Origin: a virus
Lineage: Duplodnaviria; Heunggongvirae; Uroviricota; Caudoviricetes
IMG/VR virus record: IMGVR_UViG_3300014205_008670
Span: 1-64,000 of that record
DNA length: 64,000 nucleotides
Direction: 5' to 3' (one strand)
The translations under genes were made by a program, and so were the position numbers. The notes under the pieces were generated by a model. That model was not told where the DNA came from. It did no database searches and saw nothing but the letters and a program-made list of their open reading frames with translations. Shown one piece after another: positions 1 through 64,000 of this stretch (position 1 is its first letter; each line of letters starts with the position of its first letter).

Positions 1-50
1 AAAAATAATAAATATTGGAATTATAGTTCCAGAAGACTTAAAACATCTAG

Positions 51-296
51 ATGAGGATAGCAAAAATTCAAATGAAACCTTTTAATTTAAAGAAAAAGTC
101 AAGTGAGACACTTAATATATACCGAGATGAAGAAGGAAGATATACGTTTAGCTACTCTGAAAAAGATGACGAAATTATTATAGAATCAATTGAAATACCA
201 AATATTTTTGGAAAAGATCTTATGACAGTTATTGGGATTATTTCAGATTTAAATTTAGAATTAGAATTTTTATACAAGAATGTGTATGAGAGATAA
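51..296 (+). CDS. hypothetical small protein
   Basis: 81-aa ORF with an ATG start immediately upstream of the giant ORF. No recognisable motifs. Confidence 0.3.
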   Translation: MRIAKIQMKPFNLKKKSSETLNIYRDEEGRYTFSYSEKDDEIIIESIEIPNIFGKDLMTVIGIISDLNLELEFLYKNVYER

Positions 297-301
297 TTTT
301 A

Positions 302-760
302 ATGCCGAAAATATTAAATGTACCTAAAAGCAAACAAAAATATTCTTGGGATTGTGGTCCACATACATTTATATCTATAATTAAAGCATTAAAAAATACG
401 GTCCCTTCTGAAAACGAAATTATTAAAAATTTAAATGCAGATAAAAAGACTGGAACTGATCCGTTAAATTATATTGAAGCACTAAATAAAGAAAATATAA
501 AAAGTCATTTAATGGAGAACCCAGATATAGAAAAAATAAAGAAAGCAATTATATCAGGAAATCCTGTTGCTTTAATTGTTCAAGCCTATTCTGATTCAAA
601 GGAAGAAGTAATAAATTTAAAATCAGGACATTGGGTTGTATTGGTTGGAAGTGATAAAGATTATTTGTATTTCATAGATCCTTTAAGTAAGAGTGGAATT
701 ACAAAAATAAAAGAAAGTGATTTTCTTTATAGATGGAAAAACATAGTAAAAAAAAATCAA
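302..760 (+). other. C39-like papain-fold cysteine peptidase domain within the giant protein
   Basis: Cys in SWDCGPH (aa 18) and His in SGHWVVLVG (aa 110) at the spacing typical of C39 bacteriocin-processing peptidases. Confidence 0.6.
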
Positions 761-3700
761 CCTGAAAAAAGAACAGCAATAGTTATTGACTATAAAATAG
801 ATAAAATAATAAAAATAAAAAACGACATAGATTTAATGCCAATGTCTTTGGGAACAAATAAAATGAATTATTGGTATAAAAAAGCTTCACAAGAAGAAAA
901 CATTATTGAAAAGCTTGAAAATGATGATTATAAAAGTCATGAAGAATTAATTTCAGATCTTGAAAATTCTGTTTTAATCTGGAGAGAGGTAAGGTTAAAA
1001 AACGAAAATATTGTAATTTTATCTACTGATGGTAAAAAAGAATATGTTGCTATAGTCCATGATGGTTATAATGATTTTGATGATATTTTTGATTGGTTTT
1101 ATGGTATTTCTGATATTGACATATATAATTATGTAGACTATCTTGAAGAAAATGATTTTTGGGAAGGCGTATCTGAAGGGTATTTTCTTTATCATGCTAC
1201 AGACTGTAAGAATATTGAAAGTATAAAAGAAAAGGGACTTATTGTTGATTGCAAGACTAGAGCAATTACCAATAGAAACATGCCTTGTGCTGTTTTTTCG
1301 CACCCAAACGATACTTCGTTAGATTCATATGGGGATTGTGTTATTGGTATAAATGTTGGGCTAATGAAAAAAGACGGTTATATGCCAAAAACAATGAAAG
1401 AAAATGGTATGGAAGAGGCAGAAGTAAGAGAAATTTTGGCTCATAAACTAGGAATTGAAGATTTCGATATTTATGATGAACTAAATAAAGGTATGTCTCA
1501 AGGTTTAGATCCAGAAACAATAGCCTTTCTTGGTAATATTCCTCCAAAGTATTTAATATTTCCAGAAAATATAAAAGCAAACAAAAGTTCTTCAATTAAA
1601 ATAGCAACAAAAATGACACAAGAAGATTTTATAAAACAATTCAATGATTTTCAGAAAAAAATAAATAAAGTTTTTGAAAAGTATTCATATATAAATCCAG
1701 AATATATTAAAGAATACAAAGAAGACTTTTTTAAAAATCTAAATAGATTTATTGAACATTATGACTATACTTCGTTAGATTTAGATGAGTTAATGAAAAT
1801 TTTAGATGATATTTCTTATGCCTATAAAAATGCTGGATGGATCATGGATTCCGCATTTTCAAAGAAACAAGAAACAAAAAATATTTCTAATCTTAAAGAT
1901 TTTAGATCTGAAGTTTATTATCTTGTTATGCAGTTTAAAAAAGGATTTTTAGAAAATAAAAATCCAGAAGGAAGGCTGGATGTTTTACAAGAAGTTTTTG
2001 ATTTAGTAGATTATTCGCTAGATGAATTATCTTTAAAGTATAAGAATTATAGTGAAATTATAAAAAAAGCTGTTTCTATATGGTCTGAAGCTAAAACAAA
2101 AATAGCAGAACAAATCTTTCAGTCTCCGAATAGACTTTTCAACTACGTAAGGCATTTTATATCTAAAATTGAAGATTTAGATACTGAAACATCTGATATA
2201 GATTTTAACTCTGAAATAAACATAAAAGAGCATTATTATGATGGAATTTGTCCAGATTGTGGTATGGAAATTCCAGAAAACTCAAAAGTAAATGATTCTT
2301 GTAAAGATTGTGGTCATGTTTTTAATTTAGAATATGAATTAACAGAAGAAGATTTAGATAGGCTTGAAGATTCTATAGATAAAGAGTTTAGAGAAGATCT
2401 ATATAGGTTGGGATATAATTCTCTTAGAAAATTAGAAAAATTTCTTAATATTGAAAAAACAAAAGAGTTTGAACACTATGAGGGATTTGAAGATTTTGGA
2501 AATAATATATTTTTAAATAATAAAAGTTGGTATAAGTTATCTCAAAATGAAGATCACATTAATATAAATTTTGATCCAAGCGGAACTGGAAGCACTCCAA
2601 ATAATCTAAATATAGAATATCTTGGATTTACAAAATATCTTACCCCAAATGAATTTTTATCTAATGCTGCACCATTACAGGAAGTTAATGAAAAAACAAT
2701 ACAATACTTTATTGATAAATATAAAAATGGAGAACCAATTAGCAATCCAACATTTTATGCGATATACGACGAAGATAAAAATGTTTTAGAAATAACAGGA
2801 CATGAAGGAAGGCATAGAATGGAAGCCTTAAGGAGAGTTTCTCCTAATGAAAAAGTTCCTGTTCATATTTTTCCACAAGGTTTAAGGGCAAGACATTTTG
2901 TTGATAAAAATGTTAATGAAATTAGTTTTGTTCCAGAAAAATATTCAGAAAAAAAATATAGCGGTAAAAACTTTATTAAAAATTCAGCTAATATTGGTGA
3001 GCAAATAGATTTATTTGAAAATGATGTCGAACTATCACCATTTACTTTGTTAAATGGTTATTTTAAAATTCTTGAAGAAATAAAGCCATATTTAGATGAA
3101 TCCGTTTTCGTTCATTTTGATCAAACAAATATAGATGAAATGGTTCAAGAGGAAATGGAAAGTCAAGGCAATGATTATGCAAACAATTATTTGGAAAATT
3201 ATGACGATATATATGGACAACTAATACATTCATTAAGAGATCAAGGTTATTTTGATGAAAAAGAAAATACTTATAAATCACTATTACAAGAAATCTCCAA
3301 TAAAATAAAAGTAAAGTCCATGGAGATTTTGTCTTTAGAGCCATTTTCCAAACTGGTAATAGATAAAATAAATAATAATGACTTTTTTTTAACAAAGATT
3401 TTAAACAAAGAAATATTTGATGACAATGAAAATTATTTTAAAAATAATGAAGATGTTGATATTTTAAAAAATATATATTTAAATGGTGATTTTAATTCTA
3501 TTTGTTCTCAGTATGTTGATATTAATTATTTAATTGATAATTTCCCTTCAATTTTTGATTATTATTCTTATCGTGGACTAGAAAAGGGTCCTGGATATGA
3601 AACCCTTATACCAATACTAAACGAATATGATGATTCAAACTTTTCAATTGAAGAAGAAGATTTAGTGGATCTTATTCCATATCAAAGTAAAATAGAGTGG

Positions 3701-6700
3701 ATATTGGAAGAATATAATGATCAAATTTTAGAGTCTATTCAAGAGGGAACATATTATAGTCTTAAAGAAAGTTATAGTGAAATGGCAAGGAAGCTTGGTG
3801 TTGGTAAAAATGAAAAAGACCTTGAAAATTTTACAATATTAGATTTGTTTGTAAATGCTGGAATAAACATAATAGAAGATCCTGAAAATCCAGAAGGATC
3901 TTATAGTGATTCTTTTATTGAAGAACTTAAGGGAGGGGTATCATATTTGTATGAATTTTTTAAAGACAATAAAGACGAAAGTGTTGATTTTTCAGAAAAT
4001 TGCCTTTATCTTTTAAAACAAATGCAAGAAGTTTCTGTTTCTATTGTTATTTCAGGTTTAAATTTAGATTATGATTTTTATAAAGACAACGTGTTGTCAA
4101 TGTTTAAAAACCAACTAAAACTTACTTATCCTGGATCTTTTGAACTAAATTTTGCAAAATTTATTATGGAAATGTGTCATGAGTACGCTGAGATAAGAGA
4201 CGAAAAAAAAGAAGAAAAAGATGAGATTTTAGAAACATATCATTTAAATATTTCTAAAAAAGACGAGTTACTTTCCAGAATTTCAATAACAAAATCTGAA
4301 ATATCTTCATTAGAGGACTTAAAAAAAACAGGGAATATTTCAATAGTAGATTATGAAAAAAGAAATAGTGAACTAGAAAATAAAATGGAGAAAGAAAATA
4401 GAAGGCTAGAGACTCTTGAATATGATATAAAAAAAATACAAGAAAAGCTTCAGGTTGCACAAGAAAATATTCCAGAGTTTCTAAATTTAAGAAATTGTAA
4501 TGTTGCAAAAATTCTTATGAACAAAATTGCAGTATTATTAGAGAATAAAGATAAAGATAGTTTTTTCCCTAAATTTTGCTATATAACTAATCAAAATGTT
4601 AATAGAAATGTAAAAAAGAATTGGATTGCAAAAAACGCAATACCATTTCTAGAAACATATCTTAATACTACACCAAACCCAAATGGAAGCATACAAATTC
4701 TTTATCAAAAAATGGGACCACTAGCTGGAACTGATAGAGAAACAATTCCTCAAAATGTTGCTGCTGGTAAAAATTATGTTTTAAAATGGCTTTCTTCTAG
4801 AGTTTTTGATTCTGGTGAAGAAATACACAATTGCATTCAACCGTTTTTTGACCACACAATTATGGGACAACAATTTTTAGGAAAGTTTTTAGAAGATGAG
4901 TTTTTAGGAGAAAGAAATTCAAATACAATAAATTTAGTTTTACGAGCAAGAAAAGATCTCATTGAAAAAAAACATTTAATTCCTGGGGAAAAAAATCCAC
5001 CTTCAGAAGTTTTATGGAGTCCAAGTAAAAAAATTGAGAACTATATTGTTCCCGATAAAAAAAGGGATATTCTTGCATATCATGAATATTCATTGGCATT
5101 ATTGTATGGAGGTGTTGGAACTGGAGATACATTGGGAATGTTTTCAGTAGAACTTTTAAAGGAAGGCTACTCAAATAAAGCTATAGAACATTTTTTGTCT
5201 AAAATTAATTTTGAAAAAGGACAAAATATAACTCCATATAGTTCAAATCATGGAAATTTTGATTTCGTTATTACTTCAAAACTAGATCCCATAAATGTTG
5301 TTGCTGGAGATAAAACAAATTGCTGCTTTTCAATTGGAGATGCAGCAGAAAGTTCACTAGTAGATGCTTTTACAAATCCTGATTCCGGATTTTTAATAGT
5401 TTATATTGCAGGAACAAAAACGCTAGTGGCACAATCATGGATAAGATTAAATTATGATTCAGAAAAAACGCCTTCCTTATACTTAGACAATATTGAGACT
5501 GTATCTAAATACAAATTTTCTACAGACTTAACAAAATGTTTTAAGTTGTTTGCAGAAAAAATTAAAAAAGATAGAAATTATAAAAATGTTTATGTTGGTA
5601 AAAATCTTTCTAAAATAATCTTTCATTCTCCGGCAATACGACCAAATGATATTCCTCGCTTTCCCGGGGCAAAGTCCGGAATATACTCAGATTTATCTAC
5701 AGGTGCTTGGATTATTGCAAATAAAAAAACTGATAAAAATTGGTATAAGATTTCTGGAGTAGAAGATTTTGTTTCTGGCATTCAAAATTATGACATAAAT
5801 GAAGTAATTGAAAAATATCCAAATGAAAGCGAATTAAATGAAGAGCAAAAAAGAAATATTAGAAGTATCTCTTTTTCTACAAATTATGGGTCTTCTAAGT
5901 CTAAAACAAAATTATTTTTAAAATATCCACAATATACATATTATTCTCTTTATGTTTTAGAACAGTATTTTTTAGGATATAACCCTGAAGAAAAAGAAAT
6001 TTTATTAATTTGGAATAAAATGGATAAAGAGAAAGATCAGAATATACCAGATAGTTTGCCTGCTTATATTTATAACGATATAGCAAAAAATTATACTAAT
6101 ATGATTTCAACAGAGTTCGCAACCAATGTATTTAGAAACAAGACTAAATATCCCGGGGCTTTAATCTATGCATGTGCAAAAAAATTTCCAGACTTGTACA
6201 AATGTTTAAACTCTAATAATCCAGACACTGTTTTAGACTCTTTATTAAAAAAGATTGAGTTTCCAAATGAAAAAAACATTGAAGAATCAATAGAAATAAC
6301 AAGAAATATGGTTAGACCTTTAAATAATATAGACGGAACCGTTCTTTCAGAGGAAGAATATAAAAAAGAAAAAGAAATAAAAAATCAAAATCAAAAATAT
6401 TTTATTGATTTTTTTGTAGAATTAAACAAAGAAGAAAAAAAATTATTTAATATTTTAAAAAGAGATAGTGAAAGTAATTTTACATCAATTTATTCAAGTA
6501 GTTCTTATTGGAATATTTCTTTAGATTCAGCAAATCTTTATCTTCTTTTAGATAAGGTTTTAGATAGTTATAAAAACAAAAATAATTATATTGACAAAGA
6601 TTCTGGATTTAGAGTTTATAATTTTACAATTAAAGAAAAGCAATTATCATATATTTCTTTTTGTGGAAATTTAATTTCAAAAGAAATTTTAGAAAATATA

Positions 6701-9700
6701 ATTAAATCTTTAGGGTCTGTAACAAAAAAAGAATCCGAATTTAGCATCAGTAAATATGACTTTAATATTTATTTAAATGGAGAAAAAAAAGAAGTTTCAA
6801 TTAATAGTGAACATATTTCATCCCCAGATAATTGTTTTAGAAGGGATCGTTCAAATACAAATTTAAGTGGGTTTATATTACAAAGTTTTCCATTATACGA
6901 AGAATTATATATGGATATTTTTAATAAAAAATATAAAAATATTATAGATGAAACTGCTAATGAAAATGATTTTGTTTTACTGAAAACAGATCCATTATTT
7001 TATTTACTAGGAGAATTAGCAGGAAATGAAGCATCATATATTTTCGTTAATAGACATAAAGTTATTGATAGAGAAACATATAATAAAATATCTAATCCAT
7101 TTTCCTATAGTGTTACTACTAATGATTTTCTTGAGTTATATAAAAAAATAATTTCTAAAATTCCACAAAATATTAGGAAGTCTTTTGAAAAGCAAAATAT
7201 TGAACATCTGTTTAATTTTAAAATAAACGATCCATTAAAAAGTAATACTTGGACCTATTTGTGCTCTGGTGTTTTTTCACCTGAATTTATTCAATCTTTA
7301 ATCGAAAAATGGCCAGAAGATGCAAGAAAGGTAAGAAATTTAATTAAGTCTAATTCTAGTGAAGAAGTAAATAATGAACTAAAAGAAAAGATTGATATTT
7401 TTTCAGATAAAAAATTAAAAAATTTAAACAAAGATATTTCAGAATTTTTACTTGGTCAAAATAATTCAAAATTATTCCATGTTTCAGATTTTCCTGAACT
7501 AAAAGAATTTTCTACAGATTTTTTAAACTTTTTTTTAAAAAACAACGATAAAGAAACATACAACTATCAAGAAAGTGTAAATGAAACTAAACTTCAATCA
7601 GCTTTAAAAAACTTGGAAAAAATAGAAATATATATAGTGGATAGCCATAACTTAATAGAACAGTTTGGTGAAGAACAATTGAGAGGCTATAGAATTCATC
7701 CTGAAAATATTTCTGGATTTTATTCTGGTCCATATAATATTTTCCAAAAACCAAATCCTATTATAGTTATTTTTTCTGATAATACAAGTTCTGCTGAGGA
7801 TATATGTGAATCTGTTTCAGAGATATTGGGAATGAGACCTATTGGCTCAACTGGTTTAAATCTAAGAAAAGAACAAACACTATGGCATGAAACAACTCAT
7901 GGTTTAATAGATTTAGCAATTGGAGATATTGAAAAGGAAAGAAATTATTATGAAAACACAACAACATGGCTTTCTGATATTGAAGAAGTTTTAACAATTT
8001 CTTATGGCAATTTAGACTATATAAAAAATAGAGTTTCTGAAATGGTTGAAAGAACATTTCCTAAAGACAAAAAAATGATAGAAGGGTTTATCGAAAATCT
8101 AAAAAAAGATTTAATAAAAGAATTCCCATTGGAATTTTACGGTGTTTATTCAGAAAAAGCAAAAATAGAAATAGACGAATACGTAAAAGAAGAATTACCA
8201 GAAATTCTTTCAAAAGAAAATATGGACTCCTTAAAACAATCAATTGTTTCTATGTTTTCAAAATTCTTTTTATCAAAGATGTTAGTCCAAAAATTTGACT
8301 CTATTAATAGTATAGGTGATGATAGAAATAAACTAAAGTTCCCTTCTGATAAAATAGTTCCAGAAGTAAATGAAGAACCTTATGTGCAAAATAAAAAAGA
8401 TGAATTTATTTTAGAATTAGAAAAAAGAAGCGATTACCAAGACTTTATAAATAAAGTAAAAGAAAGAATAAAAGGCATTACCTTTAGCAAAAACAAAGAT
8501 ACTATGTATGAATATAAATCATATATAAATAATACTAAAAACAATATGAGTCCTATTTTTACTATTTATGATCTGATTAGATTTATATATGATCAAAACT
8601 TTTACAGTTTAAGTGATGTTGATGTAAATAAAATAAATCCATATTTTGAAGATATTATACCAGAATCACTACTTAATGATATAACTGAATATGTAATAAT
8701 AGAAAAAGAAAAACTTAATATACCCTTAAATATTCAGGAACCTGAAATTACATCAGAAGAGGCTGAAGATTTGGGAAATATGATTTATGACACAAGAGAA
8801 AATATTGGAAAAGGATGGGAATGGTTAGCTTTTAATGAAAATAAATTGTATAAAAAAGCTAAAACAAATTGGTATAAAATTTCTCAACATACAAATACAT
8901 TGGTTTGTATAGATATACAAGAAGAATGGAAAGAATATTTTTCAAACATTGATATGTGTGATTTTTTTAAATTTATTAATAGTTATGATAAAACTATTTA
9001 CGTAGTAGATTCTTTGGCTTCAGGAATTGACTTTTATAGCGATTATAAAGCAAAACTTCCAAAAGATTTGGCATTTCAATTCTATAACAATAGCAATGAA
9101 GACAAAAATAATGACGAATTTGATTTTGATAGTTTGTATGAATATGGAGAATGTCCAGTTTCTCCTAAAATAGATTTTCAGATAAAAAACTATGGAGGAA
9201 TACTAAGAGAGGCTATTGATGCTGGCATGGACAATGAAGTAAAGTTTATGCTTAAATCTATTATAAACAAAGATATAAATGAAGAAAAGTTAGATTATAT
9301 AGAAGAAACAATTAAAGAACTTGATAAACATACTGGAATTGATTATTGGGAAAAAGAATTTGACTTTCTAGAAGCAGATCAATTGGCACAAAAAATTTAT
9401 GAAAAATTTTCTTATCATTCCTCAGAACTTATCCAAGGTATTCCTAATGATTTTTGGAAAAGCTTAGGCTCTATAGATATTTGTGGTGGTGGAATTAATG
9501 AATGTTTAGCGGAAGTTACTGCTGCATTAGATATCCTTGATGTTCAATATAATATTATTAATAAATATACTTATGGAAGCAATGAAAAGTTTTATAAAAA
9601 CTCATTGGCCAAAACTTTGACAAACAATGATTTGTCCATTACAGTACCTAATTATAGAAAGGAAAGTAAAATGCTTACTTTTGCTCAAATGGCAGATGGT

Positions 9701-11413
9701 GGTAAGGCGTATAATACAGACCTACAAATAGATCTTCCGCCTACGTTAAACAATATTCTAAATACTTTAAAACAAAACAATTCATACGGATTGCTTGTTG
9801 GTGGTGCTGTCCGAGATAAATTTCTTGGTCTAGAACCAAAAGATTTAGATATAGAAGTTTATGGCATAAGCTATGAACAGCTTTTTAAAATCTTAAGTAA
9901 ATTTGATAGAAAAAATTCTCCAGATGTTGTTGGTAAATCATTTGGGATAATAAAAATAACAGATAACGAAGGTAATGACTATGATTTTTCAATTCCAAGA
10001 AGAGAATCAAAAACAGGAGTTGGACATCAGGGATTTTCTGTAGAGTTTGATCCTAATATTACTCCAAAGGAAGCTGCTGCAAGAAGAGACTTTACTATAA
10101 ACTCTTTGTCGTACGATCCTTTGACACATCAGGTTTTTGATTATTTTGGTGGTGTAGATGATATACAAAATAAAATTCTTAAAGCTACTTCTCCTGCATT
10201 TGCCGAAGATTCACTAAGGGCATTAAGAGGGATGCAGTTTGCCGGAAGATTTGGCTTTTCTTTAGAAGATCAAACAGCAGAAATGATAAGGGGTTTAATA
10301 AGCGATTATCCGTCTCTAGCTAAAGAACGTGTTTCTGGTGAATGGATGAAGTTTTTTACAAAGAGTAATCATCCCGGAAAAGCTTTAGAATTTTTAATTA
10401 AAAGTGGTTGGATAAAATTATATCCAGAAATAAATGCCTTTATTCCAGACAAATATGAAGAACAATTGTTAGAAGAAATAAAGTCAGATAATTATCCGGG
10501 TATTTCTGGACATAAAAGTATAAGGCAAGAGTTTGAATGGCATCCCGAAGGGTCTGTTTTACTTCACACAATTTATGTTTTAGAAGCTTCTGCAAAAATT
10601 GCTGACGAACAAAACATAAAGGGTGAAGACAGGGCTGTTATTTTAATGTCAGCATTATGTCACGATTTAGGTAAAGCTACACATACAAAAATAGAAAATA
10701 AAAAAGGAATACAAAGAGTAACTTCTCCGGGACATGAAGAGGCTAGTGTTCCTTTAGCTAAAACATTTTTAGAAAGTGTTGGAATCAAAAAAAATCTTAT
10801 TGACAGAGTTTTGCCATTAGTAGGAAATCATATGCAGCATATAACATATGATTCAAAATCTAAAAACGGAAATGTCAGACAAATTGCTGAAAGAATTTTT
10901 CCGGCTACAATAAGAGAATTAGAGTTAGTAATAAGATCAGATATGGGAGGAAGACCTCCATTACCCGGTGGGTTACCTCCAGAAGCAGAGCAAATGGTTT
11001 CTGACGCTAGAGAACATGGTGTTTATGAAGGTAAATATCAAAACCTAATTCAAGGAAGAGATTTGATTGAAGAGTTTAATCTTAAGCCCGGAATAATTAT
11101 GGGGGAAACATTAAAATTTGTTAGACAAAAAATGTTAGAGGGTTTGGTTTCCAGTCGTGAAGAAGCACTTATTGTTGCTGATGATTTTTTGAAGAGAAAA
11201 CAAAATTTTATTAACGGTAAAGATGTTTTAGAGGTAATGGAAACAGATAAAGGGGGACCGTTTGTAAAAGAAATATTAGATTTGGCATGGGAACAACAAA
11301 AAAATGGGACACTAAAGACAAGAGAAGAATCAATTAACTGGTTAATTGGATATGTTAAAGGTAATCTAGAAATAAAACCAGAAACAAACAACAACATTAT
11401 TTCAGAGGAATAA
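302..11413 (+). CDS. giant multidomain (polyvalent-type) protein, 3703 aa. N-terminal C39-like cysteine peptidase, internal ParB/Srx-like motif, Cys4 zinc ribbon, C-terminal class II CCA-adding/poly(A) polymerase head + HD phosphohydrolase domain
   Basis: Uninterrupted 11.1-kb ORF. N-terminus has KYSWDCGPHTF with a downstream SGHWVVLVGSDKDYLYFIDP His box, a papain-like C39 pattern. ITGHEGRHRMEALRR resembles the ParB/sulfiredoxin DGHHR box. CPDCG...CKDCG is a zinc ribbon. The C-terminus has LLVGGAVRDKFLGLEPKDLDIE (GGxVRD + DxD), RRDFTINSL (class II motif C), EDSLRALRGMQFAGRFGF (motif D), then HPEG...CHDLGK (HD domain). Confidence 0.85.
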   Translation: MPKILNVPKSKQKYSWDCGPHTFISIIKALKNTVPSENEIIKNLNADKKTGTDPLNYIEALNKENIKSHLMENPDIEKIKKAIISGNPVALIVQAYSDSKEEVINLKSGHWVVLVGSDKDYLYFIDPLSKSGITKIKESDFLYRWKNIVKKNQPEKRTAIVIDYKIDKIIKIKNDIDLMPMSLGTNKMNYWYKKASQEENIIEKLENDDYKSHEELISDLENSVLIWREVRLKNENIVILSTDGKKEYVAIVHDGYNDFDDIFDWFYGISDIDIYNYVDYLEENDFWEGVSEGYFLYHATDCKNIESIKEKGLIVDCKTRAITNRNMPCAVFSHPNDTSLDSYGDCVIGINVGLMKKDGYMPKTMKENGMEEAEVREILAHKLGIEDFDIYDELNKGMSQGLDPETIAFLGNIPPKYLIFPENIKANKSSSIKIATKMTQEDFIKQFNDFQKKINKVFEKYSYINPEYIKEYKEDFFKNLNRFIEHYDYTSLDLDELMKILDDISYAYKNAGWIMDSAFSKKQETKNISNLKDFRSEVYYLVMQFKKGFLENKNPEGRLDVLQEVFDLVDYSLDELSLKYKNYSEIIKKAVSIWSEAKTKIAEQIFQSPNRLFNYVRHFISKIEDLDTETSDIDFNSEINIKEHYYDGICPDCGMEIPENSKVNDSCKDCGHVFNLEYELTEEDLDRLEDSIDKEFREDLYRLGYNSLRKLEKFLNIEKTKEFEHYEGFEDFGNNIFLNNKSWYKLSQNEDHININFDPSGTGSTPNNLNIEYLGFTKYLTPNEFLSNAAPLQEVNEKTIQYFIDKYKNGEPISNPTFYAIYDEDKNVLEITGHEGRHRMEALRRVSPNEKVPVHIFPQGLRARHFVDKNVNEISFVPEKYSEKKYSGKNFIKNSANIGEQIDLFENDVELSPFTLLNGYFKILEEIKPYLDESVFVHFDQTNIDEMVQEEMESQGNDYANNYLENYDDIYGQLIHSLRDQGYFDEKENTYKSLLQEISNKIKVKSMEILSLEPFSKLVIDKINNNDFFLTKILNKEIFDDNENYFKNNEDVDILKNIYLNGDFNSICSQYVDINYLIDNFPSIFDYYSYRGLEKGPGYETLIPILNEYDDSNFSIEEEDLVDLIPYQSKIEWILEEYNDQILESIQEGTYYSLKESYSEMARKLGVGKNEKDLENFTILDLFVNAGINIIEDPENPEGSYSDSFIEELKGGVSYLYEFFKDNKDESVDFSENCLYLLKQMQEVSVSIVISGLNLDYDFYKDNVLSMFKNQLKLTYPGSFELNFAKFIMEMCHEYAEIRDEKKEEKDEILETYHLNISKKDELLSRISITKSEISSLEDLKKTGNISIVDYEKRNSELENKMEKENRRLETLEYDIKKIQEKLQVAQENIPEFLNLRNCNVAKILMNKIAVLLENKDKDSFFPKFCYITNQNVNRNVKKNWIAKNAIPFLETYLNTTPNPNGSIQILYQKMGPLAGTDRETIPQNVAAGKNYVLKWLSSRVFDSGEEIHNCIQPFFDHTIMGQQFLGKFLEDEFLGERNSNTINLVLRARKDLIEKKHLIPGEKNPPSEVLWSPSKKIENYIVPDKKRDILAYHEYSLALLYGGVGTGDTLGMFSVELLKEGYSNKAIEHFLSKINFEKGQNITPYSSNHGNFDFVITSKLDPINVVAGDKTNCCFSIGDAAESSLVDAFTNPDSGFLIVYIAGTKTLVAQSWIRLNYDSEKTPSLYLDNIETVSKYKFSTDLTKCFKLFAEKIKKDRNYKNVYVGKNLSKIIFHSPAIRPNDIPRFPGAKSGIYSDLSTGAWIIANKKTDKNWYKISGVEDFVSGIQNYDINEVIEKYPNESELNEEQKRNIRSISFSTNYGSSKSKTKLFLKYPQYTYYSLYVLEQYFLGYNPEEKEILLIWNKMDKEKDQNIPDSLPAYIYNDIAKNYTNMISTEFATNVFRNKTKYPGALIYACAKKFPDLYKCLNSNNPDTVLDSLLKKIEFPNEKNIEESIEITRNMVRPLNNIDGTVLSEEEYKKEKEIKNQNQKYFIDFFVELNKEEKKLFNILKRDSESNFTSIYSSSSYWNISLDSANLYLLLDKVLDSYKNKNNYIDKDSGFRVYNFTIKEKQLSYISFCGNLISKEILENIIKSLGSVTKKESEFSISKYDFNIYLNGEKKEVSINSEHISSPDNCFRRDRSNTNLSGFILQSFPLYEELYMDIFNKKYKNIIDETANENDFVLLKTDPLFYLLGELAGNEASYIFVNRHKVIDRETYNKISNPFSYSVTTNDFLELYKKIISKIPQNIRKSFEKQNIEHLFNFKINDPLKSNTWTYLCSGVFSPEFIQSLIEKWPEDARKVRNLIKSNSSEEVNNELKEKIDIFSDKKLKNLNKDISEFLLGQNNSKLFHVSDFPELKEFSTDFLNFFLKNNDKETYNYQESVNETKLQSALKNLEKIEIYIVDSHNLIEQFGEEQLRGYRIHPENISGFYSGPYNIFQKPNPIIVIFSDNTSSAEDICESVSEILGMRPIGSTGLNLRKEQTLWHETTHGLIDLAIGDIEKERNYYENTTTWLSDIEEVLTISYGNLDYIKNRVSEMVERTFPKDKKMIEGFIENLKKDLIKEFPLEFYGVYSEKAKIEIDEYVKEELPEILSKENMDSLKQSIVSMFSKFFLSKMLVQKFDSINSIGDDRNKLKFPSDKIVPEVNEEPYVQNKKDEFILELEKRSDYQDFINKVKERIKGITFSKNKDTMYEYKSYINNTKNNMSPIFTIYDLIRFIYDQNFYSLSDVDVNKINPYFEDIIPESLLNDITEYVIIEKEKLNIPLNIQEPEITSEEAEDLGNMIYDTRENIGKGWEWLAFNENKLYKKAKTNWYKISQHTNTLVCIDIQEEWKEYFSNIDMCDFFKFINSYDKTIYVVDSLASGIDFYSDYKAKLPKDLAFQFYNNSNEDKNNDEFDFDSLYEYGECPVSPKIDFQIKNYGGILREAIDAGMDNEVKFMLKSIINKDINEEKLDYIEETIKELDKHTGIDYWEKEFDFLEADQLAQKIYEKFSYHSSELIQGIPNDFWKSLGSIDICGGGINECLAEVTAALDILDVQYNIINKYTYGSNEKFYKNSLAKTLTNNDLSITVPNYRKESKMLTFAQMADGGKAYNTDLQIDLPPTLNNILNTLKQNNSYGLLVGGAVRDKFLGLEPKDLDIEVYGISYEQLFKILSKFDRKNSPDVVGKSFGIIKITDNEGNDYDFSIPRRESKTGVGHQGFSVEFDPNITPKEAAARRDFTINSLSYDPLTHQVFDYFGGVDDIQNKILKATSPAFAEDSLRALRGMQFAGRFGFSLEDQTAEMIRGLISDYPSLAKERVSGEWMKFFTKSNHPGKALEFLIKSGWIKLYPEINAFIPDKYEEQLLEEIKSDNYPGISGHKSIRQEFEWHPEGSVLLHTIYVLEASAKIADEQNIKGEDRAVILMSALCHDLGKATHTKIENKKGIQRVTSPGHEEASVPLAKTFLESVGIKKNLIDRVLPLVGNHMQHITYDSKSKNGNVRQIAERIFPATIRELELVIRSDMGGRPPLPGGLPPEAEQMVSDAREHGVYEGKYQNLIQGRDLIEEFNLKPGIIMGETLKFVRQKMLEGLVSSREEALIVADDFLKRKQNFINGKDVLEVMETDKGGPFVKEILDLAWEQQKNGTLKTREESINWLIGYVKGNLEIKPETNNNIISEE
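2650..2900 (+). other. ParB/Srx-like (ParB N-terminal nuclease-like) motif region within the giant protein
   Basis: LEITGHEGRHRMEALRRV resembles the ParB/sulfiredoxin GxxRxxA / DGHHR box. Weaker than the other domain calls. Confidence 0.4.
9740..10860 (+). other. class II tRNA nucleotidyltransferase (CCA-adding / poly(A) polymerase-like) head-neck plus HD domain, C-terminal part of the giant protein
   Basis: GGAVRD, DLDIE, RRDFTIN and EDxLRxLRxxRF motifs are present in canonical order. The downstream HD domain (H...HD...D) matches bacterial Cca. Confidence 0.8.
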
Positions 11414-11415
11414 TT

Positions 11416-11826
11416 ATGAATAACCCATTTTATAAGAAATCTTCAAAAAAAATTGCGGGTCCTTTTAACTTAAAAAATATTGATCAAAGAACTGAAAGAA
11501 GATATTATCAAACAACCTTAAAAGATCCTGTTAGTAGTATTTATATTCCTGAATATGATACAACTTATAATAGTGGAGAATATCTTGATACAAGAAGAAA
11601 CTATTTCAAAATAATAGGTATAAAAGAAGACTCTTCAGATGTTAATAATTCTATTTTTGAGCTTCAAGAATATGATCCTTTTGAAGGCAAAACTGTTGGA
11701 TCTATTGTAAGCAGAAAATTCTATCAGATAAATGGTTATGAGATAAGAAGTGAAGAGGAAATGAAATTAATTTCAGAATCTTTGAAAAAAGGTAAGTCTA
11801 ATAAAAGTGTAAATAGTAGATTTTAA
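11416..11826 (+). CDS. hypothetical protein starting with an NPFYKK motif
   Basis: ATG preceded by GAGGAA. N-terminus MNNPFYKKSSKK shares the peptide motif repeated in the 34029..36161 protein. Confidence 0.5.
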   Translation: MNNPFYKKSSKKIAGPFNLKNIDQRTERRYYQTTLKDPVSSIYIPEYDTTYNSGEYLDTRRNYFKIIGIKEDSSDVNNSIFELQEYDPFEGKTVGSIVSRKFYQINGYEIRSEEEMKLISESLKKGKSNKSVNSRF

Positions 11827-12139
11827 AATTTTCTATTATTTTCTATTCTTTGTTTTGATTCTTCAATTTCTTCAAACTTTATATTAAAAATAGCTTCAAT
11901 ACATTTAGTTGCATCTTCCATGTCTTCTATTATAAATTGATGGTTTTTCAAAGGCGTAAATGAAGTTTTAAATAGTTCTAGCAAAAATTTAATACTTACT
12001 ATTTGATCGGCTATCCTTTCTAGTTCTACTTGAATTTCTCTATTGTTGACATTTAGCATTTTGTCTTGTTCGTCTAGTTGTTTCGCTATTTCACGAACTA
12101 TTACAGGATTTGTTATTGATATTTTTTCAATAAGCATTT
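11823..12139 (-). CDS. hypothetical protein
   Basis: The track ORF starts at TTG (12179). An internal ATG at 12139 has GGAG 8 nt upstream and is the more likely start. The upstream track residues lie in a terminator palindrome. Confidence 0.45.
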
Positions 12140-12147
12140 TAGTCTCC

Positions 12148-12176
12148 AATAAAAAGGAGGAGGCACTGCCTCCTCC
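12148..12176 (-). terminator. intrinsic terminator downstream of the Hsp20 gene
   Basis: Perfect 10-bp inverted repeat GGAGGAGGCA-c-TGCCTCCTCC, followed on the - strand by TTTTTATT. Confidence 0.6.
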
Positions 12177-12203
12177 CAATTATTTCTATTTTAAATTAAA
12201 CTG

Positions 12204-12770
12204 TTATTCTATTTGAATCTTTTTCCTACTCTTTTCTTTCTTCTTTTCTTCAAAACTAAATGGAATCTTAATTTCAAGAATTCCATCCTTAGCGGTACTT
12301 TCAATTTTATCTATATCTTTAATGTTTTCAAATGAAACTGGAATTCTTCTTTCAAAGTTTGATTTCTTAACTTCTGAATAAAAAATTTCTTCGTTATTTT
12401 GACCTTCACTTGATTCTTTTTCCCCACTAACAATTAATGCTTGTTGCTCGTGATCATATTCTAAAGAAATTTTATTCTTGTCATATCCACTAATATGAAG
12501 TTTTAGTATGAGAATATCTTTTTCAAGATCTCTTAAAATTTCAAGACATGGAAATTTTGAGTTAGTTTGATATATTTCTTTTAATCTTGGTTTAAATCTA
12601 GGGCTTAATAGTTCATCTGCCAATTGATCTAAAGCATTAAGAACGTCATTTTCTCCAAACAAGGGGCTTGTAATACTTCTAAATGGAGATGTGGCTTTTA
12701 TTGAAAAAAACTCACTAGGAACTACACTACCTACACTACCTACACTACGACTACTGTTACGGTTTGTCAT
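12204..12770 (-). CDS. small heat-shock protein, Hsp20/alpha-crystallin family
   Basis: Alpha-crystallin domain pattern (LKLHISGYDKNKISLEYDHEQQALIVSGEKE ... DGILEIKIPF). Start moved to the ATG at 12770, which has a GGAGGT RBS; the track starts at a GTG at 12809. Confidence 0.7.
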   Translation of the reverse strand: MTNRNSSRSVGSVGSVVPSEFFSIKATSPFRSITSPLFGENDVLNALDQLADELLSPRFKPRLKEIYQTNSKFPCLEILRDLEKDILILKLHISGYDKNKISLEYDHEQQALIVSGEKESSEGQNNEEIFYSEVKKSNFERRIPVSFENIKDIDKIESTAKDGILEIKIPFSFEEKKKEKSRKKIQIE

Positions 12771-12862
12771 GGTCCGTACCTCCGAATTTATTTTAGGCTC
12801 TTTCGACACCTATAACATACCAAATTGGTCATGTCTCTTTTTTATACGACAAGAAATATTTT

Positions 12863-12900
12863 GGCCAAAAAATTGATTTTTTATTTTTACCATAATCACA
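12863..12900 (+). promoter_or_regulatory. candidate promoter with an upstream TTTGGCCA element (family member A)
   Basis: TTTTGGCCAAAAAATTGATT lies in the divergent intergenic region upstream of the 12930 CDS. The same GGCC(A)+TTGA arrangement recurs at 13521, 18514, 21099 and 49810. Confidence 0.3.
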
Positions 12901-12929
12901 ATAATCGTATCTTTTGTTGGAGAACAAAT

Positions 12930-13322
12930 ATGAGCGATAATATTAGAATGGTAATAGAAGACATTGTATCTTCTTATTTTGAAAAAATAAATTGGGAAAA
13001 TATTGTAGGACCTGCTGTTTTAGAAAAAATAGAAGTTAAAACTAAAGCAGACTATAATTTTGTTAATGAAATTGTTGATAGCATTTCTATGGCTTTATCT
13101 GATAATGTTTCTGGAGAACAAATAACAGAAGAAATAATGGAACAAATTAAACTTAGAACAGTTTCTTTTGACCAAACACCTAATGTTGAAGAATCTGGAA
13201 ATATGATTTGCTCTAAGTGTTACCGTCCGTTTGGAGTTTGGACATCAACCTCTGGAAATAGTTTCTCAGATCAAACAATAATTTCTAATGGAAAATCTAT
13301 ATTAATGATGGATGATTTCTAA
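12930..13322 (+). CDS. hypothetical protein
   Basis: ATG at 12930 with a GGAGAA RBS. The ATG at 12825 sits in a promoter-like region and is unlikely. Confidence 0.5.
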   Translation: MSDNIRMVIEDIVSSYFEKINWENIVGPAVLEKIEVKTKADYNFVNEIVDSISMALSDNVSGEQITEEIMEQIKLRTVSFDQTPNVEESGNMICSKCYRPFGVWTSTSGNSFSDQTIISNGKSILMMDDF

Positions 13323-13513
13323 TGAATAAAAAAGAATATGTTTTTGATAGTGAAAACCCAGATAAATATCCATTTGGATATAGTGTAGTAAAACGTAAAG
13401 AAAGAGCCGGAATGGAATATGATTTATATATTCCAAACTTACCTCCTATAGGCAATTGGACAAGATCTGTTGCTATTTTTAATAGCAGATTTATTTTTGT
13501 ATTAGAAAAATAA
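13322..13513 (+). CDS. hypothetical small protein
   Basis: ATGA overlap with the upstream gene suggests translational coupling. Confidence 0.35.
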   Translation: MNKKEYVFDSENPDKYPFGYSVVKRKERAGMEYDLYIPNLPPIGNWTRSVAIFNSRFIFVLEK

Positions 13514-13520
13514 TATTTTT

Positions 13521-13560
13521 GGCCGTTACCCTTGTCATTTGACTTCCATTGCAGTGAAAT
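13521..13560 (+). promoter_or_regulatory. candidate sigma70-like promoter (GGCC element, -35 TTGTCA, 17 nt, -10 TGAAAT)
   Basis: GGCCgttaccCTTGTCA-17nt-TGAAAT upstream of the SPFH-M28-RtcB gene string. Confidence 0.35.
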
Positions 13561-13615
13561 TTCCCTGCATGTGATTTGCTAATTTTAGTTTGTAAATTTA
13601 AAGGAGATCCAAAAA

Positions 13616-14971
13616 ATGGATTTTAAAAAACTAACACGCTTTGTAGTTCCTGTTATTATTTTTGCAATTGTTCTTTTCAGTTTGCTTGCTGGCTCTTATC
13701 TTGTTGAAGAAGTAAGGGCTGGTGAATATCATATTGTTCAATATCCATCCGGCAAATTAGTGGCAAAGATGGAGCCGGGTTGGTATGGTCAATGGTTCGG
13801 AACGGTTACAAAATGGCCAAAAGCATTTACCCTTAACTTTGATCGGAATCCTGATACTACCGTTGATTCTCAGGCACAAAACGATATAGATATTACTGCA
13901 ATTGAAGTTAGGTTTGCAGACGGAACTATTGCTCCAATTGAAGGTTCGTTAAGAGGAGAACTTCCACGAAGTCCGGAAATGGCAGTTGATCTTGTTTCTA
14001 AATTTGGATATAGATCAGTTCATGAACTTGTAGAAAATCTTGTAGCAAGACGAGTCCGTGTGTCTGTTAATAGTTCTGCAACAATGATGACCGCAATTGA
14101 ATCTTCTTCAAGTCGAAGAAATGATTTCATTCAACATTCTTGGGATCAAATTCAAAACGGACTATATCATACTAATACAGTATCTCAAGTTGTAGAAGGA
14201 CAAGTAAAACAAGAAGTTAAAGTGGCTAAAATTACAATAGGACCAGACGGGAATCCTATTCGTCAAAACGAAACAGGTGGATTGGATGACTTAGGTGTTG
14301 TTTTATCAAACTTTGAAATTAAGTCCTTTATTTATCCGTCAGAGTTAGAAAAACAAATTGCAAGTCAAAGAGATGCAATTATGGCTATTTCAGTGGCTAG
14401 AGCTAATGCAGAAAAGGCAAACGAAGAAGCCAAAACATCAGAAGCTCAAGGTAAAGCCAAAGTTATGACGGCTCAATATGAAGAAGAACAAATGAAAATT
14501 CGTGCTACAGTTAAAGCTGATCAAGAAAAAGCAGTTGCTTTAATTATGGCAGAAAAAGAAAAACAACAAGCCACAATTGCGGCACAAAAAAGAGTTGAAG
14601 TTGCAGAGCTTGAAAAGGAAGAGGCTGAAATTCAAGCACGTAGAGGTTTGGAAGTTGCAAAACTTAATAGGCAAGCCTCTGAAGAAGAATCCGCAAGAAT
14701 TATTTCTCTTGGTGCAGCAGAAGCTAAAGCGAAACAAGCTGTTTTTAATGCAAATGGTGCATTAACAGAAAAACTTAAAGCTTGGACTGATGCACAAGTT
14801 GCTTGGGCGCAAGCATATGGTATTCGTAGAGTCCCCGGAATTGTTCTTGGAACAAAAACTGATGACGGAACCGAAACCCTAGACCTTCAAACAGCACTAA
14901 GTGTAAAGTTATTAAATGATCTTAATCTTGATCTTGGATTAAATTCAAATACTTCTCCAACAAACAACTAA
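13616..14971 (+). CDS. membrane-anchored SPFH/band-7 (HflK/C, flotillin-like) protein
   Basis: N-terminal TM helix (VVPVIIFAIVLFSLLAGSYL), a globular domain, then a long Ala/Glu/Lys-rich coiled coil typical of SPFH proteins. Strong RBS AAAGGAGAT. Confidence 0.5.
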   Translation: MDFKKLTRFVVPVIIFAIVLFSLLAGSYLVEEVRAGEYHIVQYPSGKLVAKMEPGWYGQWFGTVTKWPKAFTLNFDRNPDTTVDSQAQNDIDITAIEVRFADGTIAPIEGSLRGELPRSPEMAVDLVSKFGYRSVHELVENLVARRVRVSVNSSATMMTAIESSSSRRNDFIQHSWDQIQNGLYHTNTVSQVVEGQVKQEVKVAKITIGPDGNPIRQNETGGLDDLGVVLSNFEIKSFIYPSELEKQIASQRDAIMAISVARANAEKANEEAKTSEAQGKAKVMTAQYEEEQMKIRATVKADQEKAVALIMAEKEKQQATIAAQKRVEVAELEKEEAEIQARRGLEVAKLNRQASEEESARIISLGAAEAKAKQAVFNANGALTEKLKAWTDAQVAWAQAYGIRRVPGIVLGTKTDDGTETLDLQTALSVKLLNDLNLDLGLNSNTSPTNN

Positions 14972-14982
14972 GAGGCTGAGAA

Positions 14983-15885
14983 ATGAAAATTTTGACTTCA
15001 AAAGACTTTGTGTTTAGCAATTTAAAAAAAGAAAATATTTCTGAAAATATTCTATCAGAAATTTCAACAAATTTCTTGGAAAAAATTGTTAGAGATATTT
15101 CGTATCCAAGACATTACACCGAAGAGTTTGAATCAAATAAAAAAGCCCGTAACTATATTGTAGAAGAATTAAAAAAGAATTCTTGGAATGTAAAACTTCA
15201 TGACTATTGTGATAATATTATTGCCACATTACCACCTTCTGAAAATCTTTCTAATTCTTCTAGAATTATTGGAGCTACACATTATGATAGTGTTCCTAAT
15301 TGCCCCGGGGCTGATGATAATGGTAGCGGAATAGCGGTTCTTTTGGCTGCTTCAAAAGTATTACCAAAAATGAATTTGAAAGTAAACCCAACTCTTATTT
15401 TCTTTAATCAAGAAGAAGATGGACTTTTGGGATCTTTTGAATTTGTAAAAAATAACAAAAAACAACTACGTGAAACAGTAAAGTCTGTGCATGTAATGGA
15501 AATGGTTGGTTATACATCTAACAAACAATTAACCCCAAAAGGATTTCCAGTAAGTATTGGAAATGTTGGTGATTTCTTGGGAATAGTTTCAAACAATAAA
15601 TCAAATATTGAATTGCTAAATCTTCTTAAGAAAAACGCAATTTATTGCCCAAACCTTCTTTCAAAGGGAATCTATCTATCAGAGGGATTTGAAAGAGTAT
15701 TTCAAGATGTAATTAGAAGTGATCATTATCCATTTTGGTTAGAAAAAATACCCGCCCTTATGTGGACAGATACTTCAAATTTTAGAAATTTTAATTATCA
15801 TAAATCAACAGACACATCAGAAACTTTAGATTATGGTTTTATGCACGAGGTTACAAAATTATTTGTTTCTTTATTTATAGAATAG
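14983..15885 (+). CDS. M28-family zinc aminopeptidase
   Basis: HYDSVPNCPGADDNGSG (His/Asp zinc ligands), NQEEDGLLGS (Glu-Glu) and a downstream DHYPF, the canonical M28 motifs in order. Confidence 0.8.
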   Translation: MKILTSKDFVFSNLKKENISENILSEISTNFLEKIVRDISYPRHYTEEFESNKKARNYIVEELKKNSWNVKLHDYCDNIIATLPPSENLSNSSRIIGATHYDSVPNCPGADDNGSGIAVLLAASKVLPKMNLKVNPTLIFFNQEEDGLLGSFEFVKNNKKQLRETVKSVHVMEMVGYTSNKQLTPKGFPVSIGNVGDFLGIVSNNKSNIELLNLLKKNAIYCPNLLSKGIYLSEGFERVFQDVIRSDHYPFWLEKIPALMWTDTSNFRNFNYHKSTDTSETLDYGFMHEVTKLFVSLFIE

Positions 15886-15895
15886 GAAAAATAAA

Positions 15896-18508
15896 ATGTC
15901 TCTTAACAAAACAGATAGTGGCGTTTTTTACTTTGGGGTTCTTCCAGAAGAAGAAGTTTTAATTCAAGCTAGTCGTCATCTAGTTGATAACCGTTGTGTT
16001 TTTATGGGGTTAATGTCAGATTGTCACTTAGGGTATTCAACCCCAATAGGTGGAGTAGCTGTTTATAAAGATGTTATTTCTCCATCTGGAGTGGGATTTG
16101 ATATTTCATGTATTGTCGAAGGATCAGAGGTTACTACAGGTTCTGGAGAACTTGTAAGGATTGAGGATATCTCCAAAGAGAATGTGGGACTTACTATGAA
16201 GTTGTCCGGATCTCTTGTTGAAACAAATATTACTGGTGTATCTTGCAAAGAAGTCGAAGAAATATTAGAGATAGAATTAGAAAATGGAGATTTTATAAGA
16301 TTAACAGAAGATCATCTTCTTTTGACGGAATATGATGGCGTGAAATCTTGGCGGGAAGCAAATAGTTTTTCTATGGGAGACAGGATTATGGTCTCTCCTT
16401 ATATTGGTTGTAAAGGGAAATTAACGAAACATCATATTTTCATGAGAATTTTGGGATATTTGATGGGAGATGGACATCTTCCAAGAGATAGCAATAGAAG
16501 CGTTTTTTATTCTTCTATTGATAAAGATGCTGATTCCATTGCAAAAGATATAGAAAAATATTATGAGTATCTTGTTCATCAACAAGATATACAAAAATCT
16601 ATATCTGTAAATCCTAATGACATTCCATCTATAGATACAGTAAATGTTGGAATTTTTCGTAGGGACAAAAAAACTATTACAGGAAAAAACACAAGAGAAA
16701 ATTGTGTTTATTTTTTTTCCAGTTATATTAGGAAAGAATTTGAACTTTACGGGTGTCCTGTTGGTAAAAAAGAGTTTGATATTTCAAGACTACATGAAAT
16801 CTTTTCAAACCTTTCGTTGGTTGATAAGTCCAATTTCATCGGAGGGATTTTGGGCGCTGAAGCGGGATGTCCAAAAATTGGTAAGAATAATGTTTTTAAC
16901 CCTTGGATAAAGATGGGAGGTATAAACGGAAGAGATTTCTTGGAATTTATCTCTTCTCTTCTTGAGGAATTCGATTTCGAATCTCATATTACTCTCTCAA
17001 CTGAAGAAGATGGAGAAAAAAAAGCAACATATGTCCTCCAAATCATTGGAGGGATGGACGAGTTTGAAAGATTTTATAGAACTTTCAAATTTTTTTATTC
17101 TGATTATAAAGAGATAGAAAAGGCAAAAGTTCTTTCTTATATTTGGAGTAAAAAGAAAATAGTTAACAAAAAAATTGCAGCCAGAGAACTGTGTCGCTTT
17201 CTCAGGTCTCAAGGTTGCAAAGTGAATTCTTTGCATAAAGAAGCTTCTAAAATGCTTGGATATGAAGTAAATAAAAGATTTGCTCTAAGGTCCATTTATG
17301 AGGATTGCGGAGATCCAAGAATTAGTGAAGAAAAACCAATTATCAATACAAATGATCAAGGAATTTGGGTCAAGATTGTATCTATTAATAAACTTAAAGA
17401 AAAGACAAAAGTTTACGATATAGGAATTGACCATGTAGGTCATAACTTTATTGCAAATGGAGTAGTTGTGCATAACTGTGGGAATAAAGCTGTAAAGTTA
17501 AACATAAAGGGTGTTACTATAAGAAAAGATATAAAAAAAATAATTGAAGAAATATCGAAAAATATTTCATTTGGAGTAGGTAGATGCAATAACAAAAAAG
17601 TAGATCATGAATTGTTTGATGATCCTACTTGGAATTTAGATTGTATTAAAGAAATATCAAGAGGTGTTAACAAAAAAAATGATTTAAGAGATATGGCAAT
17701 ATCCCAATTGGGCACTATTGGTTCCGGAAATCACTATCTAGACCTGTTTGTAGACGAAAATGATGATGTATGGATTGGAGTTCATTTCGGATCTCGTGGA
17801 CTTGGACATAAAATAGCAACATATTTTCTACATGAAGCTGGTGGAAAAGATGATATTAATGCCTATCCTACATTAATTAGTGTAAATAGCGACTTAGGAC
17901 AAGAGTATATTTCTTGTATGAAGCTGGCTGGTAGATATGCCTATGCCGGAAGAGATTGGGTTTGTAATACTGTTGCAAATATACTTCGTGGTAAAATAAT
18001 AGAAGAAGTACATAACAATCATAATTTTGCATTTGAAGAAACTCATTTTGGAGAAAGTTATTGGGTTATTAGAAAAGGTGCCACGCCTGCTTTTCCGGGT
18101 CAAAAAGGTTTTGTTGGCGGAAGCATGGGAGATAACAGCGTAATTATTGAGGGTGTAGACTCAGAAGAATCAAGACAATCATTTTATTCAACGGTACATG
18201 GCGCTGGTCGTGTTATGGGAAGAATGGAAGCTAAAGGAAAGTTTAAACAAAAAAAAGATTCTTCAGGGAAAAAAACCGGAGAATTTGAATGTGTAAGAGA
18301 ACCTAAAGTAAAAAAAGAAGATATGCTAAAATGGATTAAAGAAAAGGGAGTTGAACTTTATGGTGCAGATGTTGATGAATCTCCATTTGTTTATAAAAGA
18401 TTAAATGAAGTTCTTGGGTTTCATTCAAACACAATAAAAATCCTTCATGACTTACAACCAATTGCAGTAATGATGGCTGGTAACGAAAGAGATCCGTACA
18501 AAGATTGA
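15896..18508 (+). CDS. rtcB: RtcB RNA ligase (3'-phosphate/5'-OH) interrupted by an intein
   Basis: N-extein has SDCHLGYSTPIGGV and SPSGVGFDIS, followed by the C-extein CGNKAV. Extein total is ~414 aa, like E. coli RtcB. The 456-aa insert has LAGLIDADG blocks. Confidence 0.85.
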   Translation: MSLNKTDSGVFYFGVLPEEEVLIQASRHLVDNRCVFMGLMSDCHLGYSTPIGGVAVYKDVISPSGVGFDISCIVEGSEVTTGSGELVRIEDISKENVGLTMKLSGSLVETNITGVSCKEVEEILEIELENGDFIRLTEDHLLLTEYDGVKSWREANSFSMGDRIMVSPYIGCKGKLTKHHIFMRILGYLMGDGHLPRDSNRSVFYSSIDKDADSIAKDIEKYYEYLVHQQDIQKSISVNPNDIPSIDTVNVGIFRRDKKTITGKNTRENCVYFFSSYIRKEFELYGCPVGKKEFDISRLHEIFSNLSLVDKSNFIGGILGAEAGCPKIGKNNVFNPWIKMGGINGRDFLEFISSLLEEFDFESHITLSTEEDGEKKATYVLQIIGGMDEFERFYRTFKFFYSDYKEIEKAKVLSYIWSKKKIVNKKIAARELCRFLRSQGCKVNSLHKEASKMLGYEVNKRFALRSIYEDCGDPRISEEKPIINTNDQGIWVKIVSINKLKEKTKVYDIGIDHVGHNFIANGVVVHNCGNKAVKLNIKGVTIRKDIKKIIEEISKNISFGVGRCNNKKVDHELFDDPTWNLDCIKEISRGVNKKNDLRDMAISQLGTIGSGNHYLDLFVDENDDVWIGVHFGSRGLGHKIATYFLHEAGGKDDINAYPTLISVNSDLGQEYISCMKLAGRYAYAGRDWVCNTVANILRGKIIEEVHNNHNFAFEETHFGESYWVIRKGATPAFPGQKGFVGGSMGDNSVIIEGVDSEESRQSFYSTVHGAGRVMGRMEAKGKFKQKKDSSGKKTGEFECVREPKVKKEDMLKWIKEKGVELYGADVDESPFVYKRLNEVLGFHSNTIKILHDLQPIAVMMAGNERDPYKD
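16109..17476 (+). mobile_element. intein with LAGLIDADG homing-endonuclease domain inserted at the RtcB catalytic Cys
   Basis: Starts at Cys (CIVEGSEV), ends ...NGVVVHN with +1 Cys. DOD motifs ILGYLMGDGHL and IGGILGAEAG. The flanking exteins rejoin to the RtcB DISCG active-site motif. Confidence 0.75.
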
Positions 18509-18513
18509 AAAGT

Positions 18514-18555
18514 GGCCAAAATAGTATTGCGGTTCAAAATGGTTTGTCGTACATA
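18514..18555 (+). promoter_or_regulatory. candidate promoter (GGCCA element, -35 TTGCGG, 17 nt, -10 TACATA) driving the Y-RNA region
   Basis: GTGGCCAAAATAGTATTGCGG-17nt-TACATAT. The -10-like TCGTACAT is shared with the 49810 promoter. Confidence 0.3.
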
Positions 18556-18609
18556 TATACCATAGTTGTTGAGCAAGAAAGTCTGTTCTTTGAAATTGTA
18601 GTAAGATTT

Positions 18610-18748
18610 TTACATTAGGTCGGACTGAGTTGATTATCCGCTCAGAGGTCCAAACGCAGGTTCGAATCCTGCCCAACTAGTAGTACTGGTTGGTCGTCTA
18701 GCGGTTCAGGACGGGAAAAAACTCAACTCTAATTTTTATCTAATGTAA
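18610..18748 (+). ncRNA. YrlA-like Y RNA with a circularly permuted tRNA-like module (T-arm, acceptor stem, D-arm) closed by a long-range helix
   Basis: T-arm GCAGG-TTCGAAT-CCTGC (18656-72). Acceptor 3' strand CCAACTA (18673-79), 5-nt loop, acceptor 5' strand CTGGTTGG. D-arm GTCT-AGCGGTTCA-GGAC (18696-712). Flanking strands TTACATTAG...GAGTTGA (18610-33) and TCAACTC...CTAATGTAA (18723-48) are complementary. GGTCGGA resembles the conserved Ro-binding GGUCCGA. Confidence 0.5.
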
Positions 18749-18749
18749 T

Positions 18750-19000
18750 TTAAAAATTAATGGGTCGAATGAAAACGATTATCAAATGCCTATTCGTTCT
18801 CAACTTTTTTATCCATTATTAAATTTCAACAATCTTGCAGGGCTTCGTTCCTGTTAGGTTGTTGAGACCCTGGTCAAAGGAAGGCAATCCCGAAGATTGC
18901 CTTCCCTAAAAATCTTCTGGGTCGTAGTAATTGATTATCCCTTCGATAGAGAACCGAGGAATCTTCCTCGTTACTTTCAATTACAGTTTTATCCAGAATT
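18750..19000 (+). ncRNA. possible additional Y-RNA-like modules or structured RNA
   Basis: Two more copies of the GGTCG-N-GATTATC motif (18762-90, 18919-41). Perfect 11-bp hairpin GGAAGGCAATC-ccgaag-GATTGCCTTCC at 18878-906. CGAGGA-atct-TCCTCG hairpin. No credible ORF. Confidence 0.25.
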
Positions 19001-19324
19001 TTTTATACGGTCTTACTATAGCTTTAGTTTAAATAACTTAAAACGTCAAGACATCTTTATTAACCATTCAATACAGCGACAGATTGTAGAATTAAAAATT
19101 CTATTTGTATTGAAATTAACTTATCAGAATTTAAAATAAAAATTCAGGTCGTATTTTGTAGATTACCCTTCCAATCAGAAAGAACAAATGATGTCTTGTT
19201 CGTAAATCTGTCAAAAACAAAACAAATTAATCCATGAGATTTATTTGTTTTTCTACAAAAAACTTTTATCTGGTTTTATTTTAAATTCTGAACACTTTAT
19301 TCCTACTATATAAGGAGTCGAATT

Positions 19325-21010
19325 ATGAGTGTTAAGGCTTATAAAAATATTGGAAAAAGAAATGCTGAAAAAAAGGCAACTCAAGGAACAAAGCTTGAGG
19401 GTCAAGTAAAAAATCATGATGGAGCATATGTATATAAGGTAGATGATTGGAATAAACTTGATCGTTTCCTTTTTCTTGGTACAGAAAATGGAAGTTACTA
19501 TGCTTCAGAAAAAAAACTTACCAAAGAAAGTGTAAAGAATATTTTGAAGCTTTTGGAGCTAGATGGGAAGAAGGTTGTTGATCGTGTTGTTGAAATTTCT
19601 CTTCTTGGATCAGCCCCAAAGAATGATCAGGCTTTATTTGTTCTTGCTTTAGCCTCTGCTGATAAAAATGTAGAAACTCGTAGAGCCGCATTTAATGCTC
19701 TTTCAAAAGTTGCTAGAATTGGTACTCATCTTTTCCATTTCGTAGAATTTCGTGAACAATTTGCTGGTTGGGGAAAAGGAATGAGAAAGGCTATTTCTAG
19801 TTGGTATGGAGATAAAGACCTTAAGGACCTTTCATTTCAGCTTGGAAAATATCAATCTCGTGATGGTTGGTCAAATAGAGACTTACTAAGACTTTCTCAT
19901 GCAAATCCTAAAGAGGATGAAAATAGATCTACTATTTATAAGTGGGTAGTTAGCCCAAAAGAAGTTAATGGAGATTACCTCAAGGTGGCTTCTCCTATTC
20001 TTAGTGCTTTTGATGAAATTAAATCTACTGATGATGAAAAAAGAATTTTAGAGCTTGTTACTGAGTTTAAACTTCCTCTAGAAATGATTCCTACCGATAA
20101 ACGTAGCCGTAAGGTTTATGAAGTAATGTTGAATAATTTTGGCATTACTGCACTTATTAGAAATCTAGGAAAACTTAGTGAATGTGGAATTCTTGATTCA
20201 GGTAACTTTTCTGAAGTGAATAAGGTTGTTAATAGACTAACAAACGTTGATGAAATTAAAAAAGGTCGTGTTCATCCTATTTCTACCCTAATGGCATTGC
20301 TTGTATATAAGAATGGTAAAGGGGTTAAAGGTGATTTGACTTGGAAACCAAATCCAAAAATCATTGACGCACTTAATGAGGCTTTTTATCTTGGATTTGA
20401 CTCAATTGAATCAACTGGAAAAAACATAATGCTTGCATTGGATGTTTCTGGTTCTATGAATAGCCCTATTGGTGGAACATTTCTTACTTGTCGAGAGGCG
20501 AGTGCAGCAATGGCAATGGCTGTTGCAAAAACAGAAAAGAACTACTTGATAACAAGTTTTAGTTCTAAGGGAAATGGATATTTATCTGGCGGACATAGAT
20601 TCTATGACAAATCTATCAGCAATGATTTCTTTAACGTGTCTGGATTAACTGAATTAAATATTACAAATAAAACAAAACTACCTGAAGTAATGGATAGTGT
20701 TAATAATCTTGATTTTACTGCCACAGATTGTTCTCTTCCAATGAGATGGGCTTTAAAAAACAAAATTAAATTTGATGCCTTTGTTGTTTATACAGACAAT
20801 GAAACTAACTGTTACAACCAAATCCAACCATCAGCGGCATTAAAGAGATATCGTGAAGAAATGGGAATAGATGCAAAGTTAATTGTAAATGCAATGACAG
20901 TTACTGATTTTACAATTGCAGATCCAAATGACAAAGGAATGCTTGATTGTATCGGATTTTCAAGTGATACCCCTCAAGTTATATCTCGCTTTATTAAAAA
21001 CGAATTCTAA
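19325..21010 (+). CDS. rsr: Ro60/Rsr ortholog (TROVE domain + vWA domain with MIDAS)
   Basis: N-terminal TROVE-like region. C-terminal vWA with MLALDVSGSM (DxSGS MIDAS). RBS AAGGAG. Confidence 0.8.
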   Translation: MSVKAYKNIGKRNAEKKATQGTKLEGQVKNHDGAYVYKVDDWNKLDRFLFLGTENGSYYASEKKLTKESVKNILKLLELDGKKVVDRVVEISLLGSAPKNDQALFVLALASADKNVETRRAAFNALSKVARIGTHLFHFVEFREQFAGWGKGMRKAISSWYGDKDLKDLSFQLGKYQSRDGWSNRDLLRLSHANPKEDENRSTIYKWVVSPKEVNGDYLKVASPILSAFDEIKSTDDEKRILELVTEFKLPLEMIPTDKRSRKVYEVMLNNFGITALIRNLGKLSECGILDSGNFSEVNKVVNRLTNVDEIKKGRVHPISTLMALLVYKNGKGVKGDLTWKPNPKIIDALNEAFYLGFDSIESTGKNIMLALDVSGSMNSPIGGTFLTCREASAAMAMAVAKTEKNYLITSFSSKGNGYLSGGHRFYDKSISNDFFNVSGLTELNITNKTKLPEVMDSVNNLDFTATDCSLPMRWALKNKIKFDAFVVYTDNETNCYNQIQPSAALKRYREEMGIDAKLIVNAMTVTDFTIADPNDKGMLDCIGFSSDTPQVISRFIKNEF

Positions 21011-21028
21011 CAATTACTGTTTATATCA

Positions 21029-21064
21029 AAAGCCTCAATTTCTAGAAATAGGTTTTGAGGCTTT
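21029..21064 (+). terminator. possible terminator hairpin after rsr
   Basis: AAAGCCTCAA ... TTGAGGCTTT, a 10-bp stem with a large 16-nt loop and a weak U tract. Confidence 0.3.
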
Positions 21065-21098
21065 ATCGTATTTAATTGTGTAAAATAATTTTACATAA

Positions 21099-21136
21099 GG
21101 CCAGTTGTTGACAAACAACAAAAAGTATTGAAAATA
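21099..21136 (+). promoter_or_regulatory. candidate promoter (GGCCA element, -35 TTGACA, 17 nt, -10 AAAATA)
   Basis: AAGGCCAGTTGTTGACA-17nt-AAAATA upstream of the IF3 gene. Confidence 0.3.
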
Positions 21137-21184
21137 AAGAAGTTACACATATTCTTAGGAAAGAAATTAGGAGAAAATTTTTAA

Positions 21185-21685
21185 ATGACAACAGAGTACG
21201 TTGCTAATGATGAGATTAGTTTTCAGGAAGTTACAGTAATCAATACAAATGGAGAAAATTTAGGGATTAAAAGGTTAGAGGAAGCACTAGAAATTGCTTC
21301 AAATGAAGACTTAGATCTTGTTGTTGTAAATCCAGATCCAGAGAATCCGGTTTGTAAAATCATAGACCTTTCAAAGTTTAGATATGAAAAGCGTCAAAAA
21401 GATAAGAAAAATCCAAAAAGACATAAAACAAAAGAAATTAGAATTTCTGTAAACATAGAAGAACATGATCTTAATATTAAAACTAAAAATATTGATAGAT
21501 TTTTGTCTCAAGGTTCAAATGTTCTTGTTAATATTAAATTTCCTACCCGCCAAAGAGATACAATTTCACTAACTATTAGCGAAATATTAAATAAAATTCA
21601 AACCCTTTTAAACACAAAACACCAAATTGAACTTGGTTCTTATGGTAGTTCTAATTATTCTACGGAGATTATTCCAATTAAATGA
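21185..21685 (+). CDS. infC: translation initiation factor IF-3 homolog
   Basis: ISFQEVTVINTNGENLGIKRLEEALEIASNEDLDLVVVNPDPENPVCKIIDLSKFRYEK aligns nearly residue for residue with the E. coli IF3 N-domain/linker (...[27 protein letters not shown]). The C-domain is also alignable. Confidence 0.85.
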   Translation: MTTEYVANDEISFQEVTVINTNGENLGIKRLEEALEIASNEDLDLVVVNPDPENPVCKIIDLSKFRYEKRQKDKKNPKRHKTKEIRISVNIEEHDLNIKTKNIDRFLSQGSNVLVNIKFPTRQRDTISLTISEILNKIQTLLNTKHQIELGSYGSSNYSTEIIPIK

Positions 21686-22377
21686 TTAATGTTCAAGAGC
21701 CTCCTAGGGTCTTGAATGAATATCAACGTGATGATAAAATATTAAAAAACCTTTACTTAGTAAACATTGTTGCAAAAGAGTATCGTTTTTTAGAAAACTC
21801 AAAATATGAGGATCTTATTCAAGAAGGACGAATCGGACTCATTAAAGCAGTAGATAAATTCGATCCAATCATAGGAACCAATTTTAAAACATATGCATTA
21901 TATCACATAAAATATAACATTCAAGATTTTCTTAGAAAAGAGTCATCTTTAGTATATATTCCTTATAATCGTCTTTGCAAGGCTTTTCGTCTACAAAGAT
22001 TTATACATTCTTTTATTCAAAATAAAAATGGAACCCCTCCTTCTGAAAAAGAAATGAGGGGTTTTCTTCATTGTAACTCAACATATCTAACAGATATACT
22101 GTTGATTGTGTTGATCTTAAATAATAAAATCAACAATATTGAAGAAAAATATTCGTATAGTAGTAATATGCATGTCAATATATTTAATTTAAATATTACT
22201 TCTATGATGAAAAGTCTTTACTATGAGGAAGAGTTGGTTTTAAAAGAAAAATATTTTGAAAACAAATCATTTAGAGAAATAGGTAGTATTTTAAATTTTT
22301 CACATGAAAAAATTAGAAAAATTCACAATAATGGTCTTTTGAGACTTAAATCTCTTTTGAAAGATTTAGAGGAATAA
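21682..22377 (+). CDS. sigma-70 family RNA polymerase sigma factor (regions 2 and 4)
   Basis: Region 2 RIGLIKAVDKFDPIIGTNFKTYALYHIKYNIQDFL. C-terminal HTH FREIGSILNFSHEKIRKIHNNGLLRLK (region 4). ATGA overlap with IF3. Confidence 0.7.
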   Translation: MINVQEPPRVLNEYQRDDKILKNLYLVNIVAKEYRFLENSKYEDLIQEGRIGLIKAVDKFDPIIGTNFKTYALYHIKYNIQDFLRKESSLVYIPYNRLCKAFRLQRFIHSFIQNKNGTPPSEKEMRGFLHCNSTYLTDILLIVLILNNKINNIEEKYSYSSNMHVNIFNLNITSMMKSLYYEEELVLKEKYFENKSFREIGSILNFSHEKIRKIHNNGLLRLKSLLKDLEE

Positions 22378-22436
22378 GGATTTTTTTTTGAGAATTTACA
22401 TTAGATGCTATAACTATTTTTTATGGAGTCTGTAAG

Positions 22437-25400
22437 ATGACTTTTAAGATAAGAAAAATATTTGATAAATTTAATCCACTTTCAAGTACTATTGATAACT
22501 TTATTAAATTGTCTGTTAGACCAGAAGAAGAAGAAATAACCATGCAAGATGAACAGGGACAGCCACAACCTGTAACAGACTTAGAATATTTAGAAAAAAA
22601 CTATCCGGAAAATGTTAATCAACCACTAGTTGATAATTCCGATGTTTCTGTATCAGAAATACTTTCTCAATTTGCATCTATTTTTGGAGAAACAATTGTA
22701 AGTGTAAATAAGGTTAAACCTCTTATAAGTAAGCTTATAAATAAATTAAAAGTAAAAAATGGTATTACATGGAATAATTTAGATTCAAATACCAGAAAGA
22801 TTTTTGAAATAAGCTTTAATTTAGATACAAAAAGTCGTTCATTTAAAGAAATAGAACTATTTCCGTTCGATAGAGAAGAAAGAGATTTAATGGATGAAAT
22901 AGGATCTGTTGTATTTTCAAGTATAAATAGTAATTTAGAAAATGAAGAGTTAAAGAAATATGAATTATCAGTATATGAGTTTGGGGATGTTCAAGGATAC
23001 TCTGTTGCTCAAAAATTATTATTAAGTATTTTTATTAAAAAATTAGTTGAAAACTTTTATGAAATTTTAGGTGAAAATTATTCTATCTATTTTCAAAATG
23101 TAAAGTCAATAAGAGAAATAGAAAATAAAGTAGATAAAATACAGGATTTAGATTTAAAAAACAAATTAAAAGAAATTTTAAATAAAATAAATTCAAAAAA
23201 AACAGAGATGTTAAATTATATTGAAGACTATGGATCTGACATCTTGGGTTTTGATATAGAGATTCTTGATGGTCTTTCTATTGACTTTAACAAGCCAGGG
23301 TTACTCTCTCGTGGTGAGCTAGATAGAATGGTTTTTAGTTTAGAGTCAGTATTAAATACCTCTGCACAAATGGCTGGAGTGGCTCCATCAGAAGATCCAT
23401 ATAGGTCAGAAAGATTTTATGATAAAGGAAACGAAAGCCCAGCAGCAGGACAAGAAGAGCGTTATGAAAACGAAAAAATGACCCAGCTAAAATGGACGAA
23501 CTTAATTGAAAACTTTCCATTAAATAAGGATTTTAGTAAAGAAGTAGATTTTTTTCTTAGTAATTATGGATTATCTGTTGAAAATATCCTTGAAATTCAA
23601 TTACCAGATTTTGATTCAAAAAATCCTAAACCATTATCTAGTGAAGGTCTTTTTTATGAGAATTGGACTCGTAGAAAATTTATAGCGTTTGTAAAGGCAA
23701 GTAAAGAATATGCTAGTTCTGCTGGTGCAAAAATTTATGGTGGAGAATTTGATATATTCCCTGAAAATGTTTGGGATGCAATGATTGCAATTGGCTCTGG
23801 TGTAAATCAAACCAACTCTCAAGGAATTGGAAATATAAGTTTTAAATTTGAAAATCCTTATAAACAATTTCCTGGTCTATCAAAATTCGTTCAGTCATTT
23901 ATGGGTAAATTGGAAGATGTTTATTTTAGATTTAAAATAAATCCAACTAAAGACTATTCTAGTAATGCAGAAAGAATAAGAATTAAAGAAGCTTCATACC
24001 TTTTAGAAGAATTGAATTCTACGGCTAATAGAATTAATAGTTCTATTTCAAATCCAACAGAAGAGTCTAATTACACTCTACCAAGAGATATTATATTTAT
24101 AAGAGATGGTTCACAAAAGTTTTTTGAATATTATGATAAATTAATTGGAATAAAGTCTAATATGTCTTTTGGTGAAAAAGAAAAAAAATATACTGAAGTA
24201 TCCTCTCCTATATCAGCAAACGATTTGTTAAAATTTAACAGTTCAATCTCGTCTTATGATGGTGGTGTTGTTTTAAGTCTTCTTAATAAAGTAAACGATT
24301 CTTGTGAAAAAATTGTAAAAATATTAGGATCTTTAAAACATAGAACAACTAGAAAACAAGAAAAAGAATTAATAATAAGATTGAAAGAGGCTTCTGTAAA
24401 TATTAAAAAACATATTAAAGGCATGGGAAACAACAAAGAAGATTTTGATCAACTAAAAAACTATGTTTCTATATTTAAATCCTATTTACAACAAGCATCA
24501 GGTCCAATTAGAATGATGTATGGGGAAAGTGACAACACATCAAAGCTAATAAATTCTATTAAATTAGTAGCAATTTTACTAGATAGGGAAATTGGTTTTG
24601 GAAAAATAACAGAAAATTCTAAAGAAATTTCTGAAAGACTAACAACAATAATAAACATACTAAAAGAGGCTTCTGATGAACGTTTAGGAATTTCTGAATC
24701 AGCTATAAATTCTGAAGATGAAATTGAATTCAAAAGAATTCAATCTGAAATCAGCAGGTCTTATTTAGATTTACTTAATATTTCTCTTTCAGATGAAGAA
24801 AATAAATTTTCTGAAATTAAGGAAGTTGGTGATAAAATTTCTAAATTATCAAAGGAATCTTTACCTGTATTAGAAAATATGCTAAATGATTTTTGGAATT
24901 TAGATTCAAATGACAATTTGGCAAATACATGTTATAAAGAAATTCAGTCAGCATCTGAAGACCTTCCTGAAATTTTCTTTGCTTATGGTGATTATAAAAT
25001 TTTAATGGCAGAAGAAGAGGCTGAAATTGAAAAAGAATCTCAAGAATCAGAATCTGAAGTAGAAAAAAAAGAAAAGAAGATTAAAATTAAAACAGAATAT
25101 TCTTTTGATGAAGATAATCAAACTATAACGTTTAATGATATTAAAAAGTCTAAAAATGGAATAGAAAGAAAATCAAGATCTTACGATATTGGAGATCCAA
25201 GACTTGAGAGGGCATTGAAGACAAGAAAACTAATAAAACTTTCACCAGAAGAAAATAGTGGTTTTATGAGAGCTTTTTATGAAGATACTTACTTTGACCC
25301 ATCTGACATAAAAAAGGAAAGTGATTTTGAGGCAAAAGTAATCTATAACACACCTCAAAACCCAAGTGTTTTAAATAGAATTATAAAAGATCTACAACAA

Positions 25401-26552
25401 CAGTTTCATTCTGGAGAAATAAACGATCCTAAAGAACTAAAATTAAATCTTAAAAAAACTTTAGAAAAATACAACAAGGATGAAGTTTTTGGAAAACAAA
25501 TAAAGGGATTCATATCTGGTTTACTAAATTCAAATCAAGAAACAGAGACAATATCTAAAGATCTATTTAGATCTTTAATTATTATTGATATTGAAAATAA
25601 TTTTAAACAAAATTCAAAAATGTTTGGGAATCCATTTCTTGGTGGAGAAAGTTTAGATAAGGCTATAGATAAAGCTATTGATATTGGTGAAAAAAATCCA
25701 AAATATAAAAATCATGTTGAAGTTTTAAAAGAAATGAAAACAACCCCTTTAATAAAAACAAAACTGATAGATTATCACCTAAAAGGAACTCTTTTTTCTA
25801 CAGATATTAGAAAAGAAAGGAAAAGAGAAAACTTATATACAAAGTTAATTTCTATTTTTCCAGAAGTTGAAAATCTAATTGGCATTGCAATTCAAGAATC
25901 ATCAGAAGATTTTATATACAATCCTGAATTCATTAAGCTTACAACTGATGTTATAAACGCCAAAAAAGAAGAAAAAAATCTTTTAAATACTCCTGCTCTT
26001 TTAGAAAACGCAAAAACAACAACAAAACAAGCTTTAGACATTTTAATAGATTATATGAATAAGATTCCAGACGAGGGAGAAACTCCCATTGGTGATGTTT
26101 CATACGAACAGCTTGCTGAAGAAGAATATTATGGTAATGAAGACAGAGATTCTTCTGAAGAAGAGATAGAAGACGAGGAATCTTTATCTGAAGAAAATTA
26201 TGGGAAACAACTTTTTTATGATAAAGATACTTTTGAAAAAGATTATTATAGTTTTATTAGTAAAATATCTAAAAAATTATTAAAAGAACGTACATTTAAT
26301 CAGTATTTTAAAAATAAAAACTCTGAAGCTATAAACTTCTTTATTGAAAGTTTTGCCAGCCAAATAGATGAAGATTTTCTTTCGAAACTAAAAGAACAGG
26401 ATGGCTATTCTATAGAAAGATTAATTGACGACGTTTTAGATTCTTATGGAAATAAGAATAAAAAATCTTCTTTTAATACTTTGACAATGAAAAAGATATC
26501 CTCATCTAATAAAATCGTATTTAATTTAAAAGAAAATAGGATAAAAAAATGA
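22437..26552 (+). CDS. large hypothetical protein (1371 aa), acidic C-terminal region
   Basis: Long uninterrupted ORF, no recognisable catalytic motifs. Probably a virion/internal protein. Confidence 0.65.
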   Translation: MTFKIRKIFDKFNPLSSTIDNFIKLSVRPEEEEITMQDEQGQPQPVTDLEYLEKNYPENVNQPLVDNSDVSVSEILSQFASIFGETIVSVNKVKPLISKLINKLKVKNGITWNNLDSNTRKIFEISFNLDTKSRSFKEIELFPFDREERDLMDEIGSVVFSSINSNLENEELKKYELSVYEFGDVQGYSVAQKLLLSIFIKKLVENFYEILGENYSIYFQNVKSIREIENKVDKIQDLDLKNKLKEILNKINSKKTEMLNYIEDYGSDILGFDIEILDGLSIDFNKPGLLSRGELDRMVFSLESVLNTSAQMAGVAPSEDPYRSERFYDKGNESPAAGQEERYENEKMTQLKWTNLIENFPLNKDFSKEVDFFLSNYGLSVENILEIQLPDFDSKNPKPLSSEGLFYENWTRRKFIAFVKASKEYASSAGAKIYGGEFDIFPENVWDAMIAIGSGVNQTNSQGIGNISFKFENPYKQFPGLSKFVQSFMGKLEDVYFRFKINPTKDYSSNAERIRIKEASYLLEELNSTANRINSSISNPTEESNYTLPRDIIFIRDGSQKFFEYYDKLIGIKSNMSFGEKEKKYTEVSSPISANDLLKFNSSISSYDGGVVLSLLNKVNDSCEKIVKILGSLKHRTTRKQEKELIIRLKEASVNIKKHIKGMGNNKEDFDQLKNYVSIFKSYLQQASGPIRMMYGESDNTSKLINSIKLVAILLDREIGFGKITENSKEISERLTTIINILKEASDERLGISESAINSEDEIEFKRIQSEISRSYLDLLNISLSDEENKFSEIKEVGDKISKLSKESLPVLENMLNDFWNLDSNDNLANTCYKEIQSASEDLPEIFFAYGDYKILMAEEEAEIEKESQESESEVEKKEKKIKIKTEYSFDEDNQTITFNDIKKSKNGIERKSRSYDIGDPRLERALKTRKLIKLSPEENSGFMRAFYEDTYFDPSDIKKESDFEAKVIYNTPQNPSVLNRIIKDLQQQFHSGEINDPKELKLNLKKTLEKYNKDEVFGKQIKGFISGLLNSNQETETISKDLFRSLIIIDIENNFKQNSKMFGNPFLGGESLDKAIDKAIDIGEKNPKYKNHVEVLKEMKTTPLIKTKLIDYHLKGTLFSTDIRKERKRENLYTKLISIFPEVENLIGIAIQESSEDFIYNPEFIKLTTDVINAKKEEKNLLNTPALLENAKTTTKQALDILIDYMNKIPDEGETPIGDVSYEQLAEEEYYGNEDRDSSEEEIEDEESLSEENYGKQLFYDKDTFEKDYYSFISKISKKLLKERTFNQYFKNKNSEAINFFIESFASQIDEDFLSKLKEQDGYSIERLIDDVLDSYGNKNKKSSFNTLTMKKISSSNKIVFNLKENRIKK

Positions 26553-27043
26553 CAATAGTAAACAGAGGACCGAACACCGTAACTCCCGGGGCAATTTGTT
26601 ATAGCTGTATAAAACTTGAAACAGGAGAATGTCCTTACGAAAATAAATATGGAAATAGTACCTTAACATTTAAAGGAGATCCCGGAACAAATACATGTAA
26701 CTATTATGAACAGTATCCTGAAGATACTTGGGGTGCAATGGCTTCTGGGGAAAACGAAATGAAAAAGACAGCAAATATAATGAAAGAAGCTCAACTAAAT
26801 ATGGCTTTATATAAAAAAATTATAGCATTAAGTGACAATGATGCAAATAAACTTTTTAATTATTGGGGAAGAGTTTATCCTGAAAATTATGCAGAAGATA
26901 TGGTTGATGAAAAAAATTCAACTGAGCAAAGAGATGTTAATGATAAAAAAACTCCACAAAAGAGTAGCTTTAAAAAGGAAGAAAAAAAGTCTTATAAAGA
27001 AAGAAGACTTGAAGAAAAAACAAAAAAGAAGTTTTTCGATTAA
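26549..27043 (+). CDS. hypothetical protein, Cys-rich N-terminus, basic C-terminus
   Basis: ATGA-coupled to the upstream ORF. Confidence 0.5.
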   Translation: MTIVNRGPNTVTPGAICYSCIKLETGECPYENKYGNSTLTFKGDPGTNTCNYYEQYPEDTWGAMASGENEMKKTANIMKEAQLNMALYKKIIALSDNDANKLFNYWGRVYPENYAEDMVDEKNSTEQRDVNDKKTPQKSSFKKEEKKSYKERRLEEKTKKKFFD

Positions 27044-27048
27044 GGAGT

Positions 27049-27993
27049 TTGAAAATGTCTAAACAAGTATATATTACTTCTGGAAACATATTAGGTGATA
27101 CTAAAAAGGTTTTTGATAAGTCAGATGAATTGAAGAAAGCATTTTCAAGAGAAGATTCATTTGATAAAAATGATGATAAAACAGAAAAACAAAAAAGAGT
27201 TGATAGAAAAGCATATGAGAAATCTAAAATACAAGATCGTTCTTGGGAAGAAGTTAGAAGCTCTTCACTTAAAGTAGATAGAGTAAATGAAAAACAAATA
27301 GGAAAATCTGGAAATATTGTTGAAAATCAATTTAAAAATGAGCTTCCAGACACAAAACCTAGTTTGTTTAACTCAAACCCGTTTTTAAATATAAAAAATG
27401 AAGAATTTACTGAGCATATTATATCTTCTGGAAAAACAAAAAGAAAAGAAGAAAGAAATAGAAAAAATAGTGGTAGGGATTTTGAAATTTCAAAGGCAAC
27501 AAATACTTCAGATATTCCAGCAAACATGATGGGCTTTACTCCGCATAGAACCTCTTTAACTCAAGGTGAGCTTCCAAGACTTCCAGAGCTTCCAGAAATA
27601 AAATTACAAAAAGAAAATATTACAAGATCTATTGAGGCCGGAATGAAAGTAGCCGAAATTTATAAAGAAATAGAAACAAAAAAGCATGAAGAGTTCTTAA
27701 AAGATGCAAATGATGTAAGAAAATGGCAGGATTATGCTGCATCAAAAATAGAAAAAAATTATACTAAAAAAATGGATTCTACAGAAAAACCTTTTAATTT
27801 TGGGAACCCAAATGAATATAGAGAGTCTTCATATAAAGAAGATTTATCTCAAATATTTAAAAAAGAAGAAATGTCTAATAACGAAGTTAATATTAAGAAA
27901 GATAGAAAAGATATTGAAAATTCAACAAGAAAACATCGTAGTGATGATAGGTCTTGGGAGTCAACAGAAAACTCCAAATCTAAAAAGTTTTAA
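27049..27993 (+). CDS. hypothetical highly charged protein
   Basis: RBS GGAG. Lys/Glu-rich. Confidence 0.5.
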   Translation: MKMSKQVYITSGNILGDTKKVFDKSDELKKAFSREDSFDKNDDKTEKQKRVDRKAYEKSKIQDRSWEEVRSSSLKVDRVNEKQIGKSGNIVENQFKNELPDTKPSLFNSNPFLNIKNEEFTEHIISSGKTKRKEERNRKNSGRDFEISKATNTSDIPANMMGFTPHRTSLTQGELPRLPELPEIKLQKENITRSIEAGMKVAEIYKEIETKKHEEFLKDANDVRKWQDYAASKIEKNYTKKMDSTEKPFNFGNPNEYRESSYKEDLSQIFKKEEMSNNEVNIKKDRKDIENSTRKHRSDDRSWESTENSKSKKF

Positions 27994-28006
27994 TTGGAGT
28001 AAAAAA

Positions 28007-31000
28007 ATGCAGGATAAAATTCTTGATAAAATATTTAAACTTGCTAGAAACCAAAAAGAAGTTTTATATGATAATTTTGAACAAGTTTGCAAAATAGTTG
28101 GAATAAAACTAGCCCAAACAGTTGAACCTATTGATGAAAATATTCAAGATGATTCTTTTGAAGAAGAGAAATTAGAAGAAAATTTCTTACTAAAATCTAA
28201 AGAATATGTAGAAAAACTATCTAAAAATAAAGATTTTTTAAAAAAAATAAAATCAATTATAAATTCAGAAAATGCTATGGATGAGGCTGATAAGGCTGAT
28301 AATGAATCAAGCTTTATTAAGGCACAAAATGAATTAGATGACAACATTGACGATATTTCTGGATTTATATTTAATTTTATAAAACTAGATGATTCTTTAT
28401 TCTATGATGAGCTATTTAATTATCAAAACAAAGATTTGTTTGTTTTATCTATTATTTCTGATGCAAAATCTTTAGATCAATCTGAACTTGATACAACACA
28501 TACATTAAGACAAGTTTCATATGATGACTATATTGGAGTAATTGCCTCACAAATAGACCAAAGCGTATTGTTGTCTTTTATTGAAACTAAAAAAAAATAT
28601 GATACAAATCCAAAAATTCAAAAAGAATATATATCATCAGTAATAAATACATTTGATTATGTTAAAAAAATAAATGAAAAAATTAAAAAGCAAAATCCAC
28701 AATATGAAGAAGCATCTAAAACTATATTAGATGCAGTTGATTTTGAAAGAAAAAAAATAATTTTAGAAAATATTTCTTCAAAACTTGGCATTTTAAAACC
28801 ATTAGAAAATACCATGGAAGAAGAATATTCTCAAGAAAGAGAATTTACTCCAACGGGAGAGCCTTATAAAAACTCTTCTGGTGAATTAATTCAAATTTAT
28901 GGTAAAGTATGGCCAGTACCAATTGAGTCTGAGGTAAATGAAAACGGAGAGCTTGTTCCTGTTTTTACAAATGAAATTGATGAAAAAACTGGAATTGCAA
29001 AACAAATACCTATTCCAAAAATAGAAATAAGAGTAGTTAGTGATTTACATAATCTTTTTTTATCTAAATATAATTTCGAAGATAAAGCTAGAAAGGAAGA
29101 AGAAATTATTTTAGATGTTAGATCTATTTATCAAAAATATTTTGGACAAGAAAAATATGATTTTTACAAAAACAAAATACTTTCATTGATATATAAAGAA
29201 TACTCTGTTAAAAACCCACAAAAATTAATTGAAAATGGACTAGATCCAAGTAGAGATTTTAATTCTTACTCAAAAGATCAGTCAATGCTATTTTCATTAT
29301 CTATTTCAAAGGAAGACATAAATACAGCTATATCTAAAGATCCTGAAATAAATAGTTTTTTTGAAAACATAAATTACACAAAAAAAATTATAAAAGATCT
29401 TTCTGGATATGCAGTAAGGGTTAAAGTAGCAAGCCAAGAAAGTATTGATGAAAGTGCTTACAATTATATATTGGAATTTTGTGAAAAGTATTACGGAAAA
29501 CATTTAGAAAATTTAAACAACACAGAGTTTTATGATATTACAGAACTTATTACAATGCATGATCTTGGAACTTCTTTTGGTCCAGAAATTGATGAGGGAA
29601 TTGATCAAATAAATGAAAGAGTTGTAAAAAAACTAATGGACTCAGGGGATAGTGAGGGAAATCCACTTAGCTTTAAAGAAGCTTTAGGCATTCTATCTGG
29701 CATATTAAAAAAAGACATAATAGTTTATTTAAAAAACATAAAAGATCGTGCAGAATCATTTATCACACAACAAGAACTTTCTCATGGAATTAACTTCACT
29801 CACAGTGGGGCTTCTCAATTTTGTAAATTTTGTGGAAGATTTAGAGGGATAACAAGAGATACGAAAAAAACTGATACTGGAATGGCAAAAATAAAGGGAA
29901 TACCATATTTTATTACTCCAGAAATAGATAAGGAAATAAAACTTTCAACTACCGATTCACAAAGTATTAGTCCTGAAAATTTAGAAAAATATTTTGATAA
30001 AGTTGGAGATGAGTTTGTTCAAAAAAAATGTGATTATGACAAACAAACACAATCGGGAAGCTGTGATATTGTAGATAGCTTTATGTTCAAGGGAATTTCT
30101 AAATCTTCATCAATAAACATGCTTTATGATAGAAATATTCCAGCACAAATTGAAGGTACTGAGCTTGGAATAGAAATCGACGGAAACATAAATAAAATAC
30201 TATTAAATAATTCTGAAAATGAATTAATTCAAAGTTTTTCAAAAAGACTTTTATCTGACAATATAGAAGGAATTGAGAGATATTGGAGTGGTAAAAAAAT
30301 ATCAATACTAAAACCATTTGAAGAGCAATCAGAAAATCAAAACGAAACTGAAGAAGTTACTTTAGATAAAGAAACTATAAAAAATGCCTTTATAGAATAT
30401 TTAAATTCAACTTCTACTTCAATACAAGATGCGCTACTTTCTAGAAGATCTAAATTAATTGGAAAATCAGCAGTAAAAAATTCTATTTCAATGAAACGAT
30501 CTTCAAGGATTTTATTTCATGCATTGCAATCTTATAATTCATTACAATATAATTTTGATGAAGAAAAGTCTAAGTTTATGGCTGGAACAGATTTGATGCA
30601 GCTTTTTGCGTGCGGATCTTATTTCATTGGGAATCAAGTACTAGATGCATTAGGTATTAAAAAAGGTAAAAAATACAATATAGATTTAATAACAGATCAA
30701 GAAAAAAAACTTACAATGAGAGATCCTTCTGGAAATTTAATGAAGTCAGAAGAAAATTTAGAAAAAGATCTTTCACATGAAGAGTTTTTAGAAAATATAA
30801 AAATACCATTTGGATCTATTGATTTTCCATCTGAAGACCATGCTGCTATTAGTTTTATCTATATGAACCGAACAGGAACAGGTGGGTATTCTAGCAAGGT
30901 CTCTAATGCCTTATCATTTGCAGACAAAATTATTAAAAAAACAAAAGCATTAGATATATACAAAGAAGTTCAAGACATTCTTCTAGATGATAGAATTAGT

Positions 31001-33295
31001 TTTCAAAATAAACAAATTGCAATTGAAGAAGCTTGGGAAAAAGTAAAGGAAAATATAGGGTATAAAAATGTACAAATTCCAGAATATAAAAATAAACCTA
31101 CAAAATATATAGAAGATCCTAAAACAAAAACACTAATACTAAACCCGTATTATGAACAAATGCTTTCTAATTGGATTCGAAAACATTTTGTTGATGGTGA
31201 AGCGAAATTTACAGAAGAAGAATTAGCATTTTATTCGGCTGATTCTGAAGATATTGCAAATTCATTTATTTCAATAATGAATGAAGTGTATTCAACTTTT
31301 GATTTTGACATGCCATACAAGGGCACTTCTACTCCAACTGATACTGATATTGAGGTTTTCACAAGACAGTTAAAAAATATTCCTGCTTTGTCCAAAATAT
31401 TTACCCCTCAAGAAATTAAAAAGCTAGAAAAGAAAAGAAAAGAATTAGATAAAAAGTTTTTTGATGATCCTGATTTTATCCCAAATCCGTTAAGAGGGGA
31501 TCTTATTTTTGATAAAAAAACTAAAAAATATTTTATTGTTTTAGACTATGTTGAAAAATCAGAAAATTTCAAATTACTTCCAGTTGAAGTTTTTGTAAAT
31601 GATGATTTTGAAGAAGAATATAAAGTAAATTCTTTAGAAGATATTATTTATTATAATTTCCCAAAGATTTCAAAATTTAAAAAAGATTCCTTTTCTATTT
31701 ACCCCGGCAAGGGAATTGAAATTTTGGAAAAAAACTCATCTCCAGTATCAGTACTTTCTGCAAGATTTCAAGAAAAATATGCATATACTGGAAGTGAAAA
31801 AGATTCAGTAAAATTTGCAAGTGCAGGACTTGTAAAATGGATGGATCAAAAACAAAAAAAGGGAATTAACTTAAATAAACTTTTAGAACAAACATTTGGA
31901 GAAAACTCTAATTTCTATAAAGAATTATATAAACAAAAAAATGACTTAAACTTTTTTTCAAATTACTATTCTTTATATAAGTTTGTAGAAACATTAAAAG
32001 TATTAAAAGATTCAAATATAACTGATGAAAACCTAGGAAAAACCGCTTTAGAAAAACTACACAAAGAACTTAAAAAGGAATATTCAAAAAAAATAGGAAC
32101 AAGCAATTTAAGAACAGATAATGAAAATATTGCTCTTTTAAAACAAAGAATATATAAAGACCTAATACAAAGAAGTGTTATAGACAGTGTTCCTTTAGAA
32201 GAGTTTTTTAATAGTCTTAATATCCCTAAAGATTTCTTTGGAAATTTAGAGGACTATATAGAAACTGAAAAGGTTCTTGGTGGAGCACTACCAGATTATT
32301 TACCATTCTTTGCTCCAAAGATTACAACTGAAGACGAATATTTAAAGTCATTTAATAAAGGCTCTATAGCTTCTACCTTTTGCCCAACAGGAGAAGGTAA
32401 GGATATTGACGAAAAATATAATCTTTCAGCAATCACTGGCTATGATGTAAGCGGAGAAAAAATATCAGAACAAGAAAAACTAATAATAAGACGTAAAGCT
32501 TTTACCTCAATGACAGAAAAGATAATGAAACTATCTTTACTAGACAAGACTGTATGTTCAAAACTCTATGATTATTTAAACGAAATGTCATCTAAAGGTT
32601 GTTTTATTGTAGCTTTCACTCCTAAAATAAATCAAATACTAGGCATTCTTTCATTAAATATGTTTCAAAACCCAAAAAGATCACTAAATGCTGAAAGACC
32701 CGTAACAATAAGCCAAGCATTAGTTATGTACGTAAATGCCTATAAAGGAATATTACCAGATAGAGAAATGGGATTCCCTTTAGGGGGGTCACAGTTAGCT
32801 TTTAATGAACAAAGTGATCCCGGAACAGCAGGAGAGTTTACCAGTAATATGTCTCCAATGCAAATAGCAATAAACTCAATACCAGAATGGGGTCTAGATG
32901 GTGTTAGTTTTTCAAAAGGATTAAATTCAATAATTCAAGGTTCCAGAATCGAAGGCACTTCAAATATTCCAATTCTTGAAAAATTAAAAGAAAGAAGAAA
33001 ATCAAAAGCTAACTCAAATCAATGGTATAAAGTTGCAGAAAACAAGGAATTTGTTAGTGGAAACTTTTCTCATGTTTTAATTACAAGTAATGCAGATTTA
33101 ACAAATTGTGTAAAAAATTCACAAATGACAAAAAATGAAGATCCAATAATTCTACCTTTCGTCAAAGTAGTTCCTTATGAAAATTTCAAAACAATTGAAA
33201 GGATTATTGATTTTAAAAACAGAACAGGATATAATGCAGTCATATTAAGCGATTCAGAATATGACTTTTTAAATAAAATTGGATTAATTCCATAG
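28007..33295 (+). CDS. large hypothetical protein (1762 aa)
   Basis: The track ORF starts at 27800 and overlaps the upstream gene. The in-frame ATG at 28007 follows a GGAG RBS and the upstream stop at 27993. Confidence 0.7.
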   Translation: MQDKILDKIFKLARNQKEVLYDNFEQVCKIVGIKLAQTVEPIDENIQDDSFEEEKLEENFLLKSKEYVEKLSKNKDFLKKIKSIINSENAMDEADKADNESSFIKAQNELDDNIDDISGFIFNFIKLDDSLFYDELFNYQNKDLFVLSIISDAKSLDQSELDTTHTLRQVSYDDYIGVIASQIDQSVLLSFIETKKKYDTNPKIQKEYISSVINTFDYVKKINEKIKKQNPQYEEASKTILDAVDFERKKIILENISSKLGILKPLENTMEEEYSQEREFTPTGEPYKNSSGELIQIYGKVWPVPIESEVNENGELVPVFTNEIDEKTGIAKQIPIPKIEIRVVSDLHNLFLSKYNFEDKARKEEEIILDVRSIYQKYFGQEKYDFYKNKILSLIYKEYSVKNPQKLIENGLDPSRDFNSYSKDQSMLFSLSISKEDINTAISKDPEINSFFENINYTKKIIKDLSGYAVRVKVASQESIDESAYNYILEFCEKYYGKHLENLNNTEFYDITELITMHDLGTSFGPEIDEGIDQINERVVKKLMDSGDSEGNPLSFKEALGILSGILKKDIIVYLKNIKDRAESFITQQELSHGINFTHSGASQFCKFCGRFRGITRDTKKTDTGMAKIKGIPYFITPEIDKEIKLSTTDSQSISPENLEKYFDKVGDEFVQKKCDYDKQTQSGSCDIVDSFMFKGISKSSSINMLYDRNIPAQIEGTELGIEIDGNINKILLNNSENELIQSFSKRLLSDNIEGIERYWSGKKISILKPFEEQSENQNETEEVTLDKETIKNAFIEYLNSTSTSIQDALLSRRSKLIGKSAVKNSISMKRSSRILFHALQSYNSLQYNFDEEKSKFMAGTDLMQLFACGSYFIGNQVLDALGIKKGKKYNIDLITDQEKKLTMRDPSGNLMKSEENLEKDLSHEEFLENIKIPFGSIDFPSEDHAAISFIYMNRTGTGGYSSKVSNALSFADKIIKKTKALDIYKEVQDILLDDRISFQNKQIAIEEAWEKVKENIGYKNVQIPEYKNKPTKYIEDPKTKTLILNPYYEQMLSNWIRKHFVDGEAKFTEEELAFYSADSEDIANSFISIMNEVYSTFDFDMPYKGTSTPTDTDIEVFTRQLKNIPALSKIFTPQEIKKLEKKRKELDKKFFDDPDFIPNPLRGDLIFDKKTKKYFIVLDYVEKSENFKLLPVEVFVNDDFEEEYKVNSLEDIIYYNFPKISKFKKDSFSIYPGKGIEILEKNSSPVSVLSARFQEKYAYTGSEKDSVKFASAGLVKWMDQKQKKGINLNKLLEQTFGENSNFYKELYKQKNDLNFFSNYYSLYKFVETLKVLKDSNITDENLGKTALEKLHKELKKEYSKKIGTSNLRTDNENIALLKQRIYKDLIQRSVIDSVPLEEFFNSLNIPKDFFGNLEDYIETEKVLGGALPDYLPFFAPKITTEDEYLKSFNKGSIASTFCPTGEGKDIDEKYNLSAITGYDVSGEKISEQEKLIIRRKAFTSMTEKIMKLSLLDKTVCSKLYDYLNEMSSKGCFIVAFTPKINQILGILSLNMFQNPKRSLNAERPVTISQALVMYVNAYKGILPDREMGFPLGGSQLAFNEQSDPGTAGEFTSNMSPMQIAINSIPEWGLDGVSFSKGLNSIIQGSRIEGTSNIPILEKLKERRKSKANSNQWYKVAENKEFVSGNFSHVLITSNADLTNCVKNSQMTKNEDPIILPFVKVVPYENFKTIERIIDFKNRTGYNAVILSDSEYDFLNKIGLIP

Positions 33296-33304
33296 GATTT
33301 TAAG

Positions 33305-34057
33305 TTGATAAACTTTATTGAACATACAGAACTAAATCCAAAAAAAGAAACTGACTATTGCTCTGTTCTTCCATTGAGTGTATTGAACTTATCTCATTCT
33401 AAAAAAGATAAAATAAGAACAGGTGGAGAAAATTACAACAAACAAAGTAGCAGAGATTCCTTTTCCTGTTTCCCAGAAAATGTAAACGAACTTTGTTATG
33501 ATTTTTATCTAAAAAATTCTAAAAATATTTTTGACCCTTTTGCTGGCTGGGGAGAAAGAAGTAAAAAAGCAAAAGAAAAAAATAAAAACTATTTTGGATA
33601 TGACATATCCCCACTGGCAATTGAATATGCAGAGAAAAACTTTAATGTAAAAAACAATTTAGGAAATTCTCTAACAGATGAAATTCCACTACATGACGGA
33701 TTAATTACATGTCCACCCTATTGGAATTTAGAAAAATATGAAGGTGAAGGATTGCAAAAAAATAAAACTTGGAACGATTTCCTTACCTCATATAAAAAAA
33801 TATATTCCAGATGTTTGGAAAAATCAACCGATCAGGCCACTTACTGTATTATGGTTGGAGATTGGAGATCAAAAGGAATTTATTATAACCTAAGCTTTGA
33901 AACAGAAAAAATAATGCTAGAATTAGGAATGAAAACTTTTGATAAACTAATTGTTTCAAGAGCGAATAATACAAAAATAAAAATACTTCTACCTCAAGCA
34001 AAAAAACTAGGATATTCGGTGAAAGTTCATGAATACTTATTCATTTTCAAAAAATAA
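33305..34057 (+). CDS. DNA methyltransferase (N6-adenine/N4-cytosine type)
   Basis: Motif I FDPFAGWG and motif IV TCPPY. Apparent TTG start. Paralogous to the C-terminus of the 49900..52020 protein (PPYWNLEKY vs PPYYDLEHY). Confidence 0.7.
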   Translation: MINFIEHTELNPKKETDYCSVLPLSVLNLSHSKKDKIRTGGENYNKQSSRDSFSCFPENVNELCYDFYLKNSKNIFDPFAGWGERSKKAKEKNKNYFGYDISPLAIEYAEKNFNVKNNLGNSLTDEIPLHDGLITCPPYWNLEKYEGEGLQKNKTWNDFLTSYKKIYSRCLEKSTDQATYCIMVGDWRSKGIYYNLSFETEKIMLELGMKTFDKLIVSRANNTKIKILLPQAKKLGYSVKVHEYLFIFKK

Positions 34058-36161
34058 ATTTAAATGCCCTAGATGCAGTAAGGCAGATTATAGTATACAA
34101 AATCAAGGTGGCTCTAAACCAACTTTCCTACATTGCAAATCATGCGGATATAATGCTACCGAAGTGTCTTGGAAAAAACAACAAGAAGATCTATCAAAAG
34201 AAGTAGTTGCAAATGGTCCATCTGGAATTGGATCTGATACAAAACCAGCCTCAGATCAACCTAGCACTGAAAATAACCCGTTCATTATAAATCAAAAAAG
34301 CTTATCAAAAAAACCAAAAAAAAGACCAGAAAAAGCTTTTGGAAAAGAAGACCCAGAAGAAATTAGGAGAGTTTCAATGCAAAATCCATTTTATAAAGAA
34401 TCAAAAATAGATAATATAAAAATTATTAGACTAGGTACAGATAAACATCCGGCTACACCTAAAAGTCTAATAGCACAAAAACAATTGTCTATAATTTCCG
34501 AAAAAACTTCTAATCCATTCTATAAAAAATCTTTTTATGGAGACAAAAGCTTTGATTTAAACACAGATCCATATAGCATTGTAAGTGGATATATTAATGG
34601 CGCTTTTGATGACTTCGATGAGTTAGTAGATGCACTGAAATCTCAAGGTGTTGAGGGAAAAGAATTAGAAAAATTTGTTAATGATGCTCTTGACGGGAAA
34701 AAAGAAAACGAAGCCAATAAAGAAAGCGAAGAAGATAACTTTCATGATGAAGGCTGGACCGAAGATAGACATCTTGATGAAAGATGGGAAAATAGAGCAG
34801 ATCAAGACTTTGGACATTCTTTATTTGGATCAAAAAACCCATTCTATAAAAAAAGCAACATAGAAGATAAAGTCCTTAAAGATGCTATCGCAAAAGACGC
34901 AATATCAGTTTGGAAAGATCCAAAAAATAAATTAAGATTTTTTAAAGAAGATAGAGGTCCTGACGGAATGCAGTTTACAGAAAACGGCGGAGAAACATGG
35001 TCCTTTTCACAAAGAACAGAAGATGAAATAGAAAAAATGGGCATGGTTAAACTAATAGATGGCTCTGAAGAAGATAATAAATATTGGGATGAAGGAGAAA
35101 AAATGGGATTTGATAATGAAGAAGAATGGGATTCTATGAGCGATTCTTTTGCCTCTAAAAATCCATTTTATAAAAAAAGCGAAAATGAAAATGAAAAAAC
35201 ATATCTAGCAGTGGAGAAATCCTCTGGCAAAGTCCTCCTAGATGTAAAATCAAGTAGCAAAGAAAAAGCAAAAGAATCTTTTGAATCAAATCCAAATTTG
35301 AAGAAAACAGAATGGTTTATTAAAGAACAAAATTCTTCAAATCCATTCTACAAAGAAGCCCGTGAATTTGGAGATAGATCTAACTATGGAAAAATCATGA
35401 AAGAAATTTCAGACAAAAACATGGTATATCCAGAACAAAATGATTTTATTAATAAAAAAACAAAAAATAAAGACTCTAAAGAAAAATCTAAAAAATCTGA
35501 TGCCCCAAAAGCTACTCCAAATGTAGACGAAGGAGAAACATCAAACTTAGATAGTACATGGAGCTATAATACTGTTGATAGAAAAGAATATAGATCTTCT
35601 CCAAAACCGCAAGATTATATCCCCGGATATAAAGAGTGGTACGACCAAGAAGTAGATCCGTACTATGATGGCTGGCTTGATGATCACATAGAAAATTCTG
35701 GTGGGTCTATTCCCGGATCTAATACAGAAAAAACTATGAATCTTAATGCCGGAGAAAGAGAACACTCTCCAACATTTCCAGCAGAAGCAGTTTATGAAAA
35801 ATTATTAGAAAGTAGACATAATTTCGATGGAGATTATACAAGAATAGTAGCAGAAGGAAAATCCTATCTTTTTAAAAAATCAGATGTGGAAAATATTTTA
35901 AAAACCTCCTTTACACACTATCAGTATCTTAGAGATGATCCTGAATTTGAAGCTTATTTTTCTGAAAAATTAAAAGAAGCTAGAAAAAATAGATCATTTA
36001 TGGGAGATGCAGATGCAGCCGTCATGCATAGATTTGAAGAACATTGTTTAGATGAATTTGGACAAAACAAAGAAAATGATAAAGAACTAAAAAGTTCAAG
36101 CTGTAAAAAAAAAACTTTGACAAAGAAATCAATGTCAGGTCTCCATACAATCCTGATGTGA
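34029..36161 (+). CDS. zinc-ribbon protein with repeated NPFYKK peptide motifs
   Basis: N-terminal CPRC...CKSC ribbon. Motifs QNPFYKES, SNPFYKKS, KNPFYKKS (x2), SNPFYKEA and NPFIIN, all in frame. Confidence 0.65.
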   Translation: MNTYSFSKNKFKCPRCSKADYSIQNQGGSKPTFLHCKSCGYNATEVSWKKQQEDLSKEVVANGPSGIGSDTKPASDQPSTENNPFIINQKSLSKKPKKRPEKAFGKEDPEEIRRVSMQNPFYKESKIDNIKIIRLGTDKHPATPKSLIAQKQLSIISEKTSNPFYKKSFYGDKSFDLNTDPYSIVSGYINGAFDDFDELVDALKSQGVEGKELEKFVNDALDGKKENEANKESEEDNFHDEGWTEDRHLDERWENRADQDFGHSLFGSKNPFYKKSNIEDKVLKDAIAKDAISVWKDPKNKLRFFKEDRGPDGMQFTENGGETWSFSQRTEDEIEKMGMVKLIDGSEEDNKYWDEGEKMGFDNEEEWDSMSDSFASKNPFYKKSENENEKTYLAVEKSSGKVLLDVKSSSKEKAKESFESNPNLKKTEWFIKEQNSSNPFYKEAREFGDRSNYGKIMKEISDKNMVYPEQNDFINKKTKNKDSKEKSKKSDAPKATPNVDEGETSNLDSTWSYNTVDRKEYRSSPKPQDYIPGYKEWYDQEVDPYYDGWLDDHIENSGGSIPGSNTEKTMNLNAGEREHSPTFPAEAVYEKLLESRHNFDGDYTRIVAEGKSYLFKKSDVENILKTSFTHYQYLRDDPEFEAYFSEKLKEARKNRSFMGDADAAVMHRFEEHCLDEFGQNKENDKELKSSSCKKKTLTKKSMSGLHTILM

Positions 36162-36312
36162 AAGACGGAGAAGAAAAACGCCTTTACAACGGATCAGATA
36201 ACAATGCTCTGTTTTTTGACCCAGAAACAGGAAAAGTATACCATAGAAATGGAAACGCATTTAATAAAAAACAACCTATTTGGAAAACCAAAAAGGAGAC
36301 TATAAAACAATG
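36102..36312 (+). other. possible -1 frameshift extension of the preceding CDS at an A10 run
   Basis: Zero-frame TGT AAA AAA AAA ACT contains the slippery heptamer A_AAA_AAC. The -1 frame is open for 68 codons (..NFDKEINVRSPYNPDVKDGEEKRLYNGSDNNALFFDPETGKVYHRNGNAF..) with no in-frame ATG. Confidence 0.3.
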
Positions 36313-36355
36313 AAAAAATTAGCACAGATAATTAAAAATCATTTGGAGCTTTTAA

Positions 36356-36628
36356 ATGCCAAGTTTTGAAAAACACTGTGAAGATTGTGAAAGAGAACTA
36401 GGTGATAGGTGCGAAGAAGTTAATAGGTGGATGGACGAACTCTTCGCTAGTATGGGTCCTAAACATAGAATTGTTAGACACCATGAAGGTGGTGTAAAAG
36501 AAGCAGAAAAACTATTTGGTGCTATCGGTAAAAAGGCAGCGGAAATTCACATAAAGGCTGATTGTAGTGGAAGAATACCAACAGAATTAGAAGCCAAGAT
36601 GTGGTCCTTGTTCACTTGGGGCAGATAA
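36356..36628 (+). CDS. hypothetical Cys/His-rich small protein
   Basis: RBS present. Higher local GC than surroundings. Confidence 0.5.
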   Translation: MPSFEKHCEDCERELGDRCEEVNRWMDELFASMGPKHRIVRHHEGGVKEAEKLFGAIGKKAAEIHIKADCSGRIPTELEAKMWSLFTWGR

Positions 36629-36674
36629 CTATATCGTATACGTTATAAAATGAAAGGAATAGACAAACAAAACT

Positions 36675-39600
36675 ATGAGTAGATTCGGTAAAAACAATAC
36701 TGGAATTAGACTGTTCGATAAAGATTCTTATATTTTCTCTAAAGGCAGAACCGCATCAGAAATTATTAATGATGCAGGAGATGCCATAAAAGGAACACTA
36801 CCAAAAATAAAAACAGCAATATCAGAAAACATATCAACAGGAAAATTTCAACCAAGAAATCCTAAATTCGCAAACTTCGCATCACCATCAACATTCGGCG
36901 CCTTTGGCTCCGGTGTTTCTGGTAGCACTATGTACACATCACCAACATTCTATTCACCAATTCATACCGCTACTAACTGGCAAATTCCAACCAAGCGAAA
37001 AGAGGTCTATCAGTGGCGCTGTTCAAAAAATACCTTTTTACTAGAAGAAGATTTGTCCTTCTGTCGTATTGATTCTATTGAGTTTGCGTGCAACGAGATA
37101 ACTCAAGATATTGTCACTGGAGGCATCATACACGAGAATATTGATTGTTCTCCAATTTATGGTGGAATTTCACAATTAAGAAATCCAATAAATTTTTTTG
37201 AATATCCAGATGTGGAAAGTGAGTATATTAAAATAAAAACTCATGGATCATGGAGATTATTAGATATTCACAAAGAGCATAATGTCTATGTGGTAAAAGG
37301 AAAGCCTCTTCGTAAAGAACAAAAGAAATATGGTGATAAACTTTATAAAGAAGGACATAGAGGGAATTTATGTAAAAAATATTATATAGAGAATAAGTCT
37401 TGGCCAATAGAAATGACTCCCGCAAATAATGTGGAAAGGGGAGATTTTCTTTTATTTCCAATACCAGAATTTAAAAGGGAAGATATTCAAGATTTAGACT
37501 TTTATTGGCTTATAGGTTTAATTGCTGCCGATGGTACTGTTCGTGAAGATTATATTCATTTAAATATAAACAATTTAGAATATGACAAATATATTGACAC
37601 AATATCAACATTGCTTCCTATTCATAATAAATATAGTCACGGTGATAATTGCACAAGAATTTCAAAAGGGAATAAAGGTGGATTCTTAAAATATACTCAA
37701 TATATTTTAGGAAAACTTGAAAATAAAAAATTTACCAAACTTATAACCCATTTAAGCAAAGAACAAATCCTTTCTATTCTTGGTGGTTATTTTGATGGAG
37801 ATGGTTCTTTTACTCATCAGAACAAATTGGTAGCAAACAATGTATCTTGTGATATGTCAGACCAAATATATCATATGTGTTTAATGTGTGGAATTCATGC
37901 TTCTATTGGAAAATATACTAGAACTGGGGATCACTATCCAACACATAATGAAGAGTATTATAGAATATTTATTCCTGCGAGTGATGTTCATATATTAAAA
38001 CCTTATATGAAGTCTGATAAGATTCCTGCTGATTTTGATTTTGATGGAAATGACAGAACTTTAAGATTCTTTTTTACTGGTGAAGATGGTGTAAAGTATT
38101 ATGCCCAGCAAGTTGCCAAAGTAGAGGAATATTTATATACAGGTATAGGATATGACATTCAGATAGATCCAGAACGTTCTTATGTGGCTTCAGGATTTAA
38201 GATTTCCAACTGCCGTTTCTTTTCCCAGAACGATCCAACAATAGCATCTTCTTTAAGATTTTATTCTCAATTTCCTTTTGCTGGATATGAAAACGTTATT
38301 GGTGATCCAATAAGAAAAGAATATTATGATAATTTGAAAAAAAGATTACAAATTGAAAAATGGCTACCAATGATAGCTTACGAATACTTTACAATGGGTG
38401 ATGCTTTTCCATTTGTTAGTATAGACTGTGCCGAATGTTCTGGATTTGGCAAAAAGAAAAATGGTGAGGTTTGTAACCATACAGATGGTAGAATTTCCGT
38501 AATTTCTTTAATGAATCCAGATTGGATTGATGTTAAAATTAATCCATTAGATCCGAGCAATCCAATTATGAATTTAATAATGGATGACACAATAAAAAAT
38601 ATTGTTTGGAATAAAGAGCCATATGAGATATACAAACAAATTCCAGATTATATAAAGAAATATGTTCTAGCGAATAAGCCTATTCCATTAAATAAAAATT
38701 GTGTTACTCATCTAAAGCATGATGAGGTTCCATATATGTCTTATGGAAGAAGTCTTTTGTGTCCATTATTTCCTATTCTAGCTTATCAAGATAAGTTAAG
38801 ACAAGCTCAGTGGATTGTTGCTGAGAGGCATATATTGCCTATAAAGATATGTAAGATAGGTAATGATAATCGTCCTGCTGGACCTCAAGATATAGCTGAT
38901 ACACAGAGACAGTTGGCGATAACTGCTAGTGATCCAAATTTAACATTAGTAACACACCATGCATTTGATTTCTCGTGGGTGGGTTCTTCTGGAAAGGTTC
39001 TTCAGTTATCTAAGGAATATGAATTGATAGAAAAGGCTATTATTAAGGGACTTGGAGTTAATGAGGCTTTGTTGAGTGGCACTGGTCCAAGTTACAGCCA
39101 AGCGGCGATTGGAATAGAGGCTACTATTAAAAGACTTAAAACGGTTCAAAATATGTTGGCAGATTGGATTGTGGAGAAGATATATAAAATAGAAGCAAGA
39201 ATGAAGGGTTTTTACAAGGAAGATTTGCAAGGGAATAAGGTTTTAGATTATCCTGATATTAGATGGAATGATTTAAACTTAAGGGATGAATCTCAGAAAA
39301 ACAGTTTATTCATGCAATTATGGGATAAGAAAATTGTATCTACTCAATTTATTTGTGAAAAATTACAAATAGATTATGATGTTGAGACGGAAAGGGTTCG
39401 TCTTGAATCTGAGTTTCAGCAACAATTAGGCATTACTGATGATGGTAGTGGTGGGAAGCCTAAGGGTGGTCTTGGTGGTTTGGGTGGTGGATTTGGAGGA
39501 GGTGGTGGGAAGGGTCTTGGAGGAGGTTTGGGTGGTCTTGGTGGTGGGGATTCTAATAAGGGTAATTTACCGGGTGGTCAGAGTGGTCCCGGGCTTCCGG

Positions 39601-40157
39601 GTGATAGTATTGCGCCATCTATGAGTGGTGGTGATGAAGCTGATTACGAATTAAAGCTTAAGTCATATGAGCAGGCAAAAGATTATTTGCCTGCGGTACA
39701 TAGACCGAGGAAGTATAAGGTAAAAAAGCCTAAAGAGCCAATGGTTCCTCAGGTAGAAGAGCAGCAAACTGGAATTGCTTTAGATGGAAGGACTGGTCAA
39801 TTTAGATTAACGTCAATTGAAATGGATTTATATAGGGCAGTAAAGCGTGGTCAAGAAACGGGTAATTTGCCAATGAATTTTATTATGCAACAAAAACCTG
39901 AGCCGATTGAGATGGCTAAGGTTACTGTTGATGGGTTTTTTCCTGATATTAAGTTAATAATAGAAGCGGACGGTAAATTATACCATTCAAGTGAGGAGCA
40001 AATAGCAAAGGATAATGATAGGGACAGTAGATTAAATAATTTAGGTTGGATTGTTTTAAGATTTAAGGAAGAAGAAATAAAATATAATATAGATCAAGTT
40101 CTTGCTAAGATTATTCAGTCAGTAAAATCTCTTCAAGAAAAAAATACGCAGTACTAA
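36675..40157 (+). CDS. portal-like morphogenesis protein containing an intein, a Gly-rich linker and a C-terminal DUF559/Vsr-like endonuclease-fold domain
   Basis: The portal assignment rests on gene order (upstream of the scaffold and capsid genes), not on motifs. The insert has intein blocks and LAGLIDADG motifs. The C-terminus DFFPDIKLIIEADGKLYHSSEEQIAKDNDRDSRLNNLGWIVLRF matches the DUF559 pattern. Confidence 0.6.
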   Translation: MSRFGKNNTGIRLFDKDSYIFSKGRTASEIINDAGDAIKGTLPKIKTAISENISTGKFQPRNPKFANFASPSTFGAFGSGVSGSTMYTSPTFYSPIHTATNWQIPTKRKEVYQWRCSKNTFLLEEDLSFCRIDSIEFACNEITQDIVTGGIIHENIDCSPIYGGISQLRNPINFFEYPDVESEYIKIKTHGSWRLLDIHKEHNVYVVKGKPLRKEQKKYGDKLYKEGHRGNLCKKYYIENKSWPIEMTPANNVERGDFLLFPIPEFKREDIQDLDFYWLIGLIAADGTVREDYIHLNINNLEYDKYIDTISTLLPIHNKYSHGDNCTRISKGNKGGFLKYTQYILGKLENKKFTKLITHLSKEQILSILGGYFDGDGSFTHQNKLVANNVSCDMSDQIYHMCLMCGIHASIGKYTRTGDHYPTHNEEYYRIFIPASDVHILKPYMKSDKIPADFDFDGNDRTLRFFFTGEDGVKYYAQQVAKVEEYLYTGIGYDIQIDPERSYVASGFKISNCRFFSQNDPTIASSLRFYSQFPFAGYENVIGDPIRKEYYDNLKKRLQIEKWLPMIAYEYFTMGDAFPFVSIDCAECSGFGKKKNGEVCNHTDGRISVISLMNPDWIDVKINPLDPSNPIMNLIMDDTIKNIVWNKEPYEIYKQIPDYIKKYVLANKPIPLNKNCVTHLKHDEVPYMSYGRSLLCPLFPILAYQDKLRQAQWIVAERHILPIKICKIGNDNRPAGPQDIADTQRQLAITASDPNLTLVTHHAFDFSWVGSSGKVLQLSKEYELIEKAIIKGLGVNEALLSGTGPSYSQAAIGIEATIKRLKTVQNMLADWIVEKIYKIEARMKGFYKEDLQGNKVLDYPDIRWNDLNLRDESQKNSLFMQLWDKKIVSTQFICEKLQIDYDVETERVRLESEFQQQLGITDDGSGGKPKGGLGGLGGGFGGGGGKGLGGGLGGLGGGDSNKGNLPGGQSGPGLPGDSIAPSMSGGDEADYELKLKSYEQAKDYLPAVHRPRKYKVKKPKEPMVPQVEEQQTGIALDGRTGQFRLTSIEMDLYRAVKRGQETGNLPMNFIMQQKPEPIEMAKVTVDGFFPDIKLIIEADGKLYHSSEEQIAKDNDRDSRLNNLGWIVLRFKEEEIKYNIDQVLAKIIQSVKSLQEKNTQY
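37062..38210 (+). mobile_element. intein with LAGLIDADG homing endonuclease in the portal-like gene
   Basis: Starts CRIDSIEF. Block B-like GSWRLLDIHKEH. DOD motifs LIGLIAADGTV and ILGGYFDGDGSF. Block F/G GYDIQIDPERSYVASGFKISN, then +1 Cys. Confidence 0.6.
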
Positions 40158-40246
40158 AGGTATTGTATAGAGGAATAATCGTATTAGTAGTAGAATATCT
40201 TATATATGAATATTATTTTTAATATTAAAAGTGGTGGGGACAAATA

Positions 40247-40639
40247 ATGCCTTCAAATTTACCTAGGAATACTGGTGGTCGTGGTGGTCGTGAGCCCGGG
40301 ATTATGCCATTAGAGTTTCCTGCTGACTTCGACACTCTTAGGAAAAGAACTCAGCCAGAAACTATTGTTTTTACTAATTCTGGTGGTGCTACAAGTGATC
40401 CTTATAGTGTAGCGCCTTGTGAGTATTTTTCTATTTATGTTTGGGGTACTACTCCTGATGTGGATGTAGAGGCTTGTATGAATCCTACATATGGGAATTG
40501 GGTTTTATTAAATGCAAGTGCGTTAGGTGATGGTGGTTTTTATGCGGGTCAGGGTGGTCAGCATCCGTGGATAAGGGTTGTGATAAATTCTGGGACAAAT
40601 GTTACCGTGCATTTATTTAGAAAGTATGCAACATATTAA
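40247..40639 (+). CDS. hypothetical protein, Gly/Arg-rich N-terminus
   Basis: RBS GGTGGGG. Confidence 0.45.
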   Translation: MPSNLPRNTGGRGGREPGIMPLEFPADFDTLRKRTQPETIVFTNSGGATSDPYSVAPCEYFSIYVWGTTPDVDVEACMNPTYGNWVLLNASALGDGGFYAGQGGQHPWIRVVINSGTNVTVHLFRKYATY

Positions 40640-40729
40640 AATATTTTCTAAACAAAAAGGAATATTTTAAGAAGTTTAGTAACAGATATAAATGAGCATT
40701 AAAAGTTACCACATTGTGGAGGAAAAAAA

Positions 40730-40924
40730 ATGAAATTTAATAAAATTTCTGCTTTATCATCTGAAGATAGAACAAAGCTTAAGGAATACTGGAGTGATTT
40801 ATGGGGAAGTGAATTTGCGACTGCCCTTACTACAGATTTCAAGAGTGATGCAAAGAAGGTAGATGTTAAGGCTAATAGTAACAGTACTAAGAAACAGTCA
40901 ACTGTCAAGAAAATAACTCTCTAA
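40730..40924 (+). CDS. hypothetical small protein
   Basis: Strong RBS GGAGGAAAAAAAATG. The overlapping minus-strand ORF is less likely. Confidence 0.4.
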   Translation: MKFNKISALSSEDRTKLKEYWSDLWGSEFATALTTDFKSDAKKVDVKANSNSTKKQSTVKKITL

Positions 40925-40948
40925 AAAGATTAAAGGGAGTTTATCCTA

Positions 40949-43900
40949 ATGTCTTTTATTAAAAAAGCAAAAATACAATTTACAAATTCGTCTTCTTTAG
41001 CTGATATAGTTAAGGGTTCTTGCATGGAAGACGTTATTTTATATAACCCTAGAACTGCATTTATAAAACATGATATTTCTAAAAATTTAATTCAAGCAGA
41101 AAATTCTTTAGATATTGTTGCTGAATTAGAGCAAAGAGATCCTGATGAATGGGTTTTATTTAGGGCTAGGGCAATTGATGCTGGTGGTTCTGAAAAAACT
41201 GGAGAACATTATCATGGTGCCAATGATAATGGCGATTATTTTTCAGAGGAAGAGTTATTAAAAGTTTTTGCAAAAGATAGTAATGGAAGGCAGGTTCGTT
41301 CTTTTGAGACTTTTATTAATTGTCCTGTTTTTACAAATCATCAAAATACAGATATTGAAAAAGCTCGTGGAAAAATTATAAATGCCTTTTATGATAAGGA
41401 TAACCATTGTGTGTATATAGATGGTTTAGTTGATGCAAAAGCATATCCTGAATTAGCTAGAGGTATAAGAGAAGGGTATATAAGTGATGTAAGTATGGGT
41501 GCAAGTGTCAAGTCTTCAAGCTGTTCTATTTGTGGTCATGAGGCTGAAAACGAAAAAACTTATTGTACTCATATAAAAAACAATAAAGGTAAAAAAATTG
41601 GTGGAAAACCAGTTTATGAAATAAATCATGGTATTAAGTTTATTGAATTGTCGGCAGTAACCGATGGTGCTTGTGATAACTGTACAATTCAAAGTGCTTA
41701 TTCTGGTAGTGAGTTTCTAAAGAAATTAGATGAAACGGTAAGAAAGGGAAATAGTTTTTTATCTTCTATTAAAAATGCATCTTCAGATTCTACCATAAAG
41801 GTTGCTCGTGGTGAAGATGTTGATAAATTAAATAAGGCTTTAGATTTATTAAAAGAAGTAGCGGAACAAATTTTAGGATCAAAGGATGTTGACTTTGAAT
41901 TCCTTGAGGATATTGGATCTCTTTTAGCTGAACTTCAAAACTTAATTGTTGACCTTGTTGAAGCTGGGTTTGCCAATCAAAGTCAGGGTGGTGGGGTTCC
42001 TACTAATCCAATGGGTGAGGGTGTTCAAAAGGGTTTAAACACAGAAACACAAACAGAGACTCCTCCTGCGCCAGCGGAAATACCTCCAACCACATCTCCG
42101 CCACAGCCTTCACCAGTTGGTTTGGAAGCACAATTGCCATTAGCAGTTTCATCTCCGGTTGAAAAAAATATAAAGAATAGTAATAAAATAAAAGGGTTAA
42201 AGACAATAAATCAAGAATTGGTAAAATTACAAGAATCTATAAACAGATTTAAAATGGAACTAAAAAGTGGAGAAAACGTCATGGCTTCTAGTAAAGAGCT
42301 AAAAAGAATTCAAACAACAAATAAAATTTCTGAGAAATTTGATAAGTTACTTGAAACTCAAGCTTCCATGAACCTTCCGATTATAATTTCCGAAGGTCCT
42401 TATTCGGTAAAAATAGACTTTGAAAAAGGAATTACAGGATATGTTGGTAAGGAAGTTGTTGCTTCCATTTCAAATGAAGAATTAGAAGAAAAAGCATTAG
42501 AAAATATAAAAGAAAATCCGTCAGTTTTAGCTGGTCGTCTTATTGAAAAGATGGCTAAAAAATACAACCAAAATGGAGAGATAAAAATGGCTGGTGAAAA
42601 ATTAGATATTAAAGAAGCCCTTCAAACAAATGCACCTCCTCAAGAGCAAGTGCAAGAAGGCCAGTTAGAAGACCTCTCTGGTAATTGGTCTCGTAAAAAT
42701 GATGTTTCTGAAGCTACTGGTCAGCTTGGTGTAACTACACAGAAACAATTAGATAATGTTCCTAAATCTTCAGAAACAGGTAAAGGTGATTGGAATAGAG
42801 TTCGTCCAGAGGGTGTTAAAGAAAACTTACAAGTAACAGAAGGACAGCTTGACAATCCTACAAATCCTTCAAAATTAAATTCTGAAAGAAAAGAATCTGG
42901 TGTTGCAAAGGCTGAAGGACAGCATAGCCAAGTACAAGAAGGGCAATTAGGTGATAAGAGCCTTAATTTTGGATCTGAAAGATGGCAAGATGATACTGCT
43001 GCTGGAGATTTTATTCCAGTTACAGAAAATCAGTTTGAAGGAAAAGACAGACAGGGTACTGCCATTAATGAAGTTCCAGAAGGTCAATTAAAAAACTATC
43101 GTCAGGGTCCTGATGTTGCAAATTCAAAATCAGCATCAATACCAGCACGAGTAGTTAATGCAATGATTAATGGTATGGCTGACGCAGTTCTTAAGGAACA
43201 TGTTTCTCCAAAAGTTGTTGCTGCTACAAAGGTTGGAATAAACGATCTTTTAGTTGATACGAATAATAGGCTTGCTCCTTATATTAAGGCTTCTATTGGA
43301 AGTAATATGAAGTTAGCTTCTCCTTATTTGGAGGATGCAATTTCAGTTCTTTATGAAGATAAAGATTATTTACAGAAAAAAATAGCTTCTTATGTTGATG
43401 CAAAAATTGAAAATCTTAAAAAATTAGCTTCTGGTGTTGGTCAAAAAACACGATTTGAAGTTCTTCGTGAGGCATTTAGAAAGGAATCAGAAAGAAGTGC
43501 GTTTTCTATAGACGCATCAGTTCTTTCAAACCTATTCCCCGGTGTTTCTGACTTTACCAATTTAGATGAAAAAATGATTAAACAAAAGTTCTTAGAAAGC
43601 AATCCTGGCTCTAAACTCTTAGGGTTTAGAAAGGTAGATGGTGGATTTATTGCTGAACTTGAAACAGACAAAAACAAACCTTCTGAGGTACAAAACAATG
43701 TATCTGAACAGGTGCCTAATTTGGATTCAAATTCACAAGATGTATCTATTGGAGTAGGTCAAGAAACAATGAATACAAATGAAGAAATTCCAGTATCCGC
43801 TGAAGCTATTAAAAAGCTTAAGGCTCTTGCAATGCAAAAGAAAGCTCAAAATCCAGCAGGTACAACTCTTCCTCCTGCTGGTGGTGCTCCTGCCGGTGGT

Positions 43901-46579
43901 GCTGGTGCTCTTCCTCCAGATATTGGTGGTGGTGCTGGTAGTTTTGCGGGTCCCGGTGCTGGTGCTGATACAGAAATGGCTCCAGATGATGAACTTTCTG
44001 GAGAAGAAACAGAGGTTAGTGGAGAATCAAAACCATTTGGTGCAATAAATCCATTTACTGGAAATGAAAATGTTGATGTTATTGACGGACACTATAGAGA
44101 TGCAGATACAGGTCTTGAGTGGGAAGCTGAAGTAAACATCAAAGTTTTAAATCCAGAAAAAGTAAAGGGACTTGATTTTGTTGAAGATGAGGGTGGTGTT
44201 GATGAGGGAGAAGGTGAGCCAGATACAGAAGGAATTAATAGTGAAATAGCTTCTCCTGAAGCTGAACCTGCTGCAATGCCGGGTGCTGGTGGTGGAGGAA
44301 TGTCTCCAACAAGTCCAATGGCAAGTGCTCCAAACTGGGTTAAAGATGCTCCTTTAAGACTTTCTATGTCTCTTAGTCCAAATATGTTTATGGGTAGCTA
44401 TCTAAAGACAGCTTCTTCAAAAACAAATATGAATCACCACAAACTTGGTCAAGTATGCCCACAATGTGGTTCTAAAGACAAGGTTGCTTTTAAGAATAGT
44501 GAAGGAAATTGTGGTAGTTGTGGTTGTAAAACATATGTTTCTACTAAAAAAGCAAAAAACGGAAAAGTTGATTCACATGTTTATATGCTACCAAATATTG
44601 AAAGATCAAATAAGAAAAATCCATGGGGTGGTCATGCTGTAACCGCAGAAGTTGAAAACAGAGAAGAAATTCAGAAAAATATTCATACAATTCTTTCTCA
44701 AAGAAAAGCTTTATTAAAGGCTGCTGCAACAATAGATCAAGATCCTTGGATTGCTTGTGTTTCAGATCAGGTTACTTCAGGTTATTCTGGAGATAATGCA
44801 ATTCAAATTTGTTCTTCAATAAGAGACATTCAACTTAAAAAGATTGCAATGGAAAGTGAAAATTCAAAAAATCCTTTTGAAAAGAAAGATAAAAAGAAAA
44901 ATGAGAAATCAGAAGACTCAAATGATGAAGAAACTGATAAATTAGAAGATTCTAATAAGTCAGATGATGTTGATTTTGAGGAGACAGAAGATAAGAGTAA
45001 GGATGATGATGTTGATTTCGAAAACGAATCTTCAGAAAGTGAAGTTGATGGTGAAGAATTAGGACTTGAAGATGAGTCTTCAGAAATAGAAGGTGAAGAA
45101 GACAATGTAGAATTCGAAAACGAAACTGAAGGTGAGGAAGTTGCGGATTCCTTTGGTGATGAATTCGAAGAAATAGAAGAGGATGATATGAATGCTGAAG
45201 TTGCAGAATTAGGTTCTCCAACTTCTATAAAAGTTACTCTTCAAGATGCTGAAGGGAAAACCGTTGAATTAGTTGCCGATGATGGTGGAATTACTGTTTC
45301 AGAACAAGAAGAAGTAGAAGGTGAAGTTGGAACAGAACCTGAATTTGGTGATGATTTTGGTGATGGTTTTGGAGAAGAAGGTGATTTAGAGGATGACATT
45401 GAAATTAATGATGTTGTGACTGATTCTGATGTTGAGGAAGATCCTCTTTCTTCAGTTTTTAGTGATGGGCTTGATAAGTTTGACGAAGAAGATTCAGAAG
45501 ATGAAGAAGAACCAAAAATGACATCTGCTGATATAATGGCTAAATCTCTTCAAACATCAGAACTTTTAAGAGGAGATAGAGTTGCATCTTCAAATAGAAG
45601 TGGTGGTGGATCTTTAGATATGGATATATTAGCTGCTGCTTTAGGATTCAAAAAAGAATCAACTCAGACTGTACCAACAGGAACTCCGGTAAAGGGTGTT
45701 TTGAGGGATGAATCAGTAGGAGTTTCAGATGAAGGCGGAAATGTTCATACCACAGAGCATGAAAATACAGCAAAGAAAAGAAATTCAATTGCAGACAGTT
45801 CTTTTAATGAAAAGGGAGTAGTTGATGGTTCTGGTCGTGGAGTTGAAGTTATAAAGGGTAGGGAAGGGCGTTTTTCTGGTTCAAACAAGGACGTTGTAGT
45901 TGCAAATGAAAAAACTAGTGACTGCAAGAAAAGAAAAGACGTTCATCCTGTAGATGAAACAGGTGGTGGAGAAAGAACTTCAAAAGAAAAACAAATGGCA
46001 AAACAGTTTAAAGGATCTACTGAACCTAAAGAGAAAAAAGAAGCTTCTAAGAATGTTAAGGCTCAATCACAAGCAAAACAAACTGAACCAACCGATGTCG
46101 GTGATGGAGAAAAGGGTGGTGAAAAAATTAAAACACCACGAAATACTTCAAAATCAAAGCCAGAAGAAATTGAAGGAAGAAAGGATGTAAAGTCACCATT
46201 AAAGGTTCGTAAAGACAATTATGGAAAGGGTTCTGAGGGTAAGAATCTTCATACCGATATTGTTCCTAGAGACAAAGGTGGTGATGGTCTTGGTGGAAAG
46301 GCAGTAACTTTCGAGAAAGAAAATTCAGAAAGTGCAACTTCTGGAAATCCTGATACATATGTTCAGAAATTCCAATCTGACAGTTACATTAAACCAACTT
46401 CATATGGAAAAGAAGAAAACCATGCAACAAGTGGTCCAAATACAGCATCGTCTTTGGCAATTAAAAAGGTAGCAAGTGAGAACGGAATAAAGAATCTTAA
46501 AAATCTTGAAGCAGTAGATTTCGGAGGCTTTATTGTTGTTAGAGACTTAAAAAACGGAAATACATTTAGAGTAGAATAA
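40949..46579 (+). CDS. giant virion morphogenesis protein (1876 aa): N-terminal region with a zinc ribbon that sits in the protease/scaffold slot, long acidic and Gly/Pro-rich low-complexity tracts, C-terminal module paralogous to the next gene
   Basis: RBS AAGGGAG. Position between portal and capsid. Asp/Glu-rich segment 44900-45500. Gly/Ala/Pro tracts. The C-terminal ~110 aa repeat in the 46758 gene. Confidence 0.7.
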   Translation: MSFIKKAKIQFTNSSSLADIVKGSCMEDVILYNPRTAFIKHDISKNLIQAENSLDIVAELEQRDPDEWVLFRARAIDAGGSEKTGEHYHGANDNGDYFSEEELLKVFAKDSNGRQVRSFETFINCPVFTNHQNTDIEKARGKIINAFYDKDNHCVYIDGLVDAKAYPELARGIREGYISDVSMGASVKSSSCSICGHEAENEKTYCTHIKNNKGKKIGGKPVYEINHGIKFIELSAVTDGACDNCTIQSAYSGSEFLKKLDETVRKGNSFLSSIKNASSDSTIKVARGEDVDKLNKALDLLKEVAEQILGSKDVDFEFLEDIGSLLAELQNLIVDLVEAGFANQSQGGGVPTNPMGEGVQKGLNTETQTETPPAPAEIPPTTSPPQPSPVGLEAQLPLAVSSPVEKNIKNSNKIKGLKTINQELVKLQESINRFKMELKSGENVMASSKELKRIQTTNKISEKFDKLLETQASMNLPIIISEGPYSVKIDFEKGITGYVGKEVVASISNEELEEKALENIKENPSVLAGRLIEKMAKKYNQNGEIKMAGEKLDIKEALQTNAPPQEQVQEGQLEDLSGNWSRKNDVSEATGQLGVTTQKQLDNVPKSSETGKGDWNRVRPEGVKENLQVTEGQLDNPTNPSKLNSERKESGVAKAEGQHSQVQEGQLGDKSLNFGSERWQDDTAAGDFIPVTENQFEGKDRQGTAINEVPEGQLKNYRQGPDVANSKSASIPARVVNAMINGMADAVLKEHVSPKVVAATKVGINDLLVDTNNRLAPYIKASIGSNMKLASPYLEDAISVLYEDKDYLQKKIASYVDAKIENLKKLASGVGQKTRFEVLREAFRKESERSAFSIDASVLSNLFPGVSDFTNLDEKMIKQKFLESNPGSKLLGFRKVDGGFIAELETDKNKPSEVQNNVSEQVPNLDSNSQDVSIGVGQETMNTNEEIPVSAEAIKKLKALAMQKKAQNPAGTTLPPAGGAPAGGAGALPPDIGGGAGSFAGPGAGADTEMAPDDELSGEETEVSGESKPFGAINPFTGNENVDVIDGHYRDADTGLEWEAEVNIKVLNPEKVKGLDFVEDEGGVDEGEGEPDTEGINSEIASPEAEPAAMPGAGGGGMSPTSPMASAPNWVKDAPLRLSMSLSPNMFMGSYLKTASSKTNMNHHKLGQVCPQCGSKDKVAFKNSEGNCGSCGCKTYVSTKKAKNGKVDSHVYMLPNIERSNKKNPWGGHAVTAEVENREEIQKNIHTILSQRKALLKAAATIDQDPWIACVSDQVTSGYSGDNAIQICSSIRDIQLKKIAMESENSKNPFEKKDKKKNEKSEDSNDEETDKLEDSNKSDDVDFEETEDKSKDDDVDFENESSESEVDGEELGLEDESSEIEGEEDNVEFENETEGEEVADSFGDEFEEIEEDDMNAEVAELGSPTSIKVTLQDAEGKTVELVADDGGITVSEQEEVEGEVGTEPEFGDDFGDGFGEEGDLEDDIEINDVVTDSDVEEDPLSSVFSDGLDKFDEEDSEDEEEPKMTSADIMAKSLQTSELLRGDRVASSNRSGGGSLDMDILAAALGFKKESTQTVPTGTPVKGVLRDESVGVSDEGGNVHTTEHENTAKKRNSIADSSFNEKGVVDGSGRGVEVIKGREGRFSGSNKDVVVANEKTSDCKKRKDVHPVDETGGGERTSKEKQMAKQFKGSTEPKEKKEASKNVKAQSQAKQTEPTDVGDGEKGGEKIKTPRNTSKSKPEEIEGRKDVKSPLKVRKDNYGKGSEGKNLHTDIVPRDKGGDGLGGKAVTFEKENSESATSGNPDTYVQKFQSDSYIKPTSYGKEENHATSGPNTASSLAIKKVASENGIKNLKNLEAVDFGGFIVVRDLKNGNTFRVE
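46060..46400 (+). repeat. diverged direct repeat, copy 1 (paralogous coding module); copy 2 at ~47010..47340
   Basis: Nucleotide similarity is visible (e.g. gctcaatcacaagcaaaacaaactgaacca vs gctcaatcacaagcgaaacaaactgagcct), along with the aligned peptide modules. Confidence 0.6.
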
Positions 46580-46588
46580 TGTTTTACA

Positions 46589-46622
46589 AGAGGGAGATCT
46601 TAGGGTCTCCCTCTTTATTTAA
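46589..46622 (+). terminator. intrinsic terminator
   Basis: AGAGGGAGA-loop-TCTCCCTCT stem, followed by TTTATTTAAAAAAAAG. Confidence 0.55.
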
Positions 46623-46757
46623 AAAAAAGAAAAAAAAGTTTAAAAAAATAAAGGTGTAAATTCAATTGTTAGAGTATTTAGATATTACAAAATGTTAAAA
46701 ATATTCAAATCGCAACAACATGGTGTAGCTCAAAAAAAATGAGGAGAACAAGATAGA

Positions 46758-48092
46758 ATGAAAAAAATTAGTATGTTTTCAGATGGCGCAATTGTTGTTG
46801 CTGAGGATAATAATGTTCGCAAGGCAAATAAGAAAGAGATTTCTGACTTTTTAAAAACCGCCTCTGAAGAACAAACATCAAAGTATCTTACTGGTTTATT
46901 TCCAAAAGAACATGAAGGGAACAAGCTAACACACGTTATGCTAGAGAAAGAAAATGGTTATGCATACGGTAAGTATGCAGATACTTCTAAGCTTTTGAAA
47001 ATTAAGGTTTTAGCTCAATCACAAGCGAAACAAACTGAGCCTGTAAACTCAGTTGAGAAATCAGATCCCGATCTTGAAATTCCAAGAGATGAAAGCAAGG
47101 GGAAACCACAAGAGTTTAAAGCAAGAGAAGATGTAAATTCTCCTGCTGAAGTTAGAAAAGATAATTATAAAGTAGGTCCTGATAGTAAGAATCTTCATAC
47201 AAATAAAGTTCCTAGAGATAAGAGTGGTGATGGACTTGATGGAGAATCTGTTTCTTTTGAGAAAGAAAACGCATTAGAAGCAACTTCAGGAAAACCAGAT
47301 ACATATGTTCAAGAGTATTCAGAAAATGAAAAACCAGAAAGTGCTGGTTCTAAAGAAAATCATGTAGCTGCATCAACAAAACCTTTAAATGTAAAGGTTA
47401 AACATGCAGGAGAAAATCTTCATCTAAATTTAGTTGCAAAAAAAGAAGAAGATAAGAAAGAAGATGAAAAAGAAAACAAAAACGACCACAAAACAGATGA
47501 TAAAAAAGATGAAAAAAAGGACAAGTCTAAGAAAAATCTTCCGCCTTGGTTAAAGAAAGATAAAGACGAAGACGAAGATGATTCAGAAAAGACAGGCGAA
47601 GAAAAAGACGCATCAACAAACGAAGTGGTTGAATTGAATAAAAAGCTTGCAGAAGTTACTAAAGAACTTCAAAAGCTTGAAAGAGAGATCAATAATAGAA
47701 AAGTCGCAGAAGCTAGGCGTGAAGCAGCTATAGGATTAGTTTTAGCCTATAGAGACAGACAGCCTGAAAAGTATGTTACCGCAGAATCATTTAATTCAAA
47801 AGTCACAGAGATCTCGAAAAAAATGAGTGTCGAAGCAATAGATTCGGCTCTTGAGGAGTTTGGAACGTTAATTTTAGCAGAAACAGAAAGACAAAAAAAG
47901 GTTGCTCAAACCCAAACGGGTAATGAACCAGTTTCACTTTCACATTCACTAACATTCCCTCATTCGAATTATAAATTTGCCTCAGACTCAGCAGACAGTA
48001 ACGATTTAGCATCAATTTTGATGTCAAACACAACCCTTGGAAGAAAGGTAGCCAATATGGACCTTTATCACCAAGACCAATCTAACGAATAA
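46758..48092 (+). CDS. scaffold-like protein with coiled-coil region; N-terminal module paralogous to the C-terminus of the preceding giant protein
   Basis: AQSQAKQTEP...VRKDNY...KNLHT...VPRDK.GDGL...FEKEN...ATSG.PDTYVQ is shared with the 1876-aa protein. Followed by a charged coiled coil (KLAEVTKELQKLEREINNRKVAEARREAA). Confidence 0.55.
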   Translation: MKKISMFSDGAIVVAEDNNVRKANKKEISDFLKTASEEQTSKYLTGLFPKEHEGNKLTHVMLEKENGYAYGKYADTSKLLKIKVLAQSQAKQTEPVNSVEKSDPDLEIPRDESKGKPQEFKAREDVNSPAEVRKDNYKVGPDSKNLHTNKVPRDKSGDGLDGESVSFEKENALEATSGKPDTYVQEYSENEKPESAGSKENHVAASTKPLNVKVKHAGENLHLNLVAKKEEDKKEDEKENKNDHKTDDKKDEKKDKSKKNLPPWLKKDKDEDEDDSEKTGEEKDASTNEVVELNKKLAEVTKELQKLEREINNRKVAEARREAAIGLVLAYRDRQPEKYVTAESFNSKVTEISKKMSVEAIDSALEEFGTLILAETERQKKVAQTQTGNEPVSLSHSLTFPHSNYKFASDSADSNDLASILMSNTTLGRKVANMDLYHQDQSNE

Positions 48093-48130
48093 GAACTACT
48101 ACAAAATAAAGCTAGTGGAGGAAATATAAA

Positions 48131-48721
48131 ATGCTTATTCCGATTTATCGAGTTATATCAAGTCAGTTCCCAGTAGACACCCTTACAGGTGATGTTGAAA
48201 TGGGGTTTGTTGTAGGACTTGCTACCAATAGCGCCGGATTAACTGTTGTTAGAAAAACAGATTTAGGTGCTGCTGGTAACAATGTTGCCAATATAATTGG
48301 TATTGCAGGAGATAGAAAAAGAGCATCAGAAGCCTATGAGTGGGTTAATAGACTTTCTGATTCTGGTGACGAAACTGCTGGTAGTGGTAAAATAACTGTC
48401 TATCATGGTGGTGGTGAATTCTGGGTAGACGTTGATGATGCAGCTATCACAACCCCTCTTGGTACTGCTATTGAAGGTGTTATTTCAAGTGCAGCTTCCT
48501 TAACTATTGGTTCAAAGCTTTATGGTTGTACTGATAATGGAACTACTAAACTTGCTGGTCAGATGGACAGTGTAAGTAGTGGTGATGCTGTTGCACAGGT
48601 ATTAAGTGCTGCTGTTACATTAGAATCAGGTATTCCTGGCGAATACGAACCCGGATCAAGTGTTGCCTATGCTGATCCTTCAGACCCAAGAACTTGGGTT
48701 CAGATCAAATTGCTTGTGTAA
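48131..48721 (+). CDS. putative capsid decoration/structural protein
   Basis: Gly/Ala/Thr-rich beta-type composition. Higher GC. Directly upstream of the capsid-like gene. Confidence 0.45.
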   Translation: MLIPIYRVISSQFPVDTLTGDVEMGFVVGLATNSAGLTVVRKTDLGAAGNNVANIIGIAGDRKRASEAYEWVNRLSDSGDETAGSGKITVYHGGGEFWVDVDDAAITTPLGTAIEGVISSAASLTIGSKLYGCTDNGTTKLAGQMDSVSSGDAVAQVLSAAVTLESGIPGEYEPGSSVAYADPSDPRTWVQIKLLV

Positions 48722-48756
48722 AAACAGCTAAATTCATTTAAAGGAGAAAACTAAAA

Positions 48757-49623
48757 ATGAGTATTATAAAGAATACTGCTAACGAGTACAACAGAGAGTT
48801 ACTCATTGCACAGGCACTTGAAACCCCAGAAGGTCGAGTTGCTTTAGCGCAAGCTATGGTTGAGCCAATCAAGAGAGCTTTAGAATATCAAGCAATTGGT
48901 AGAAAGTTACTCATGGTTGATGAGCTTCCACAGGGTGCTCTTGCACGTTACGAGAAGGATGTTGCATCAACTGCTTACGTCGTTTCAAGACGAGGCGGAG
49001 TTCGTGATCGTATCGTTGAAGGTGAAGAAGTTTTGGTTCCAACATGGGAAATCGCTGCTAATCCACAGATTAGACTAAGCGAAATCAAAGCACGTAGATT
49101 CTACATTGTTGATCGTGCCCAAATGAAAGCCAAAGAAGCTATTCAGAAACAAGAAGATACTGAAATCTTGGGTGATATTGAAGCTGCTGTTCGTGCAGAT
49201 CAAACCGTTACTCAGTCTGGAGACCTTAGTATCGCCTCCCTTAACTATGCATTCTCAACTGTTGAGTCTCACGACCTAACCGTTGCAAAAATAGTTATGC
49301 ACCCACAGCAATACGCAGACGTTAGACTTTTTGGTCGTGACGTTTTCGATGAAGCAACCCGTAGAGATGTTTTGATGTCTGGTTTGTTTGGACATCTTTG
49401 GACAGCAGACATTCACGTTTCGCATAGAGTTCCAAGAGGTTCTGTTTATCTCTTAGCTCCTGCTGAATTCGTTGGTGCAATCCCAGTTAGACAAGATATT
49501 ACCGTTCTACCTGCTGATGATCCAAAGAATTTGAGACTTGGATGGGTAATCTATGAAGAGTTGGGTGTCGTAGTCATTAACGATTATTCAATCGCAAAGG
49601 TAAATCTTACCTCAACCAGCTAA
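48757..49623 (+). CDS. major capsid protein-like (small HK97-fold candidate)
   Basis: Strong RBS AAAGGAGAA. Elevated GC/codon bias typical of a highly expressed gene. Last gene of the portal-scaffold string. Followed by the strongest terminator in the window. No motif-level proof. Confidence 0.5.
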   Translation: MSIIKNTANEYNRELLIAQALETPEGRVALAQAMVEPIKRALEYQAIGRKLLMVDELPQGALARYEKDVASTAYVVSRRGGVRDRIVEGEEVLVPTWEIAANPQIRLSEIKARRFYIVDRAQMKAKEAIQKQEDTEILGDIEAAVRADQTVTQSGDLSIASLNYAFSTVESHDLTVAKIVMHPQQYADVRLFGRDVFDEATRRDVLMSGLFGHLWTADIHVSHRVPRGSVYLLAPAEFVGAIPVRQDITVLPADDPKNLRLGWVIYEELGVVVINDYSIAKVNLTSTS

Positions 49624-49657
49624 TAAATAGCTGAAAACATTAGACTTAAAGAATTGT

Positions 49658-49691
49658 GGGCAGGAATTAATTTTCCTGCCCATTCTTTTTT
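49658..49691 (+). terminator. strong rho-independent terminator
   Basis: GGGCAGGAA-ttaatt-TTCCTGCCC, followed by ATTCTTTTTTG. Confidence 0.75.
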
Positions 49692-49809
49692 GTATAAAAA
49701 CAAACAAGTTATAGACCCGCAAATTTTTCATATTTCGAATGAGCTACAGCGAGTGGTAGCTAACGACTATGTTTGATCTTTATGTTTTTTAAAAAAACAA
49801 TTTGTTTTT

Positions 49810-49850
49810 GGCCAACTTAAGTTGAACACTAGCCATAGTTCGTCGTACAT
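49810..49850 (+). promoter_or_regulatory. candidate promoter (TTTTGGCCA element, palindrome CAACTTAAGTTG, -35 TTGAAC, -10 TACAT)
   Basis: TTTTTGGCCAACTTAAGTTGAAC-17nt-GTACATTAT. Shares CCATAGTT and CGTCGTACAT strings with the 18514 promoter region. Confidence 0.3.
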
Positions 49851-49899
49851 TATTATTAGTTTTGTTTTACGGACATCATGTAGTTTAAAGGATTCAAAA

Positions 49900-52020
49900 A
49901 TGTTTAAGTGTCTTATTTGCGAGAAAAATGGAATAGAAATATATAAAAAAAATTTAGTTCCACATATATTAAGCTTTCACAAAGAGCTTAAGGATGGAAC
50001 AAAAACCTACATAGATATGTTTCCCGGATCAAAGCTAAGAGAAGCCCCTAAAACAAGTTATGGAAATAAAAGTTTTAGAGATATGTGTGTAGATAAATCT
50101 GTAAAATCAAGAATTGGAAAAAATTTATCAGAAGAACATAAATTAAAAATTGGGTCTTCAAATAAAGAAAGTTTAAAGTATTTAGAAAGTCGAAAAATAT
50201 TATCTGAAAAATTTAAAACTGGTGAATTAATTAATTGTAGAAAAAAATATATTGACAAAAACGTTCTTGAAAATCTATACCTCAACGAATTAAAGTCTAT
50301 AAATGAAATTTCAACAATTTTAAATATAGGAAGAGATATTATATCAAATGAGCTTTCACGTCATGAGATAGTAAAAAGAAATAGATCGTCTTCTATGAAA
50401 ATAAAACATTCAAAAGAAGATAGCATTTCATTAAGCAAGCAAGAAATTGATGTGATAACAGGACAGTTGCTGGGAGATGGGTGTCTTAGAAAAGGTAAAG
50501 GAATAACCCCACAATACATTCAAAGTTGTAAATATATTGATTTTTTACTTTGGATAAAAAGCTTACTTCCAAGTGTTGTTTGGTCGGAGAATGCAATAAC
50601 TCTTGGAAAAATTACAAATTGTGGAAGTAGATATTTTAGTTTAAACTCAAAAACACATCAAGATTTTTTAAATATTCACAGTAAGTTTTATTATTATAAT
50701 ACAAATAAAAAAAAAATGAAAAAAAAGATACCAATTGATTTAAAAATAAATGAAACAATATTATTGCATTGGTTTTTGGGTGATGGACATTCTTATATTG
50801 GAAAGGACAATTCAAAAGAGATAGCTATTTCTGCTTGTGATTTTAATGAAGATGATTTAGAAAGAATTGTAATACCTCAAATAATAAATATGGGTATTAA
50901 TTGCAGGGTTAAAAAAAGAAAACAGGGACCTGTTATAAAATTTTATGCCGAATCTTATGAGAATTTTTATAAAAAGATTGGAATAAAATCTCCAGTTGCC
51001 TGTTATTCTTATAAATTTGAAATGGTTGAAAAACTATTTCCTCATCTTTTAGAAAACATAAAAGAAGAAATTATTGTAGCCTCTTCAGAAGAATCTTTTA
51101 ATAATTACAGAGCTAATGGATTTCCTTTCATCAAAATGTCATCTGAAAATAAACTTAACAGTTTCAAAAATTTGATAGATTTAGATGTTTCTAATTTACT
51201 TGAGTTAGATGTAATAAAAATAAATAGAGTTGGTCTTAAACTTGCCAACTATTACCATCCGCAAATATTTAATATAAAAACAAAAAATTCAGAATATAGT
51301 CCATTAGATATTTTTCAAAATGACTTGTTGTTAAAAAAAATTACCGAAGATTTAAAAGAAAAATATAACATAATAAAAGATTCCGATGTTAGATCTAGGT
51401 GTAGGTATATTTCAAATAGTATGATAATGAATTTTAGACCAACTATAGCAAAGTTTATAACAAAAATGTTTACTGATAAAAAATCTGTTGTTTTAGATCC
51501 TTGTGCTGGATTTGGAGGAAGATTACTAGGATGTACTTCGTGCGAAGAACGAGAATATATTGGTATTGATCCTGAATATACCGTTATAAAAAATCTTGAA
51601 AGGATGAGTGTTGATCTTGGAATAGAAAATAGAATAAAACTATTCAATTTGTCATATGAAAATTTTGAATATAATAAAGAGTCTATAGATTTAATTTTAA
51701 CTTCACCACCATATTATGATCTAGAGCACTACAATCAAAACGATCCAGAACAAAGTAATATTAAATATAAAACTTATGAAGAATGGAAAAACGGATTTCT
51801 ATCTAACCTAATAGAAAAATCTTATAGTTTACTAAAAAACAAATGTTATTTTTGTATTAATTTAAAAAATACAGAATATCCAATTGCAGATGATTTTTTT
51901 CAACTATCTTGTAAACTATTTGATCATATAACTACATATAGAATTGAATTTGAATCCGGCGCCATAAAAAATAACGAATATAGATATGAACAGTTATTTA
52001 TTTTTAAAAAAGGAAGTTAA
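49900..52020 (+). CDS. LAGLIDADG homing-endonuclease-like / DNA methyltransferase fusion protein
   Basis: N-terminal C2H2-like finger. NUMOD3-like KSRIGKNLSEEHKLKI. LAGLIDADG-type motifs QLLGDGCL and FLGDGHSY. C-terminal MTase motif I LDPCAGFGG and motif IV TSPPYYD. Start moved to the ATG at 49900, which has an AAAGGA RBS. Confidence 0.6.
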   Translation: MFKCLICEKNGIEIYKKNLVPHILSFHKELKDGTKTYIDMFPGSKLREAPKTSYGNKSFRDMCVDKSVKSRIGKNLSEEHKLKIGSSNKESLKYLESRKILSEKFKTGELINCRKKYIDKNVLENLYLNELKSINEISTILNIGRDIISNELSRHEIVKRNRSSSMKIKHSKEDSISLSKQEIDVITGQLLGDGCLRKGKGITPQYIQSCKYIDFLLWIKSLLPSVVWSENAITLGKITNCGSRYFSLNSKTHQDFLNIHSKFYYYNTNKKKMKKKIPIDLKINETILLHWFLGDGHSYIGKDNSKEIAISACDFNEDDLERIVIPQIINMGINCRVKKRKQGPVIKFYAESYENFYKKIGIKSPVACYSYKFEMVEKLFPHLLENIKEEIIVASSEESFNNYRANGFPFIKMSSENKLNSFKNLIDLDVSNLLELDVIKINRVGLKLANYYHPQIFNIKTKNSEYSPLDIFQNDLLLKKITEDLKEKYNIIKDSDVRSRCRYISNSMIMNFRPTIAKFITKMFTDKKSVVLDPCAGFGGRLLGCTSCEEREYIGIDPEYTVIKNLERMSVDLGIENRIKLFNLSYENFEYNKESIDLILTSPPYYDLEHYNQNDPEQSNIKYKTYEEWKNGFLSNLIEKSYSLLKNKCYFCINLKNTEYPIADDFFQLSCKLFDHITTYRIEFESGAIKNNEYRYEQLFIFKKGS

Positions 52021-52021
52021 A

Positions 52022-53716
52022 ATGGAAAGAAAAGTATTTAATTTTAATTCTATAATTTTAAAAGAAAAAACAATTGAGAAGTATGGATATGATCCTGATA
52101 AGTTTGGTAAATCTTCTTCTAAATTTGTTGTAGCTACTTGTAGATTCTGCGGTAAAGATTCTAATATTAGAAAAGGATTTTTTAATAAGTCAGGGTCTGC
52201 TTGTCATAAGTTATGTAAGATTGAAGAGCAGAAACTAAACTCCCCATTTAAAAGTAAAGAAACTCGTGAGAAGGCATTAAATACAATTAAAGAAAGATAT
52301 GGGGATAGCAGAGAGTCTATAAAGGAAAAGATTTCTATTTCTAAAAAAAATAGTAATGAAAAAACAAAGCAAACTTGTTTGGAAAAATATGGTGTGGAAA
52401 ATGTTTTTCAAGCAAAAGAAGTTAGAAAGAAAATTAAAGAAACAAACTTAGAAAGATATGGATTTGAAAATCCAATGAAAAATATTGATATTGCAAAAAA
52501 GGTAAAAAATACAAATCTAGAAAGATACGGGGTTGATAATCCTTTAAAAAGAGAAGACATTAAAGAAAAAATAAAAGAAATGAATATAGAAATGCATAAT
52601 GATTCTAATATAAATAAATTTGATTTTTTTATACAAAAAACAAAGGTTTCTTGTAGTAAGAATATATCTGGTGGAGAAAATGAAAATCATTTATTATGCA
52701 ATGAATTAAATGGTAATAATTTTTGGGATCTTTTAAAACAGGGATTACCACTAAAAGAAGTTTGTAAGCGATTGAATTTAAACTATCAGTCATGTACTTC
52801 TGTTTTACTGAAAGATGAGTATCGTGAAAAATACTATTCTAACTATACATTTCCTAAAGCACAAATTCAAAAAAAGATATATGATTTATTGGTTTCTTAT
52901 GGGTTTAGTGTTTTAATGAATGATAAAAGTGTTATCAGTCCTTTGGAATTAGATATTTATATTCCTGAAAAAAAATTTGCAATTGAATTTAATGGATCTT
53001 ATTCTCATTCTGAAGCTGCTTTAGACACAACTGAATCTAGAATGAAACATAAGGGGAAGCTTGATTTATGTAGAAAAAATGGTGTTTATTTATTTAATAT
53101 ATTTGAGCATCAGTGGATTGCTCGTGAAAAACAATTTTTGAATTTTATTAAAACTATTTTAGGTTTAAATTCAATAAAGATTGCAGCAAGGAAATGTGTT
53201 GTTGCAAATTATAGCAGTAAAGAATTTATAGACGAAAATCATATTCAGGGATGGGGTGCGAGAACTATTCAATGTTTTAATTTAATATATAACAATGAAA
53301 TAGTTGGATCTATGACAGCTAGTCCTCATCATAGACAAAATGTTGAGGATGGGGTTATTGTTTTAAATCGACTTTGTTTTAAGGATGGATATAGTATTCA
53401 GGGTGGTGCAAGTAGATTATTTAGTGCGTTTTGTATTTGGGCTAAGAATAAAGGTTATACAAAAATATTAAGCTGGAGTGATAATTGTTGGACTGAGGGA
53501 AAGATTTATGAAATTTTAGGATTTAAATTTAAAGAAGAATATAAACCAGACTATTTTTATTGGGACCCTAAAGGTGATTGTTATAGATCAAAACAATCTC
53601 AAAGGAAGGTTTCAAATGGATGTCCTCCAGAAATTACAGAGAGAGATTGGTGTTATAGTCATGAACTATATAGGATATATGATTGTGGTAAAAAGCTTTT
53701 TGAATATACATTATAA
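52022..53716 (+). CDS. homing-endonuclease-like protein with tandem EKYG/ERYG DNA-binding repeats and a PD-(D/E)xK (DUF559-like) domain
   Basis: Repeats TCLEKYGVENVFQ / TNLERYGFENPMK / TNLERYGVDNPLK. Then ELDIYIPEKKFAIEFNGSYSHSE...GVYLFNIFEHQW resembles the Vsr/DUF559 core. Confidence 0.5.
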   Translation: MERKVFNFNSIILKEKTIEKYGYDPDKFGKSSSKFVVATCRFCGKDSNIRKGFFNKSGSACHKLCKIEEQKLNSPFKSKETREKALNTIKERYGDSRESIKEKISISKKNSNEKTKQTCLEKYGVENVFQAKEVRKKIKETNLERYGFENPMKNIDIAKKVKNTNLERYGVDNPLKREDIKEKIKEMNIEMHNDSNINKFDFFIQKTKVSCSKNISGGENENHLLCNELNGNNFWDLLKQGLPLKEVCKRLNLNYQSCTSVLLKDEYREKYYSNYTFPKAQIQKKIYDLLVSYGFSVLMNDKSVISPLELDIYIPEKKFAIEFNGSYSHSEAALDTTESRMKHKGKLDLCRKNGVYLFNIFEHQWIAREKQFLNFIKTILGLNSIKIAARKCVVANYSSKEFIDENHIQGWGARTIQCFNLIYNNEIVGSMTASPHHRQNVEDGVIVLNRLCFKDGYSIQGGASRLFSAFCIWAKNKGYTKILSWSDNCWTEGKIYEILGFKFKEEYKPDYFYWDPKGDCYRSKQSQRKVSNGCPPEITERDWCYSHELYRIYDCGKKLFEYTL

Positions 53717-53951
53717 ATCGTATATTATATCATATATCTTTGAGAGAAACTATATGTCTAAAAGTTTTTTTAATTTAAAAGTCTTTAAAAAAAAAGATAA
53801 AGAAGACAAAGATAAAAATTCTAAAAAAGAAGATCTTAGTCATAAAAAATCATGTTGTTTTGTTAAGAGAGAAGAGACTTTTTCAAAAAACAAATAAATT
53901 ACATTAAATTGTGTTGGTTTATTTTTATTTTAAATAATAATTTAATATACA

Positions 53952-53986
53952 AATAGGACTATTTTAGTCCTATTTTTTATTTTTAC
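53952..53986 (+). terminator. intrinsic terminator
   Basis: AATAGGACT-atttt-AGTCCTATT, followed by TTTTATTTTT. Confidence 0.5.
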
Positions 53987-54077
53987 ATCAATATTATTTT
54001 TAAAAGGATTCTCTTTAGAATAAACGGAACTAAAAAATGTATTTAAAAAAACAAAAGTTTGGCCTTGGGGTTTTTGT

Positions 54078-54509
54078 ATGGCAAAAATAAATTCTATAAA
54101 AATTGTTGTGGCAGAAGATGATGAGGATGATAAGTCTTTTATAATTGATGCTTTTAAAAACCTAAATCTAATAGATAGTGTTAAATTTGTTGAAAATGGA
54201 GAGGAACTTATTAAGTATTTAAAGAAGACAGAAAGGTATCCTGATATTATTTTTCTAGATTTAAATATGCCAATACTAAATGGTATTCAATCTTTAAAAA
54301 TAATAAAGAATGATATAGATTTTAAAAAAATACCAATAATAATTCTTACAACATCAAAAGATCAAGAAGATATTGACAAAACATACGGATCTGGAATTAG
54401 TGCTTATATTGTAAAACCATTTTCATTTGAAGATCTTTTAATGGTTGTAAGAGAAACTACAAACTATTATTTTAACACTGTAACACTTCCATATAGATAT
54501 GAAGAGTAA
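54078..54509 (+). CDS. stand-alone CheY-like response-regulator receiver (REC) domain protein
   Basis: KIVVAEDDEDD (acidic pocket), FLDLNMP (phospho-acceptor Asp), ILTTS (Thr), YIVKP (Lys), all at canonical spacing. Confidence 0.8.
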   Translation: MAKINSIKIVVAEDDEDDKSFIIDAFKNLNLIDSVKFVENGEELIKYLKKTERYPDIIFLDLNMPILNGIQSLKIIKNDIDFKKIPIIILTTSKDQEDIDKTYGSGISAYIVKPFSFEDLLMVVRETTNYYFNTVTLPYRYEE

Positions 54510-54511
54510 AA

Positions 54512-55357
54512 ATGATACGAAAGTCCCAAAGAACAACTCCAAATCTAGAAAATTTAACTGACGAAGAATTAAAACCAAATAAATATGAGGTCTATGATTA
54601 TAACCCGGGAAGAAGCCGTGAATGGATGGGTGTTGTTAATAGCTATAGGTATATTGAAGATATAAGAGTTGGAATGAGTGAGCTTTTTAGTAATGCAAAA
54701 AGCTGTTTATTAGATCTTCCTAAAACAAGGAAAAAAATATATGAATTAGAGTCAATTTTTTTTAATTTCTTAAATTCTGAGGTTAAGAAACCAATAGAAC
54801 AAATTCCATACCCCAAAGGACAATCAGACGAGAATACTCCAACAAGATTAATTAGATCATTTATTGAATTACCAATTCCAGTTTTAGAATTAATTCAACA
54901 TATGAATTATGTACTTTCAAACTTTATGAACAAATCAACTGCCGAAAAATATAGTAATTTTTTTAGAGATGAAATCAGAGATACTTTTGAAAAAGAACTA
55001 TTTTCTCTTGGGAAAAAAGATTTGGATTTGGATGAAGAATTGGATTTTGGTGAAGATTCTGATGTTGGGGGAGAGCAAATAATGGGGGAAGCAGACAAAA
55101 AATTTAATTTGAAAAAAACTGCAAATAAAATTGAAACATTGATAAGTATAAATTCTATTTCAAATGAATCGGATTTTTTAATTGATTTTGAAATAGATCC
55201 AAAAATAGATTCTTTTTTTCAAGACTATGGCGAGAAGGGATATAATGAAATTTTAGATACAATAGAATTTTTAAAAAATGAAATAAAAAGAAACTTTCAA
55301 GAAATAAATAAAAATGCCCTTACTTACAAAAACGTTTTTTCCAATCCTAAAAAATAA
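54512..55357 (+). CDS. hypothetical protein translationally coupled to the REC gene
   Basis: TAAaaATG junction with the REC stop. Acidic middle region. No known motifs. Confidence 0.5.
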   Translation: MIRKSQRTTPNLENLTDEELKPNKYEVYDYNPGRSREWMGVVNSYRYIEDIRVGMSELFSNAKSCLLDLPKTRKKIYELESIFFNFLNSEVKKPIEQIPYPKGQSDENTPTRLIRSFIELPIPVLELIQHMNYVLSNFMNKSTAEKYSNFFRDEIRDTFEKELFSLGKKDLDLDEELDFGEDSDVGGEQIMGEADKKFNLKKTANKIETLISINSISNESDFLIDFEIDPKIDSFFQDYGEKGYNEILDTIEFLKNEIKRNFQEINKNALTYKNVFSNPKK

Positions 55358-55429
55358 AAAGCAAAGGTTTTTACTGTTTTTTTATTGAAGATATAATAAT
55401 TGTAATTCTATTTTTGGAAATACTATTTT

Positions 55430-57877
55430 ATGTCTGAATTATTAAAGAGAATTATTGTTGCCCAAATAGATAATGTTCTTATTGAAGATTTAGGTGAGAA
55501 AGGTGTTTTTCTAAGAAAAAAGGGAGATTCTAGAGATTTATTATCTCAATATGTTGTTGGAAAAAATAAATTTAAATTTACACTGCAAGATATTTGCTCT
55601 TCACGTTCTTTAGATAATTTAATAAAGCGTGGACATTTAAAATTATATGATGAAAATGGTAATGAATTAGGTAATGATGCTGGTGGGGATGCCGAAAAAT
55701 CTACCAATTTAGCAACACTAAAAGATGTTTATGACAACATTGGTGGAAACAATAGCTCTTCAATAAATGACTTAAATGATGTTACTGTAAATTCGCCAGA
55801 AGATGGTGATATTTTAATTTATGGACAATCTTATGATTATGGAATTGAAAGCCAATGGTCTAATATTAATGGATTAGATTATTTTACTGCATTAAATTTT
55901 GGTAAAAGTCCAATTAGAATAGAGGTTTCTGATTCTGATTATGTAATTTCTTCAGATCAAAATTTACATATTGTTTACACATCCTTAACAAGAGAAAGAG
56001 AAGTTACTCTTCCACCAGCAAATAAAGTAAATCAAACGGTAAGAGTTTATGACGAAAGTGGAAGTTGCAGTCCTGAAAATCATATTGATATTACATCTTC
56101 TGGATCTGATGTAATAGAATGTTGTAATAATTATATTATTCAAAATAAATATGGTGTTGTTCTATTTGTTAATAATGGAAATGGTACTTGGAATATTTTA
56201 TCTTCTGAAAAATATTATTCTGCCGGTATAACAGATATGCCATTATTAACAGATAATGGTGATGGAACTGTTTCTTTAGAAAGAGGAATGTGTAATTTAT
56301 ATACTGATGAATATGGTTTTGGGTCTATTTATCCATTTCATATATTACCTAAAACTTTATCATTAACAAATATGTCAAATAATTATATTGTTGTTAACTA
56401 TAACAATGATAGTCCAGAATATCAAGTGATAACTGATGTTTCTTTAATTAATGAAACTACAATGATTCCAGTATATACCATTTACAGATATAATCTTAAT
56501 TTAAATATTTTAAATTGGGATACTTTAGGTATAGCACTCATAAATAAAATACATCAATCTATAGTAAAAACTCAAAGATACAGACTTGAATCAGGATTGT
56601 CTTTATCTGAATCAGGAACAAGAAATGTTGTTGTTACATCGGGAATTGTTTGGACCGGTGCAGTAAAGCATACATTGACATCTTTTAACTCTTCTACTGA
56701 CAATTTATATTTTGTTTATCATTCTGGCGGTGTTTGGCAAGATCCAACTCTTATTAACGAATACAATAATACACAATATGATAATGGCACAAATCTTCAG
56801 ACTCTTTCTGGGGGAAGATATGCTGTTAATTACATTTATAGATCAGTTGTTGATGAAGAATCTGAATGCTTTCTTGTTTTAGGTAATGGAAACTATAGAC
56901 TGCTTGATGCACAAGGAAGTTTACCGCCAACAGATTTGCCTTCATCAATAACATCACACTGTGTTTTAGTTGGAAGAATAATAGTAGAGAAAAGTCAAAA
57001 TGTTGCTTATCAGATAGACAGTATCTTTTCTGCTGCTTTTGCTTTATCAACCAGTGTTGATCACAATGACCTTGTTGGATTACAAGGAGGGGCTGTAGAC
57101 GAATATTATCATTTAACAAATTCTGAACATTTAGGTCTTACAACTAACTTACAAGATACAATAGAAGGGTTAGGTCTTGATCATACAACACTTGCAAATA
57201 TTGGAGCGCATACACACGATGAAATTGATCAGCATATAGATTCTGTTTCAAATCCACATTCTACTAGTGATGCGAATTTAATTGTAACAGATGTTACAAC
57301 AAATAATGTTGGAACTTTAAAACATGGATTTACCCCCAAACTATCTGGTGTAGCAGGGCAATATTTAGATGGGAATGGAAATTGGACAACTCCTAGTGGA
57401 ATTGCAAATGCTTATATTTCTCAATCATTTGATTTAGAAACCAGTATAAATGTTATTCATAACTTTGGAGCTTATCCGCTAGTTCAAGTTTTAGTTAGTA
57501 GTTCTCTTTTTATTCCATTTTCAATTACCCATAATACTGTAAATAATTTTACAGTAACTTTTACATCTCCTATTAGTGGGATTATAATTGCAACTTTAGG
57601 AAGTCCACAATTAAATAATTTTATTGTAACTGCCAATGACTATAATGCAACCAATAGTGATTATATAATAGAGGTTACTGGAATTGGGAAAACAATAACA
57701 TTACCGACAGCACTTGGAATAGAAGCAAAAATATTTATAATTAAAAATAAATCTACAGGTTCTATATTTGTAAACACAACAAGCTCACAATTAATTGATA
57801 CTCAATTAGCTTTAGAACTTATACCATTGGAATCAGTAAGTTTATACTCTAATGGCACACAATATAATATTATATAA
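55430..57877 (+). CDS. tail fibre/receptor-binding-like protein
   Basis: Asn/Ser/Thr/Gly-rich beta composition. Position in the tail block. Confidence 0.45.
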   Translation: MSELLKRIIVAQIDNVLIEDLGEKGVFLRKKGDSRDLLSQYVVGKNKFKFTLQDICSSRSLDNLIKRGHLKLYDENGNELGNDAGGDAEKSTNLATLKDVYDNIGGNNSSSINDLNDVTVNSPEDGDILIYGQSYDYGIESQWSNINGLDYFTALNFGKSPIRIEVSDSDYVISSDQNLHIVYTSLTREREVTLPPANKVNQTVRVYDESGSCSPENHIDITSSGSDVIECCNNYIIQNKYGVVLFVNNGNGTWNILSSEKYYSAGITDMPLLTDNGDGTVSLERGMCNLYTDEYGFGSIYPFHILPKTLSLTNMSNNYIVVNYNNDSPEYQVITDVSLINETTMIPVYTIYRYNLNLNILNWDTLGIALINKIHQSIVKTQRYRLESGLSLSESGTRNVVVTSGIVWTGAVKHTLTSFNSSTDNLYFVYHSGGVWQDPTLINEYNNTQYDNGTNLQTLSGGRYAVNYIYRSVVDEESECFLVLGNGNYRLLDAQGSLPPTDLPSSITSHCVLVGRIIVEKSQNVAYQIDSIFSAAFALSTSVDHNDLVGLQGGAVDEYYHLTNSEHLGLTTNLQDTIEGLGLDHTTLANIGAHTHDEIDQHIDSVSNPHSTSDANLIVTDVTTNNVGTLKHGFTPKLSGVAGQYLDGNGNWTTPSGIANAYISQSFDLETSINVIHNFGAYPLVQVLVSSSLFIPFSITHNTVNNFTVTFTSPISGIIIATLGSPQLNNFIVTANDYNATNSDYIIEVTGIGKTITLPTALGIEAKIFIIKNKSTGSIFVNTTSSQLIDTQLALELIPLESVSLYSNGTQYNII

Positions 57878-57948
57878 AGGAATAAATTAAACAAAAAAGT
57901 ATATTAAATATAAACATTTAATAATTTAAAACTATAGGGTGATTTAAA

Positions 57949-59172
57949 ATGTCTTTTTTTAAAGAAGTAAAAATAAATACTGATAATTCAACTGGTGATG
58001 CTTTTGGTCGTGTAAGAGTTTCAACACCTAAAACTCTTTTTGATGCAAAACAACTTAGTGATAATGCCCCCTTATTTTGGGAGGATGTACAAATAAGTGG
58101 ATCAGGAACGACTAGTACTTATTCTTCCGATAGAGCGTCAAGTGTTATAGCTGTTACAAATGTTACAGCAGGAAGAAGGGTTAGACAAACATATCAAAGA
58201 TTTAATTATCAGCCGGGTAAAAGTACCTTAATATTAATGACTGGCATTTTAAATAAAAGCGGCGGAGGTTCTGGAATAATTAGAAGAATGGGGTATTATG
58301 ATGATAATAATGGTGTTTTCCTACAAGATAGTTCTGGCACATATTCTGTTGTAAGAAGGACCCATGTTTCTGGAAGCCCAGTAGATACGGTTGTCTCTCA
58401 AGCAAGTTGGAATATTGATACTTTAGATGGAAATGGAGATTCTGGGATAACAATAGATTTGACTAAAACAAATATTTTAGTTATTGATTTAGAGTGGCTT
58501 GGTGTTGGTAGAGTACGTTTTGGGTTTAATATAGATGGTATTACATATTATTTTCATCAGTTTTTAAATGCAAATAGCTTAGATTCTGTTTATATGAGCA
58601 CCCCAAACCTTCCTCTTAGATACGAAATAATAAACAGTGGTACTGGAATTGCCTCTGAATTTGAATGTATTTGTACTTCAGTTATATCTGAAGGAGATTT
58701 AGATCCACTTGGAATAAACAGATATGCATCTACAGCGGGTACACATGTTGACGCAAATGTTGAAAATATAATTTATGCTATATTGGGAATTAGATTAAAA
58801 AGTAATTATTTAAGTACAACAATAAATATAAAAAATATTTCTTTATTTGTCGCAACAGCAGACTCTCTAGAATGGATGTTAATTTTCAATCCTACTGTAG
58901 CTGGTGTTTTTACGTATGTTGATGAAACAAATAGTGCTGTTCAGATTGCAAGAGGTGCTTTGGCAAATACAGTAACCGGAGGAATTCAATTTGATGGTGG
59001 ACATATAAATACAGTTGGATCTAGGTCAGAAAAAACAGATATAGATAGCATTTTAAAATTAGGATCTTCTGTTGCCGGTGTTCAAGATACAATTGTTTTA
59101 GCTGTTAGACCTATAGATGGTTCAATAAACATAGATGTTGAAGGCTCCATTTGTTGGAGAGAGTTATTATGA
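57949..59172 (+). CDS. putative tail/baseplate structural protein
   Basis: RBS GGGTGA. Beta-rich composition. Confidence 0.45.
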   Translation: MSFFKEVKINTDNSTGDAFGRVRVSTPKTLFDAKQLSDNAPLFWEDVQISGSGTTSTYSSDRASSVIAVTNVTAGRRVRQTYQRFNYQPGKSTLILMTGILNKSGGGSGIIRRMGYYDDNNGVFLQDSSGTYSVVRRTHVSGSPVDTVVSQASWNIDTLDGNGDSGITIDLTKTNILVIDLEWLGVGRVRFGFNIDGITYYFHQFLNANSLDSVYMSTPNLPLRYEIINSGTGIASEFECICTSVISEGDLDPLGINRYASTAGTHVDANVENIIYAILGIRLKSNYLSTTINIKNISLFVATADSLEWMLIFNPTVAGVFTYVDETNSAVQIARGALANTVTGGIQFDGGHINTVGSRSEKTDIDSILKLGSSVAGVQDTIVLAVRPIDGSINIDVEGSICWRELL

Positions 59173-59705
59173 TTATAGATAAACCAACAATATTAGATTT
59201 CTCAAATTCTCAGCATAATCATTCAGGTGAAGATCAGGGAGGAAAATTAAATTCTTTTGAAAGTATTTCTGGTGTTACATTTGGTGGAAGCGGTTCGTTA
59301 CAAGATGATCAAATTTTAGTTTATGGTTATGGCTATGGATATGATGGGTGGACAAATGTAAACGCTTTAGATTATTTATCAAATATTTTAGATTTTAGTT
59401 TGCAAAATGAGCCAGCATCTTCTGCCCAAGGATTAACTTTACCTATAACATATGTTTCTTCTGGTCCATATACAATTCTTTCTACAGACAAATATATCGT
59501 ATTTACAACTGGGACATATAATTCTATATTTCCTTCTGCTACTGGTTCTGGAAGATATTTATGGCTAAAAAACATAGGGACTGGGGTTATAAGTTTAATA
59601 CCAAATGGAAATGACACAATTGATGAAGAAACTGTTCAAGAAATTACAGAAGGTGATGGTGTTCAAATTACAGATATCCTTTCTGGAAAATGGGCTATAA
59701 TTTAG
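59151..59705 (+). CDS. putative tail structural protein
   Basis: Overlaps the upstream gene. Gly/Thr-rich. Confidence 0.45.
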   Translation: MLERVIMIIDKPTILDFSNSQHNHSGEDQGGKLNSFESISGVTFGGSGSLQDDQILVYGYGYGYDGWTNVNALDYLSNILDFSLQNEPASSAQGLTLPITYVSSGPYTILSTDKYIVFTTGTYNSIFPSATGSGRYLWLKNIGTGVISLIPNGNDTIDEETVQEITEGDGVQITDILSGKWAII

Positions 59706-59714
59706 GAGAAAAAA

Positions 59715-60056
59715 ATGTCTCAATTACAAGGTCCTACAAATATTTTGCTTTATCTTAAAAGATTATTAAAAATGTTAGAAAGTTTAACAGTTGTTGATTC
59801 AAGTCAGAGACAAAGAGTTGTTGTAGATTCTGTTGCAACAGTTTCTTCTGCGACTTTAGCGGCAAGTCAATCTATTTATTTATATAGCGGATCACCGTCT
59901 TCGTCTGCCTATGCTACACCTGCTGCCGTTCCACCAGTAGGTATTCAATATGGTGGTGTAGTTCATGAGGTTAATTTCCCGGTAGATCAAAGATGGGAAA
60001 TGATTGATAGAAGTAGAATAAATTTTACATTAACATGTAGGGGAAAAATTTCCTAG
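59715..60056 (+). CDS. hypothetical protein
   Basis: RBS AGGAGAAAAAAATG. Confidence 0.45.
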   Translation: MSQLQGPTNILLYLKRLLKMLESLTVVDSSQRQRVVVDSVATVSSATLAASQSIYLYSGSPSSSAYATPAAVPPVGIQYGGVVHEVNFPVDQRWEMIDRSRINFTLTCRGKIS

Positions 60057-60065
60057 GGAAAAAAT

Positions 60066-62444
60066 ATGCCATCACTAACAACATCATTGGTAGAAAAGCT
60101 AGACATTCCTGTTTGGGAATGGATGAGATTTACTCCAGTAGCCTCATCTGCATTATCAAGTTTTACAACAAGTAAAACAAAAACAGATAGATATATTTAT
60201 GCAAACTTTGGAGCATCATCATTCTGGAGATATGATACAATTTCAGATTCATGGCAAGAATTAGCATCTCCAATACAATCAATAGGTGTTGTTACTGGAA
60301 ACATTTGTCATTTAAAACAAAAAAGTTATGGCGGATTTATTGCTCAAGTAATAGGAACTCATGCAATTGGTGCATCTACCCTGAAGTGTGCGGGGTTGGG
60401 TGGAAATTTTTTAGTTGGAAAAACCGTAAGGGTAATTTCTGGAGCAGGTAAAGGTCAGGAACGAACAATATCATCAGTAACAACAGAAACCATTCATGAT
60501 TCTGGAGGAGCCTCTTCAGGAACAACCGGAACATTAGTTGATTCGGCAAAATCATGGACAATAAACCAATACCGTGGTTATCAAATAAATATAGACAATA
60601 TGTCAGCTAGCGGTTCGACAGTAAAAAGAGTTATATTATATAATAATGCAACTACAATTACATTCGCAGATACAGCTTGGTTTCCGGTAAAAATAAGATC
60701 TTCAGGATTATCACCTTCAAGCATAGCTGCCGGAGCAAATTATACTATTGAAAGTACAACTTTTGCTGTTAGTTCTCCATGGACAGTTGCATTAGATGAA
60801 ACATCTAATGTTATGTTTGTCGGAGAAGAAGTATATTGTATATCATCTAGTACATCAAACTATTTTTACATATATCAAGTATATTCTACTTTAGAAGATT
60901 GTTGGTATTATTTGTCTCAAAGCGGATTACAGCTTATCGTATCTCTTGGCACTGATACTAATCTAGAGTGTATTGATGAATCTACTGGGGTTTTAGACAC
61001 AGGAACGGCTACTATTGCCTCTACGGTATCAACAGTTGTTGATAGTGGAAAGTCATGGACAACAAATAGATGGGCTAACTATAGGGTTAGAATTACTGCT
61101 GGAACGGCTTTAGGTGAAAATGCGGTTATATTATCAAATGATGGAACTACATTAACAACACTAACTCCATTTTTAGTTGCTCCAGATGCTACGAGTACTT
61201 ATGAAATAATTCCTGATTCTGATAAAAATTATTGGATGAATGCTGGTGCTGGTAATATTTCTCAATACTCAAAAGAGATAGATAATTGGAGTTGGGGGAG
61301 AATATATGATAGTGGTGTTGCCAATATAGGAAGTGCCTCTTTTGGAGGTCAAGGAGTAATTGCTTTATCTTCGATTACTAGATCTGGAGTAACTGCAACT
61401 GCTACAACCGTTTTAAATCACAACTTTAAAGTTGGAGATTCGGTAACAATTGCTGGTGCAACTCATGCAAATTACAATGGAGCATTTGCAGTTGTTTCTG
61501 TTCCTTCACTAACAACGTTTACATATACTATGATTGGAGATCCGGGGGCTAATGCCACGCTTCTTTCTGCTGTATCAAGTACTGTAATTCCAGATTCTTC
61601 AAAAAACTGGGTAGTAAATTCATTGGCTGGAAAAATAATAATATATTATACAGGAGCAACTTCACTACAGACTAATAGTGCTAGGACTATTATCTCTAAT
61701 ACTGCAAATACAATTACTGTAACACAGGCAGTAGGTGCTGGTGGTGCAAATGGCGCTTCAAGATATGTAATTACAGATGGTCTTGGGTTTGGATATGCCT
61801 CATATGGAACCTGTAGTGGTGCTGGAACGTCAACAACCCTCAATGATGCTGCACAGTCATGGTCTACGAACCAATATGTTGGACATAGAGTAAGGGTTAT
61901 TTCTGGAACTGGTTCTAATGAAATGACAATTACTGCAAATACAGCCACATCACTTACCTTTGCTGGAGGTTCTGCAACTGACACCACTTCAAGATATGTA
62001 ATTTATGGAGTATCTCCTCGTTCGGTAGGGTTTAGTTTTATTTGGGCGGATAATGCCACTTACCCAACAAGTGCTGCTGAATCGAAAGGTAGGTATATAT
62101 ATTCTTTCCGTGGAGGAACTATTCCCGGAATTGATAGATATGACATATCTTCTATGCAGTGGTTTCCATTACAGCCAATACCCTCTGTTGGTCAATTTAC
62201 CACCGGAAGTCAATATACGTATGATGGAGTAAATACTATCTATATGGAAAAAGATAGTACACAAAGAATGTTTAGATACAATATTGGTGATAACAGTATT
62301 GAACCAACTGGAACTGCCCCATTCCCGGGAGCAACTGCTGTTGCTATGAATAGATTTGAAATAATAAATGTTAATGGTTTAATATATCTATATTTCAATA
62401 GACATTCGTCTCAGGAATTTTTTAGATGTTTACAGTGGTGGTAA
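60066..62444 (+). CDS. tail fibre/spike-like protein (Ser/Thr/Gly-rich repeats)
   Basis: Repetitive T/S/G/A-rich beta-strand pattern with recurring ...SWTTN.W.NYRVR... style units. Local GC is higher. Confidence 0.5.
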   Translation: MPSLTTSLVEKLDIPVWEWMRFTPVASSALSSFTTSKTKTDRYIYANFGASSFWRYDTISDSWQELASPIQSIGVVTGNICHLKQKSYGGFIAQVIGTHAIGASTLKCAGLGGNFLVGKTVRVISGAGKGQERTISSVTTETIHDSGGASSGTTGTLVDSAKSWTINQYRGYQINIDNMSASGSTVKRVILYNNATTITFADTAWFPVKIRSSGLSPSSIAAGANYTIESTTFAVSSPWTVALDETSNVMFVGEEVYCISSSTSNYFYIYQVYSTLEDCWYYLSQSGLQLIVSLGTDTNLECIDESTGVLDTGTATIASTVSTVVDSGKSWTTNRWANYRVRITAGTALGENAVILSNDGTTLTTLTPFLVAPDATSTYEIIPDSDKNYWMNAGAGNISQYSKEIDNWSWGRIYDSGVANIGSASFGGQGVIALSSITRSGVTATATTVLNHNFKVGDSVTIAGATHANYNGAFAVVSVPSLTTFTYTMIGDPGANATLLSAVSSTVIPDSSKNWVVNSLAGKIIIYYTGATSLQTNSARTIISNTANTITVTQAVGAGGANGASRYVITDGLGFGYASYGTCSGAGTSTTLNDAAQSWSTNQYVGHRVRVISGTGSNEMTITANTATSLTFAGGSATDTTSRYVIYGVSPRSVGFSFIWADNATYPTSAAESKGRYIYSFRGGTIPGIDRYDISSMQWFPLQPIPSVGQFTTGSQYTYDGVNTIYMEKDSTQRMFRYNIGDNSIEPTGTAPFPGATAVAMNRFEIINVNGLIYLYFNRHSSQEFFRCLQWW

Positions 62445-62459
62445 TTTTATGGAGACTTT

Positions 62460-63065
62460 ATGACATATTATATAAAGATTAATAAAATTAAATTTGGTCA
62501 AGATACTTTCATTTCTCCTGATTTAAGTAAGTATGATAGAATATATATACAACAAGTTATCGGTCCAGAAGAGTTATCTTTTTTGTGTATATTTGAAATG
62601 ATCGCTCCATTTCCAAATTTAATAAATGATTTTCCAGAAAACACTATAACTTTCTTAACGCAACAGGAGGCTGTTGATTTTGCTAATCAGTTATTTCCTC
62701 CTCGCTTTGAATTTAATGAAATGATAAAAACATCTTATTTTTCTTGGGAAATAAAACAAGACGGAACATTAGAACAGCCATCTTTTAATAGTCCAAAATT
62801 AACTTCTGTGGAAGAACAGATTTTAAACAATAGAGATGAAATTTTTATTACGGCAGTAAATTACATAAAATCCAATCCAACTGTAACCGATGCGGAAATT
62901 TTACAAATTATTCCAGACACAGGAATAGTTAGAGTTCAACTACTTCTAGGTTCATATATTTTTAATGCTTATAGTAAGGGAATTATACTACATCCGTCTT
63001 GGGATTGTCTGAAAGAGCTAATATTAAACAATACAATTGAGGAGTTAAAAAGATTAGAAGTTTAA
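62460..63065 (+). CDS. hypothetical protein
   Basis: ORF with a plausible start. No motifs. Confidence 0.45.
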   Translation: MTYYIKINKIKFGQDTFISPDLSKYDRIYIQQVIGPEELSFLCIFEMIAPFPNLINDFPENTITFLTQQEAVDFANQLFPPRFEFNEMIKTSYFSWEIKQDGTLEQPSFNSPKLTSVEEQILNNRDEIFITAVNYIKSNPTVTDAEILQIIPDTGIVRVQLLLGSYIFNAYSKGIILHPSWDCLKELILNNTIEELKRLEV

Positions 63066-63325
63066 AATTTAATATTTTTTATATATATGTAAATTCTTTT
63101 AGAATCTATTTCCCGATTATTCTCTAGTATAATAAATCCAGTTTCTATAAGGGATTTTTTTTCACAATTGTATTTTTCAAAATTTGTTATATATTCTTTT
63201 TTTAAAAGAATTTTAGGCAATGTTACAGTATATTTTTCCTCATTATTAAATAGGGCAATGCACTTTTTTTCAGTATCAAAATATTGAAAACCAATAAATT
63301 CAAATTTTTGGAATTCAATTTCCAT
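63062..63325 (-). CDS. hypothetical small protein
   Basis: Convergent with the upstream + gene. Confidence 0.35.
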   Translation of the reverse strand: MEIEFQKFEFIGFQYFDTEKKCIALFNNEEKYTVTLPKILLKKEYITNFEKYNCEKKSLIETGFIILENNREIDSKRIYIYIKNIKF

Positions 63326-63339
63326 GAAATATCTCTTAT

Positions 63340-63603
63340 TTAACTTTTATTTCTTGCTCCAAAATAAAATCCTAAAATCATTGTAAGAGAACTATACAGC
63401 CATTCTGGAATAGTTATACTTTTCAGCATAAGCAAACCAGAAATTCCTATCAATCCTATGGCCAATAATGCCCTTACAGAGCCTACTGGAAGGAATAAGG
63501 GTGGTGCATCTTTTATAAAGATAAAAAGTTTGTCTAAAATAGTTTTTTCTTTAGAAGAGTTATTTTTATTTTCAACTTTTTCTTCATCAATAATTTCATT
63601 CAT
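63340..63603 (-). CDS. small membrane protein (holin-like candidate)
   Basis: Two predicted TM helices (LLAIGLIGISGLLMLKSI, LYSSLTMILGFYFGA). Confidence 0.4.
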   Translation of the reverse strand: MNEIIDEEKVENKNNSSKEKTILDKLFIFIKDAPPLFLPVGSVRALLAIGLIGISGLLMLKSITIPEWLYSSLTMILGFYFGARNKS

Positions 63604-63650
63604 GTTAAAAACCTATCAGAAGAAATTTTACTATTAAAACTATTCTGTTT

Positions 63651-63989
63651 TTATTTACTTAATTCCTTTCCAAAATCTTTTTTTAATTTAGAAAATACTT
63701 CTTCCGTTATTGAAGTTAAATCTTTATTTTCCGGCAAGTATCCATATATTATGTACCAAACATATTCATAAACTGTTTGATATGTTTCCGGATCTCCTAA
63801 ATGAAATAATTTATGGTGTTTTTTACAAAGCAAAACTACATTTTTAGAATTTATGTATTCTCCAAAAATTCTAGATGTAGCAATTACGTGATGATATTCT
63901 CTTCCAAAATCTAAACAACAGGCACATTTGCAATTTTGTCTAATTTTTACTACTTCTTTTATTTCTTTTGGTATTTTTTTTCTTTTCAT
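63651..63989 (-). CDS. HNH endonuclease
   Basis: CKCACC ... EYHHVIATS ... CKKHHKLFH, an HNH zinc-knuckle pattern. Confidence 0.7.
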   Translation of the reverse strand: MKRKKIPKEIKEVVKIRQNCKCACCLDFGREYHHVIATSRIFGEYINSKNVVLLCKKHHKLFHLGDPETYQTVYEYVWYIIYGYLPENKDLTSITEEVFSKLKKDFGKELSK

Positions 63990-64000
63990 TTTTAAATTAT

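What the first reader, a model, noticed from the sequence alone, without database searches (positions are those of the whole stretch)
54078..55357. Orphan CheY-like receiver domain co-transcribed with an unknown 281-aa protein
All five hallmark REC residues are present (DD, D in FLDLNMP, T, K), but there is no output domain and no kinase. The gene is translationally coupled (TAAaaATG) to an acidic unknown protein and sits in its own terminator-bounded unit before the tail genes. A phage REC domain could tap host phosphorelays or act as a phosphate sink. The partner may be a novel effector.
Basis: partly seen in the sequence, partly recalled or inferred. Interest (0 to 1): 0.55.

Follow-up and report, generated by a model that had tools for sequence, protein, structure and literature searches.

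The report
Phage receiver protein missing its kinase
A giant phage related to Bacillus phage G carries an intact bacterial-type phospho-switch protein (a receiver domain); closely related phages also carry a matching sensor kinase that is absent from this window, and the unknown gene beside the switch looks like an ordinary clade-specific phage gene, not its dedicated partner.

Summary
Both ORFs exist exactly as described. ORF 54078-54509 is a canonical receiver domain (Pfam Response_reg, 72.7 bits) with every catalytic residue. It has no output domain, and no kinase lies anywhere in the 64 kb window. It is not chemotaxis-CheY-like. Its best solved relatives are the Rcp1/RcpA/RphyB single-domain regulators, which are normally encoded next to a histidine kinase.

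The window is a phage-G-like jumbo phage (capsid protein 54% identical to phage G gp27). The receiver belongs to a monophyletic lineage found almost entirely on phage or phage-like contigs. Members are 55-79% identical to one another and at most 50% identical to any cellular homologue. The lineage is under purifying selection.

In two related lineages the same receiver comes with a soluble PAS-HisKA-HATPase_c kinase. One is phage L009; the other is a 3-kb contig of unproven phage origin. So the "orphan" is the regulator half of a phage-borne two-component system. In this phage the kinase slot after the capsid gene holds a homing-endonuclease/methylase gene and a DUF7487 gene.

The 281-aa neighbour belongs to a five-member, fast-evolving family. 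That family occurs without the receiver in two lineages, and the receiver occurs without it in three. The effector idea is therefore not supported. The upstream terminator is real; the downstream one is not.

The parts
54078..54509 (+). Single-domain response regulator (receiver only, 143 aa). Key residues are E13/D14, phospho-acceptor D61, T91, Y110 and K113, with a C-terminal 'VTLP' tail.
   Evidence: Pfam PF00072, 72.7 bits. Best PDB matches are 5te9, RphyB 4zyl, 6xvu, RcpA 1k68, RcpB 1k66 and Rcp1 1i3c. Catalytic residues are invariant or nearly so. dN/dS is 0.17-0.25 against phage homologues.
54512..55357 (+). 281-aa acidic, mostly helical protein of unknown function. It belongs to a five-member family seen only on contigs of this phage clade and starts 2 nt after the receiver's stop codon.
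   Evidence: Only itself among 5.8 billion clusters. Two distant homologues among 1.84 billion representatives. A profile search brings the family to five members. AF2 mean pLDDT is 58, with a helical core at pLDDT about 80-89. No fold match.
53951..53975 (+). Intrinsic terminator (11-bp stem, 3-nt loop, T-run). It closes the upstream unit and leaves a 100-nt AT-rich leader before the receiver gene.
   Evidence: Terminator scan. Fold of -11.8 kcal/mol, z = -6.2, with 0 of 200 shuffles as stable.
53754..53897 (+). Conserved 47-aa ORF with a Cys-Cys motif. It marks the downstream edge of the variable slot, and the homologous ORF directly follows the kinase in L009.
   Evidence: Called as a 47-aa gene in L012. 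Its homologues, the L009 41-aa ORF and the L001 43-aa ORF, match each other by tblastn. Similarity to the window ORF rests on reading the three sequences side by side.
49822..53716 (+). Two low-GC cargo genes: a LAGLIDADG homing endonuclease fused to a DNA methylase (49822-52020), and a DUF7487 protein with a weak, sub-threshold GNAT match (51986-53716). They fill the slot between the capsid gene and the 47-aa ORF, where L009 has its histidine kinase.
   Evidence: Pfam and PADLOC MTase_II/HEase hits. GC is 0.26-0.27 against 0.43 for the capsid gene. No homologues in L001, L009 or L016. L009 gene order.
48757..49623 (+). Major capsid protein, the anchor for synteny. It is 96-97% identical to L009 and L001, 85% to L016, and 54% to Bacillus phage G gp27.
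   Evidence: phrog_2522, E 6e-72. tblastn against phages. tblastn against loci.
55430..57877 (+). Modular fibre-like protein (815 aa). Its conserved N-terminal domain lies upstream of the receiver in L009 and upstream of the 281-aa homologue in L013. It belongs to the same shuffled region.
   Evidence: tblastn.

Best explanation
ORF 54078-54509 is a functional, phosphorylatable single-domain response regulator of the Rcp1/RcpA/RphyB type, carried by a phage-G-like jumbo phage.

It belongs to a receiver lineage found almost entirely on phage or phage-like contigs. The lineage was acquired once from bacteria, has since diverged from all known cellular homologues, and is kept under purifying selection. 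In this lineage the receiver is the regulator half of a phage-borne two-component system. Its kinase is a soluble cytoplasmic PAS-PAS-HisKA-HATPase_c protein, still encoded in some relatives in the variable slot just downstream of the major capsid gene.

In this phage that slot holds a homing-endonuclease/methylase gene and a DUF7487 gene. The receiver is therefore locally orphaned. It must be phosphorylated by a kinase encoded outside the 64 kb window, by a host kinase, or by acetyl phosphate.

Inferred mechanism, from established receiver biochemistry:
1. Phosphorylation of D61 flips the T91/Y110/K113 switch.
2. This changes the alpha4-beta5-alpha5 face and the oligomeric state.
3. The protein then binds or releases a protein target, because it has no DNA-binding or enzymatic domain.

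The target is unknown. The downstream 281-aa gene is a fast-evolving backbone gene of this phage clade. It sits next to the receiver because both lie in the same shuffled region, not because it is a dedicated effector.
For: Shown:
- Receiver identity and intact catalytic residues.
- Phage origin: capsid protein 54% identical to phage G gp27, virion protein phrog_1645, and giant ORFs.
- Receiver homologues 55-79% identical sit in syntenic phage contigs whose capsid proteins are 96-97% identical.
- No cellular homologue exceeds 50% identity in 185,579 species genomes.
- The clade is monophyletic, 80/100 NJ bootstrap.
- dN/dS is 0.10-0.26.
- A kinase is present in L009. It has two PAS_3 domains, the H-box SHDLQEPLR and an HATPase_c domain (E 1e-21), and is HK853-like. 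L010 holds the kinase's C-terminal end followed by the same gene order, and L011 has that gene order from the 41-aa ORF onward. A kinase also lies directly upstream of the receiver in P0004/L007.
- In 67 of 80 bacterial loci holding relatives, a kinase ORF lies within 400 nt.
- Slot synteny: capsid-[kinase]-41aa in L009, against capsid-[endonuclease/methylase + DUF7487]-47aa in the window.
- Receiver and 281-aa family are distributed independently.

Inferred: phosphorylation itself, the switch mechanism, the protein-binding output, and the kinase replacement scenario.
Against: - No kinase was found in the window or in the 16 kb around the L001 receiver. The receiver may therefore work without any phage kinase in these lineages.
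- I could not read the rest of this phage's genome.
- The kinase-receiver link rests on only two lineages. One of them is a 3-kb contig whose phage origin is inferred only from sequence similarity.
- In L009, two genes separate the kinase from the receiver.
- The receiver and the 281-aa family are adjacent in two lineages that have diverged strongly (receiver 58% identical, partner about 20-23%). This could reflect function rather than position.
- dS values are near saturation, so the dN/dS ratios are rough.
Confidence: 0.6

Rival explanations
1. The receiver and the 281-aa protein form a dedicated two-gene signalling module. The phosphorylated receiver binds and controls the 281-aa protein, which is a novel effector.
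For: The stop and start codons are 2 nt apart in the window. The same order with a 12-nt spacer occurs in L001 and L018, even though the receivers there are only 58% identical and the partners about 20-23% identical. Both genes lie behind one strong terminator.
Against: The 281-aa family occurs with no receiver upstream in two lineages. In L016/L017 it directly follows the capsid gene. In L013-15 it follows a fibre-like N-terminal-domain gene, and no receiver is found in 16.8 kb. The receiver is followed by an unrelated 123-aa gene in L009 and L007, and by reverse-strand genes in L005. The partner has no recognisable enzymatic or binding domain and no fold match.
Confidence: 0.15
2. The receiver is a true orphan that works on the host. 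It has no phage kinase. It is phosphorylated by host histidine kinases or acetyl phosphate, and acts as a phosphate sink or decoy that rewires a host two-component pathway during infection.
For: No kinase lies in 64 kb. In both the window and L001 the kinase slot holds other genes, yet the receiver stays intact with all catalytic residues. Stand-alone receivers acting as phosphate sinks are established in bacteria, for example CheY paralogues in Sinorhizobium; this point is my own knowledge and was not tested here.
Against: Relatives do carry their own kinase. The genome is incomplete, so a kinase may lie elsewhere. No cellular receiver is more than 50% identical, so there is no sign of mimicry of a particular host regulator. 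The host is unknown.
Confidence: 0.2
3. The receiver is a decaying remnant of a lost two-component cassette and has no current function.
For: The kinase is missing from its slot. Non-synonymous divergence is higher between the two kinase-less lineages (window against L001, pN 0.26) than among L005, L007 and L009 (pN 0.12-0.15).
Against: The reading frame is intact. All catalytic and switch residues are invariant. dN/dS of 0.17-0.25 is well below 1.
Confidence: 0.05

Closest known systems
Rcp1 / RcpA / RcpB / RphyB: phytochrome-associated single-domain response regulators (PDB 1I3C, 1K68, 1K66, 4ZYL; also 5TE9, 6XVU)
   Same: These are the best solved matches (E 6e-22 to 2e-16). They share the same roughly 140-150-aa receiver-only architecture, the same catalytic residues and the same C-terminal hydrophobic-x-(L/I)-P tail. 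The bacterial family is usually encoded beside a histidine kinase.
   Different: Identity to any cellular member is at most 50%. The phage clade lacks the roughly 8-residue insertion between helix 2 and strand 3. The kinase seen in relatives has PAS_3 sensor domains, and Pfam detects no phytochrome module. In this window no kinase is adjacent.
Chemotaxis CheY
   Same: The same receiver fold and phospho-Asp chemistry, and a stand-alone domain.
   Different: CheY structures match much less well (E 1e-12 to 1e-9, against 6e-22). The NCBIfam CheY model scores 45.9 bits against a cut-off of 189. No chemotaxis genes were seen among the ORFs scanned. The C-terminal VTLP tail is absent from CheY.
Classical HisKA-type two-component systems (HK853/RR468-like)
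   Same: The L009 kinase is a class I HisKA/HATPase_c kinase. It best matches 8f71, followed by the HK853 set of structures (4jas, 2c2a, 3dge). It has a canonical H-box, so relatives carry a complete kinase-regulator pair.
   Different: The pair is encoded by a jumbo phage inside the structural gene region. The regulator has no output domain. In the window only the regulator half is present.
cREC: the divergent receiver domain of jumbo phages linked to NAD+/ADP-ribose systems (Iyer et al. 2021, PMC7824862)
   Same: A receiver-fold protein encoded by jumbo phages.
   Different: cREC is described as never associated with histidine kinases and as linked to NAD+/ADPr enzymes. The protein here is a conventional receiver (Pfam 72.7 bits), has kinase-linked relatives, and none of the nearby genes scanned matched an NAD+/ADP-ribose enzyme family.
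Receiver-containing PHROG families (phrog_731, 20458, 5982, 37855, 8810)
   Same: The receiver matches them at E 9e-21 to 1e-8. Receiver domains in phage or prophage proteins are therefore already on record.
   Different: Those profiles are 227-1030 positions long, so they describe receivers fused to other domains, and all are annotated 'unknown function'. None is a 143-aa receiver-only family. GenBank phages hold only 5 weak (about 30% identity) hits, all in unannotated faecal contigs.
Virus-encoded sensor histidine kinase of mirusviruses (PMC10132985)
   Same: A precedent for a virus carrying two-component signalling hardware.
   Different: Those are viruses of eukaryotic plankton. No sequence relationship was tested.

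Membership tests
Response regulator receiver domain (Pfam PF00072) | Sequence match above the curated threshold over the whole domain | tested here: met
   72.7 bits against a cut-off of 30.2, covering profile positions 1-110 of 111.
Response regulator receiver domain (Pfam PF00072) | Catalytic quintet: acidic pair, phospho-acceptor Asp, Thr/Ser and Lys | tested here: met
   E13/D14, D61, T91 and K113, plus Y110, are aligned to solved receivers. They are invariant or nearly so in 13 sequences.
Response regulator receiver domain (Pfam PF00072) | Phosphorylation on the conserved Asp | not testable with these tools
   This needs acetyl-phosphate or kinase assays, with D61A as the control.
Rcp1/RcpA/RphyB-type single-domain response regulators | Receiver-only architecture with a C-terminal extension ending in a hydrophobic-x-(L/I)-P motif, and closest similarity to solved members | tested here: met
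   The protein is 143 aa and ends ...NTVTLPYRYEE. The top PDB hits are 5te9, 4zyl, 6xvu, 1k68, 1k66 and 1i3c, all aligned through the (L/I)P motif.
Rcp1/RcpA/RphyB-type single-domain response regulators | Encoded next to its cognate histidine kinase | tested here: not met
   No kinase in the 64 kb window. The feature is met in relatives L007/P0004 and near-met in L009. In 67 of 80 bacterial loci holding relatives, a kinase ORF lies within 400 nt.
Rcp1/RcpA/RphyB-type single-domain response regulators | Cognate kinase is a (bacterio)phytochrome | tested here: not met
   The kinase in relatives has two PAS_3 domains plus HisKA and HATPase_c. No phytochrome (PHY/GAF) domain hit was found.
Rcp1/RcpA/RphyB-type single-domain response regulators | Homodimer through the alpha4-beta5-alpha5 face | not tested
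The property itself is recalled from the Rcp1/RcpA/RcpB crystal-structure literature (my own knowledge).
Chemotaxis CheY | Equivalog-level similarity and a chemotaxis gene context | tested here: not met
   NCBIfam CheY scores 45.9 bits against a cut-off of 189. None of the ORFs scanned matched a chemotaxis gene family.
Complete two-component system (kinase plus regulator) | Both components encoded together | tested here: not met
   The window has the regulator only. A complete pair is present in related phage L009, and in P0004/L007, whose phage origin is unproven.
cREC (NAD+/ADPr-linked divergent receiver of jumbo phages) | Never linked to histidine kinases; neighbours are NAD+/ADPr enzymes | tested here: not met
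   Relatives are kinase-linked. The neighbours are capsid, fibre-like, endonuclease and methylase genes. The definition is taken from PMC7824862.
Known anti-phage defence or counter-defence proteins (PADLOC) | Match to a defence-system model | tested here: not met
   No PADLOC hit for the receiver, the 281-aa protein or the L009 kinase.

The most novel reading that the evidence does not exclude
Phage-G-like jumbo phages carry their own cytoplasmic two-component system, made of a PAS sensor kinase and a compact Rcp1-type receiver. With it the virus senses the physiological state of the infected cell and adjusts its late programme (assembly, lysis timing or host takeover). In this phage the kinase has been displaced by mobile-element cargo, and the retained receiver has been rewired to host kinases. 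It may act on phage-specific targets such as the 281-aa protein.
Probability: 0.3. Interest if true: 0.7.

Novelty: new member of a known kind. Interest (0 to 1): 0.42.

Why it matters
Two-component signalling is the main way bacteria sense their surroundings, yet it is hardly discussed as a viral tool. Six exact phrases for phage- or virus-encoded kinases, regulators or two-component systems returned no paper in the searched library. GenBank phages hold no full-length homologue of the kinase and no close homologue of this receiver.

A phage lineage that keeps a sensor kinase and a receiver under selection would mean that these viruses make signal-dependent decisions during infection. The natural variation found here (kinase plus receiver, receiver alone, neither) is a ready-made comparative series for testing what the module does.

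For this window alone the result is more modest. It holds a well-preserved member of a known protein family in an unusual carrier, next to an uncharacterised clade-specific gene.

Tried and rejected
- **Close relatives in phage collections.** DNA megablast of 50-60 kb against 50,697 phage records found nothing. tblastn of the 281-aa protein against phages found nothing. IMG/VR scans with the 281-aa protein, the receiver, the L009 kinase and a receiver alignment found no relatives. This clade is absent from that collection.
- **Metagenome scan with the kinase alignment.** Only distant kinases (33% identity or less) came back, and none was on a 99-kb contig. It says nothing about whether this phage has a kinase elsewhere.
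- **Walking beyond the window.** Four exact-protein look-ups on three window proteins all returned 'not on record'. The rest of the genome could not be read.
- **Structure of the 281-aa protein.** The single-sequence model had pLDDT 42. A five-sequence alignment raised it to 58, with a confident helical core. Foldseek against viral and PDB libraries gave no hit below E 0.5. No function can be assigned.
- **Is the 281-aa protein the equivalent of phage G gp28, the gene after its capsid gene?** hhalign gave probability 0.03, so this is rejected.
- **Fusion by frameshift or readthrough.** Rejected. The two genes are in different frames in the window, and two in-frame stops separate them in L001.
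- **Defence or counter-defence role.** No PADLOC hit.
- **Rfam.** Nothing at gathering thresholds in the window. Nothing in the 590-nt leader of L001.
- **Literature.** No paper describing this lineage was found.

Full report
**1. The observation**

The first ORF matches Pfam Response_reg end to end (E 3.5e-20, 72.7 bits against a cut-off of 30.2). Alignment to solved receivers and to 12 homologues places these residues:
- acidic pair E13/D14 (D15, D17 and D18 are also conserved in this subfamily)
- phospho-acceptor D61 in FLDLNMP
- T91, the aromatic switch residue Y110, and K113-P114

The protein is one receiver domain plus a short tail; there is no output domain.

A kinase profile built from ten kinases, phmmer and tblastn found no histidine kinase and no second receiver in any of the 451 six-frame segments of the window. 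Nothing scored above 9 bits.

The 281-aa protein is acidic (pI 4.9) and matches nothing in Pfam, PHROGs, NCBIfam or PADLOC.

The terminator upstream of the receiver gene is real (53951-53975, -11.8 kcal/mol, z = -6.2). The supposed one after 55357 is not (z = -0.15, and the scan found none).

**2. What the window is**

It is a low-GC (0.305) phage region with giant ORFs. The capsid protein (48757-49623) is 54% identical to gp27, the major head protein of Bacillus phage G, and matches phrog_2522. A virion structural protein (phrog_1645, E 1e-84) follows at 57949. Other genes include Ro60/TROVE, an intein-containing RtcB, an SPFH protein and an M28 peptidase. Many genes have AGGAG-type ribosome-binding sites. 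The host is unknown.

**3. What kind of receiver it is**

The best solved matches are not chemotaxis CheY. They are the single-domain regulators 5te9, RphyB (4zyl), 6xvu, RcpA, RcpB and Rcp1 (E 6e-22 to 2e-16). All are aligned through a shared C-terminal hydrophobic-x-(L/I)-P motif, which is VTLP in the window protein. CheY structures score E 1e-12 or worse, and the NCBIfam CheY model is far below its cut-off.

The best-scoring cellular homologues listed among the 444 protein hits and the 80 genomic loci are likewise stand-alone receivers of about 134-177 aa. In 67 of the 80 bacterial loci a kinase-like ORF lies within 400 nt of the receiver gene. This family is normally half of an adjacent kinase-regulator pair.

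**4. A mostly phage-borne lineage**

Six proteins are 55-69% identical to the window receiver, and up to 79% identical to one another. The next-best hits, all cellular, are at most about 50% identical. They are spread over Bacteroidota, Alphaproteobacteria, Verrucomicrobiota, Cyanobacteria and other phyla.

The seven form a monophyletic group in a neighbour-joining tree (80/100 bootstraps). They share the loss of a roughly 8-residue loop.

Where enough context is available, they sit in related phage contigs. L001 (a 180-kb contig) and L009 (65 kb) have the same order as the window: giant protein, then a ~440-aa protein, a ~195-aa protein and the 288-aa capsid protein. Their capsid proteins are 96-97% identical to the window's.

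Pairwise dN/dS among the phage receivers is 0.10-0.26. dS is near saturation, so these ratios are approximate.

**5. The missing kinase**

In L009 the gene directly after the capsid gene encodes a 483-aa soluble protein. It has two PAS_3 domains, an H-box (SHDLQEPLR), and HisKA and HATPase_c domains (E 1e-21). It most resembles 8f71 and HK853-type kinases. After it come a 41-aa ORF, a fibre-like gene and then the receiver. Independent samples support this: L010 holds the kinase's C-terminal end followed by the same genes, and L011 has the same gene order from the 41-aa ORF onward.

In the contig of P0004 a 481-aa PAS-HisKA-HATPase_c kinase lies 115 nt upstream of the receiver. L007 shows the same junction, and its kinase is 45% identical to L009's.

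Relatives of this phage therefore carry a complete two-component system.

In the window, the interval between the capsid gene and the homologous small ORF (47 aa, 53754-53897) holds two low-GC genes with no counterpart in the relatives:
- a LAGLIDADG endonuclease/DNA methylase fusion
- a DUF7487 protein

L001 has yet another filling. I infer that this is a cargo slot in which the kinase has been replaced. This is an inference from synteny, not a demonstrated event.

Whether a kinase exists elsewhere in this phage's genome could not be checked.

**6. The 281-aa neighbour**

It is the only member of its 90% cluster among 5.8 billion clusters. An exhaustive HMMER search of 1.84 billion representatives found two relatives (E 1e-28 and 5e-8). 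A profile search found two more. All five members lie on contigs of this phage clade.

| Lineage | What lies upstream of the family member |
|---|---|
| L016/L017 | Capsid gene directly; no receiver |
| L013-15 | A fibre-like N-terminal-domain gene; no receiver in 16.8 kb |
| L001, L018 | Receiver |
| Window | Receiver |

Conversely, the receiver is followed by an unrelated 123-aa gene in L009 and L007, and by reverse-strand genes in L005. The two genes therefore assort independently.

The family evolves very fast: about 20-23% identity between the window and L001 copies, although their capsid proteins are 96% identical.

AF2 with the five-sequence alignment gives a confident four-helix core (residues about 44-92 and 120-170, pLDDT about 80-89). 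The termini and the acidic region are disordered. Foldseek finds nothing meaningful. I cannot assign a function. Its position beside the capsid gene in L016 suggests a backbone gene of the structural region, but that is only a lead.

**7. Mechanism**

Shown: an intact receiver of a kinase-coupled family, conserved in a phage lineage that includes kinase-bearing members.

Inferred from established receiver biochemistry: phosphorylation at D61 drives the T91/Y110/K113 switch and changes the alpha4-beta5-alpha5 surface. With no output domain, signalling must go through protein-protein contacts.

The phosphodonor in this phage is unresolved. It could be a phage kinase outside the window, a host kinase or acetyl phosphate. 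My rough split is even between 'kinase elsewhere' and 'no phage kinase'.

**8. Comparison and novelty**

The protein passes every sequence-level test for a receiver and for the Rcp1-type subfamily. It fails the context features: no adjacent kinase, and no phytochrome-type kinase in relatives.

It is not the divergent cREC described in jumbo phages, which is never kinase-linked (PMC7824862).

Receiver domains already appear in PHROG families of unknown function. Sensor kinases have been noted in mirusviruses (PMC10132985).

I found no paper describing a phage-borne kinase-regulator pair of this kind. GenBank phages contain no full-length homologue of the kinase and only weak receiver hits.

**9. 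Verdict**

- For the window itself: a new member of a known family in an unusual carrier, next to an uncharacterised clade-specific gene.
- The wider lead, a two-component system maintained by phage-G-like phages, is more interesting. It rests on few contigs and lies outside the window.

Noticed in passing
window 18626-18733 (+), in the gap between RtcB (15896-18508) and Ro60/TROVE (19325-21010): A weak but full-length match to the Y RNA-like family YrlA (RF02553): 18.1 bits, E 0.99, far below the gathering score. It lies in an 800-nt non-coding gap next to a phage Ro60 gene and an intein-containing RtcB ligase. It could be a divergent phage Y RNA that completes a Ro60-RtcB RNA-repair module.
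   Followed up: partly
window 53754-53897 (+); L009 6149-6274; L001 7005-7136: A conserved 41-47-aa lysine-rich ORF with a Cys-Cys motif (..KKSCCF....KSCCL....KECCI..). It directly follows the kinase in L009 and lies just before the terminator upstream of the receiver in the window. Its function is unknown.
   Followed up: partly
window 49822-53716 (+): Two low-GC (0.26-0.27) genes sit next to the 0.43-GC capsid gene. One is a LAGLIDADG_2 homing endonuclease fused to an N6/N4 DNA methylase (732-aa ORF with a TTG start). The other is a 576-aa DUF7487 protein with a weak, sub-threshold GNAT match. Neither is found in the related loci. They look like recently acquired mobile cargo.
   Followed up: partly
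window 15896-18508 and 36675-40157 (+): The RtcB gene is interrupted by an intein with a LAGLIDADG domain. The 1160-aa ORF carries LAGLIDADG_3 and DUF559/MTES_1575 endonuclease domains. The relative L016 has an intein in its giant structural-region protein. This phage clade is rich in self-splicing and homing elements.
   Followed up: no
window 55430-57877 (+); L009 6509-7876; L013 7242-7817: A fibre-like protein with a conserved N-terminal domain of about 100-135 aa (58-72% identity), combined with different middle and C-terminal parts (815, 455 and 191 aa). Its position relative to the receiver differs between genomes.
   Followed up: partly
L001 7411-8001: A 590-nt non-coding stretch upstream of the receiver gene in the 180-kb relative. 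It is GC-richer than its surroundings and contains long inverted repeats. It has no Rfam match and may be an unknown RNA or a degraded gene.
   Followed up: partly
window 302-11413, 22437-26552, 27800-33295, 40949-46579 (+): Four very large ORFs (3703, 1371, 1831 and 1876 aa). The 1371-aa ORF has no Pfam match; the other three were not scanned against any family library. The 1876-aa protein just upstream of the capsid module is 55-67% identical to proteins in L001 and L009, and its N-terminus matches the phage G region upstream of the capsid gene.
   Followed up: no
L009 12193-12681 (-): A 162-aa OrfB_IS605 / Cas12f-like TNB-domain fragment (TnpB-like) inside the related phage contig.
   Followed up: no
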